A stretch of DNA of 64,000 bases from Lytechinus pictus (Eukaryota), in assembly GCF_037042905.1 (NCBI RefSeq), contig NC_087250.1, positions 14,138,001-14,202,000 on the forward strand, read 5' to 3'. Position numbers and translations under genes: made by a program. The notes beneath the pieces are model-generated. The model made no database searches, was not told the DNA's origin, and was given only the letters and a program-made list of their open reading frames with translations. Below, one piece after another: positions 1-64,000 of the stretch; positions within the stretch are counted from its first letter, which is position 1; the number at the start of each line of letters is the position of its first letter.

Positions 1-200
1 TCTGCTTTGCAAAAAGTAACTTTTGTTTTGTAACACCTGGGAGGCGAAAAGGTAGGTTTCTCTATCAGCTTCATTTGATGACGTGCTCGCACGCAGAAGT
101 CTAACCCCGTCAGAGGCTGCCGAATTCCCCCACCCCCACCCGTTTGCCTATTTTCCCACTTTATTGAATAATTCGCAGTTTTTGACCCCCCTCGTTCAGG
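1..200 (-). repeat. Inverted copy of the ~210-bp satellite unit found at 881-1870
   Basis: tttctctatcagcttcatttgatgacgtgctcgcac is the reverse complement of gtgcgagcacgtcttcaaataaagctgatatagaaa at ~948-983. Confidence 0.7.
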
Positions 201-221
201 CAAAAGAGCATTCCTGCTATA

Positions 222-881
222 CAGTGCGTCCCAGAAAAAATGAAACCGAGATTAAGCGACGATTTATCATAGCTTAATCACAAATACAATAGACAAATGA
301 CCTACCAATGTAAAGCTTAGAATCTCCTTTTTCATCTGATATTATTTAGATCATTCCTCATTCACGCATGAGTGAGCAAAAACAATTTGAAGAGGGGATA
401 CCAAAAACTCATTTGGCGGGCTGTATCTGGGTTACAAAAAGAAAACCACATTTCTTACAAGTTCAATATCTGCTCTTTAATTTGATACCTTAATCACAAA
501 AAATGTCAAGAAGTAAAAAGTTATGTTCCCTCGAAACAATGCTTTTATTTCCATAATTTCATTAAATAAACGTGTTTTCACCGGTTTCCCACAGAAGCTA
601 TCGCATGGTTAACAAAAGACTTAATGCATGGCTGATCGTCAACAAAACGGAGTGTCGAGTGAGTTTGAACGCTAGCCTGTAAAACCTCTTCATTTCATGA
701 AATTATTGAAATTCAAGCCTTATTTAATTACCAGAACTTTGTTATTTCTTGACCATTTTCTGTAATTGTGGTATCAAATTAAAAAAGCAGATATAGAACT
801 TTTTAGAAATGTGGTTTTCTTTTTTAAACCCAGATACAGCCTGCCAAATGACTTTTTGGTATCCCCTCTTCAAATTATTTT
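222..881. mobile_element. TA-flanked CAGTG MITE (Tc1/mariner-type ends), right arm truncated
   Basis: TA|CAGTGCGTCCCAGAAAAAA start, internally palindromic, same family as 6085-6551 and 17844-18536. Confidence 0.8.
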
Positions 882-1870
882 AAATAGGTAAAATACGGAA
901 AAAGGGGTTGGTGATTTCTTGAGCCCCTGACGGGGGTAGGCTCCGGTGTGCGAGCACGTCTTCAAATAAAGCTGATATAGAAATATCTACCTTTTTGTTT
1001 CCCATGAGTTACAAAACAATAAAAGTGACTTTTGTGCAAAGCAGAAACGCCGTTTGTCTCAATTGGGGCTCCAAAAGTGCGAATTTTCCTGGAAATGGGC
1101 AAGATGCAAAATAGGGGTTGGGTAACCTCAGCCGCCCCCTGAGGAGTAGGCTTCGATGTGCCAACAATTTGTTACATGAAGCAGATAGAGAAAATACTAC
1201 TTTTTCGTATCCAAGTGGTTTTTAGACAATGAAAGTGGATTGCTATTCAGCAGAAACATCCTTTTGCCTCAGTGGGGGCTCCAAATTTGCAGATTTTTCC
1301 ATAAATTTGCAAAATACGGAAAAAAGGGGAAGGTGTCTTCAGAGACCCATTGACGGGGGTGGCTTCAATGTGCCAGCGATTCTTTATATGTAGCAGATAT
1401 AATAAAATCTACTCCTTCGTCTCCAAGTGATTTAAAACAATAAAAGTGGCTTCACTGCATAGTAGAAACACTTTTTCCTCAATGTGGCTCCAAATTGCGA
1501 ATTTTCCACAAAATGGGCAAAATACAAAAAGGGGCTCGGTGACTTGGGGCAGCCCCCTGAGAGGGTAGGCTTTGATATGCACTCACTTCTTTATTTGTAG
1601 CTGATATAGAAAAGCATATTCTTTTGTATCCAAGTAATTTCAAGAAAATAAAAGTTGTTTTTTACCTTACCGAAACATAATTTTGCCACTTTGAGGGCTC
1701 CAAGATGCGAGATATTTTAATAGTCAAGCTACGGATAAGGGAGGGGTACCTTCGACATGTTCTTGCGGGAATATGCTTTAAGGTGCCCGAATGTAATTGC
1801 TTGCGACATGTAGAGCAATGCCTCCTCTAACTTTTCCAAGAGGTTTCATAAACATAACAATTGCTTTATT
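881..1870 (+). repeat. Degenerate tandem array, ~210-bp unit, ~5 copies
   Basis: Marker gc(t/a)gatatagaaa recurs at ~971, 1181, 1393, 1600 and weakly ~1806; ggggctccaa and aaaagtg motifs recur with the same period. Confidence 0.75.
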
Positions 1871-3079
1871 ATGTAGAAAACTCCTTTTGCCCTCATACCC
1901 ATTATGTAATATACACTTTTCTATCGCTACGCTCATTACATGCATTCATGCGTGCTAGTCACACCAACCAAGGCGAGGCTAGACCGATTGAGTCTATTGT
2001 ACACTTTTGAAAGGCAAGCCAGCGAGCGCATTGTAGTCGGTATCACTAGTGTAACTAGTGACGGAGGTTGCTTTTTTGTGTAATTTTATCGCAATATCGG
2101 GGAATACATGTAAAGGTATTTTCCCCTTTATCTAAGCAAGTTAAGACATTAATACTGTCACGAAGCTTGTCAATGTTCTCGTTAACATGGTTAATATATA
2201 TCCTCTTTTGTGTTGAATGCTAATATTTTGCAATAGTTGTTGATATTAATGACAAAACAGAACGATATCAATGCACATGCAAATTTTTGACCAAAAACAT
2301 GGACATTTTGGCATAAATTCTCATTTTTTTCAAAAATTATTAATCGGACTGTCCAGAAAACGATTGCAATCGATTTCTACTATCTAAATCATTGTGAAAC
2401 GTGTATTTATTTAATATATTCCCATTGTGCACAAATATGAAAATAATTGTTTTTCATGAACAATCCAAGATGGCCGACAAAAATAGGGTCCTCTGGGCCT
2501 TCCGTACAGGATATGACCCGGCAGCAACACATTTTCTTGACCACTAATATCATACCAACATGATGGGACCATCAAACCTTATGTACCCGATCAGCTGAAT
2601 AAACTTTCCCAGCCCCGGTCTATAATGCTATGTAGATCCTCACATTGGCAATGCGACAAGGATGTGTGATGTCACATGTGAACAACTTTCCCTTTGAAGG
2701 ACTATAAAATAGCCCTAAAACGTCTCTTTTTTTGCTTTTTCTTATGGTGATACAAACCCTTTATCCATGATGTATTCTTTAAAAATCTGTATTACATGCC
2801 CTCCTATAAAAAGAATACATGATCTACTGATAGATGTGATAAAAGAGGCAGTTTAAGTTTATATACTAAAGTAATGGGGAGAGTTAATCACAAGTGACAT
2901 CACACATATTTGTCCCATTGCCAATGTGAGGATCTCCATAGCATTAGTGATCGCAATATTTAAATGCTTATAAATTTCTCATTATTTGTCCGATTTTTCT
3001 CAAAGTTTCGATGACCCGTCTCTTTGATTTTTCTGTTTTCATACAAGCTACCTTATTCCAAGGTTTCATTCTCCTTTAA

Positions 3080-3325
3080 ATCTGTTGAATATTTCAGAAG
3101 TTATCATACGGAAACCAACTCGCATATTTAATGAGCTGTGACCTTTGATATGCGGACTCGGAATTGGAACTTAGCCTGTATTTCGATGTCATCTACCTAC
3201 ACACCAATTTTTTTTTAATCCATTAAATATGTTTTTAGTTATTGAGCGGAAAACAAGTGGGGGACGGACGGACAGGGGTAAAGCTTAATGCCCCCTCCGG
3301 ACTTCGTCTGCGGAGGCATAAAAAG
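3080..3325 (+). mobile_element. 3' end of a Helentron-associated/pearl-type non-autonomous element
   Basis: tgacctttga core, (GGAC)n tract at ~3262-3274, then stem-loop atgccccctccggac..gtctgcggaggcat and an A-run. Confidence 0.55.
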
Positions 3326-3622
3326 TAGTATGAGCTTGGCGCTCACATTAGATGACTATGGTGATACATAGTAAGCTTTTCATTGGATCTGCATTTAAAA
3401 TGTACAATTAGCTTGCTTTTTGAGCTCGCATTATTTGATTCGTTATATCACGTACCCTCTTAATGAATTTCCCCACACGATCCTTAAAATGTAGTTTTTG
3501 GGAGTCAGTATATAACAAATTTAGCTCGTGCTTCGCGCTTGCATGAATTGCATATGAGACCCGCATCCTAGCTGCCCCTGATTACAAACAAGTGCTTAAA
3601 ATGTATCATTTTTTTGTCGTAT

Positions 3623-3842
3623 GGGGTGTTGCAGGAGACTTGCGATCAATTGCAAGTATACTTTTGGTCTCAAAATGAATCGTACATGTAAGTTTGGTAA
3701 TGATTGTGTATATTGCTAATCTACTTTTTCAAACAAGTAGGCCCAGTGTTATCTGATTTCCTACATATAAAATTGATTTATCAGTTATAAAAGTTGAACC
3801 GAATATTTGCAATTGATTGCAAATATTTTCTTGCAACACCCC
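3623..3842. mobile_element. Short palindromic MITE
   Basis: GGGGTGTTGCAGGAGACTTGCGATCAATTGCAA pairs with TTGCAATTGATTGCAAATATTTTCTTGCAACACCCC. Confidence 0.7.
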
Positions 3843-3846
3843 ATTA

Positions 3847-4080
3847 GCATGTCGCGGAGCAATTGACGGCGGATGAACCGTCGGTGTAGCAATTATCGTA
3901 CAATCGAAAGCAGTTGTCGGCGGAGAAAATATCGGCGGAGTAATTTTCGAGGGAGCAAATGTTGTCGGAGCAATTGACGGCGGAGCAATTGTCGCTGGAG
4001 CAATTGCCCGGAACAATTATCAGCGGAGCAGTTGTCGCATCATGCGTAGAAATTATCGGCGGAGCAATTTTTATGAAACC
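3847..4080 (+). repeat. 15-bp minisatellite (GGAGCAATTGTCGNC), a single foldback arm ending ...GAAACC
   Basis: Roughly a dozen degenerate 15-mers; explains the spurious ORFs 3729-4016 and 3844-4140. Confidence 0.75.
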
Positions 4081-4195
4081 GATGACAACTAGGCCTACTA
4101 ATGGCAAATTTGGTGTGAGGTTTTCATCATGAGCTTCCAAATTTACTCTCTATGATGTACAAAGTGCTTCACTCTTCGGGGTGCCCTTCCTATAC

Positions 4196-6077
4196 GGCTC
4201 GGTGTAAAAATGGCAGAGGTTAGAATGGCAGAGGTAATAATGGCAGAGGTAAAATGGCAGAGGTAAAAATGGCAGAGGTAAAAATGGCAGGGGTTATAAT
4301 GGCAGAGATAAAAATGGCAGGGGTTATAATGGCAGAGGTAAAATGGCAAAGGTAAAAATGGCAGGGGTTATAATGGGAGAGGTAAAATGACAGCTCTAGG
4401 TAAAATATGGCCAATCTTAATCCCCCATGCAATGAATTGTCAAAAAGCCCCCGCATGTACATAGATTAAATTAGAAGTGCATGTCACGGTTAGCCATTTC
4501 ATCATATCATTATGTCTTCATCGGCCTAGCAATGTTATTTACGAATTCGTTGGAGGTGTACCGTGAACGCTTTTTAAAAATAAATCAAACGACATATATT
4601 TTTTCATTCAATTTATCAGGAGCAAAATGAAACTGCACTATTCTCGTTCATCATTTTATAACATTCCTTTTTGCCTGGCTGTTTTTGTTTTATATCTAAA
4701 GTTTTGCCAGGTTTACCGATGCAAAAAGGAGGAAAAGTAGACATAAGAGAGGTGGAGAGACAGATAGGGTTAGGGGGCGGGGAAAACATAGAGAAAATAG
4801 CGGGGAAGGCTTAGACGTTGAAATTGTCACGAATGATTGTGGTTAAATATCATTTCGTTATTTGTAATGTCGTCTGTACTATTCTTTTTTTAATATTTGA
4901 ATGACAATAAGCATGCGTTCCTAGGCTTGGCACTGAATATGTAACTGATTATGAAAATCAATTATAATCTTGCTTTGACTGGTAAACCAATTTGGGGTCG
5001 ATCGAGGGGGACCGTCTGGTTCAGATTCTTTGCATAAAAGAAGACCCTGAACCTTTACCACTGCATCCAATATGATATAAACGGCTTGATGATCATAACC
5101 CTTGGAAGCGGACGTGCTGTTGGGTATTTTATTCACCATAAGCAGCACCCTCTTGTAAATTAGCTTGGTATATATGCTAAAATGTAGAGATTTGATACAA
5201 ATCTCTGTTATTTTTCAAACAGAAGGAAAAACATTGTTTATTATCTAATTGTTATTATTTTTGTTGTAATTCTTTTTCTGACCTAAAAGAACTTCATTTA
5301 GTTGAAATAATTTTTTTGTGTCATTTTCCCCCTTAACCAAATCCCCTTTCGTTTTGGAGTGAAAACTTTTTTTCTCGGCATTTAACAAACCAGCACCCCA
5401 TATCTCTTTCATTTTTGCCTCTGCCATCTTTGTCTTTGTCATTTTCAACTCCGCCATTCTTTACACTGTTAGAAAATGTATACTTGAAAATAAAAAATTC
5501 CTGCAGTAGAGTCTGGAGAACACCTGTGATCTTACTGCACTGTGTAATCTTACATGCATTTATGTAAAATTACAGAATATTGGTATTTTGTGCGTGTACC
5601 CTTACAAATTTATTGTAATAAAACTGTTTTCCCTTTTTTAAAACATCTGTTCTGTAAAATTGTAGAAAAATTGTGGAAAATCCTCCTGTTATTCTAATTT
5701 ACAAAATTATTATTTTTTTTTCTGTAAAACTTGTTTTTTAATTTTTCTTCTGTAGAATCTACTGTTTTTTTCTAATAGTGTACCTCGGCCACTTTTACCC
5801 CTGCCATTATCACATCTTCCATTTTTACCTCTTGTCATTTATGCCTCTGCTCTTTTGACCTCTGCCGTTTTTACCTCTGCCATTTTTACCTCTGCAATTA
5901 TTACCTCTGCCATTTTTACCTCTGCCATTTTTACCTCTGCCATTTTTACCTCTGCCATTATTACCTCTGCCATTTTTACTTCTGCCATTTTTACCTCTGC
6001 CATTTTTACCTCTGCCATATTTACCTCTGCCATTATTACCTCTGCCATTTTTACCTCTGCCATTTTTACCTGGCACC
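4196..6077. mobile_element. Foldback (TU-like) DNA element with inverted 15-bp tandem arms
   Basis: Left arm (AAAATGGCAGAGGTA)n at 4196-4410, right arm (TACCTCTGCCATTTT)n at ~5400-5460 and 5780-6077. GG...CC ends. TCCTATAC is duplicated at 4188-4195 and 6078-6085. Confidence 0.85.
5464..5780. mobile_element. CACTG-type MITE inserted into the right foldback arm
   Basis: TA|CACTGTTAGAAAA ... TTTTCTAATAGTG|TA; it interrupts the 15-mer array. Confidence 0.65.
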
Positions 6078-6084
6078 TCCTATA

Positions 6085-6551
6085 CAGTGCGTCCCAGAAA
6101 AAACGAAACCGGGATTTAGCGATGATTTATCATAACTTAATCAAAAATAAAATAGACAAATGACCTACCAATGTAAAGCTTATAATCTCCTCTTCCATCT
6201 GATATTACTTAGATTATTCCTCATTCACGCATGCGTGAGCAAAAACAATTTGAAGGAAGGATACCAAAAACTCATTTGGTGGGGGGTATATGAATTTCAA
6301 AAAGAAAATCACATGTCTTAAAAGTTCAATATGTGCTCTTTAATTTGATACCTCAATTACAGAAAATGGTCAAGAAATAACAAAGGTCTGGTTATTTGAA
6401 ATAAGGCTTGAATTTCCATAATCTCATTAAATAAACTGTTTTCACCGGTTTCCCACAGAAGCTATCGCATGGTTAACAAAAGACTTAATGCACGGCTGAT
6501 CGTAAACAAAACGGAGTGTCGAGTGAGTCTGAACGCTAGCCTGTAAAACCT
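6085..6551. mobile_element. CAGTG MITE, left half only
   Basis: Near-identical to 222-688; ends about 11 nt from the exon D splice donor. Confidence 0.8.
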
Positions 6552-6562
6552 ATAATCATTAC

Positions 6563-6758
6563 CTGTAGTTCCATGTCTGCAGGCGGTTGTACCTCTCCTA
6601 CACACTTATAAAGCTGTCTGGTTAGAACCTTCTGGATGATGTCTTTGGATTCCTTCAGGTATTTATTCTGGGAGGTGAGGATGTGTTCGAGTACACTATC
6701 TGTCAGATGGGTGTAGGCATGCATGTCATCAAGTGATTTAGACATGGTCAACTTCTTC
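6563..6758 (-). CDS. SAMHD1: SAMHD1-like internal exon D (196 nt, phase 2/0)
   Basis: (G)KKLTMSKSLDDMHAYTHLTDSVLEHILTSQNKYLKESKDIIQKVLTRQLYKCVGEVQPPADMELQ, matching [39 protein letters not shown]. Acceptor tgcAG at 6760-59, donor GTaatg at 6562. Confidence 0.93.
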
Positions 6759-7080
6759 CTGCATTAGAAACTCCAAAAATACATTAGAAGATTGAAGATA
6801 GATTTGATAATGATATCTATGTATTCCTTGAAGCTTTTGGCTTGCAAACATTCAAGTAAATTTAACAAGGTTACAAAAACAAGTGGAACACCTCTGGCAG
6901 TTTCGCCTCCATCCTGCGATTCAATATAGCAGCAGTGTTGACTTTGATAACTACTGAATAATATCATTATAAAAAAAATACTATTCATATGATAATAAAA
7001 TACTATATTCATTGACCCTAAATGGCCTTTGAGCGTGGTCATGTGACAAGTTCAAGTTTATTTATTAAAATCCAAAAACA

Positions 7081-9640
7081 TTTGTTTATTTGTTTGATCA
7101 TTTATTTTCCATAATCATATAAAAACAGTTCATTACAATACAAATTAAATACATGCAATAATATACATTCATAAAAGTAAAATACATATAAACATTTTAC
7201 AGAATGCCTTTCAATGAAAACAAGAAAGGGTAATACATGCTAAATTATTTGAAAATGAAAAAAAAGGGAAACTAAAATAAGGCCATGTGGCCCTTTAAAA
7301 TAAGTTCCCTTATATCTATATCTAATACAATAAAATATATTACGTGTTACTGAAAGACATGTTTACAAAAAAAGAAACAAAAATGAAATGTGTCAGAGGA
7401 ACATCGAAACAAAAATATGGCAATACATGCACTACTTGTGGTACATGTCAGTATTTTGATAAAAAGAATGTTTTCAAATGTTTTTTAAATGAGTTTTGGT
7501 TATTACAAAGAGAAATATAATTTGGTAATGAATTCCAAATGATTGGTATTCTACATCGAGGACATTTTTCTTCATACATAAATAAAACTTTTCAACGATG
7601 AAAATTATATCGATTTCTTGTATTGTAATTGTGAACATTAAAGAAATCAGTGACAGGTTGAGAGGGAGGTCTGTACACTGTGGCAAGAATTAAGCTTTTT
7701 TTCTTTGTGAAACACTTCAATAAAAATCGACTCAATAGAATCATTAAAAACATCAAGATCAGTGCGCCGATGAAACCTCACACCATTTCTAATAAAAAAA
7801 CCAACACCTTCACCTCGCTTATTTTTACGCCCAGTACCAACAAAATTGTAACCACTGAATATAAATGTCTCGTCATTGATTAGCCAAGTCTCAGACAGAG
7901 CTATGATATGGAATGAAAAATTCAAATTAGACAAAAGAGATTCAATATTTTCAACATTTTTCTTAATACTTCGACAATTGAAATGCACAACTGACACTGT
8001 ACTATGATAATGGCAAGAACTAAAGTGATCATTTAATTGAGTTGGCAGGTAATAGGAGGTATCATTAATAAAATAATTCTCTACAGTCCCCCACAGAAGC
8101 ATGCTCCTGTAAACTCTCCTTACAAAAAGGAAATTCATGATTATTCAAATTTGGGAGTTGCCTCAAACAAAAAAACAAGACGTGGAAATAGACATTTAAA
8201 TAACATATAAACAGGTTTAACAAAAGCACATAAATAATAAGACTACTCATAAATAGTTTAAAAAATTGATCGTTTCAGAACGAGAGAGAGATAGAAAGAA
8301 AGGAGTAGCTTCGGAGTCAATGTAATTATAGTATTAAGCACATTAATTATTCAACTGCTGGCAAGATTTCTGCAATGAAAATGTTTAGTATACAGGTAGG
8401 TAGGTACAGCTAGCTTACTCACAATTACAGAGACAGGTAAGTACTGTAGGTACATGTACATATGATCAGATCAGCTTTTCTTCATCTTCTCCAAATCATA
8501 CACACTTGAGATCAGCTTTGTGGCTGTTTTACCTCCTGTTGCTGGGATTACCGCAATGACTCGTCCATCAGATGACCATGCTGACTGAATGAGAGGATGA
8601 GCGCGAGCTTGCTTGAGGAGACTCTGGTTCTTTGCTGTTAGATCTTCGACGATTGTGATGCCGCTTCCTTTCAGCTTCTTTCTGTTTTCCATGATATCTC
8701 TTCGTTTTCTGTAGGTGGTAAGTTTCACGATGATAGAGCGAGCATATTTATCACGAATGATACTAGAAGCAAGATCAGTAGAAGAAGCCTCACAAGATGC
8801 TGAAGCGCTCGATGTCACATCAACAGTAGATGGACGTCCGGTCGTTGACGATGGATGAGCCTTCGGTTTTCCTGTCCGATGAGAACGATCAATGTCTGTT
8901 GTTTTGTCAAGTTTAATGCCCAGCTTTCCACATATGATGTATGTTGCTATGTCATCAGTGTTCTCTCCAGTTGTCTCCTTCACACCAAATATCCGAATGC
9001 ACGAACGCCGGGAGTACTGCTCCATGTTGTCAATCGCATTCTCTAGCTTTGAACATCTGTTGTTTTGGCTGGAAATCTTTTCACAAAGATGCATGATTTC
9101 TCTTTCTTTCTCATCCACTCTATTGTGTAGGTTGATGACATCATCCTTTACTGTCTCTATGCTTGCAATCAATTCACTCAGCTTTTTTTCTATTGCATTG
9201 CTAACTATGTTGTCCAAAAGTTTGATGAACTCTTGATTCTATAAAAGATCCTTCATCACCTGGGTTGCCAAGGCTGTAGTCTGTCTGGTATTCACTGTTG
9301 TGTTGTCAGGCATAATGAGATTAGAATGACAATAGATAAGCAAAGTCACAGCCTTGGAGAAAAATGCACAGGAGAGATAGGCCTATGATGTCACACAAGT
9401 TGGAAGGAGTGACAAAAAATTAGGTATCTGGGACTGAAGTAAATAATACAGTTGAGAGTAGGTAGAAACTTGCCTTAATTCCCTCCTTGCTACTCCATGA
9501 AGAGCCACTAAAATCTCCTTAGAGCATTGTAGAAAGTATCAATAGTCAAGATATGTCCATTTATACAGCTTTTGAAGATGATAGGTGAAAAATGCTACAA
9601 ATTTAATCCAGAGAAAGATTCCGTACATTCGATCGCGCGA
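7081..9640 (-). mobile_element. CR1/L2-group LINE with ORF1, internally deleted ORF2, 3' UTR and tail
   Basis: ORF1 motifs EQYSRRSCIRIFGV, DIDRSHRTG, IIVKL, ITIVEDLT. APE N-terminus HFNCRS, IIALSETWL, GVGFFI, VYRPP. ORF2 C-terminal motifs HNYNTR, WNSLP, SFKK. AATAAA plus (CAAA/TAAA) tail near 7081-7106. The 5' end is approximate. Confidence 0.85.
8471..9313 (-). pseudogene. LINE ORF1 (coiled-coil + RRM/CTD type), one premature stop
   Basis: ATG at 9313, in-frame TAG at 9241-9239, then an open frame that includes the 248-aa ORF 9217-8471. Confidence 0.8.
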
Positions 9641-10344
9641 AAGTTTTGTTTCTATAAATCAAAGTTATTATTATTATTATTATTACTATTATTGTTTACA
9701 CGGTAATCCCGGACTGTACACAGATGGCCCCGGATTGACAATCCGGGGTGATCTGTGTTGGATCCGTGAAGGTGTACGGGGCTTTAGACATCAGATTAAA
9801 TAATGGCAATAAAATTGAGACGGAAATCCACTACAATCTAAACGTTTCTAATATAAATGTAAAAAAAAACATGAATAATCAGCTTATTTCGTAGAATAAT
9901 AAATAATCATCCTATAAACTACATGAAAGGTTTATTTTCTCTGCTTTTAACCCATTCACACGAAATATGAATATATCAGGATTATGTGGTAGCCATTTCA
10001 GATTCTTACTTTTAAAAACTTCAATGAAATGACTTGTTTTTCAACTTAGTCATCATATCCGCGAAAACTTGCGAAATGTCAAATTCCGGAAGAAAATATT
10101 TTACAGAAGTATTCTTCAGAGTGTTGTCTTTCAACTGGACATGACAACAATTATAACTTTACATTGCCCAAAATGACTTTGGCGCATTTTGGCTTCGCCA
10201 CGGCTCACTGTGCGCTGGTGTAGCAGCAGATCTGGTTCCACCGGCGGATACGGTATCCGCTGGCAGGTATCTTTAATAACGACAAATATTGTTCTTTACT
10301 AGGAGCCATATCTTTACTCGGATAGAAATGAAAGTACAAGGAGT

Positions 10345-12835
10345 GGCAGAAAGGCTGAGCCTTATATAAAAGCCAAGCTCCAAACATGATTATAAACCAA
10401 AGTATACATAACCGATTTAAAAACAAAAGATAAAATTTAAAGGTACGTACATACATGCAATCATCAACACCTATTTACAAAAAAAAAATGGACAGACACA
10501 CACAAACACACCCACACACCCGCACCACACACATATCTAATTGAGTAAAATCATTGCACCTGTGAATAGTTTTGAAGTAAATAAAATTTCATTTTCCTTT
10601 TGAAACTATTTAATGATGGGCTTAATTTTATATCTAATGGTACGCTATTCCAGATTTTGGGACCTCTGAAAAAAATATTATTTTGAGAAACTGATGTTCT
10701 TACTAAGGGAATGTGAAAATTTTCTGCATACCTGGTTTGATATCCATGAATATCTTTATTTAACTGAAAATATTGTAAAAGAGAACTTGGTAAGATTTTT
10801 TTGTAACATAAATACATAAAAAATTGCACTATGATAAATATATAAATCAGGCATTCTCAGAGTTTTCAGGCTATGAAAGAGAGGCATGGTATGGGCAATA
10901 TATTGGCTATGTGTAACAATTCTTATTATTTTCTTCTGCAACAATAGAAGTATATCTGTATTCTGCATACTGGAACATGCCCATATGATAATACAATAAT
11001 ATAAATGTGGTAAAATTAAAGTGTTATATAGAGTCATTAGGGGTTCTTTAGAAATAAATTTCAAACTATAAAACACACCAACACGTTTAGATATTTTGTT
11101 GCAGATGACACCAGTGTGTTCCTTCCATGTAAGTTTATTGTCAATTAAGACACCTAGAAAAGTTGTTTGTGTGACCTGATCAATAAATGAGTCCTTTACT
11201 TTAATTCTTATTTGAGTAGTATCAATTTGATTCTTTGTAAATACCATAAAATGTGTTTTCTTTATATTAAGTGAAAGTTTATTATCTTCTATCCATTTGA
11301 CAATTTTATTGAATTCAGAATGAAATGTATTTTGAAGAACTGTAATGTCTTGGTGAGACATAAACACACTAGTGTCATCTGCAAATATCAATTATAATGT
11401 TTTGGAAATGTTACAGATATCATTTAGATATAAAAGAAATATTAATGGCCCTAAAATTGAACCTTGGGGCACTCCACATCTTACAATCTCTTGCTGAGAT
11501 TCATGTTCATCTAATACTACGTATTGCTTTCGATTATCTAAATAACTTTTAAACCAATCCATTACAACACCTCGAAAACCATATTTTTCCATTTTTTCAA
11601 CAAATTATGTGATCAAGAGAATCAAATGCCTTATTAAGGTCTAAAAATAATCCAATCATGATTTCTTTATTATCAAAGGCATTTGTTACTTTATGAATAA
11701 ATTCAGAAATGGCAGAAGATGTGGAGTGCCCTACTCGAAAACCAAATTGTTTGGGAGTAATAATATTGCACTTTTCCAGAAAATTATATACACGCGTGTA
11801 CACACATTTTTCTAAAATTTTTGAAAAAAAAGGGAGGACAGATATAGGCCCATAGTTTGATAATTCATCTTTTGATCCATTTTTATAAAATGGAATGACT
11901 TTCGCAATTTTAAGTTTATCTGGAACCGTGCCAGTACTCAAAGACAAATTAATTATATCACATAGTGGATAACATAATATATGAATAACAGTCTTTACCA
12001 ATGTACTGCAAACACCATCAAAACCAGGGCACTTGCCACTTTTAAACTTTGAAACAATATCAATAACTTCTTTAGATGTACATGGAGTAAAATACAAACT
12101 TGAATTATTTTTCATTACATTTACATACTGCATAAAATCACCACTGTTTTTAAACGAGGAAGACAATGTTTGGCATATATTTAGAAAAATGAATTAAAAG
12201 TATTGCATATTGCACCTTTCTCTTTAACTGTAACATCATTGCAAACAACATAGTTTGGTAGTACCTTATTTTTTACATCCCCTACCCAGCAATGTGTTGA
12301 TAATTTTCCATGTGATTTTCATGTCACCAGCAGCATTTTCAAATTTGCATTTAAAATATTCTTTCTTTGCCTTCCTAATTTCATTTGATACTTTATTTCT
12401 AAAATGCTTGTATTTTCCATAGTTCTCTGAAGTATTACATGTTAAATATTTTCTATATAAATGACATCTTTTATTCATTTTAATATATTTTAATAACTTG
12501 TCAAACCAAGGCTTGTTTTTGAATTTTCTTTTTACTATATGCCTAACAGGAAAGCATGAGTTGTTTATATCTAAGAACTTCTGCAAAAAATTATTATAAG
12601 CTATATTTGGATCTTGACTTCTAACATGCCAGGAGACACTGCTAATTTTCTGCACAAAAAGTTGTGTATTTTCTAAATTAATAATACGTTTATTGGAACT
12701 ATTCTCATTTTTAAGAAGCAATTCTAAATTTGATATGGAAAACACTGGAAAATGATCACTGATATTACAAAGCGGGATAACACCAGAAAATATTTCTTGC
12801 AAGTCATTTGTAAAAATGTTGTCTAATAAGGATGC
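10345..12835 (-). mobile_element. 5'-truncated CR1/L2-group LINE, ORF2 pseudogene (APE C-terminus + reverse transcriptase)
   Basis: Consecutive frameshifted ORFs carry LLDNIFTN, ISDHFPVF, PGFDG, PISVLPFFSKILEK, QFGFR, FLDLNKAFD, GVPQGSILGP, FADDT, FLGVLID, WNSVP. 3' UTR contains a (GT)n tract. Confidence 0.93.
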
Positions 12836-13133
12836 CGGGTTGACGCAGTTTCCTTATAATTTATTTTCCTGTTCAAACAGATGAATAAAAATGGTAGGTC
12901 ATATATAATTTTGAAGAAAATGGGTACCGTGTGCATGCATATCGAAAACCATAGCAAGAACGATATCTGCCAAAGAGATATTGGTTCTGAATCCGCCGAA
13001 GCTGGAACATGACACGCCGGTAGATAGTGTTCTTAGGACCATTCTGCCTAGCACCGGGTCCGCAGCTAAACCGGCTGCACTCACTGCCACAAATCAGCTA
13101 AACCGCGCCCACGCACCGGTTATGACATCGCAG

Positions 13134-13518
13134 CAGTGTTTCCACTTTAAAGGAAATTACCCGAATTCCGGAAAATCTGGATCATTTTCAGATAATTTTT
13201 GGGTAATGAAAGAATTCCAGGAAATTAAGGAAATTACGGTGAAACAAAATTTAAGTAGTAAGTTCTAATTCATGTTGTATTTAAAGATTTGTTTACCTCG
13301 ATACAAAGCTCAAAATATTCCGCTCGCGCTCCGCACTTGTAATTTTGTTCCTATTTTTAAAAAGCGCGTGAACCAAAAAATAAATCAAATTCCTTGATAT
13401 TGGTCACTTAGACCAAATTCAGGTTCGCTGTTTGTCCATTTTTTTATATTCGAACTTGAAAATCGCAGGAAATGTCTATTAATTTCGGAAAATTTGTTTT
13501 AGATCTGTGGAAACACTG
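13134..13518. mobile_element. hAT-type MITE with 8-bp TSD
   Basis: CAGTGTTTCCAC...GTGGAAACACTG, flanked by CATCGCAG at 13126-13133 and 13519-13526. Confidence 0.9.
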
Positions 13519-13739
13519 CATCGCAGAGACTTCTGTGCTGGTGCGACCATGAATTTATGGATTTTGAAAATTACTACATCTTGGCAACAGTAATTTTTCT
13601 CCCCATTTCAGATTTTGTAGTTGAAACTATACTTTTTTAAAAGATGTGCTGCAGAAGTCCAATGCAACAAACTTAATGTGGGATAAGAAAGCAGTCTTTT
13701 TAAGGCTTTCTTTATAAAATGAAACAATCAGATACTGAC

Positions 13740-13799
13740 CCTTTACCTCCTGGAAAGATCCTGAGATGTCTATTAGCTTTGATCAGAGCAACTGCAATC
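13740..13799 (-). CDS. SAMHD1: SAMHD1-like internal exon C (60 nt, phase 2/2)
   Basis: (M)IAVALIKANRHLRIFPGGK(G), aligning with ITDAFLKADDYIEITGAGG. Polypyrimidine acceptor (ttttccctttatAG) and donor GTCAGT at 13739. Phases fit both neighbouring exons. Confidence 0.85.
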
Positions 13800-13883
13800 C
13801 TATAAAGGGAAAATTGAAATTCTTACTTTTATACCAGCGATCTGTTATTGTAAATCAAAAGAAAATAAGATAATGGTGTCAGG

Positions 13884-15388
13884 TGTGACTTATTTCTTTC
13901 TTTGACAGATATCCCTCAGTTCTTTTGCTAGTTAACCTATTAGCATCCTTGATTCCTTTATTGCAGGCCCAACTTAGGAGCTACAGTTTGACTTGATATG
14001 CAAATTAACCTCTATAGAAACTGTGTGTTGGCTTGAGCGATTATGAATGGAGGTGTGTGAGATGATGTGTGGAGTAAGAGATAGTGTAAAGGGTTGCCTT
14101 TCTTGTATAGCTTGGACAAGCATTGTGCCTATTGACTTTTGGAGAGAGAGGACATGTGTCTTCCTTTTTGGCCTATTTTCACAAGTCAAGTTGTAAGTTG
14201 AATTATACCCGTACATTTCTTCCAATTTAATTAAATGATAGACAGGTTAGAGAGTAATAATACAAATGATGTTTGAAATGTGTACTCTGAATATTGAAAT
14301 CTTAATTCACTGGATTATTTTTATTTGTCCTTATTTGCAGTGGATAAAATATTTTGCTGTTTAAATGTATTATGAATAATCATTACTATGGTATGATAAG
14401 TAATATCCTGTTGTATAATGATGATTACTGAGATTTATAAAAGGAATGGTTACTGTTACACGCAAGCATTGGTTATGATTTACAGGAAGCTCTTATTACT
14501 GAGGATATTGTCTCGATTTCGGCCACGCCCTTTGAGTCTTGGCTTGACACCGGATATGCCTTTGTGAGGCCCCTTTCTTTGTGGTAGCAACATTAGAAAT
14601 TGTAAATTGATCGCCTGCTACTTCAGTGAAACGGCAGGGGACTTAAGCTCCTTCTTTGTGGATGTACTTAGTGAGACTTTGTGACAGTTGCTAACGCCTG
14701 GGCCAGCGCTCCAAACCTGAAAGTCAACTGTGCGATCTTCAAGACCGCGTTCTCGTGTACATCATGGCCGAACCCTACTGATTCTTCAGTCATCAGTCCT
14801 CAGCGCCTACCCTAGGTTTGATGAAGTCATATTGGGTGACGTATGCTTGTGATAGTTTTCATCAACATCTTTATAGACAAACCTTATGGAATTGGTGACA
14901 ACCGTTTGTTTCTGAACTTACACTTCCAATCTAAGTTTCAACCATACGTTCATGAACGCGCCTTCTGGGACCTCGTAACTGAATTTAACTGACACTCATG
15001 AATACAATTGACTTTATCTTCTAAATGGGGTATATTGGCCAATATGCATGTAGGCATTAGTAATCTTTGGCATTTTTATACTGTGATACTTGATTAATTT
15101 GAAATCTGTTTTTCGAGCAAGTTGATGCACTGATTAAATTGATATTTATTATTTGAACAATTTGATCCATTGGAAGTTTGTATGATTTGATATTGAATTG
15201 ATTTGATATTCGGTGTGCTATCATTTGAAGATTGTTTTGGTGTTGGATTGATTGGATAAGTGTTAAACGTGATGAGATTCCATAAGTCCTTGATCAAAAA
15301 GGGAATTCAAACTGTTTAAAAGTATATTTCAGTGATCTATAAGTTTCTTTTCTTGAAGTTCTTGGCTCAAACCTGACAAATGGTCACA
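13884..15388 (+). mobile_element. Possible solo LTR
   Basis: TGTGAC...GTCACA ends, TATAAAAG at ~14437 and a GC-richer segment after it. No TSD found. Confidence 0.3.
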
Positions 15389-15824
15389 CACTAAAAATTG
15401 ATGTCCTCATTCCTGAATTACCTGATTAGATGTTAATCGATCATAAAATCTATAAATAATTTGTGATCAATTTGTATGTAAATGTGAGGGAAGAACTAAA
15501 TAGTTCGTAGAAATAAAGCTCCGGAAAAGGTTCAATTGTGTGGATGCTGAATCCTTATTCTAACATTAAAATCTTACATTCGTGCATAAAACATTATATT
15601 AATGTTATTGATGGATTCTTAAAGAAAATTTGAATTGTTCATAAAATCAGGTTAAGCCCCCTTCCCCCTCTCTCCTTCCCAATAATAACTTCTTTTGTTT
15701 TCTCAATGGATGTGCCCTGAAAAGTAATTTATACAAATTTATCGATAGCTTATCAAAAAACTATAAACTCAAAGATTGTATCCTGAATAGAGAAAACATG
15801 TTTTGATTTTTGAAATTAAGCTCA

Positions 15825-15905
15825 TTGGGCCCGCTGGAAGAGCAGTCTTGTGATTGAAGTGGCTACCCTAGGTAAATAAAACGTTATTATTATTATCATT
15901 ATTAC
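15825..15905 (+). mobile_element. SINE 3' tail fragment (family of 34087-34340)
   Basis: agagcagt...tgaagtggctaccctaggtaaataaa followed by (TTA)n, shared with 34270-34340. Confidence 0.7.
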
Positions 15906-17843
15906 TTTTATTTCTTTTACAGGCTATTTTCCCCCAATTTGTACATTGCAATGATAAATTTATCCAACTTTACACACACACATAAAAAACCAAGTCTCCC
16001 CTAAATCAACTTGCTGTAACTTTTGAATGGAACAATTTCGAGATATGATATTTCATAGGTGGTTTTCTATGCTCATCAAGCAACTCTTGGGGACAAATGC
16101 GATTGATCGGTTGAGTCATGCATGAGTAATCAACGATTGAATTAGAAATGACCTTGAAAGTCAGAGCAGTCGTTTTTCAGATTGTGTAAATACAAAGTTG
16201 GGCAAAGGTTGATTTTATGGTTTAATGCTGTTTTACTATCCATCATTTAGCCACTCCACACAAAATTTTGATAACAAATGTTCACGGTTGAGTGAGCACA
16301 TTTTTTTTAAAGTATCATCATAGGGGTCTATGGTAGTATCCGCTAAAACTTGTTAAAACATGTTAAAATTTGAAAATGTTAGTGGCTCCCCCAATTACTC
16401 GGTCCCTCCGCATTTCCAAATTCTGGATCCACCCTCTGAAATTGTTAGTAAAATAATGCATTTATGCAGCATGAAGATATTTCATTCCCAAGTTATTGAA
16501 TGTGCTCGCTCAACCATGAAAATGTAAAAAAAGTTCGAAAAGTGTGTGGTGATAAAAATAATGGATGATAAAAACAACAGCAATTAAGTCACATTTGAAA
16601 CCGATTCCTACCCCTCAAAATGAGTCTGTGACATTGAAAATGCCCCTTTTCCCCTCTTTGATGCGTGCTCACTCATCCATAAATAAACAAATCGATTTCA
16701 TTTTTGCACAGAATTCTGCCCATATGTTGAAACACCTTACTGCCAAATGACATTGCTAAAGACAGCCTCGAAAAAATTCCACCATGTTGAACAAGGGTTT
16801 ACTTATTCTTAAACATTATGCACACATAGTGTACATGTGTACACCACGTCTATGAAAGAGGAAGTCGAAATTTTAACAAAAGTGAAATGAGGGTTTGTTT
16901 CATGGACGGTTTTTGTTACTTCTGTCAAGTTTTTTCACGAAACCTCAAATATGACTTCAGCGTAACACTGTCCAAAAGGCACGTACACCAAACTAATCAT
17001 TCGATACGGCACAGAGAGGAGCAAAGACCTTGAACTTTCTTCTCATTTGCATAATTTTTTTAATATTGTGTGCTCACTGAAGCATTAGACATCGGGATTT
17101 CCATTAAATAATCATATAAAATGAACTATGCAAGGAGGTTTGTGCATAGTTAGCAATTGCATTTTTTCCAATGACGTAAAAAAGAGCTAATCACATTCCA
17201 CATGTTCATTCAAACGTGAATGTTTAAGTAAACCCCTTTGAATCATTGAAACATGTTAATTGGTCATGAATATATCAAGAAAAGTTGAGAAAAGATAATT
17301 CCAGTTACCAATTAATGAAACAATACTTGCCTATGATATTTGAAAATCGTATTTTCTGTTTTCACTAAATGTTCATTGATTCGTGAAATGATGAATGTTG
17401 TTGAAGATACTCTTCCCAATAATAACTGTCATTATATTCGATATTTTTTATCGATAGAAATGTGAAAAGAATCTAATTGTATAAAATTTTGACCTGTGTT
17501 TATTCAACTTTGAAATTTAGCCAAAAAGGTTGAATCGTCTTTAAAAAGGCAAGTTTAACAAGCCTTCTTACTTCTTTTAACGACGAGAATGTGGAATTCG
17601 TTCCATTAAAGTAAAATCAAAGTCATGATTTTTGGCTTGTGACTTTTAAAAAGTGACAATTTTGCCTAATAGCAGTGATCACTGAAGCATGACATAAAAT
17701 ACTTCCATTATCATGATTACATTCACTCAGAGGGTAGCTTGGTAAATTACCTATACGCTCATGTAGAAATATATTAAAAACTCCCAGCGGCTCGAAAATT
17801 ATGGATGTTTGTTTAAGGGGGGCTTACTTTTTTGTTGTGTATA

Positions 17844-18536
17844 CAGTGCGTCCCAGAAAAAACGAAACCGAGATTTAGCGATGATTTATCATAACTTAAT
17901 CACAAATACAATAGACAAATGACCTACCAATGTAAAGCTTATAATCTCTTCTTTCATCTGATATCTGCTCTTTAATTTGATACCTTAATCACAAAAAATG
18001 GTCAAGAAGTAAAAAAGTTGCGTTCCCTCGATACAATGCTTGTATTTCCATAATTTCATCAAATAAACGTGTTTTCACCGGTTTCCCACAGAAGCTATCG
18101 CATAGTTAACAAAAGACTTAATGCATGGCTGATCGTCAACAAAACGGAGTGTCGAGTGAGTCTGAACGCTAGTCTGTAAAACCTCTTCATTTTATGAAAG
18201 TATTGAAATTCAAGCCTTATTTCAAATAACCAGAGCTTTCTTATTTCTTGACTATTTTCTGTAACTGGGGTATCAAATTAAAGAGCAGATATTGAACTTG
18301 TTAGAAATGTGGTTTTCTTTTTGTAACCCAGATACAGCCCGCTAAATGACTTTTTGGTATCCCCTCTTCAAATTGTTTTTCCCCACTCATGCGTGAATAA
18401 GAAATAATCTAAGTAATTTCAGATGAAAGAGGAGATTCTAAGCTTTACAACGGTAGGTCATTTGTCTATTGTATTTGTGATTAAGTTATGATATATCATC
18501 GATAAATCTCGGTTTCGTTTTTTGTAAGACGTACTG
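17844..18536. mobile_element. CAGTG MITE with both long TIRs, TA-flanked
   Basis: TA|CAGTGCGTCCCAGAAAAAACGAAACCGAGATTTA ... TAAATCTCGGTTTCGTTTTTTGTAAGACGTACTG|TA. Left arm lacks an internal segment present in the 222 copy. Confidence 0.9.
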
Positions 18537-18847
18537 TATACATCTCTCACACAGTATGTGTTTTTAGATACTTTCATTCTAATCGATAATTCAGACTAAA
18601 AAAGAGAATTATCATAGCATTCACAATAGTTTAATATGGATTTCATGACAAAAGAGACAATAATTTGCATTCTACACTTTACATAACTTTCTATAACGAT
18701 CATTTTAAACACTGTACAAATGTAAATGGGCAACAGAAAAAAAGAAACACTTGCAAAGATTGCAAACAAATAAAAAAAAACATTAAGATTGATGTACAGA
18801 ACAGCAAATCAAGTTTAGAATTAAAAAAAATACTCTAAAATACTTAC

Positions 18848-18939
18848 ATATGTTCAATGATCTTGCTTACTTTGTGTTGATAGGCTCTCCGGTGGAGAGT
18901 GTATCTGGTGTGGAACATCTGATATAGATTATATATCTC
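18848..18939 (-). CDS. SAMHD1: SAMHD1-like internal exon B (92 nt, phase 0/2)
   Basis: [30 protein letters not shown](M), matching SAMHD1 [31 protein letters not shown]. Acceptor AG at 18941-0, donor GTAAGT at 18847. Not in the ORF track. Confidence 0.95.
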
Positions 18940-19504
18940 CTAATTACACACAAATATAAAACAAATAATGATTGAAATGAAATATAAAATACATTAATTG
19001 TTAATAAATGTAATTTACAACAAACAATGGTTTCATGAAAAAGTCTTTAAAATCAAGATTAATTGTCACCATATAGCTGTTTTTAAAGTTGCGCAAGACT
19101 TAACGCACGACTTGTGATCCTTTCTTGTGCCACACTATCCTTATGTAGCTTACTTAGCACCTAAGATCAGGTTGCATTCGTGCATAAAGTTGTGCGTAAC
19201 TTTACGAACAGCTTTATGAAACACCCCCTGGGACGTTAGCATAAACATAAGTGTGAAATCATGATATCTAAGCTGAAAAACAGTAACACAGGAGAACGCA
19301 AACACAGATCTATAAGATAAGTGCATGTGGGGAAGTTTCTTATCATTCCTTGGAATCTGGTTGGAATGCCATACTTATTTTGCTCATTTAATTTTCTACC
19401 AGAGTCATTTGGCACATATTTTTTACTTACACAAACAAACGCTTGGGTGGATATATCATTGAATTTTATTGGAAGTCATTACCATTACTGTCATTTATAT
19501 ATAT

Positions 19505-20230
19505 AGTAACGTCTGAATTATGAAAATACTTACCATGATTTTCTTATTTACGAGATAACTGGATATACATGTACTCATTTGATTTGCTAGTTCATTACGA
19601 TTAACTTGCACGCCGAATAAAAGTACACAATTTTTCCTGCGCGCGCGCAGCATCTCCCTACGCACGCACTATCCTAAGATCATCACGCAAATAGGCGTCC
19701 ATTTCCTCTCATGAGCCTGAACGCAAGACATGTTGCCACGCAAGGCGAGGGGTCGGTGGGAGGGTTCAAATGAGTATATCCAGTTATCTCGTAAATAAGA
19801 AAATCATGGTAAGTATTTTCATAATTTACATCAATAACTGGGATATACTCATTTGATTTGCTAGACCAACACGGATTCAAAGTGAAGGGAGGCATGTCTA
19901 GATGAAGACACGAAAGGCCGCTGCCTTAAGGACAGAGGAGGCAAATAAGGCGTCATGTGAAGTAAGGTCCTTAAGAACAAGGAATTAGAAGAGCGCCAAA
20001 AAGGCGGTCCTCAAGATGTCGTCTACGACGATTCAATAGAAGAAGCCCAAGAAGAAACGATATTATAGTATCATGGGCCCTCGGCCTAGTATCAGAAGGA
20101 GAACATCATCACCAACTGACTTGATTGTTTCAACGATCCAGCGTGAAATGATGTCTCGAGAAGCTGCCGCAAACGGCTCGCGCGACAATACAACCAACTG
20201 AACAGAGTTGGGAATTGTCTGAAGAATGGC
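19505..20230 (-). mobile_element. DIRS-type retrotransposon 3' end: tyrosine recombinase C-terminus plus terminal repeat/ICR
   Basis: Minus strand, frameshifted: AAASRDIISRWIVE, PRAHDT, SSWA, DDILRTAF(W)RSSNS, LKDL. 19516-19582 is inverted at 19766-19826, and 19555-19590 is directly repeated at 19834-19864. Confidence 0.8.
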
Positions 20231-20369
20231 AAACAAAGACAAGGGTTAAAAGTCACGCCTAATCTACGCCAATCCCGGCAAAAGTCCGAATTTTGATATA
20301 TATATAAATATATTTTGATTTATATTTATGTATATGTATGCGTGTGTGTACGTATGCTTATGTCTGTCT

Positions 20370-20595
20370 AACCACCATCACCGCGACCCGTTTTCTCTCG
20401 GGCCGACTGTTTATCAGCGTTCAAAATGAAAAGGTTTTTTCGGTGAGGCACAGGTCACATCTCTTTGTCTCGTTGAAGTATGCTTGCGCATGGCTGGCGA
20501 TGGACCACTTGATGGTATACGGCGTGTCGCATCGTTTCAGGTCCCAGATGAACTTCGACAGTTCCGTGCTGTTCTGGTACCGTTCGTGTCGGAAT
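20370..20595 (-). mobile_element. Penelope-like element fragment (C-terminal part of the GIY-YIG region)
   Basis: FRHERYQNSTELSKFIWDLKRCDTPYTIKWSIASHAQAYFNETKRCDLCLTEK, homologous to ORF 52728-53195 and flanked by TA-rich tracts. Confidence 0.75.
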
Positions 20596-20770
20596 TATAT
20601 ATTTTGATATATATTTAATATAAATTAAATTAAATTTGATGAACCTCCAGTCAACCTTGTGAAGTTGTGTTTATCGTTCAAAGCTCTTCCTGTGAAGGAC
20701 ATCGAGCACTCTATACAAGGATAGAATTCCCGAAAAAAAATATATATATACATATGCATGCACATAGCAT

Positions 20771-23575
20771 CAGGACAACTACCCCCTGGACAATCACCCC
20801 CTGGACAACTACCCCCCGGACAATTACCCCCCCGAGGACAATTACCCCCCGGACAATTACCCCCCGAGGACAATTACCCCCCGGACAATTACCCCCCGGA
20901 CAACTACCCCCCGAGGACAATTACCCCCGGACAATTACCCCCCGGACAACTACCCCCCGAGGACAATTACCCCCCGGACAACTACCCCCCGAGGACAATT
21001 ACCCCCCGGAAAAACTACCCCCCGGACAATTACCCCCCGGAAAACTACCCCCGGACAATTACCCCCTAGACAAAGGGAGTGCACAGAGTCATACGTCGGC
21101 CTTACGTTTGACGTAAGAAGTACTCAAGACATTCTCGAGTATCTTGGAATCAAACGTACGCCGTAAGAAAGCTGTAAAATTTAGCTCCATCCATAGGCGG
21201 ATCCAGGGGGGGGGGCGAGGGGCCCGCCCTCCCCCCCCCCTATCGGCAGAGCAAAAAAATGAAGAAAAAAAGGGGGAAAGGAAGAAAAAAAGAAAAAGAA
21301 GGGGAAAGAAAGGAGGAAAAATAAGAGTTAAAATAAGAGGGAGACGAGTGAAAAAAAAAGGTCAGGGGATGTCTTGGAAAATGATAAAAAGATATATTTC
21401 ATGTCACTTTATTAATTTTTTCGCTCGCGCTTCGGGCTCGCATAGCCTGTTCGATGAGATACACATCTTGCTAAATAGGCTGATATGTAGCTTAAAATGT
21501 CAAGTTTTGAAGTCGATATTACAAAGCATATTTCAGCTCGGACATTATTCATAATTTTGTTTGATTTACAAACTGATTTTTAAGTGCTCTGTTTAATGTC
21601 CGTTTTATGGTGTGAATATAACTTGCAGCTTGCGCTATGCGCTCGCATTATTTGATTTGCCAAATTATATAACAAACTACTTAAAACCCCCCTTTTATGA
21701 CAGTTTACCATAAATTTCGTCTCACGATTTGCGCTCGCATTTTTGTTAAAAATATATCAACTCACAAATCCTATTCATGATTACAAAAGTGCTTAAAATA
21801 TCCAGTTTTCAGGCCTCAGTGTCAACACACTTTACTTTTACACTCATTTAGGCTTATTACATTAATAAATATGATAATAAAATTTTCATGAATTCTTAAT
21901 GACTAAATTGTCCCTTTTCGGAAAAGAATATCGACAATATCACAGTTTCATATGTTTCATATCGCACTCAGGAAGAGGAATAAGAAAGTTGTCATCATTT
22001 TCATATGATGACGTAATGTCCATAGACCTAGAATGTCCAGGTCCTAGGTCAAAATAACAATGAAGATATCAGCTCGCGCTTCACACTCGCATAATTTATT
22101 AAGTGCTTTCCACATCCACTTCACAATTTTCCTACACAATGCTTTAGATAGTGCTCAAATTCACCATTTTCATACCGGAATATCAAGTATTTTCCGCCCA
22201 CGCTTCGCGCTTGCATTGCTTTTTCGATGAGATTAATATCTTGCTCAATATAGGCTTATATGGAGCTTAAAATATCAAGTTTCGAATTCGATATACAAAA
22301 CATATTTCATCTCGGATATCGAGCTTTCATTATTTTTAAATTTACAAATTGATTTTTCAAGTGCTCTGTAAAATGTCTGTTTCATGGTCTAAATATTAAT
22401 ATTTTCAGCTCACGGTGCTCGGTCGCATTATTTGATTTGCATAGGCCTACTTCTTTATAAATTCTTACCGTCCTTAAAATGCACCTTAAACGAATCGTAT
22501 ACTATCATGATTGCCAATTTGTATAGAAAAAACACTGTATTTGATTATGTCATATTGTTTACAATTTAGTAAATTTGGTACTTAATTTCCTTCTTTAATG
22601 TTTAATTGCTTTCACCCAAGAATAATACACACAAAAACACCTTGTAATTTACAAGGCGTTCTTGTGTGTATTATCTTTGCTTTAAGTTTTTCAGCTTACT
22701 GTATTAAGTTATAAAGCCACATCTTAATCTGGAATGTGCACCAATTGTTTCATAATTCTTAGCTTCTTGTTAGTTGAACTGTTAAAAAAAAAACCTGATT
22801 TATAGGTCTACTTGACAGTGTTAGTGTTCATAGTTGCGTTATCGACTTTTAATATTTCTACCTATAAAGGTGTTTTTTTACGTTTTATCTATTTGCCTGA
22901 TTTCTTACCTGAAATTAAACCCAAAATAAATATTTAAAAAAATCAGATCAGTTGGAATCAGAGATATTCAGCATTTGTAATTATTATGACTCATCACGTA
23001 CAATTGTTCTATGCAAACTTAGAATGAGGGCCAGTTTACAAATTTTCTGATGTATATAATTATGCATAGCCAAACGGGAGGTTTCGGGTGCAAGCCCCCC
23101 CCCCCCCATTTTTCATGATGCAGAAGGCGCCGCTAAACAAAAAAGGAAAAAAGAAGAAAGTGAGAGAACAGGAGAAAGAGCAATATAAAAGAGAAAGAAA
23201 AAGTTATTAACGTAAGATGAAGTAGAAAATATTTCGGAAACCTGTGCCACCGACCAAAACTTACAATGGGTCCCGCTTAATTCTAACATTGATGCTGGAG
23301 AGAAGGGGGGATTTTCTGAAGGTAATTGTCTGGGGGGTAATTGCCCGGGGGTAATTGTCCGTGGGTAATTGTCCGGGGGGTAATTGTCCGGGGGGTAATT
23401 GTCCTCGGGGGGTAGTTGTCCGGGGGGTAATTGTCCGGGGGTAATTGTCCTCGGGGGGTACTTGTCCTCGGGGGGTAATTGTCCGGGGGGTAATTGTCCT
23501 CGGGGGGTAATTATCCGGGGGGTAGTTGTCCGGGGGGGGGGGGGTGATTGTCCAGGGGGTAGTTGTCCTAGAACC
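20771..23575. mobile_element. Foldback element with inverted 15/18-bp tandem arms (GGACAATTACCCCCC)
   Basis: Left arm 20771-21070, inverted right arm 23320-23575 ending ...GTCCTAGAACC. No TSD detected. Confidence 0.8.
21192..22480 (+). mobile_element. GGCGGATCC-terminal hAT-like non-autonomous element (truncated), nested in the foldback
   Basis: Starts CATAGGCGGATCCAGGGG, carries repeated GCTCGCGCTTCGCGCTCGC-like motifs, and is an inverted homologue of 36180-37069. Confidence 0.7.
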
Positions 23576-25338
23576 ATCCACGATCACATCATCCTCGGTC
23601 ACGCAGTGACCATGGCCACATACATAGCATGGAAGGAGGATGAAAGCAGCCTGCGAGGCGACTCAAGTGTGCCGAGTGAAAAAGCTTCTAAAAAAGAAGA
23701 CAACTCGACACACGGGCACGGTAAATGCATCGACCGTAGCCCACTCCACACGAGGAAGCGGCGGAGACGCCCGCAAGCTTGACCCACATAGAGGGCAGTC
23801 TATTGAATAGACTGTTTGAGCTCGACCGATGGCCTGGCGGCGGACAGTTTGGTGTGAACTCGCCGACCCGGCACGGTGGGTGCGCCCAGGAAATAGGCAT
23901 AGAAATGCCGACAGAAAAAGCCTGGGGCTTGAAACAAGCCTGGACGCACGTACACCGCCGACAATCTAATGAGATATACGGCTGTTTCTTTCCACCGAAA
24001 TGATGCTTACCCGACCAGGAAAGACTCGGGGAACAAGCTGTGCATGTCAACAGGAGGGGTATCTGGCATATAAATAGCCGATTCCCTCCGGGCGTTCGGT
24101 GCGGGTGCTGCCGGCGGGGTCCGGGGGGAAGACCGATGATGGCAGCTCGGGCAGGGCTCTCACGAGCCGCCCGAATACGAGACAAACAGGTTAGAAAATA
24201 ACCATAATGCACCGGGTGGTGAAGGCATAGCGATTATTAAGTATAGGAGAACTATTAATTGCCGTGACATTCAGATCCGATATTTATGCTCATAAGCTCG
24301 GCAGAGCTACGAAATAGTGAGACAAACCGCTGAGTGGTGATGGTGCTAATATCGGAGTCGCCCTCACTACAGCGGCGATCGCTGGAGGACGGGTGTATGT
24401 ACTAGCCCTGGCTCTAACCTTACAATGAAGAGTAGGAGTCAAAAGTAAAGACAGGGCACCCTTACTTTCGTATAGAAAGTGAGGTTCAGGCCAAAAGCTG
24501 ACGGTCCCGTCGCCTTGGCGTACGGTCCGCGGGCGTGATAGGTTGCCCTCTCAAAAACAGCCAAACATTCTCATGAGAGAAGGAAGGCATGCGGTATGTT
24601 AGAAATTCTTTCCTCCAATCTACAGGCCCGCCTAGGGGGTAGAATGGAGAGAGTTACCGCTGAAAGAGCCGTCGCCGTAAGCGATGCCCGGTCAAACTGT
24701 GAAGCTTGACGTAGAGGGCGAATTCGGGAGTACCTGCATATTAATGGGGGATACCCATGCAGGTGAACTCGCCGACGGCTCCCCGGAGTGCGGGCTGGCG
24801 GGAGAAACTCAATCCGCTCAATGCCCGACACCGGCAATAAGACCGACAGAAAGCAGCCAAGCGGCTGCAGCGTCCAACCAGCGACATACGGGGGCTTGCC
24901 GACTTGCTGGGTGAGACCCATACGTCAGCAGCACCTGTGCATATCGTGAAATCACTCGTGCGGGTGAAAGGGCAGGCAATTTCAAAGAAAAGGGCGGCTG
25001 GTGCGAGGCTGCTGATAAGCCCGGCCGTCGCGTAGCGGCGGTCTATAATGATGGAGAACACGAGGGTAAGAACCCGTAATGCTCGGGACGTGTTGATGCA
25101 ACCTGTAAGGATGCAACCTCCAGCCGTCGGTCACCGAGAGCTTGCCGACATGTTGGCTTGAAAGCCGTATGTCGGAAGCACCTGCATAGAAACGGGGTCA
25201 CCGTGTAGGTGAACAGCGTTTCAATAAAAGCCCGGCGTGAGAGGGCAGGTGACTGCTTGAACCGCACGGTGCTTAGCACGGCGGCTGAAGCTGACATGAA
25301 GCGTGGGGGAATTTACCCGCACTGCTCGTGGGCGTGTG
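23576..25338 (-). mobile_element. GC-rich degenerate retroelement body, probably part of the DIRS element (continues at 32245-33400)
   Basis: Abrupt GC rise. Diverged repeats are shared across the insertion (cggtgcttagcacggcggctgaagctgaca at ~25267 vs cggtgcttgacacggcggttttagctgaca at ~32446). The TSD shows the two flanks were contiguous. Assignment to DIRS is inference from proximity. Confidence 0.45.
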
Positions 25339-27780
25339 CCCGGGGGGGGGGGGGGCACTCAGTATATAATGCATAGTGGGTATGTGCCGCGGAGGGGACC
25401 CCCATTTTTACACTCAAATTTCCGCTCCAAGGCATAGCATTTCCTTCTTATCGAGAAAAAAAAAAAAAAGAAATTCGTTCCAAAGCTTCGCATATTTTTC
25501 GTATGTAACGCCATTCCGGTCGCATTGATTTGCTACAAGGAGCTGCAATTTGGTGAAAAGCGGCCGTAGAGCGCTTTTCGACCATCGCCTTAGTCCAGAT
25601 TGGACCTTGTTGTTTGGAAGTGCTTTTTCCCAAAGCTAACATAGAGGGCACATGTCTCCCACTCTCTAATCAGCGCCAATCCACTCATCTTCCCTCCCCA
25701 ACAAGGTCCAGTACAAAACTTTGCTGTACCAGAAAAGCTAGGCATCAATCAAACAAGTTACACGGTAGGGGGTCAGGTGCCCTAGTCTCACACACCAAAC
25801 AAGACACATTTTTACCCAAAACAACTTCACCTCAAACAGGGTGAAAAATGCAAAGTTGTGTTGTTGTTTTTTACACTGTAAACATAAGGCTCCGTGTTCA
25901 TGCACTTAAAAAATATCTATTCAGCGCCTTCCTCTCTCGCCAAATGATTCCACCCATGAACCAAGTATCAAAGTTTGAATAAGTAGACTACACCAGTCAC
26001 AAGGAGGCAACAGCTGGTAAACATCTCTGGCTCAGGCAGCATCAACAGATCCTGGCCCCCACCCCCATCGTGGTCAATGGGCAGTGGAGGGTCAGGGGAA
26101 ACCAGACCAGTGGCCTACAGGTACGACTAGTCTCTTGTACCAAACTTTTGCCTCCACTCAAATACAAGTTTACCCCCAAGGACGATGAAAATACACAGAT
26201 GTGACCGATGTTCTACAGAATAGACATATACCACCATGATAATTTGATATTCACATTTTGTTCTATTGAAATGTTTTTTCTCTTACCCAATGATTTCATC
26301 CGTGGAATAAGTATTACAGTTTATAAGACTAGACTACGAAAACCAGGACCCTGTTGCTTCCATGAAATGACCTCCTGACCTCCATGATAAGGGGCAGTCA
26401 GTGGTTGTTGTATATGGAGCTATATATAGCATCATGGTTTGGACATGGTTTGATATGCATGTGTTTGCAGTGTATTCCATACTATGGACATCCATGTCCA
26501 TACCCAGCTAACTATATATAATAACATTCATGAAAGATCCTAGAAATGCTTTCAAAAGAAATTTTTAAGAACATTTGTATAACATTAATGAAACAATATT
26601 CCCCTGATGTTAAACATGAAATAAACGTTAATATTATGATCATCCACTCACTATTTCTTTTGTATTTTATTTATATGAAATATGAAATATTTTTATTTTA
26701 TCGTCATTGTCATGTGAAACAAAGTCTCATTCCTCCCTGAACTTCCATTATTTTAACATTTTGTGGTTCAAGCAAGGGGATCCTAATTGTCGAATTCGTA
26801 AAAATTGAAATATTGTATTATTCAAACAATAAAAAGCAAAAAAAATAGTGAGTGAGTGACATCATCGACTCTCTCATTTGCATATTACTGAGTTGAGCAT
26901 AGAACTGTTTTGTGAAAAATAAGCGAAACTTTAAAATGTCATAACTTTTTTATTTTACATCCGATTTTGATTAAGTTTTCAGCGTTATTCATGTTTGAGT
27001 TCTCTATTTATTCAAATCAACCTTATTCTGGGGTGGACTTGACCTTTAAGATTTGAGAGGTATAAGGCCGTTCATTGGATAGAAGAGATTTCGCAAGCGC
27101 ACGCAAGCTTTGTTACACTTAAATACAAGTTAAAAATATGGTATAACTCGAAAAAAATATCAACATCATTTCGCATTTGTAAACACCAGATGAAGGCGGA
27201 AAGTGCATTGCAATTTTTATAACAATAATGGTGATGTCTATGAAGTATAAGACATGTCTGAAATGATCAAAAGTATAGTTTTGCATCATCATGATTCATC
27301 TGTCGGGCCTGGTGCCCTCCTGTTGCTGCCCCGTTCATATCCAAATTATATTATAAAAACGAAAAAAAAAATGAGTTCAATATTTTTTTTCAAAATTTTG
27401 GGAAAACAAAATAAAAAACATTTTTCAAGAATGTTGAACTAAAACATTTTGAGAACATATTTTCATAACTTTTATAGAACCTTTAATGCTATTATCATTA
27501 AATTTTACCAAAGTTTTAAGATAGTATTTTTTATATCTATTTACCGTAATTATAGAGATATTATAGTAAAATTTTATTTTGTTTCTAAAAATTATGATAT
27601 CATAAAAACATCAAAATATGAATGTTTGTTGTACAATTCATTAGTACTTCAGGAAAACATTAGAAAACCTTTTTTTTTTCAAAAATGTTTAGTTATTACA
27701 AACATATATATATATTATCATAATTTTGTGGGAAAGTTTGTTATTGTCACACCATGGCATGATAATTATTCGTTTCTTAA

Positions 27781-28363
27781 AGGACAAGTCCACCCCATAA
27801 AAAGTTGATTTGAATAAAAAGAGAAAAAATCCAACAAGAATAATACTGAAAAATTAAATCAAAATCAGAAAGTTATGACATTTTTAAGTCTCGCTTTATA
27901 ATTTTCACAAAACAGTTATATTCACATCTTGGACAGGTATGCAAATGAGGGGACTGATGACATCACTCACTATTTCTTTTGTATTTTATTATATGAAATA
28001 TTGAATATTCCAATTATATCCCTGTTGTCCTGTGAAACAAAGTTTTGTTCCTCCCTGAACACGTGGTATTACCTTTGTTTTAACAATTTATGGTTCGATC
28101 AATTCGGTCCTTATTGTCAAATCTGTAAAAATTGAAATACATTTTATAATTCAAACAATATCATACAAAAAATGGTGAGTGAGGGACATCAACTCTCTCA
28201 TTTGCATGTCCGAGTCGTGCATATAACTGTTTTGTGAAAAATAATGGAAACTTCGTAACTTTCTCATTTTACTTCAGATTTTGATGAAATTTTCACCGTT
28301 GTGCTTGTTAGAGTTTTTCGCTATTTATAAAAATTCAAAAATTTTCTAGGGTGTACTTGTCCT
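27781..28363. mobile_element. TTAA-flanked AGG...CCT MITE (Kolobok-like)
   Basis: TTAA|AGGACAAGTCCACCCC ... GGGTGTACTTGTCCT|TTAA. Other copies at ~26640-27046 (partial), ~59740-60340, 61234-61826, ~62001-62239 (partial) and ~62751-63343. Confidence 0.85.
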
Positions 28364-28879
28364 TTAAAAATGATATCATAAAAATGTCAAAATTAGGATG
28401 TTTCTGATTCATTTTTCAAACATTTTTTTTTTACATTGGAAAAGCATTTCTAAAAATAAGTTTTGTTAAAATATTTGAGAAGCATAATCATAATCATGAC
28501 ATTTCGAGAATGATGTTTTATGCTATTGTCATATTCTACCAACATTATTTTTTTCACATAATGTATAACATTATAAAAACGATGATAGTAAAATGAATTT
28601 ATTTCTTAAATGATCAGATGATGTTATATCATAAATATGTATTAAAACAATATTTTTTCTCTTTTTTAGTGAAAATATTATAAAGCAGTTTCAGTTATGA
28701 CATTCTAAGAACGTTTGATGTCATTGATATGATACTAGTATTACAACCTTTTAAAACTAGCACATCAATGATGTGGAGTTCATCCAGCATCTCGCAACGA
28801 TATTTAACACAATTTCAGCCCAGTTGACGTCACTGTAGTGAATTATATTGGTGACTCAAATTGAGGATATAGAATTGAA

Positions 28880-29970
28880 ATTAATGAAGAAATTACATAG
28901 AAGCTTTTTTGTGATCTATGAATAAATTTTATATAAATTAGCATGAATAATTTTCTAGTCAACATTTCTAAACTCTGTGTAGAACCTTGGTGAACCTCAT
29001 GTAGCTCTCAGATTGAACAAAAATAATCAACAAATAAATAAGTTATTTTTTTTAGTTGAAAATATATAAATAACTAAGCATATTTCATGAGTTTCAAAAT
29101 TCTGTGTTGAAATTTTGTATCACCACCTAAAGCGATCATATAAAGCAAAGAAAATTAAAATTGATCAACAAATGATGTACAGGTTTGGTGAACCTCATGC
29201 AGATCTACCAGATGGAGAAAAAAAATCAAAATCGGTAAACAAATAAGAAGACGCATTTCCTGTTGATTCATGAATAAATTTCGCATAAATTAGCATAAAA
29301 TTTTTCCTAGTCAAAATTTCAAAATTCTGTGTAGAAATTTGGTGAACCTCATGAAGTGCTACCAAAAGGAAGCCGAAATAGGTCAACAAATAACGAAGGA
29401 GAAGCATTTTTTTGTGAATTTTGAAAAATGCGCATAAATTAGCATATTTAATGAGTTTCAAAATTCTGTGTAGAAGGTTTGAATCCCCCACCTAATGCTA
29501 TCATATTAAAAGCAAACAGAATTAAAATCAGACTTGAAATGACGAAGCGGGCAGCGTTTTGAAATTCAGTCAACAAATAAAGAAGAGGCATTTTCTGTGA
29601 TTTATGAATTTCGCATAAGTTAGCATAAATAATTTCTACTCCGGCCAAATTTCAAAATTTTGTGTAGAAGTTTGGTGACCTTCATGAAGCTCTACCAGAT
29701 GGAAGCAAACAATTCAAAATCGGTCAACTAATTAAGAAGAAGCATTTTTTTGTGAATTTTTAAAAATGCGCATAAATTAGCATATTTAATGAGTTTCAAA
29801 ATTCTATGAAGAAGTTTTGAATCCTCTACCTAGTGCTATCATATAAAGCAAACAGAATTGATTCCGGACTAGAAATGGCGAAGAAGAAGCATTTTGAAAT
29901 TGTGGACGGACGCCACGCCACGGCATAAGCTCGAGTCATCTAGCCCTTCGGGCCGGATGAGTTAAAAATC
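28880..29970 (+). mobile_element. Helentron-associated/pearl-type element with tandem core repeats
   Basis: Repeated tttcaaaattctgtgtagaa..ggtgaacctcatg cores (dimeric, ~310-bp period), then GGACGGACG and the hairpin tcatctagcccttcgggccggatga followed by an A-run. Confidence 0.6.
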
Positions 29971-32736
29971 ATAGATCCCAATAACTTTATCAAAATGTCA
30001 GCAAAATACAAAAAAATGTTAAAATTATACTACTAAAAATAAGGATGTTTCTAATACATTTTAAAATATTTTTGGAAATTATATTTCAAAAATGTTTTGT
30101 TGAACGGTTGATGTTATTGTCATAATATTCTTACAACATTTTTAAAATGTTTATTTTACATCAAATGTATAACCTTACAAAAATGTTAGTAGTATTATCA
30201 AGTTTCTGAAAAAATTATATTCATATCATCATAAAACATTGAAAAACATGTTAATGATACATTTAATTAACGCTTTTGAAAAATATTAGGAATTTTTTTT
30301 TTCAAGAACGTTAAGTCAAAATGATACATAAACATATAGTTTCATAACATTTATTATCACATCCAATGTACGTACATGTATATAACATTATAAAATTGTA
30401 TATCTGTTTTGTTTCTCAACAATTTATGTTAAAATTATCAGGATGTTTCTAATATATTTTTTAAAGTTAACATTTTGGAAAACACTTGAAAACATCCAAG
30501 AATGCTTTGTTGAGATGTTGTAAAACCATATTTCATATCGATCATTTAATTTCAAGTATTCTAACAACATTTTCAAAATGCTATTTTTACATCCAATTCA
30601 TGTACATGTAGATGTCAATAAAATGTTATTGTGTTCCTATCAAAATGTTAATTCAATATGCAAAAACGGCAAAATTATCATGTATCTACTATATTTAAGA
30701 AAATCATAACATTATCAAAAATGTTTTGTCGAAATATTTTGAAAACAAACATTCATGACTTTTTTATCATCATCATAGTCATAACATCGAACGTTTGAAA
30801 AAAAAAATATTCACATTAATTATGTAACATTATAAAAACGTTAGAAAAATATCATTTGTGTCTTAAGAATGTTTTTTTTTCATCAACTATGGGTAAAGAT
30901 CTATGTAACATTTAGGAAAATATATCTGCTTGGCATCATGATATTAACGTTTATTTCATGTTTAACATCAGGGGAATATTGTTTCATTAATGTTATACAA
31001 ATGTTCTTAAAAATTTCTTTTGAGAGCATTTCTAGGATCTTTCATGAATGTTATTATATATAGTTAGCTGGGTATGGACATGGATGTCCATAGTATGGAA
31101 TACACTGCAAACACATGCATATCAAACCATGTCCAAACCATGATGCTATATATAGCTCCATATACAAAAACCACTGACTGCCCCTTATCATGGAGGTCAG
31201 GAGGTCATTTCATGGAAGCAACAGGGTCCTGGTTTTCGTAGTCTAGTCTTATAAACTGTAATACTTATTCCACGGATGAAATCATTGGGTAAGAGAAAAA
31301 ACATTTCAATAGAATAAAATGTGAATATCAAATTATCATGGTGGTATATGTCTATTCTGTAGAACATCGGTCACATCTGTGTATTTTCATCGTCCTTGGG
31401 GGTAAACTTGTATTTGAGTGGAGGCAAAAGTTTGGTACAAGAGACTAGTCGTACCTGTAGGCCACTGGTCTGGTTTCCCCTGACCATCCACTGCCCATTG
31501 ACCACGATGGGGGTGGGGGCCAGGATCTGTTGATGCTGCCTGAGCCAGAGATGTTTACCAGCTGTTGCCTCCTTGTGACTGGTGTAGTCTACTTATTCAA
31601 ACTTTGATACTTGGTTCATGGGTGGAATCATTTGGCGAGAGAGGAAGGCGCTGAATAGATATTTTTTTAAGTGCATGAACACGGAGCCTTATGTTTACAG
31701 TGTAAAAAACAACAACACAACTTTGCATTTTTCACCCTGTTTGAGGTGAAGTTGTTTTGGGTAAAAATGTGTCTTGTTTGGTGTGTGAGACTAGGGCACC
31801 TGACCCCCTACCGTGTAACTTGTTTGATTGATGCCTAGCTTTTCTGGTACAGCAAAGTTTTGTACTGGACCTTGTTGGGGAGGGAAGATGAGTGGATTGG
31901 CGCTGATTAGAGAGTGGGAGACATGTGCCCTCTATGTTAGCTTTGGGAAAAAGCACTTCCAAACAACAAGGTCCAATCTGGACTACCATCGCCTAAGCGA
32001 GAGCGCACCCGGCGGAGGCCGCGCTAGCTGCGTCATGCACGATAGCCCGTTCCATAGGGATGCATACGCACTCACAGAGATACGGAGATCCGTTCCGAGG
32101 ACCCCCGTTTTCACAAACATTTGTAGTTCCGAAGCCCGTTCCGAGGACCCTCCTTTTTACAATAAGCCCGCTCCAAGGCCCCCGTTTTTTGCCTCGCCCG
32201 CGGCACACCCCTACCACTTTTTTGGTCGAGTGCCCCCCCCCGGGGGGCGTGTGAAGCAACATGAGAGTTGCGACGCCTGACCCACAATTATCGGGAGTCT
32301 GGTGACATAATGGGGGGCGATGCCCGTATGTCGATAACACCTGTGTATTAGCGGGAATTTTCCTTGCAGGTGCGTGAGCCGGCGAATCATGAAATTGCCG
32401 GTGACTCTCCGAGGTGTGAGATGGCGAATGTCTGCTTTACCTGCCCGGTGCTTGACACGGCGGTTTTAGCTGACAGAGACCATGAGGATAAAAATCCGTG
32501 ATGCTCGAGGGCGTTCTGTTGCAACATGAAGTTACGACGCCTGGCCATCGGCACAATAATTAGAAAGAAAGGTCTGCCCGCGAAGCGGGGTTAGCAACCT
32601 AGACTTTCTTCTTCTTCCTCTTCTATGCGGCCCCCGCCGGGGGGGCAGGAGAGGGCACAAGAGACAGGGGGACGTGATGTCTTGCATGAGAAAAGTCACC
32701 CAAATCTGATCAAGCCGGTTAGGCACATGAACGCTA

Positions 32737-33214
32737 ATTCCACGGTTCCACCTTTAAGGGCACGTGGACGCGATTCCACGGTTCCACCCTGATCAGATAA
32801 TCGTGAGATTGACGGGGTCGAGCTCATGTGTCTCTAGCGACTAGGGGCTGGTAGCCCTTTGCTAATGCTCCCTGAAGGAGACTGACAAAGCATCGAGCCT
32901 AGTCTGTGCCGGGAAAAGAGTCCCATGCTCTTAACCCGGACTTGTTGGACCCGATAGCCGGTGGGTCAAGCAGCCCTGGAGGAGTGAGGTTTTCTATACT
33001 AGTAAAACACTCCCCAAGATAGGTTCAGGTCCCGTCGAGGGAGCCTTGGCTAGCACCTTTCAGGCACGTGGCCGCAGCGCCACGGTTCCACCCTAAAACG
33101 CTCGGGCACGTGGGCGCGGTTCCACGGTTCCACCCTCTTGGGCACGTGGACGCAACTCCACGGTTCCACCCTCCTTTTTCCAGGGCACGTGGACGCAAAC
33201 CACGGTTCCACCCT
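32737..33214 (+). repeat. Clustered ~32-bp repeat GGCACGTGG-N7/8-CCACGGTTCCACCCT
   Basis: Copies at ~32759, 33063, 33105, 33141 and 33184, plus a partial copy at ~32740. Confidence 0.8.
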
Positions 33215-34086
33215 TTATAGAGCCCATCGCAAAGGGTCTCACTCTCTTGCCCTCATACTCACCGCCGCTGATCACGGGAACAAAATACCATGTCTGGTTC
33301 TCTCCCAGCGGCAGGTTTGGAGTCATCAAGAGACGAGTCAAAAGAGCTCATCTATACCTGGTAAGTTCTTAGCCTGAAAGAACAAAAGGAGGGTCGAAAA
33401 CAGAGAGGGGGCGGAGGGGTGGGTGGGCAAGAAAGGTGACAAAGCAAGATCCTTTTCAGAAAATATCAGTAATGAAAACAGGACCGACTTCTTAAACATG
33501 AGATCAAACAAAGTTAAGAAGCTGAAGTGAGAAAAAAAAACTAATATTTTTTTTTCTTTTTTTCCCCAACCAATTACACGTATACCTGACGTTAATTAAT
33601 TAAAAACGGAAAGCGTCTAAGTCCAAGACGAAGAGCAGGATCAGCAAAGAAAAACAAAACACAAGTTTTTTTTTTTTTTTGACAAAGGTCAAAATAAATA
33701 AGTAAAGGAGCTGATCTGAAAGGAAGAAGTAAAAACTTACTTCCCTTAAACTGGAAAGCCGAAAACTCATTAGCGAAAACAAAGGATGCTAATAGAGAAC
33801 AGGGGGGGCTTCCCAAAAAATGTAAGAATTTTTTTTTTAAGACAATAAGTCTAAAAAAAAAATTCAATACAAAATAATTATTAAAACCAAATAATAATTA
33901 AACAATTAACCAATTAGTTAATTAAACAATTAATTAATTCATTAATTAAATCAATCAATGGAAGCGAATTCTCAACATTTTTATTGAGAAAATTTTCTGA
34001 CAGTTTAAAAGCAATTACAAAAAAGAAGTTACGCTAAATGCCTATCTAAAAACCACAACTAGTATAATAAAATGAGACACTGAGCC

Positions 34087-34340
34087 GTCGGGCATGGTGG
34101 CTCAATGGTAAAGCGTCTGTCTCATGAACGGGAGGTCGTGGATTCGATCTTCGGCCGAGTCATACCAAAGACTTATAAAATAAATGGGACCTTCTGCCTT
34201 CTTGCTAGGCGCTCAGCATTTAGAAGGGAGAAGGGTAATAATAACATATTATATTATGCAGGGTTCGCGGGTAGAGCAGTTTCCTAACTGAAGTGGCTAC
34301 TCTAGGTAAATAAATCATTATTTTTATATATCATTATTAT
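34087..34340 (+). mobile_element. tRNA-derived SINE (Meta-domain-like body)
   Basis: A box TGGCTCAATGG, B box GATTCGATC, body GGCCGAGTCATACCAAAGAC..TGCTAGGCGCTCAGCA, AATAAA and (TTA)n tail. Confidence 0.8.
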
Positions 34341-35244
34341 CATTAGTACTATATAAAAATGTATTGATTGCATTACGGCCAAATTCTGAGCATATACTAT
34401 AAGTGAGATATAATAAACAACTTGAAAAGACAAACCGTGTATCGAATAGCCTGTGTATTACAAGTATGCTGGATAGCGAGTCATATCTTAGTTGATCGAA
34501 ACATATATTACTACTACAGTAACGCAATATTTCCTTTTCCTAATTTTTTCTAATTACCTAAAAAAAAGAAACCAACGGTAAGATGGCATTCCTTGTTTGT
34601 AATGGTGACACTTTTTTAAAACTTTTGGTTGCATGATTTACGCGTGTGTTTTGATACACTTGAATGTAACGACCTGCCGTTAGTTTGTTACAATTTTGAT
34701 AAACCCAATGTTGTGAGTAAACGACTATGAGTTATTATGTAGATTTAGGGTTTCATTTATCATATGTATCAAAGTTTTGGAGAACATATCGATTTTTACA
34801 TTTCTAACAAGAATCTACAAAAAATAGCCCAAAATTTAATTGATTTAATTGTATTTTATGTTTTTTAATTCTTATGTATGTATTTGTTTTTTATTGTTTT
34901 TAATGACCTTTGTCAGGAACCCTTTTGTGATCATGAATAACATAAAATTAATTCGTCTAAACCAACAAAAGTAAAAATAATCATACATTCATGACTTTTG
35001 GTTGAAAACACAATTTGCATTGACTTTGTACACGGAATCACATTTAAAAAAAAATCAATTTTGGGAAATGCACTTACAAAATATTGCGTGATTTTGAAAC
35101 CGCTTACCCGGACGTCGCTAATTTGGTCTCAATAGAAGCACAATACTTGAAACTAAAAGGTTAGCGAGGAATTAAAACAAAAAATTACATAGGAGAGAGC
35201 AGTATATGCATAAAACAAAGGCATGATTTGACATTGGGTTAATG

Positions 35245-37069
35245 CAGGGGCGGATCCAGCTCCCGCCAATAGGGGGCGGGGCCGAATTTTTTTCACCAAT
35301 ATTCTCCCCGATCGGCCGCTAAAAGTTTTTTTTTTTTCTTTGAATGGGTTGTCCCGTTGGCGTAATGAGCCTAAAATTTGGAGGGGGCTCGATACGGCGT
35401 ATGGCGTAAAATTATTAAGAAGTTGCGAGCGAAAAATCAAAGTTTGTGATAGATTTTGACATAACATTTGCAAAATAATAGACCTATATTTTACCCTTAT
35501 CCCTTTCCTTTTCTCTTTTTTTTTGGTCGTGATTTTTTTTTTAGGGGGGGGGGGGCAAAACGCCGTTGTCCTAACATTTATTTCTTAGCTTTATTCTTAT
35601 AAAACAACATAAAAAGTGTAATAATCTCATTAGCCCTATTTAAATAGTGCGAGCGCGAAGCGCGAGCTGATATTTTTTGGAATTTCATGTATTTTGTCCT
35701 GAAAATTGAATATTCTGGGCAATGTTTGTGAACCTGAAAAAGATGCGTATGTAACTAGATAATAACTTTTAATATGGGTTCTGGCTTGATCGGAAAGGGA
35801 CCTGTTGAGGACGTTTTGCAGTTAGCCACGAAGACGATACATATTTCAACTTTTGAATAATGCCAGCGTGAGCTGAATTTTTTTTGACATTCCGACATAG
35901 GAAATTGACATTCCAAGCACTTTTTGTAATCATTAACGGTATAGATATAAAGCCAAACAATTGATGCGAGCGCGAAGCGCGAGCAGAAGAAATGAGATTT
36001 CAGACCTAAGAATGGGACACCCTATTCATGTTTTGCAAATCATGAAAGAGGATGGGTAATTTGGTATCTTTCTACATTAAAATTGCGAGCGCAAAGCGCG
36101 AGCAGAAAATTTTTGATGTTCTGATCTGAAACTTTGATAATTTTAGGGTAATTTAATTTTAGATAATCATAATTTTAATCTAAAGCACTGTGTAGGGGAA
36201 TTGTGAAGAGGATGTGGATAGCACTTAATAAATGATGCGAGTGCAAGGCGTGCGCTGATATCATTATTATTTTGACCTAGGACCTGGACATTCAAGGCCT
36301 ACGGGCATTTTGTCATCATATGAAAATGATGGCTATCTTTCTATTCCTCTTCCTAAACGCGATATGAAACTTGTCGAAATTCCTTTCTGAAAAAGGGACA
36401 ATTCAATTATTGGGAATTCATGAAAATGTTACTATCATATTTAGTAATGTAATAAGCCTAATAAGTAAAATCTTTTGACATTTAGGCTTGAAAACTTAAT
36501 ATTTCAAGCACTTTTGTATCATGAATAGGATTTATGAGTTGATATATTTTCAACAATAATGCTAGCGCAAATCGCGAGACGAAATTTTTGATAAACTGTC
36601 ATAAAAGGAGGATTTTAAGTAGTCTGTTACAGAATTGATATATAAAGAATCTTATGGAATAAACAAAGACAATATGTAGGCCTACTTGGCACATCAAGTA
36701 ATGCGAGTGCACGGTGCAAAAAGCTGCAAATGATATTCACACAATAAAACGGACATTTTACAAAACACTTAAAAAATCAATTTGTAAATCAAACAAAATA
36801 ATGAAAGCTCGATGTCCGAGCTGGAGTTGTATATTGACTTCAAAACTTGATATTTTAGGCTACGTATCAGCCTATTGAGCAAGATATGTATTTCATCGAA
36901 CAGGCTATGCGAGCGCGAAGCGCAAGCAAACATTTTGTTTTAGTGACATATGAACTATATTTTTTACTAATTTTCCAAGTCTTCCTCTTACCTTATTTTA
37001 TTCACTCGTCTCCCTCCTCCTATTTTCCTCTTCTTTTTTCCTCCTTTCTTTCCCCTGGATCCGCCTATG
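35245..37069. mobile_element. GGCGGATCC-terminal hAT-like element, both ends present
   Basis: CAGGGGCGGATCCAG ... CTGGATCCGCCTATG. Imperfect flanking duplication (ggttaatg / gttaattg). Multiple GCGAGCGCGAAGCGCGAGC palindromes. Confidence 0.75.
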
Positions 37070-37225
37070 GTTAATTGCATTAAACGGACACTACAAGAAA
37101 ACTTTCATAATTGGTAAAGAAACATATTTATGTTTATACCTGCATTAATTTAAATACAATCTGATCTGATATTTTGAATGTTACAGCGAATACTGTACAA
37201 GATTCACTTTTTTTCTAAAAATTAC

Positions 37226-37441
37226 CTTGTTTCGGCTGCAGATCTGTTTCTCTCCTTCGACCTCTATCACTCTGGCATACTTTATGTACCTCTGATGATT
37301 AAAATTGTTGGCTATTCCAAGATTGTGGCAGTCTCGGGCAAAGTAATCCCATTTGTCCACATCAATGCCATTCCTCTTGTTTGCCACTATCTCATAGAGG
37401 AAGCCTTTTTCACGCCCTCGTCCTTTGTAACGCCACACATT
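37226..37441 (-). CDS. SAMHD1: SAMHD1-like dNTP triphosphohydrolase, internal exon A (216 nt, phase 0/0)
   Basis: Translates [72 protein letters not shown], matching the SAMHD1 segment [41 protein letters not shown]. Acceptor tttgtAG at 37442-3, donor GTaat at 37225-4. Confidence 0.95.
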
Positions 37442-40400
37442 CTACAAAGATGTAAGAAAGATAATGTTATTGATTCAGAACTTAACACCTTACAAATCCC
37501 CAATTTAATGAAGAAATGTGGAATAAACGCATAATTATCATATTTAAAAGACTAACTTCTCCTGTAATAATTTGATACCCTATTTTTTGCGGTATGTGTT
37601 CACGCTTGAGTGACCAGGAGGTATCTTTGCAGTGATGTAAATTTTGATTTGCGCTAAATGACGCCTTGACTGCAATGAATGAATCTAGATGCCAATGATG
37701 TCAGAATCCTACATGAGTTAGTAAACATATTTGCTAATCCTTGTTTTAATGAAATTCACTTTCATTAAATAGAATGCATATTAACTTATAAAGTTCAAGG
37801 TCAAAGGTCAATGACCTTTTTTACATTACATGTATATAACATACTGTGGTATCTCTGAGATGAAACGGTGCAGGCTGGTGATCTTGGTGGCATAATGCAC
37901 AGATTCTTACAGGAAGAACAAATGAAATTAAAATAATTACCTACCATGCATATTGCCCCCCCCCCCCCCCCCGAGAGCTCAAGGGTAAAGGTTAATTACC
38001 TTTTTAACATATATACCGCAAAATGGTATCTCTGAGCAGGGTTGGCACCTCTTAAACGGTGTGGCTTAAAACATGTTTTAAAACGCATTTTAAAGCACCC
38101 GGTTGTTTTTTTTACACAAAAAGCGTGTTCTAAAACACCACATTTTTTTTATTTCTGAAGTGGTGTATTTTCTTCTAACTAATCAAAACTTTCTCAACAC
38201 CACTCTTTTTCTCCTTTTTCTATTACCTTCTTTATTTCCGCTTTCTCCATCGCTTTGTCATGTTCCTTTCCTTCCTGTTCAATTGTGGACATAAATCCAT
38301 ATTAAGAATATTCTCATTTTAACAAATATATCTGAGTGTTGTGCTCACTTTTTGGACAGACTGTTTAAAATAAGCTCAAATAAATTTACATGTAATTGTA
38401 GTACTTGAATGAAATGGAAGTGTTGCACAAGCATAATTATATTAAGCAAATAGACTATAAAACTGACATCATACTCTTGAGGTACACACGAAAGCAGGTG
38501 AAACTTTGCGTTTCATGAAGATGAAGAAAAGTACGTCAAACAAAATGAGATAATCAGCTAGCAAACCTTAACCCTAACAATTCCAGGGGACCTTAATGAC
38601 CCCTCAAAAAAATATATGATAAATCCATAAACACATCAGGGCCACACCATATAATTCAAGACTATTTTGGGGACATGCAGGGGTATGCGGTTATGATATT
38701 ACACAACAAGTACATGTCAGACCCCGAATCGATTAAAAACGTGATTCAAGTACACGTATAAAGCCAATTGTGAATTCTCTCTTTCATTACTTGTACTTTT
38801 AGTAATGGACTGGAAAATTACTGCCAATAATTTCCATTCAAAACCAATAAAAAACCCGAAAGTAAAAAGAAAACTTTACATAATAAATAATAAAAAAACA
38901 TCAAAATCATTTTATACTGGTTTTTTTTTCTAATATGCATTTGATCAAAATTCTTCAATTAAAAATAAGCAGTTCAATGACTATATATCTATACATGTAG
39001 ATGTATTAAACTAAAATTGGCATAATTGATTCAAATGAAATAAAGCATATTTAAACCCCATTGATTATTTAATTTTCTTCCGTTGTGAAAAATCTTTTTG
39101 CCCCCCCCCCCCCCCAGACTGACAAGACTAAAAATACCCTGGGACTTTATGTATATGTATAAGGAATAAACTTATAATATTAACTTAATTTAGTGCTCTT
39201 TTTTTAGGCATTCAAAATTCATGATTTAGTAATTTAGGGGGAAATATAAACTTTTCTGTTGGAAATTCAGGAACAAATATTGTAGTCATCTTTTACTTAC
39301 ATCAAAAAATGTATTTAAAATATCAAGAGCTTAAATCAGACTGTATAGTTCAACTGATTTTCGGAGAATTGCTTCATTCATTGGGGAAAAAAACGTTTTA
39401 AAATGATTTAAAACATTTTAAAACAATTTTTAGGCGTGTTGTCAAAAGTGTGCGTGCGTCTTTACCTTTATATTCTACGGCGAACCCGCTGAGCGTGCCA
39501 TTGTCCATTTTTCTTTCCTACGGGTCAGTGCTCTTGCCATTCAAGACGCCAGCGTGCCCTTTTGCAGCGAAAACGGAAGCGTTCGCTTTTATCTTTTCTT
39601 CTGACATGCTTCGGTTGGCTCTCCGATAATATGTTTTTGCATTAGCGCCCTCTATGTTCACGATATCGGCGTTTTAGGCAAACTATTGAACGCCCGATCT
39701 CTAGTCACTGATCTGAATATCATTGTGTCCTTGTATCGGTGTGCCTAGTCCATTGGGGGTACATTTTCCAAAGTTACGCTTTCACAATTTCTTTTTATAG
39801 TTTTTCGTTTCAGGTTTCAGTAGTGACAAAGTTCAATTAGATTTAGATTTGATTTTTTTAAATAGAACGAGTTGCTTTATTTTGAAGAATATACCGTTAA
39901 GACACTGACTTTCTAAAAGTAAATGTTCAGGCGCGGGTAAGATTTTTTTTCATCACACTGAGCCCACACAGTCAGCATTGTCGGGTGAAAAGGAAAAATA
40001 TGGAATTGTCCTTAACTTCTTTGTAAACGAAATGCAAAACCCTTTGCAAAAGATGCAATATAAATCATACCTGGGTCCCAAAATGATGGCATTTAAATAT
40101 CTACATTGAAACGCTATACTGTGACAAAAAATAATAAACTCATAAAATGCAAGCGTTTTTGTGGGAAAATGGACAAGGGCATCGTTGAAATTCATATTTG
40201 AGCTAAACATAGGCCTATATCTAATTTAGCCAAAGTGCAAAACAATTTTACTCTTATTATACATTATGTTTAAACATTAACATGCTAGAAACTTATATAT
40301 TCACACATAATACAGATGTCGTGCAAAACAAACGAATAAAATATCATTAATTTGAACTTTTAAAAATTAAATTGGATGCTCAAGCAGTCATATCGGTCAT

Positions 40401-41384
40401 TGTTGATTAAATGCACAATTCTTGAATTTCATTGCCCGAAATTTAGAACAAAAAGTATTTTCGTTACTTTGTAAGACCATTACAAACATCTTTACTTTCA
40501 AACGAAATCAAAAGCACTTAACAATTTAGTATAAAAATTATCAAATTTGAGGTAGTCTTGACCATGAATTGAGTTGAATGTTTATAAAGGAATTATAGCG
40601 TATTTTAATGAATCCCATTCTAAAATTTGAATGACCGATGTCTCCGGGGAAAAAATATCGCGTGAATTAAAATGCAAATTAACACATTTAAGTGACTCTG
40701 ACATAAAATTGGACATGAAAACCTATATTATCTTTTTACCTGGGATCCGTCTTTATTCTCTTATCAATTTCCCCTGTGATCTAGAGTACTAAGTGACCAA
40801 GTGTTCTTGATTACCATCCAGCAGACACATAACCGAAGGGGGTCTGGGCTGAAGCCTCCACACTCTTTTTCCTCCAAATAGCGTACAAAACGTAAAAAGT
40901 ACCATGATTTTATGCATGGTGATCCCCTTCAAAACCGTTCGGCGGTTGGGGAAGGCTTAATTATTTCTTTCAATTTTTCAGTTCTACTCACAATATTTAA
41001 TTTTGTCAACTTAATTTTAATAGCTTCTTTTTTTTCATCCAACTTCATTTCTTCCTTTGAATTTTTCTAAACCTTTTCTATACTTATTTTTTTAACCTTC
41101 ACGTTTGACTTATACAGTAGTGCATATTGCCGTTGATTTCTTCTTCCTATCAAATATCTGAATTTATCTGCAATATGTGTGTGTCAAATTATTGCAAATT
41201 AGATTTCCAGTGTCTAAGGTAAACATAATTAACCGACGTAAAGTTTGTAATACGAAAGCCTCTTTGGCCTAGTTTCCCTTCCAACTTTGTACTTCACCTC
41301 TTAATCGTATAGCTGTATTCTGTATAGCTTGCAAATTTAAATACTTTTACAAAAAAAAAAAAACAATAAACGTTCAGGAAATGG

Positions 41385-41552
41385 TAATGCCTCGGTCACA
41401 TTTGCTCTCCGGCGGCCGTACGGCGAGTCGAAATCAGCCGTTTTATTCATTTTTATTCAAACCACCTATATTTAGCTGGTACAAAAACTGTTGAAACGAC
41501 TGTTTTCGACTCGCCGTACGGCCGCCGTAGAACAAATGTGACCGAGGTATTA
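41385..41552. mobile_element. Palindromic MITE (PIF/Harbinger-like)
   Basis: TAATGCCTCGGTCACATTTG..GGCGGCCGTACGGCGAGTCGAAA pairs with TTTCGACTCGCCGTACGGCCGCC..CAAATGTGACCGAGGTATTA. Confidence 0.8.
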
Positions 41553-41742
41553 GGCATACTAGATCAAGAAGGATGGAGTGTATGCTGGCGCAGATCCTGC
41601 CGAATTAACACAATACAATCTAATAGGCGCCGTATTTATTTTGAACAATAGTTGGCCTCTCAAAAGTATTGTGGTCTATTCTGTGACCTCTACTATTGTA
41701 AGCGCTTTGGGCCTAATGGGAAAAGCGCAGTACAAATAATAA

Positions 41743-41777
<35 letters not shown>

Positions 41778-43456
41778 AAAAGAAGTCAGTGGGTCTATAT
41801 TCTGCACCTGGAGGGTACAGTAGTGATACCGGGGGGGGGGTGGCATCCGGCCCTTGCGCCCTCCCCCTTTTTCAATTGCTAATGTAAATATGCCATTTTT
41901 ACACAAGTGTGTCCCCCTTTGAAACTCACAGCATGTATTTTAATGAGGATATGTCGTTCATGCACAAGTGAGGACCTTCACTTTCGCCTGGTAAACACCC
42001 CTTTTCCAAATATATTTGATTATTAAAATGCACGGAGAGATGATAGGCAAATAATATAACTCGAATGTTAATATGAAGAGTAGACCTATAAGGAGGGAAG
42101 TTACATGGTTAATTAAAAATGTGTTGATAAAATATCAGTGGAACGTTATGTTATAATTTGCTGCGCCAAACAGGTTTTATGTAATATTGCTCTTTATAAA
42201 GACAAGTATTAAACTACATTAAATGTCGAAATGCTGAGATGTATAATGGAAACCACATTAAAATACACATTACGAAAAGAACCAAAATCAAGGCTCTAGT
42301 ATGGGGACAAAACGAGAACAAGAAAACTACCCATTTGATGCTCATTTTAATTCCCCGAAAGCCGGACGTTGAAAATGACCTGGGCCAGTGCATTGCTAGC
42401 TGTATTTAATGGGAGAGCTCGGCTTACCCCATTGTCAAGGTAGATTTAAATTACCCCATTCTTGATTGGGGAGATTACCCTATTGTTGAACATAGAGGTG
42501 GTCTGACTGGTGGCGGATTTCAATAGAAGGATGACCCCTTGATTGGTGGGGGTATTTCAATGGGAGATTACCACTTTGTCAGCGCGGGTGACTGTCTTAA
42601 TACTTTGATGTGTCCCCGATGTGTCTTTTAATCGTGTTTGCAACTAATCCCAATTAATAAGACTATTTGGCATCAAAATGAAAGTCTAACTTCCAACCTT
42701 TTCATAGATTTCGTTTGAAAATACTTACAGTGTACGTTTATAAGGTAAACTTGAAATATGAGAAGGCGCTTTATAATATGTAAACCAAATATGATTTGTT
42801 CATAAGTATCTTTATAATAAATGTTTTCAAAATCGAGTTTCATAGAACAGATGTATAATACTCGATTTAATAACAACCATAATATTTCAAAGTCATCGAG
42901 AGGGTAAGTATCAGACTAAATAATGCAAGCGTGATTTGTTCAGGCGCTGGTAAGATTTTTCTTTTCAATCCCACTGAGCCTGATCTCTTTTTTTTTCATA
43001 CAAAAGCCGGGATAGACATGTGGTTAAATTGGATTCGTGCTTTCGGGAAAACAGTATTTATTTACGAGCAAGAACATTGAAGTGTTCAGTGTTGGCACCG
43101 GTTGGCACCACTGCGATGAAGTTAATTCGAATTGTGTTTTTGAACAGGATCAAAATAGTAGAAGTAAAAACGTTAAGCTTATTATATATATATGTATTAT
43201 TCATTCGGATTTATGCATTATTCTGAACTACACGTGTCTATAATTGAATGATTTATATGTATTCAATCAGTGGCAGATTTTCAGATGGGGGCACATTTTC
43301 CCTTGAAAACTTTTTAGACAAAAAAGTTGTCACTAAAATAGGGCATTTTGACCCGTTTAAAACGTGACGTTAAAAAATTAAGGTCTTTACTTGTGTTTGA
43401 ACAACATATTCATATTACAGATATTTGCTGTGACTCTCAAAAAGTGAGTACACTTG

Positions 43457-44821
43457 CAGGGGCGGAACCAGCCTTCGCCAAAGGGGGGGGGGGTCTTTTT
43501 AACCACATACCCCCGATCAGCCGCTCAAATATGATTTTTGTTTGTTTAAATGAATGTAAAATAATCTCATAAGCCTTATTTAAATAGTGCGAGCGCGAAG
43601 CTCGAGCTATTGTTTAAATTATTATTCCATGTATTTTGTCCTAAAATGGCATTCTGGCAATGCTTGTGATCCTAAACGTGATGAGTAAATTTAATATACG
43701 CTTTGATCATTCTGATAAAAAAAGATATGTTAACGGCTGATTGCAGTTAGCCATGAAGACGTTACATATTTCAACAGTCAAATAACGCGAGCGCGAAGCG
43801 CGAGCTGAAAATTTTGACCTTTCTACCTGAAGAATTGAAATTCTAAGCAATTTTTGTAATCATGAAAAAGTTGAATATATAACAAAGCAATTGATGCGAG
43901 CGCGAAGCGCAAGCGGAAAATTCGAGATTTGTAGGAAAATTGTGAGTGGATATGGATCACAGTTAAAAAGGAGCTGATATGTTTCATTATTATTACTTTG
44001 AGTTTGACATACATGTAGGACCGGGACATTCTAAGAACATCATTCTATCGTATGAAAATTATGACTGTCTTCCTATTTCTCTTCCTATCAATGCGCTAGA
44101 TGAAACTTGTCGATATTCCATTTTGAAAAAGGAACAATTTAAAGCGCTTTTGTAATAATGAATAAGATGCATGAGTTAATATATTTTTAACAATCAATGT
44201 GCGCGCATATCGCCAGCCGAAAATTGTTGATAAACTGTCATAAAATTGAGATTTTAAGTAGTTTGTTATAGAATTAATATTTAAATTTGTATAACTCACC
44301 AATCAAAATGCAAGCATGCAGCGCTAGCTGATACGTTTTTACAATCTGACATGAATAGGGATATTTTTATAAGTATATGGAATACAGGACAATAATAAGT
44401 ACCTGGAAATCAAATTTTGTGAGCGCGCAGCGCAAGCAGAAAATGTTTATATTCAGACAATAAAAAAAAAATTTTTACAGAACACTTTTTTAAAATGAAA
44501 GTTCAATTTCCGAGCTGAAATATGTTATGTATATTGACTTCAAAATTTGATATTTAAAGTTCCATATAGGTAAACTACCTAAAAGGTAATGCGAGCGCAA
44601 AGCACGAGCGAAAATTTTATATAATGACATGAAATATTTTTTTTTATTGTTTTCGAAGTCTTCCCCTCATCTTATTTATTCACTCGTTTTCCTCCTCTCA
44701 TGTTTACCATTTTTTCTCCCCTCTTTTCCCTTTTTTGGTCTTTCTTTCCCCCTTTTTTTGCTCCGCCAATAGGGGGAGGAGGGAGGGCGGACCCCTTGCC
44801 CCACCCCTGGATCCAACTCTG
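43457..44821. mobile_element. hAT-like element of the same family as 35245-37069
   Basis: CAGGGGCGGAACCAGCCTTCGCC start, CCCTGGATCCAACTCTG end, colinear internal similarity. Confidence 0.7.
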
Positions 44822-46251
44822 GAACAATCTACCAAAAAGTATTAAACAAGCAGATTCAAGAGAGAAATTCAAATCCGTGTTAAAACCTTTTTTGTTAAAT
44901 ATAGCTTTCCCTCCGCATGTGAAGCCCCTCAATTGTTTACAGCCTACTGTGAACTGTACAACTACTTTATTTTTTGTGAAATTCCTTCTCTCTCTATATT
45001 TTTTCTTTAGCGTTTAGATAAATGTTTTGTTCTAAGTGGTATACAAATAATGTAAATTAGTGGCGTGCATTTCCTGATCTCCGTATCGAAATCAATATTA
45101 ATGAGAGAGCGCAGTTTCATTGTTTTCGCTCTAATGGGGGAGGGGAGGGGGAGAGGGTCAGTGTTCAATCAAGCAAAAGACGTAGGCCTATATGTGCATA
45201 AGTCCATGTCATTGGTGTAATGATAAAGATGATGAATCTGATGAATTCTGTTTGTCGACGTTATAATAAAGTTAATACAATCAATATGATTCAGGCGTAC
45301 ACCGCTTTAACTGCATGGTATCATGCATCTAGAAATCGAAATAGCCGATGTATTCAAAACGTACGTAGCCGGGATGGCATGCAGTTCGGATGTTACAGTA
45401 CTCTAACATTATAATAATCTCGTATTACAAATGTAAATTTTGCGAAAATGCACACAAATTCATAACTTGATAGACTCTGGGGGATGATGTCGATATAAAA
45501 ATCGCATCGACCTCGATATGCAAGCATGTTTGATACTGCGTCGGACTTGACAACCCGCAAAATCTTTTCCAAAATTAGATGAAGGCCATCCATTCTCATT
45601 CTTTTTAATCTAAATATAATTTATGTATTTCAGGATCATGATATGAAAACTTTTATAACAAACATGATAAAGGAAAAACGCGTCTCAAGTTATACATGGT
45701 TCATTGCCGCAAAATATACCAATCATCTTCATTTGTTATCATTTAATCATCAACATTATCACTGATATTATTATTCGTATTATCATGTCCGTTAATATCA
45801 CTTCAAAGTTATAATTATCATTATATCATCATCACTGTTATCATCATCACCATCATCATTCATTCAGTATCTATTTCCAATCGTTCTCCAATATCAATTT
45901 TATATTTCATATAATTAAGAATATATGAAAGGTAATAGTAATGATAATGGTGATGCTGGTAATCATGAACATTAGATCCGTTTTGTGAGATAATTTATGC
46001 GATTTTACACGCTAATCGCTACTCGATGATGGTGAAAGAAAGAAGTCGGGACGGTAGTTACTGTATACACGTACTTTATTACACTATAGTACAAAAGATT
46101 CCCCATCGGACGGGCTAACGGTCTTTTGAAATAGGTTTATCTATTGAAATTATGACAATAATCACGACAGCGGATATGGGGAACTATTCTCTGAGCGCCT
46201 CTCCCATTCATTGTTGTCTGTGGCGAACCCGCTGAGCATGCCATTGTCAAT

Positions 46252-46921
46252 AGCGCGTTTTCGCCCAGCGTCGTACGACGCTATCTACGACGTAGAACGA
46301 TCTCTTGGTTCGTGCGTCCGTCGCGCTCAACTCTCGCTTGTAAGCAGTTTCGCAAATCGCTGAACGCGGCCGGATCGACCGCAATGCATGGCTGGCATGT
46401 AATGTTGACACGCCAACATATGCATTGTATATGTTCCTACTATGTGCACACAACTGGCAGTGCCATGTGTCTTGCAGTCGCGTCGTCGACCGAGCCATGC
46501 AACGGCTTTTCAATCATATTTCAATAATCATACTCGTTTAAACTTCTACTGTAACATTTTGAAATTATACTTAGCTTGATTTTAGTATAATTGAAATGGT
46601 ACTCACCGAAAAACTCGCATTCGAGTCCATGTTTTGAAGCTTTCAGCTATCAGTGTAGTCAGAGTAGAGTACAACATGTGCATGCACGCGATGGGCGAAT
46701 GTGTTTACATCGGCTCAGCTTGCTCGCTCTACAAGCGATCTGATTGGCTGTTGACGGCTGTTGACAAATCCTACGTTCTAATGCGGACGCCCGCTAATTT
46801 GCGGAAGAACCGTCCGTGATTTGAGCTCAAGAACGCTCGGGCCTCTGTTTCCATGGAAGTTGGCGATTTTTGCACACGACCCTTACGTTCTACGTCGTAC
46901 GACGCTGGGCGAAAACGCGCT
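46252..46921. mobile_element. CpG-rich TIR MITE
   Basis: AAT|AGCGCGTTTTCGCCCAGCGTCGTACGACG ... CGTCGTACGACGCTGGGCGAAAACGCGCT|AAT. Confidence 0.85.
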
Positions 46922-49900
46922 AATGATTCTCTACACGGGTGACGTGAGTGATCTTGCTTTTTCATGATCATAGGCCTGGGCAATGACTAAGAACAGTTCG
47001 ATGAGTATCAATGCCAAGTAATCCTGAAAGGTCAATAATGTTAAATTCTCTTGCTGGAGAAGACTATATCATGGCCCTATTTGCTTTTGCTGTAGGCCAG
47101 TTGTGTACAACCTGATATAGATGATAAATAATAATTATCTTTCATCTATTTTAGAGTAATGATCTAATGTTAATATCATTCTACATAATCACCCTGAAGC
47201 TTACGGCCCCATATCTTCACCCGTGAAGTATTGAAATTGGAAGTTTAAATTATTGAACATCATGGCATCCTAGTATTGTACTGATTTTTACCATCACTGC
47301 AATATAGATAAAAACATAGAGTTAATTCTACTCACATTGATTTTACTTTAGAACAAATTCAACCCACCCCCCTTCCCTTCCCGCTACAACCTTTCTTTCA
47401 TTCCCTTTCATTATTTCCTTACAAAAAATGATCCTAATTTCAATAACTATGATAATGACATAGATGATTTGCTGTTGACGATAATGATGCTGCTGCTGAT
47501 AGTGATGATAATCAAAACTGATGATGATGATGGTGGTGGTGGCGGTGATGGTGAATGTGGTAGTGGTAGCCTTGGTGATTATGACAAATACAAATACTGA
47601 AAGTTACGAAAGTCACACATTCAATGAATAATACCTAGAAACATACTTTTAGATGAAATAAAAATCACACACAATTTGTGCAACTTGTAAGCCTCCCATT
47701 TAGTTTATTCTTATTTTTTTAACTGAATTGTGTCCGCTTATATTCCTTCTTGATGATGATTTAAAGCTTTTAAGTTTATAATTATATTGGTAAATCCCGG
47801 TAAGAAAAGTTCATGTCACCATTCCATTCCTGAGTACTATATAATATCAAGGAGATGATATCTCCTTGATTATATGAGCATGGCCCTAAAGTGATTGTGA
47901 TGTGATAGGTATGAAATCAAATGTGTTTTATTGGAAAATTTAGCCCTTTTCACACATTCTTTTTTTTTCAGCGATTTGGCGACCGATCAAAATGTCTGTG
48001 TATTTTGAATTGGAAACCATCTATCGGGACAGACTTCAAGATGTAGGTCTGAATAAAAAAATCCGATGACCACTGCACTTTTGTAAACATTTTAAAATGC
48101 TTGTTAATACTCGACAAAATTCAAAAGACAAAATTACGTATTATTTACCAAAGTTAATCGAAGAGTTTTAACATGACAATTAGAACAATAAATTAAACAC
48201 TACCCATGCAGAGAACGATCGAGATGAGAATAAAAACTTGATCAGATGATGTAATATACTGATAAGCTTTTTCTTTATCTTCCTTTTTCCTCTTCGTATT
48301 CTTCCTCATCTCTCATTATTATTCTCATCCCTTTTTACTGCTCCCCCATTCTACATGTACGTCTGCTTCTCCTTGGTAATTTTTCTTCTCCTCCTCCTTC
48401 TCCCACCTCACCGATTTATGAAGATAAAATTATAATGAAATAATAAAAATGTTTATGAAGAAAATACTTATAATAGAGAAATGAAGATGATTGCGATTGT
48501 AACAGCGGTGATGACGATATCGATAATTATGAGAGGTCATAGACCATGTACAGCACAAAGTATCAGACGCAATTTCAAATATGATTACATGACGATTTCG
48601 ATACGAAATATTAATCATAAATCTAGATCTAGTACATTAATATACACTTATTTTTGTAGAATAATGAAATCGCCGCTCAATATCGATAATTCTGATGATG
48701 ACTAAAACAGAAAAGCATACGTGGGACAGTGTATTATAATATTGCCTCGAAAAATACCTGACACTTGATGGAATTCCGTGCTTATATCGCTCATTTCTCA
48801 GCACGATTTTCTTTCACAGGGCTATTTGGCAAATATTTTTCATTTATACAAACAAACACTCCGTTGGTAAATTTCATTGGATTCTGATCGAACTAATTTT
48901 CAGATCGTTACCACATTTGGTATTCATCTTCAATTCCGAACATTACGTTTAATACGTTAAACCAATTAAATGAAGTTACATACTTTAGTCTGTTATAAGT
49001 TGTTTATATGTACTCTCATACCCCGAGAGGGGATCGATGGGGTAAATAAAATGTAAATCTAAATCAGGGGCGGATCCAGCCTCCGCCACTGCATGTCTTC
49101 CCCTCTGTTCCCCTTTCACTCTTTCCCTTTTTCCCCTTTATTTCTCCCCCCATCGTCCACCAGATCTCTCTTCTTCTTTCCCCTTATTTTCTGTCTCTAT
49201 CCATTTCCATATTCCAATTTGTCCCCCCTCTCCCGTTGATTCGATCCAAAATTTCTCCCCCTCTCAAATTTCCAATTTTTTTTTCTCTTTCAACTGTTTT
49301 TCCTCCATTTTTTTTCACCCTTCCTCTTCCTCCATCCCAATGTTTTTTTCTTATTTTCTCTCTGTTTCCCCTTCCTTTTCTCTCCCTATCCTTAGTTTTC
49401 TTCTTCCTCGTTTCATCTTCTCTTTTGGTCCCGCTTCTTTAAAACAAGGAGATAAAGAAAATTAAGAGACAATAATTATGTTATCCTGGGGAAATGGTTG
49501 CCCGTCCAAAAATTGAACAAACTATTTTTAACAGTTTCTAATAAATCTTTGATCTATCTATGCCTTATAGTGCCAAGCTGTTCCGGTCATATTCATTTCA
49601 TCTTTCCATTTCCTTCGCTTTATTTTATTATTATTATTATTTTTTTTTTTTTTTTGGGGGGGGGCTCCCGACACTTGTTTCAGATGCGAGTAATAATAAA
49701 TATTCCAAGTTGACGTGAATTGTACGAATGGCTTGGGCCTACGAAACGAAAATGTGTGGAATCTTATTTTCCCACCTAAAACATCATGAATTGACCCTCT
49801 TCCAATGCGAAAAAGGAGGTTTTCATGGTTATTGCAGCAAATTCGAAAGATCAGTAACGATTTATGACACGTGCGTGATTTTTGATTAAGCTACTGTGGC

Positions 49901-50361
49901 TTTATGAATGCACCCGAACTTCCATTATAGATGCGAACCATAGTTCAGAACAGTGACCCGAACTCTCCGATCCGACAATAAATATGAAGGCACGCCTTTG
50001 TTTTGGTCGTAGAGGGAGCTATTTAGAATAGATTCTCCGGTTTTTCGACAGAAATTAAGACTTGCAGGAAAGACGAACAAAAGAACGGTGGCATCAATGG
50101 GCCTTTGATGGCGGCCGTTCCTTTGAAGAGAAGGGAACGTTGGGCAGGAAAGCCGAAGCGAAAACCCGGATGCAGTAAAGACGGTATAGAACGGTGCATG
50201 GACTTTTGACAAGCTCCCTTACAACCCTGTCTCTGACATAAAACGCCACAGGTTGGTGATCTTGCTGCTAAAGTGCACAGATTTACACAAGAAGATATAA
50301 CCACCACTGAAATAAGCATAAAGAATGAACATTCACCCTTGAAATCCAAGGTCATGGGTAA

Positions 50362-50431
50362 TTATATATAAATTTATATATATATATATATATATGATTA
50401 TATTATTATTTTATATGATTATTTTATATAT

Positions 50432-50502
<71 letters not shown>

Positions 50503-50680
50503 AAGAGTAGAGTAGAATCAAGGATGAAGCAAAGTATACACTATGTTGTAAAGCTTTCGGCCCTGGCCTTCTTCAGTTTTTATTTGCTAAACAAAACAAA
50601 TAAAGCAAATCTATATATATATATATATATATATATAAATATAAATATAAATATAAATATAAATATGAATATAAATATAA

Positions 50681-50735
<55 letters not shown>

Positions 50736-50760
50736 TATATATATATATATATATATATAT
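50362..50760. repeat. (TA)n and (TATAAA)n microsatellites
   Basis: Directly visible. Further (TA)n tracts at 51962-51978, 52391-52478, 53234-53254 and 57792-57820. Confidence 0.95.
50550..50578 (-). ncRNA. Second minimal hammerhead-like motif
   Basis: CTGAAGA-AGGCCAGGGCC-GAAAGCTT; stem I pairing is poor. Confidence 0.45.
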
Positions 50761-50761
50761 A

Positions 50762-51960
50762 TTCGAGATCAATTGTATGGAGAGGACCGTAGCAAGGTCA
50801 ATACCCGTCTTCATCAAGCTTTCGGGCACATGCCCTTCATCAGGATCTAAACCAATAAAATACAAAATATAGGCCTACTAATAACAATGGTAAATACAAT
50901 GCAATACATAACGGAGATAAGCAATTGTAGTCCATAAATAATAACCAATTATACATGCAAGGTAATGGTAAGTCAATATGTAACGAAGTATAGAATATAT
51001 AGTTACCGTAGAGTCCGTAAGTATAGTGTGTTGTTTACAGTAAAGTTAAGTGTGAAGTGAGGTCAGGTTTGCGGGGGTGAGTTCATTAAAGGGTGAAGAG
51101 GGTCGTTTATTGGTCGGCGTTTATACCACGTGGTCTTAATGTTTTGAGTTTGTGTATCCAATGAGATTCCCTTTTCAAGATGGTGTCGTGTTTCTTGTTT
51201 TTTACTATTTCGATGGCAGTGATGTTAATGTTGTGTACTGTATGCCCGGGAAGGTTGAAATGTATGGTGTATGGGAGGGTTTTGCTGTTGGGTTTGTTTT
51301 TGTTGTAATTGGTTACTTCTGATCTAGTGTTATTAAGTCGTGTGTATAGTGTTGTTTCAGTCTTTCCGACGTATTGCATGTTGCATTTAGTGCATATTAC
51401 GAGGTAGATGACCCATGAGGATTTGCAGTTTATGTGATCGCGTATGTTGAATTTTTGTCTAGTGACTGAACTTGTGAATGTCGTTGTTTCTTGGATGTGA
51501 TGGTGGAGTTAACATTTTTTTGCTTTGCATTTGTAGAACCCTAGCTCTATGTTGACATGTCTGTGATAAAGGTGCATGTCGTGTAACTGGTGTTATGATT
51601 ATTTGTTTGGTTGTTTCTGTTGTGATTTTCTGTTTCCATTTGTGGTGATTTAGCGTTTACTAGTAAGTCGCGTAGTGATCTATTTCAGCGGAAGGATGTC
51701 ATCGGGGCTCTGTGAAAGATGGTTTGCAGTGTGTCACTCTGTTCGATGAGTGGATAATGTTTATGGATGATGGAGGGTATTGTTGATGTGCCTGGTGTGT
51801 ATGTGACAGAGAAGTGGATATTCGTAGAAGTTGTTTCTTGTTTTTGATGAGAAGTTGTTCTCGAGGTATGATGGAGGCTTTTTGGATCTGTTCCGTTACC
51901 AAAGTGGTGTCGTACTGACGGCGTGTGAGGTGTGTCTCTAGTTTGGTCAGATGGTACTTT
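50762..51960 (-). mobile_element. 5'-truncated Penelope-like element (linker + GIY-YIG endonuclease) inserted in (TA)n
   Basis: Frameshifted reading LTRRQY..VTYTP..PMTSFR..LRDLLV..CKSSWVIYLVICTKCNMQYVGKTETTLYTRLN..HF..RESHWIHKLKTLRPRGIN, bounded by TA microsatellites. Confidence 0.88.
50813..50846 (-). ncRNA. Minimal hammerhead ribozyme motif in the Penelope terminal repeat
   Basis: Minus strand: ATC-CTGATGA-AGGGCATGTGCCC-GAAA-GCTT-GAT, giving the core boxes, stem II GGGCA/TGCCC and palindromic AAGCTT. Confidence 0.65.
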
Positions 51961-52387
51961 GTATATATATATATATATAAGTTCAAATGAAAAAGAAATT
52001 AAGGTAAATATATACATTTTAAGGAAATTACAAGTTAAAAGAAGTTCAAATGAAAAAAAAATTCAGGTAAATAAATAAATTTGTAAATGAAATTCGAGAG
52101 CATAATTCGAACATTATGGCAGAAATAATGAAAAGATTAAAAGGAAGTCTGCTGATTAGCCAAAAGTCTAATCATCAAATTTCTAATTTCTGCCATTTTG
52201 GCGCAAGCCTCTTTTGGAACCCCCGACAAAGACGTCCTGTGTTCGCTCAAACATGAACAAAATTTATTTTTTAAAATGGCATTTCAAAGATAAGATCTCA
52301 GAGCATCTATTAACATCAAAATATAAATATAATGATTTGAAACAATTTTTTATAGACTTTTCAAAACTGTCCCTTTTTTTATACGCA

Positions 52388-52482
<95 letters not shown>

Positions 52483-52572
52483 TTAGATATATATTAGATG
52501 TGTAGATGCCGATGACTGTGCAAAGTGCTCAATGCTATATATAGCAGAGCATATAATCATACCCGTTGAAAC

Positions 52573-52623
52573 ATCTGCTACCGGCGGTTTCACGACCGAA
52601 CTTCAGGCGATCTTCAGGCAGAC
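52573..52623 (-). ncRNA. Type I hammerhead ribozyme motif, intact core
   Basis: GTCTGC-CTGAAGA-TCGCCTGAAGTTCGGTCGT-GAAACCGCCGGTA-GCAGAT: 6-bp stem I, stem III ACC/GGT, GUA cleavage triplet. Confidence 0.7.
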
Positions 52624-53161
52624 TGACGTTATTTTAATAATGAAAGCCCACAAACAAAAAGTCATCAAACAATCAAACCCACGGGCGGAAGATAAACCAA
52701 AATTAACTTACGGCCAAAAAAAACCCAATGTCCATTACAAGGAAAGTGTATGCAGGCGGCTCTAGTATACAAAGCGAAGATCCGACATGGCAACGAAGAG
52801 AAACACTACTTCGGGCTTGCAGGGGGACATTCAAAGATAGATATAGAAACCACATCAAATCAATTAAGCATAAAAGATACCGGAACGAAACTCAAGTCTC
52901 AAAATACATATGGAATCTGAAGGAAAAGAACATTGAATCTATGCTAACTAGGGACATCGAAAACAAGTCAAATCTAAACAAAAGAAAAGGTGGCTTGTGC
53001 AATTTTTGCCTGGAGGAAAAAGTATCCATCATTACGAACAGAAACTCACTAAACAAAAGGTCGGAACTGATTTTAAAGTGCAGACACCGAACGAGACCAA
53101 ACCAGAAACCACCGAAACGTCAAATTGACCCGCCACACCACACAAATAGCCAATACCGTCA

Positions 53162-53212
53162 GTCTGCCTCAAGATCGCCTCAAGTTCAGGCGTGAAACCG
53201 CCGGTAGCAGAC
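53162..53212 (+). ncRNA. Type I hammerhead motif with mutated core (CTCAAGA)
   Basis: GTCTGC-CTCAAGA-TCGCCTCAAGTTCAGGCGT-GAAACCGCCGGTA-GCAGAC. Confidence 0.6.
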
Positions 53213-54457
53213 GTTTCAGCAGGCTAGATATGATATATATATATATATATATATACATGTATTGCATGAAAATAACCAGAAATTTTTCAATTTTGTTCAT
53301 ATTTTATTTGTGAACAGTGTAAAGAACGATGGCTAATTTGTATGGAATACATGGAGGTTTCATAATTTCACTCTGAAATAATGAAGGTCATGATGAATGT
53401 ATTTAGGGGTCAAGGGCAATGAACCCTTTCAACAACATCAGTAGGAATTAATTACAAGGTTAAGAACTTGATTGTGGCATGGATGTATAGTGATTCTGAT
53501 GTAAACATGACGAAACTGCATGCAGATTTGAGCACAAAATGAAAAGTTGAATCCTTGAACAATTATGCTGTCAAAATCATGGTGATATTCAGATCAAATA
53601 ACACTTCTTTTTATATTTTGCGATGCATTGCCATAAACAATAAAACAAATCGGGTATATATTTCAAGTAGCAGCATTTAATGCATCATATAAATCTAAAA
53701 TCAAGGTAGTCATGTCTTTTTCTGTCCGGCAATCGATCACTCATCTCAATGCTATAATAAATACTATTAACTAACAGCTTAATCGTCTGAAAATGGATAG
53801 GATAGGGTCAACTCTCATTTCACAGCTAACATCATCTGAGAGCATTTCCAAACAGCAGAGGTATGATGAATATGAAAAGAAGGTCATCATTACAGTTGCA
53901 ACTTTTGTCATGGAATGGCAATAAGTGTCGGACATTATGTATCTCAACTTTACCAAAGATGAAATCCCTTTCTTGAAAGAAATCACCTCTAATTACGAGC
54001 TGCCAGAAGCTAATGCTGTAGGACAAAGCATCATATCTGCTGTCCGCCCTTATAATTATTATTATAATAATAATATTGAACAAGACATACGACACACCGT
54101 CGGCTGATTTGTTCGCAAGTCTTAAATGGATGACACTAGACAAACGATTTGAGCTCAGTCGCGTTTTGATGATATATAAATGTGTTCATAATTTAGCACC
54201 TTCTTACCTTCAGGTAAACTTAACCAATCCAAATGATGTACATGAACATCATACCAGACAGAGAGACAGTGGATATTTACGCGTGCCCAAGTTTCGCAAT
54301 GATTGTTATAAGTGTAGTCCAATTGTATCTTCAATATTTGAATGGAATAAGCTTGATAATTCAATTAGAACAGCTCATTCTGTCATTTCATTTCAGAGAA
54401 TGTTTAGAAGAAATTGTAATTTATAAATAACTTGCGGAACATCCACTGTTGTGCGTA

Positions 54458-56842
54458 CATGGGTGTCGATCACGGGGGGGGGGGGATGGGGGGATATATC
54501 CCCCCCAATATTTCAAGTGGGGGGGTGGCCTGTATTATCATCCCCCCCCCCAATAATTTAGGGTAGAAAATTTATAATAATGATGATGAAAAAATGTAAA
54601 GGTTTGATCATGATGATTATAGTGATGATTATAGTATGCCATCAATCAGTTTGTTTCCCTCGCAATTTTTGTATATTGTTATTAAATAAAAACATTCTTT
54701 TCCAGGACTTTTAAACAGATGGGTGGAGGTTCAAGATGAAAAAGAATGAAATGTTTACGTCTATGATATTTTTTAACACATGATATAAAAGGACCCCGAC
54801 GAAAAACAACTTTTGTTGATAGGGTGTTCCATCCCACCAGTGGTAATATGCTCATATTTTTACAATCTTTTAATAAGTGAAATCAATTAATGGTTTCAGA
54901 TAGAATAATCATTAATTTCTCTCTAAAGCGTTTCTTCGGATATGAACATCGGATTTTTTTTCCCATGTTATTCTTGTTATTGTTATGGAATTGAATATCT
55001 AAACTTAGTTGGCTCTTTCTTATTTTGGCAAAAAGAAATCTCTTTTGAGTTTGGAAAGGGATGACAGTTTTGCATTCTATAATATGAGCACACTCATGCG
55101 GTACGTAAATTTCATTTTAACACATATATTAGTTGATATTACACACTGATGGTTCAAGAAAATGTTGGAGAAATATCATAACATGAGAGTTGAGTTTTGA
55201 TTGTTTTTATGTTTGTTTTTGTTTTATGCACTTATAAAGCATTTAAAACATGTTAAAATTCAGGGTTAAAATCGTCTAAGGAATGACGGTAAGCCCGATG
55301 GCGCACGAGAAGCCACACAGTTTGTAATTTGTGCTAGTCTTAATTTGTCCGAATCTGCATTTTATCATCATGCATTATTAAAGAAGAAAAAAGATATCGC
55401 CAGTCGGGTTAGATTTAAGAGAGAAGTTGTATACATCATGTCCAATAAACAGATCACTTTGTACATGGTCCAGACAAATTTAGTCATTTTTTTCTTTCGT
55501 ATGAGTTTAGAATAGGCTTACTTGTAACACAAATTGAATTTTCAAAAAAAAATCATAAGTACAGTACACTGCAATAATGAAAGAATTTCCAAGAACACAG
55601 TGGCGTAACTATGGGGGGGCATGGGGGCACGTGCCCCCCAATCGGCTGGCCAAAAAAAAACGGGGAAGAGGAGAAAGGAAGAGAAACGTAGTGGGACTGA
55701 AGAAATTATTGTTCATTATAATGTTATATTATAATAATGTTATGTTATAATATATAAGAAACATTTTTTCATAACATTATTTTGCTCAGGCCTAGATTTC
55801 TTCATTGTTCCCGGTACTCGCATTGTCTGTTTAACGTTTTTAAGTCAATATACACCAAATATATTTCCTCGCACTTCGACTTATTATTGTTTTATGTAGT
55901 GACATATGGTTCTTTTTCATGACTACTTAAAGTGATTGCCCCATCTTAAGGTGTTAATATAAAACATTTCCTGTCCGTGCTTACGTTCGCACTAGTAGAT
56001 TGGTGAGATATGACTGCTCTTCATGAATTTCTAAAAATCAGTCCTTAAAATGTCCCTTTTTCTGATCTGAATATCAAACATTTTCGATCGCATCATTTGT
56101 TTAGTGAAATACGTATCGTATGGTCTTAGTGAATTCTTACAAACAGGCCTTAGAATGCCTCTCTTTAGGTCTGAATATCCTAAATTTTCAGTTCGCGCTT
56201 CGCGCTCGCAATATTTGATGAGTGAGATGCGTATTATCATGATTACAATGACTACAAAAAGTGCTTCATGTGTTTAGATGTAGCAAAATCAGCAAGCGCT
56301 ATGCACTCGCATTAGATGACTATGGTGAGATATATATATTCTTAATGGATTCCTAAAATATAGTCCTTAACATGTCCTTGTTTGGGGTAAATATTTACAA
56401 AAATTTCAGCTCGCGCTTCGCGCTCGCATTGTTTGTTTAGCGAGACAGGTATGTATCATGATTACAAAAATTTGCTTATAATGTCCTTTTTTGGTCTGCA
56501 TATCAAAAATTTTCAGCTCGCGCTTCGCGCTCGCATTATTTGGGCAGTGAAATACATATCCGTTTAATGGCACTGTCCTTAAAATGTCCCTATTAGGTCA
56601 GTATACCTGGCAACTGAGCGCGCTTCGCGCGCTCACTAAGTGACTCAAAAATGTTGCTGGTACCCCCCCCCCCCAATGCCGTGACTCACGGTACGCCACT
56701 GCAAGAACACCGTGCATATCAACCACTCCCAAATGTCCTAACTTGTGATTTTAGTGGGGGTAATGTTGAAAGATCCCCATCCACAAGAACATTTGTGTCA
56801 ATCACCCCCCCCCCCAACCAAGAATACCGATCGACACCCATG
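54458..56842. mobile_element. hAT-type element with 8-bp TSD
   Basis: CATGGGTGTCGATC...GATCGACACCCATG; TGTGCGTA at 54450-54457 and 56843-56850. Confidence 0.92.
55598..56701. mobile_element. hAT-type element nested in 54458-56842, 8-bp TSD
   Basis: CAGTGGCGTA...TACGCCACTG; CAAGAACA at 55590-55597 and 56702-56709. Confidence 0.92.
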
Positions 56843-57791
56843 TGTGCGTATTTTGTGTTAGCATGACCTTGATGATTTGGTGTATATTATCAGTAATTTC
56901 AAGATGTCGCTCTTAGTTAATTTGATTTATTGATATTTGATTATATGTCAAACGAGTGCCCGTCTGCGTTTTGTTCGCTGCTAAGTTTGTTAATGTTTCG
57001 TTTTACATTCAAATCCTAATGTGAATCTTAATGCCGTTACATTCTGTACATACGTTATGCATTGTGTAAATATGTTTATTGTAATTTAGGGCCCCATGGA
57101 AGACCACTACTTATTGGTGAATGGGCTGCCCTGTCAAAATATCAGAAATAAATAAATAAATAAATAAAAGATCACCCAAGATGTTAGTTTTGTGTTCATT
57201 TTTCATGCAGGCCAGCATTTAGATATGTATTGTATCATGTGTAGTTTTCACATCAGAATCACTATAGCTACTTGCCACAATCTAATTATCAACCTATTTA
57301 CTTAAATTCTCCTGACGTTATTGAAATAGTTCTAACTCCTAAATACATTTTCCATGACCTTCATTCATCTTCATTTCAGAGTGAAATTATCAAACACCCA
57401 GGTTTTCATTACAAATAGCCATCTTTCTTTATATTATTAACAAATAAATGTGAACATAAAGGATTTTTTTTTTTTTTGGGGGGGGCTTTTGCATGTATAT
57501 ATGAATAGATCTTTGTTAACTTTTGAACTTTGAGTTCGGATTTCAACGGTGAATGATGTGCCTTTTATCTTCTTGTTAAACTATTCGTGCAATTTGACAC
57601 CAAGATTATCAACATGCATCGTTTTATCTCACAGATACCATTATACGGTATATATGTTTAAAAGGTCATTGACCTTTGACCTTGAACTTTATTGGTGAAT
57701 ATGCATTCTATGGTGCTTAATTTTACTTTATTTGATCTCCGTGTAAGAATCTGTGCATTTTGACACCAAGATCACCATTATACAGTATGGC

Positions 57792-57819
<28 letters not shown>

Positions 57820-57823
<4 letters not shown>

Positions 57824-58642
57824 ACTACTCAAAAAAAGTTTGGAATCTGACTTTGATCGATAATCCCTCCTCGGTTTTAGTAAATATCAATGAACAGATC
57901 ATTTAATTATCTTTAAAATGATACCCTACATGATATGATTATGGTTCACATGGAGGTACAGTGCCTTGGAATGGGGGGCAAGGTCAAAATTCAAAAGTTG
58001 CAAAATGACACAATATTGAAAGTCACTGTTCTTTTTCCCGTGGTGATGAGTGAGTTTCTCGGTGGTTTCTTTTAATTGTTTTCATGCACCTTAATATCAA
58101 CATTAATATGCAATCAAACACACCTTTGCACAAGCAAACACATAAGAAACAAACAAACATGCATGGGTATTTCAAACCACGATAAGCAAGCCTTAGTGAA
58201 CAGTGTCATCAAGCTTTTCTTATGGTCTCTGGATTTGTGATAATATTGTTCTTTTCGCATTTTACATCATCACTGCTTTCTACATGTTCGACTTAAGAAT
58301 CTATTTGGTCAGCTTTGGTGTTGATTGCTTTCATTAGTTATATCTGTGAAAGGAAAAAATCAGTGTCTTCAAGACAAGTACTTTGCTGTTGTTGGCATCA
58401 ATTTTCATCTAGAGTCCCATTCATAGAATTTTGTGTACTTTCTGACATTCCATGATGCCTAGCGGTACAAGGAAAAGTAAAATGCCAAGGAAATTATTGC
58501 CTAGCAGCAGTACTGTAGTAAACCACAAGGCCAAACACCATCGCAGAGGCAGCCTTTTATTGCCCACCCAGGAATTGACAGAGCAGTTGAGCGGGAGAGG
58601 GGAATGGAACCTGAGGGAGACCAGGCCATGTCTCGCACTATG
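57820..58642 (+). mobile_element. Possible decayed Tc1-like element left end
   Basis: ACTACTCAAAAAAAGTTTGGAATC directly after a (TA)n tract resembles Tc1-type CACTGCTCAAAAAAA termini. No intact transposase. Confidence 0.35.
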
Positions 58643-59454
58643 TAGTCCAGATTGGACCTTGTTGTTTGGAAGTGCCTTTTCCCAAAGCTAACATAGAGGG
58701 CACATGTCTCCCAATCTCTAATCAGCGCCAATCCACTCATCTTCCCTCCCCAACAAGGTCCAGTACAAAACTTTGCTGTACCAGAAAAGCTAGGCATCAA
58801 TCAAACAAGTTACACGGTAGGGGGTCAGGTGCCCTAGTCTCACACACCAAACAAGACACATTTTTACCCGAAACAACTTCACCTCAAACAGGGTGAAAAA
58901 TGTAAAGTTGTTTTTTCTTTTTACACTGTAAACATAAGGCTCCGTGTTCATGCACTTAAAAAATATCTATTCATCGCCTTCCTCTCTCGCCAAATGATTC
59001 CACCCATGAACCAAGTATCAAAGTTTGAATAAGTAGACTACACCAGTCACAAGGAGGCAACAGCTGGTAAACATCTCTGGCTCAGGCAGCGATCAACGGA
59101 TCCTGGCCCCCACCCCCATCGTGGTCAATGGGCAGTGGAGGGTCAGGGGAAACCAGACCAGTGGCCTACAGGTACGACTAGTCTCTTGTACCAAACTTTT
59201 GCCTCCACTCAAATACAAGTTTACCCCCAAGGACGATGAAAATACACAGATGTGACCGATGTTCTACAGAATAGACATATACCGCCATGATAATTTGATA
59301 TTCACATTTTGTTCTATTGAAATGTTTTTTCTCTTACCCAATGATTTCATCCGTGGAATAAGTATTACAGCTTATAAGACTAGACTACGAAAACCAGGAC
59401 CCTGTTGCTTCCATGAAATGACCTCCTGACCTCCATGATAAGGGGCAGTCAGTG
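58643..59454 (+). repeat. Third copy of the long TIR (equals 25591-26403)
   Basis: Similarity begins exactly at TAGTCCAGATTGGACC and is near-identical for ~810 bp. Confidence 0.92.
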
Positions 59455-59519
59455 TAATGCAATAGCATAGAGCTAAGTTGTTTCAAATGTATTGATGAGT
59501 TTGTTACTCCATAATTGGA

Positions 59520-59700
59520 TACGGGTTACTTCCAATTCGTCTAATGCCTATTCGTCCATTTGCAAACTGTCTATTTGATCTACCATCAGTTCGTCCTCTC
59601 ACCACATGGTCTACTTTAATCTAGTTTAATGTCATTTCGTCTAATGACCAGTTGGTCAATAGCAATTTAGTCCATTTACCATTTGGTCTAATTAGACTAA
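59520..59700 (+). repeat. Degenerate ~15-bp periodic array (CCATTTCGTCTAAT-like)
   Basis: ttcgtctaat, ttcgtccatt, tggtctact and ttggtctaat recur at roughly 15-16-nt spacing. Confidence 0.55.
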
Positions 59701-61419
59701 TTTTTTGTGCAAAATGAATGAAAATAAAATGGAAATTAAAGGTCAAGTCCACCTCAGAAAAATATTGATTAGAATCAATAGAGAAAAATCAGACAAGCAC
59801 AATGCTGAAAATTTTATCAAAATCGGATGTAAAATAAGAAAGTTATGACATTTAAAAGTTCGCTTACCGGTATTTTTCACAAAATAGTTATATGAACGAG
59901 TCAGTTACATCCAAATGAGAGAGTTGATGATGTCACTCACTCACTATTTCTTTTGTTTTTTATTGTTTGAATTATACAATATTTCATTTTTTTACGAAAT
60001 TGACAATTAGGACCTCCTTGCATGCCTGAACCACAAAATGTTCAAATAATGGAATTCCACGTGTTCAGGGAGGAATGAAACTTCATTTCACATGACAATG
60101 ACGAGAAAATAAATTTATTTCATATAATAAAGTACAATAGAAATAGAGAGTGAGTGATGTCATCAGTTCACTCATTTGCATACCAACCGAGATGTGCGGC
60201 ATATAACTGTTTTGTGAAATGAAGTGAAACTTAAAAATGTCATAACTTCTTATTTCACATCCGATTTTGATGATATTTTCAGTGTTATGCTTGTTGGATT
60301 TTTCTCTTTTTATTTAAATCAAGTTTTCGTTGGGATGGACTAGACTAAATCAAATGGGTTTTTTTTTCAAGAAATCGAAAATTATGAAAATTCCGGCAAG
60401 TACCAATTGTGTTCAAATTTGACAAACTTCATCCTTCCTTGAGCTATTCAATTTGATGGACAATTGTATATTAAGTTAGCAAATAGATCTAACAGTAACA
60501 GTTTAATAAAAATTGAAAATATAATTGTTATTGTTTAATATTCTAAAAATGTTGAGAAAATGTTGCAATGGTATCTTACTAATGTAACAAGTGAATGTTT
60601 CCAAAATTTGAATGTGCTTTCAAGGTGAAGTTGATCTCTACAACTTTATCCCATAAAATATTTTATCATATTCTAATCCTATCCTTATCTTAAACCTATC
60701 ATTCTGTATCTACACCTATCCACTGAAACCCGTCATTGATTCCTATATATGAGACCACTCTCCGATACCTGGCAGAATACATTTAATAACAATTTTTCTA
60801 TATATATACATGTACCTTGAAAATTTCACCAATGAATGATCTATTTAATGAATTAATGATATGTTAATCAGGCTCCATACTTTTGTGAAACTTTTAACAG
60901 GTACGTAAACATAAGATTTCACGTATATATAAGCTGAAATTTTGGTCATTCTCTGGCTAATGAATATGTCCAGATGGCCAAATGTTTTCCCAACGTTGAA
61001 TGTTTCCCAACGTTGGCATAATGTAATTGTTCGAACAACCCAGGAACAAACTACATTCCAACGTTGTACCATCGTCACAATTACTATTTTCACTGTTAAA
61101 GTCAAGATGTTGTTGTTTGATTTTTAGCGGCGCTCTCATACAAAAAAAAGTATATGCGCCAATCAAAATTATTCTATCATATAAAAAAAAAAATTATTTC
61201 ATTATTTTCAGTAGATTTGGCCTTATAATTTAAAGGACAAGTCCACCCCAACAAAAAGCTGATTGGAATAGAAAGAGAAAAATCAAACAAACATAACACT
61301 GAAAATTTCATCAAAATCGGATGTAAAATAAGAAAGTTATAACATTTTAAAGTTTCGCTTAATTTTTCAAAACAGTTATATGCACATCCTGGTCGGCATG
61401 CAAATGAGGGGACCGATGA

Positions 61420-64000
61420 CATCATCCACTCACTATTTCTTTTGTATTTTATTATATGAAATATGAAATATTTTGATTTTCTCGTCATTGTCATGTGACA
61501 TAAAGTCTCATTCCTCCCTGAACTTCCATTATTTTAACATTTTGTGGTTCAAGCAAGGGGATCCTAATTGTCGAATTCGTAAAAATTGAAATATTGTATT
61601 ATTCAAACAATAAAAAGCAAAAGAAATAGTGAGTGAGTGACATCATCGACTCTCTCATTTGCATATCACTGAGTTGAGCATAGAACTGGTTTGTGAAAAA
61701 TAAGCGAAACTTTAAAATGTCATAACTTTCTTATTTTACATCCGATTTTTATGAAGTTTTCAGCGTTATTCATGTTTGAGTTCTCTATTTATTCAAATCA
61801 ACCTTTTTCTGGGGTGGACTTGACCTTTAAGATTTGAGAGGTATAAGGCCGTTCATTGGATAGAAGAGATTTCGCAAGCGCACGCATGCTTTGTTACACT
61901 TAAATACAAGTAAAAAATATGGTATAACTCGAACAAAATATCAACATCATTTCGCATTTGTAAACACCAGATGAAGGCGGAAAGTGCAGTGCAATTTTTG
62001 AAATATTGTATTATTCAAACAATAAAAAGCAAAAGAAATAGTGAGTGAGTGACATCATCGACTCTCTCATTTGCGTATCACTGAGTTGAGCATAGAACTG
62101 TTTTGTGAAAAATAAGCGAAACTTTAAAATGTCATAACTTTCTTATTTTACATCCGATTTTTATGAAGTTTTCAGCGTTATTCATGTTTGAGTTCTCTAT
62201 TTATTCAAATCAACCTTTTTCTGGGGTGGACTTGACCTTTAAGATTTGAGAGGTATAAGGCCGTTCATTGGATAGAAGAGATTTCGCAAGCGCACGCAAG
62301 CTTTGTTACACTTAAATACAAGTCAAAAATATGGTATAACTCGATCAAAATATCAACATCATTTCGCATTTGTAAACACCAGATGAAAGCGGAAAGTGCA
62401 GTGCAATTTTTATAACAATAATGGTGATGTCTAAGAAGTATAAGACATGTCTTATAAATCATTAAATTTTACCAAAGTTTTAAGATAGTATTTTTTTATA
62501 TCTATTTACCGTAATTATCATGATTATAGAGATATTATAGTAAAATGTTATTTTGTTTCTTAAAATTATGATATCATAAAAACACCAAAATATGAATGTT
62601 TGTTGTACAATTCATTAGTACTTCAGGAAAACATTAGAAAACCTTTTTTTTCAAAAATGTTTAGTTATTAAAAAAATATATATATATTATCATAATTTTG
62701 TGGGAAAGTTTGTTGTCACACCCATGGCATGATAATTATTTGTGTCTTAAATGACAAGTCCACCCCATAAAAAGTTGATTTGAATAAAAAGAGAAAAAAT
62801 CCAACAAGAATAATACTGAAAAATTAAATCAAAATCAGATGCAAAATAAGAAAGTTATGACATTTTTAAGTCTCGCCTTATAATTTTCACAAAACAGTTA
62901 TATTCACATCCTGGACAGGTATGCAAATGAGGGGACTGATGACATCACTCACTATTTCTTTTGTAATTTATTATATGAAATATTGAATATTCCAATTTTA
63001 TCCCTGTTGTCCTGTGAAACAAAGTTTTGTTCCTCCCTGAACATATGGTATTAGCTTTGTTTTAAAATTTATGGTTCGATCAATTCGGTCCTTATTGTCA
63101 AATCTGTAAAAATTGAAATACATTTTATAATTCAAACAATATCATACAAAAAATGGAGAGTGAGGGACATCAACTCTCTCATTTGCATGTCTGAGTCGTG
63201 CATATAACTGTTTTGTGAAAAATAATGGAAACTTTGTAACTTTCTCATTTTACTTCAGATTTTGATGAAATTTTCACCGTTGTGCTTGTTAGAGTTTTTC
63301 GCTATTTGTAAAAATCAACAATTTTCTGGGGTGGACTTGTCCTTTAAAAATGATATCATAAAAATGTCAAAATTAGGATGTTTCTGATTCATTTTTCAAA
63401 CATTTTTTTTAAACATTGGAAAAGCTTTTCTAAAAATAAGTTTTTTTTTAATATTTGAGAAGCATAATTATAATCATGACATTTCGAGAATGATGTTTTA
63501 TGTTATAGTCATATTCTACCAACATATATTTTTTTCACATAATGTATAACATTATAAAAACGATGATAGTAAAATGAATTTATTTCTTAAAAGATCAGAT
63601 GATGTTATATCATAAATATGTATTAAAACAATATTTTCTCTCTTTTTTTAGTGAAAATACTATAAAGCAGTTTCAGTTATGACATTCTTAGAACATTTGA
63701 TGTCATTGATATGATACTAGTATTACAACCTTTTAAAACTAGCACATCAATGATGTGGAGCTCATCCAGCATCTCGCAACGATATTTAACACAATTTTAA
63801 TTTCAGCCCAGTTGACGTCACTGTAGTGAATTATATTGGTGACATAAATTGAGGATATAGAATTGAAATTGATGAAGAAATTACATAGAAGCTTTTTTGT
63901 GATCTATGAATAAATTTTATCATAAATTAGCATAAATAATTTTCTAGTCAAAATTTCTAAACTCTGTGTAGAACCTTGGTGAACCTCATGTAGCTCTCAG
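61420..64000 (+). repeat. Direct duplicate of 26640-29010, with an internal ~413-bp tandem duplication
   Basis: Colinear and near-identical from catccactcactatttc to ggtgaacctcatgtagctctcag. 61588-62000 is repeated at 62001-62410. About 235 bp present at 27260-27492 is missing here. Confidence 0.92.

Follow-up and report, generated by a model that had tools for sequence, protein, structure and literature searches.

A gene-less DNA transposon family of Lytechinus pictus with apparent terminal repeats of about 813 bp and probably lengthened arms in one copy

The window, by which we mean the whole stretch of DNA analysed, comprised 64,000 nt of Lytechinus pictus (GCF_037042905.1, NC_087250.1:14,138,001-14,202,000, forward strand), and positions are counted from its first base. 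It contained a real, gene-less DNA transposon insertion, here called copy 1, located inside a MITE, and a second copy, overlooked in an earlier reading made from the letters of this DNA (the sequence-only reading), which started at 58643 in an unrelated flank and ran off the window end. The features, including the inverted repeats at the termini (TIRs) and the duplications of target sites (TSDs), were as follows.

25330..25338, + strand: left 9-bp TSD of the host MITE, GGGCGTGTG; second copy at 32245-32253
25339..25590, no strand: left part of the host MITE (poly-G/CACTC ends), which is interrupted by copy 1
25582..25590, + strand: left TSD of copy 1, CCATCGCCT; last 9 bases of the left part of the host MITE
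25591..26403, + strand: left core TIR of copy 1 (813 bp), common to copy 2; begins TAG
25774..25996, + strand: internal unit 1 where conservation is highest, with TAGTCT-N7-YAAAC motifs in inverted orientation on either side, at 25783 (+) and 25990 (-)
26118..26346, + strand: internal unit 2 where conservation is highest, with its motifs at 26128 (+) and 26336 (-)
26404..26640, + strand: arm extension (237 bp), inverted copy of 30935-31171; not present at copy 2's left end
26639..27049, no strand: Kolobok-like MITE with its left end cut; ends TTAA; intact in copy 2
27050..27776, no strand: spacer plus degenerate, AT-rich repeat matrix (27260-27773 with 24% GC)
27777..28367, no strand: second Kolobok-like MITE (TTAA...TTAA), common to copy 2
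28749..29967, no strand: high-copy nested element whose tandem cores measure 139-198 bp; its summed depth in public runs was high
29975..30934, no strand: AT-rich degenerate repeat matrix (22% GC), which also makes up the arm segment's inner 130 bp
30935..31171, - strand: native segment of the right end (237 bp), putative template of the left extension
31172..31985, - strand: right core TIR of copy 1 (814 bp); ends CTA
31986..31994, + strand: right TSD of copy 1, CCATCGCCT, a perfect 9-bp match to the left TSD
31995..32244, no strand: right part of the host MITE
58643..59454, + strand: left core TIR of copy 2, 98.3% identical to copy 1
59455..61420, no strand: left interior of copy 2 missing from copy 1 (~1.97 kb), with repeat fragments, a MITE (59736-60341) and the left portion of the one found truncated in copy 1
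61421..64000, no strand: interior of copy 2 common to copy 1, with a 412-bp tandem duplication inside; the window ends here

The arms of copy 1, at 25591-26640 (1050 bp) and 30935-31985 (1051 bp), had been described as near-perfect reverse complements, and these coordinates were exact: in the alignment the arms were 99.43% identical as reverse complements, differing by 5 substitutions and one 1-bp indel. The previously noted TAG...CTA termini and perfect 9-bp TSD were also confirmed. The two arm ends were identical, and among 49 boundary shifts, of up to 3 bp in either direction at each end, the flanking duplication and the perfect terminal inversion occurred together only at 25591/31985. From the local base composition, an exact 9-mer would arise by chance at a given position with a probability of 6.7e-6. 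A 10-bp TSD, ACCATCGCCT, would be obtained only if the right arm's last A were assigned to the target, and boundary readings with TSDs of 7, 8 or 10 bp broke the terminal symmetry. The 9-bp TSD is known from a single insertion, that of copy 1.

The host was a recognisable MITE of 502 bp, made up of 25339-25590 and 31995-32244 and flanked by a 9-bp TSD of its own, as expected from the claim that the element splits a MITE. Three contigs from the public sequencing run X1 left the window at 25590 and continued into sequence that resembled the right flank as judged by eye, and these contigs appear to represent a paralogous empty site with one copy of the target. A search for empty-site alleles had been proposed, and it was the paralogous site that was found in these three contigs; an orthologous empty allele was not seen. 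The sequence-only reading had furthermore stated that the element moved as a unit and predicted that other copies would start at TAGTCC. Both left ends in the window (2 of 2) began at this base, in unrelated flanks, which supports the view of copy 1 as a non-autonomous cut-and-paste element, mobile as one unit. The left flank of copy 2 ended in CGCACTATG, its predicted TSD.

The interior proved to be a patchwork of other elements, as previously suggested, consisting of nested repeats, two Kolobok-like MITEs and AT-rich matrix, of which positions 27260-27493 were missing in copy 2. The nested element at 28749-29967 is putatively of the pearl type, as labelled in the sequence-only reading. Kolobok elements are described as having TTAA as their TSD (PMC9587614). 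The earlier observation that no transposase could be recognised also stood, in that none of 90 ORFs matched Pfam at E<=0.01, including 59 ORFs of at least 45 amino acids in copy 1, the longest of which was 121 amino acids, and 31 in the visible part of copy 2. A 73-aa frame in the arm (25983-26201) was considered as a transposase candidate and rejected as noise: it gave two weak matches among 1.84 billion representatives, to a cysteine-rich repeat protein and to a repetitive, spurious-looking protein, neither of them a transposase, while the other arm frames were scanned with Pfam only. No tRNA or Rfam family was identified inside the element. The label 'pack-type' was not upheld, since the interior was made up of nested repeats and no gene fragment was detected with Pfam or Rfam, searches blind to short exons and to host DNA that is non-coding.

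Copy 2 shared with copy 1 arm positions 1-813 only, followed by much of the interior. The same nested elements were found at the same places in both copies and have therefore travelled with the element; the MITE at 59736-60341 was a further Kolobok-like MITE. In a comparison of the left end of copy 2 with the right end of copy 1, 811 aligned bases contained 3 gap events of 1-2 bp, none of which was near 10 bp.

Contigs from 4 of 16 listed public runs (X1, X2, X3 and X13) were compared with the element region, and the evidence is drawn from the 32 of 104,407 pieces, 24 of 3,607 loose ends and 15 of 1,221 joints listed. Among these pieces, X1 record 1 ended at 26403 and X2 record 21 at 26400, and X13 record 9 aligned to 26403 and then continued for 143 letters without alignment. 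Contigs that included the 237-bp segment (X1 record 2 and X2 record 18) stopped aligning at 26640. The T of the right arm at 26407 was carried by X2. No X3 piece among those listed extended over 26403, and none of the 24 of 3,607 loose ends listed was located before 25591. Because copy 2 shares only arm positions 1-813 and the contigs end or diverge at 26400-26403, the terminal repeat of the family appears to be about 813 bp long and symmetric at both ends, and the 1.05-kb arms would be peculiar to copy 1. The 1.05-kb inverted arms of the sequence-only reading thus hold for this copy, although not as the terminal repeat of the family.

Contig depth is not the same as copy number, and small shares were excluded as evidence. 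With this limit, the depths of the listed X1 pieces were 7.17 for the core, 3.6 for the 237-bp segment and 2.6-3.3 for the interior, and this ratio of about 2:1:1 is the expectation if the 237-bp segment is normally present on one side only. The depth of the core contigs listed for X2 and X3 was 755-1156, as compared with 8-184 in the non-nested interior bins. Depths were low in X1 and X13, and one interior contig in X13 (8.12) exceeded its core contig (6.25).

The extension joined a Kolobok-like MITE in its middle, with 2 bp of overlap (AT). Copy 2 has this MITE intact (61230-61830) and copy 1 has it truncated, and copy 1 therefore appears to be the derived copy. The GC content of the inner 130 bp of the arm was 22%, as in the adjoining right interior, compared with 44% for the core. 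The extension is probably a stretch of right-end interior that was copied onto the left end of copy 1. The two arms differed at 3 of the extension's 237 sites, as against 2 of the core's 813 (Fisher p=0.079), and the extension thus looks no younger than the core, contrary to what would be expected if the copying was very recent.

The interiors of the two copies were 2.7% different (57 of 2090 sites; 2.6-2.9% substitutions), whereas the left arms differed at 11 of 811 sites (p=0.028, or p=0.08 with the right arm), a pattern that hints weakly at homogenisation of the arms. All three A/G differences were CpG sites in copy 2, as judged by eye, and 34% of A follow C. Arm conversion was rejected as a necessary explanation for the lower arm divergence, since an older copy 2 accounts for most of the pattern without it. 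The element had also been called young, and this was not established: the identity of the arms is not a clean clock because one arm may be copied onto the other, and the interiors of the copies differ by 2.7%.

Within the core arm, a 5-bp stem was formed at the tip by arm positions 3-7 and 11-15, and a 12-bp motif at positions 11-22 recurred in inverted orientation at 109-120. The two internal units aligned with 148 identities, 67 mismatches and 22 gap columns (62% identical columns) at a score of 87, which was reached in 0 of 1000 shuffles. The arm contains an old direct duplication of ~345 bp with paired TAGTCT motifs. No third ~345-bp unit was identified in the first 180 bp, in the extension or in the sequence of copy 2 after position 813. 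Short-unit tandem arrays were absent from the arms, the only array being one of 36 bp outside the element.

Our main reading, to which we assign a probability of roughly 0.78, is that of a multi-copy, non-autonomous cut-and-paste family with ~813-bp TIRs, in which the arms of copy 1 were lengthened by copying from a right end, with an AcademH-type partner as the leading option. A DDE transposase encoded elsewhere would bind both ends, excise the unit and insert it with a 9-bp staggered cut, and the internal TAGTCT motifs may provide extra binding sites. The lineage leading to copy 1 would have suffered a break close to the left end and repaired it from a right end, with copying that went 237 bp beyond the core repeat, and rejoining inside the Kolobok-like MITE at the 2-bp overlap would have removed ~1.97 kb and left arms of 1.05 kb. 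It seems unlikely that the 1.05-kb arms are instead the true TIR of the family, with a simple left-interior deletion in copy 1 and a separate loss or replacement of the inner 237 bp in copy 2. This would require two events, the divergence of the X13 contig at the end of the core and the twofold excess of core over segment depth in X1 speak against it, and the inner 130 bp are ordinary interior matrix; in its favour, the extension is no more identical between the arms than the core, and X2 record 18, a contig of 959 nt, contains the core plus the 237-bp segment, so that this join is old. It is highly improbable that the structure is an assembly artefact, caused by a misjoin or a fold-back read, or that a shorter repeat inserted twice independently in opposite orientations. 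The stretch was spanned by no piece among those listed; however, the arms differ at 6 positions, one 9-bp duplication surrounds the whole unit and has a paralogous empty site, the same arm is linked to the same interior in copy 2, and interior pieces at 98-100% identity were present in X1 and X13.

Returning to the main reading, the likeliest mobilising partner is an AcademH-type transposase, at close to even odds. Academ-type ends have TAG termini and a small hairpin at the tip, and the TAG ends and tip hairpin of this element resemble them. The 9-bp TSD of copy 1 adds to the likeness, since the AcademH lineage of the Academ superfamily is reported to make TSDs of 9 or 10 bp (PMC10045372; see also PMC10799480), whereas the element differs in that no transposase or helicase remnant was found among the 90 ORFs searched with Pfam. 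A somewhat doubtful alternative is that a Mutator-type transposase (MuDR, Phantom or Foldback) moves the element, which has long, internally duplicated arms of the foldback kind. A G or C is the usual first base of Mutator ends, unlike the TAG start seen here, and no array of short tandem repeats was present in the arms. As stated in the sequence-only reading, Mutator-like elements also make 9-bp TSDs: Tetris, for which a Mutator origin has been suggested, has long TIRs, no ORFs and TSDs of 8-10 bp (PMC4079207), and in Tm1 the TIRs are composite and the TSDs mostly 9 bp long (PMC3169594). Copy 1 shares with these elements the long TIRs, the variable non-coding middle and a TSD within the 8-10 bp range, but its arms contain no short-unit arrays and only two diverged ~345-bp units, and the asymmetric 7-bp terminal motifs described for Tm1 are absent (PMC3169594). 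Moreover, the foldback structure does not fix the superfamily, because it is also found in Galileo (PMC3573991, PMC4079207). A hATm-like member of the hAT superfamily is unlikely. The families described have TAG...CTA ends, TSDs of 8 or 9 bp and, in two cases, TIRs of 417 and 575 bp (PMC6004678), and 3 of the 28 ends listed in the supplement begin with TAGAC, which is close to TAGTC. However, 24 of these 28 begin with TAGGGT and none with TAGTC, the conserved TAGGGTG end is replaced by TAGTCCA (3 of 7 bases match), and the best ungapped match to the first 11 bases was 5 of 11 as judged by eye across the 28 ends, whereas the Repbase rule for non-autonomous elements allows at most one mismatch to a known family in terminal bases 1-11 (PMC4455052).

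The arm-lengthening process is already known from Galileo of Drosophila (PMC3573991). What is added here is a two-copy snapshot, of modest importance, of how the inverted arms of a transposon grow: as one copy has a nested MITE truncated and the other has it intact, one can read off where the join lies, which segment was lost and in which direction the change went. When only one copy is considered, the length of the arms and their identity to each other can be misleading for both classification and dating. No description of this family was found in the literature outside Repbase Reports, Dfam and most subscription journals, and exact-pattern scans retrieved neither the terminal 20-mer nor the subterminal 21-mer from metagenome contigs, nor the terminal 19-mer from viral contigs. 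Should the autonomous partner prove to be AcademH, a transposase about which little is known would have concrete candidate binding sites in the symmetric ends and the internal pairs of TAGTCT motifs. More speculatively, and we think improbably, an AcademH-type family may have built its long arms stepwise from its own ends, by tandem duplication of ~208-bp TAG-ended mini-modules, now fossil, and then by repeated copying of one end onto the other, as caught in copy 1. Such a family would transpose with two identical ends, swap interiors between subfamilies and act as a vehicle for kilobases of arbitrary genomic DNA.

Pack-MULEs are likewise non-autonomous shells with long TIRs and 9-bp TSDs that carry non-transposase DNA, but no host gene fragment was identified here with Pfam, and the load consists of nested transposons and AT-rich repeats. 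We place the sea urchin TU elements (cited in PMC4079207) with the foldback and Mutator-like elements. The closest parallel in structure may be Galileo of Drosophila mojavensis, in which internal sequence has been recruited into the TIRs, lengthening them in the manner proposed for copy 1 (PMC3573991). In that account, the non-autonomous 2T and 2RT copies have TIRs near 1 kb, as here, the TIRs contain repeats of ~210 bp, comparable to the internal units in the arm, and the longest TIRs occur in non-coding copies, copy 1 being gene-less as well. Galileo differs in that it belongs to the P superfamily and has 7-bp flanking sequences, as opposed to the 9-bp TSD and TAG ends observed here, and the internal units of the present element are old. 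With these differences, Galileo can be regarded as a plausible structural model for how the element works.

The arms of the element at 25591-31985 (copy 1), located at 25591-26640 and 30935-31985, were 99.43% identical as reverse complements, with 5 substitutions and one base difference between them, and the 9-mer CCATCGCCT was present on either side as a perfect target site duplication (TSD), a match expected by chance at about 7e-6. Among 49 boundary shifts compared, a single choice combined a duplication with perfect terminal inversion, which confirmed the placement and the 9-bp TSD proposed in the sequence-only reading; a 10-bp TSD was possible only if the right arm ceded its terminal A to the target. 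The MITE that had been described as split by the insertion, here called the host MITE, was verified as a 502-bp element with its own 9-bp duplication. The search for an empty site, also suggested there, succeeded in part: a paralogous site was identified in 3 of the contigs listed from the public sequencing run X1, which tracked the host MITE to 25590 and continued into right-flank-like sequence, whereas no orthologous empty allele was seen in the contigs listed from four public runs. From its perfect TSD the insertion seems fairly recent, as had been proposed, but the arm identity of 99.4% is unsafe as a measure of age because end-to-end copying would reset it. The host MITE and copy 1 are contained in a GC-rich block (23570-33400, about 50%) that also includes a 36-bp tandem repeat (33104-33214); none of its 16 ORFs had a Pfam match, and it is possibly a decayed larger element.

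Self-comparison of the window identified a second insertion, copy 2, which begins at 58643 at the same TAGTCC base, has an unrelated flank and extends past the window end. Its match to the copy 1 arm spanned 813 positions, and 11 of the 811 aligned bases were substituted; about 1.97 kb that is absent from copy 1 followed, beyond which the interior common to both copies showed 2.6% to 2.9% substitutions. Copy 2 also contained a 412-bp tandem duplication and was missing a counterpart of 27260-27493. Two Kolobok-like MITEs, named by the TTAA rule of PMC9587614, and the start of one tandem-core element were common to both copies, and these passengers therefore predate the separation of the copies. 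The predicted TSD of copy 2, CGCACTATG, at the end of the left flank (58634-58642), occurred once in the window; it has no common consensus with CCATCGCCT, and both are GC-richer than the window. The left end of copy 2, which is the native one, showed no ~10-bp difference from the right end of copy 1.

The earlier reading of 1.05-kb arms holds for the coordinates and the near-perfect inversion, but copy 2 and listed contig ends at 26400-26403 place the true arm at about 813 bp (the core, 25591-26403 on the left), the inner 237 bp of the left arm (26404-26640) being a probable extension and its counterpart 30935-31171 native to the right end. In copy 1 one MITE has an abrupt start at 26639; it is whole in copy 2 (61230-61830, TTAA at both ends), and copy 1 thus represents the derived state at this junction, where the overlap inside the MITE is 2 bp. 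The innermost 130 bp of the arm had a GC content of 22%, as in the adjoining right interior, versus 44% in the core.

Contigs from four of 16 listed public runs (X1, X2, X3 and X13) were compared over 25490-30934, and the evidence was drawn from the rows listed (32 of 104,407 pieces, 24 of 3,607 loose ends and 15 of 1,221 joints). Among the pieces listed, contigs ended at 26403 (X1 record 1) and 26400 (X2 record 21), and X13 record 9 aligned to 26403, followed by 143 unaligned letters; in listed contigs with the 237-bp segment, alignment halted at 26640 (X1 record 2, X2 record 18). The base at 26407 in X2 was that of the right arm. Contig depth, which is not copy number and is limited accordingly as a comparison in all four runs, was, in the X1 pieces listed, 7.17 (core), 3.6 (237-bp segment) and 2.6 to 3.3 (interior). 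With the same limit, the listed X2 and X3 core contigs, ~93% to 98% identical to the copy 1 arm, had depths of 755 to 1156 against 8 to 184 in non-nested interior bins, a pattern suggestive of numerous arms, with other interiors between them, in a related organism. Counting against an arm of ~813 bp, one listed X13 interior contig was deeper than the X13 core contig, no listed X3 piece covered 26403, no further termini or TSDs of the element were found among the rows listed from the four runs, and differences between the arms numbered 3 in the 237 sites of the extension versus 2 in the 813 of the core (p=0.079).

No repeats were detected in the arms by Tandem Repeats Finder; local alignment recovered 25774-25996 and 26118-26346, offset by about 345 bp, as the two units of an old direct duplication, with 148 identities in 237 columns and a score of 87 versus a null of 23 +/- 3 (0 of 1000 shuffles). 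Each duplicated unit is bracketed by an inverted TAGTCT-N7-YAAAC pair ~208 bp apart, and this motif, defined post hoc, occurred 11 times in the window, always within the three arms. Its hexamer was observed 5 times versus 0.69 expected (2 of 2000 shuffles), an excess inflated by the internal duplication; restricted to one unit, the count was reached by 35 of 2000 shuffles. The arm tip contained a 5-bp stem (positions 3-7 and 11-15; 0.3% of shuffles) and a 12-bp inverted motif (11-22 and 109-120). The arm motifs, stem and inverted motif are candidate transposase sites. In X2 and X3, the summed depth in the subterminal bin 25672-25853 was about 3-6x that of inner core bins, hinting at shorter, more abundant relatives with a common outer arm.

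None of the 59 ORFs in copy 1 or the 31 in the visible part of copy 2 matched Pfam at E<=0.01, in a scan that did detect remnants of LINE and GIY-YIG type in other parts of the window. One arm frame gave two matches, both at noise level, among 1.84 billion proteins, and no RNA families were found inside the element. The view that copy 1 encodes no recognisable transposase was upheld, and the term pack-type, in the sense of gene capture, was not borne out in either copy. The interior may be either a captured stretch of genomic DNA rich in repeats or an original middle part that decayed and accumulated insertions. Other elements in the window were:

4186-6116: foldback-like element (about 1.9 kb) with two inverted arrays of a 15-bp unit (4204-4405 versus 6069-5869, 88%)
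7647-12853, minus strand: broken LINE pieces with Pfam reverse transcriptase and endonuclease and a 255-aa ORF1-like frame
13134-13518: 385-bp TIR element with CAG ends and 8-bp TSD CATCGCAG, which we take to be hAT-like
20783-23560: inverted 15-17-bp array pair enclosing ~2.3 kb
34091-34162: Rfam tRNA match (33.3 bits; no ARAGORN call), probably a tRNA-derived SINE head
51107-53195: Penelope-like remnants, GIY-YIG match at 51110-51508
54458-56842: 2385-bp TIR element with CAT ends and 8-bp TSD TGTGCGTA

Direct observations are the two insertions, the TSD, the passengers in common and the direction of change at the junction. Our main reading, with a probability of about 0.78, is that a transposase acting in trans would recognise two symmetric ~813-bp ends and insert the unit at a cut staggered by 9 bp, and that in the copy 1 lineage the left end would have been repaired from a right end, overshooting by 237 bp past the core before rejoining inside the MITE; the route and timing of the repair, and the enzyme, are those that we infer.

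The element is a real long-TIR non-autonomous DNA transposon of a known class, for which the superfamilies are candidates only. Academ ends are TAG with a small tip hairpin. The TSDs of AcademH are 9-10 bp (PMC10045372), a range that includes the 9-bp TSD of the element, and we give membership in this group even odds. A Mutator or foldback type, compatible in TSD and arm length with the elements of PMC4079207 and PMC3169594, is rather unlikely; short-unit arrays are absent from the arms. Elements of the hATm type (PMC6004678) begin with TAG, make TSDs of 8-9 bp and have long TIRs, which would also fit; the TAGGGTG end of hATm was not found in the element, which by eye matched at best 5 of 11 bases among the 28 ends listed in that source, and we rate this origin lowest, with some other superfamily improbable too. 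Repbase assigns such elements to groups from the length of the TSD and the identity of terminal bases 1-11 (PMC4455052). No description of the family was found in the literature searched, which excluded Repbase and Dfam. The element is of an ordinary kind with an instructive detail. In the way it works it resembles non-coding long-TIR copies of Galileo, which have recruited internal sequence into the TIR (PMC3573991).
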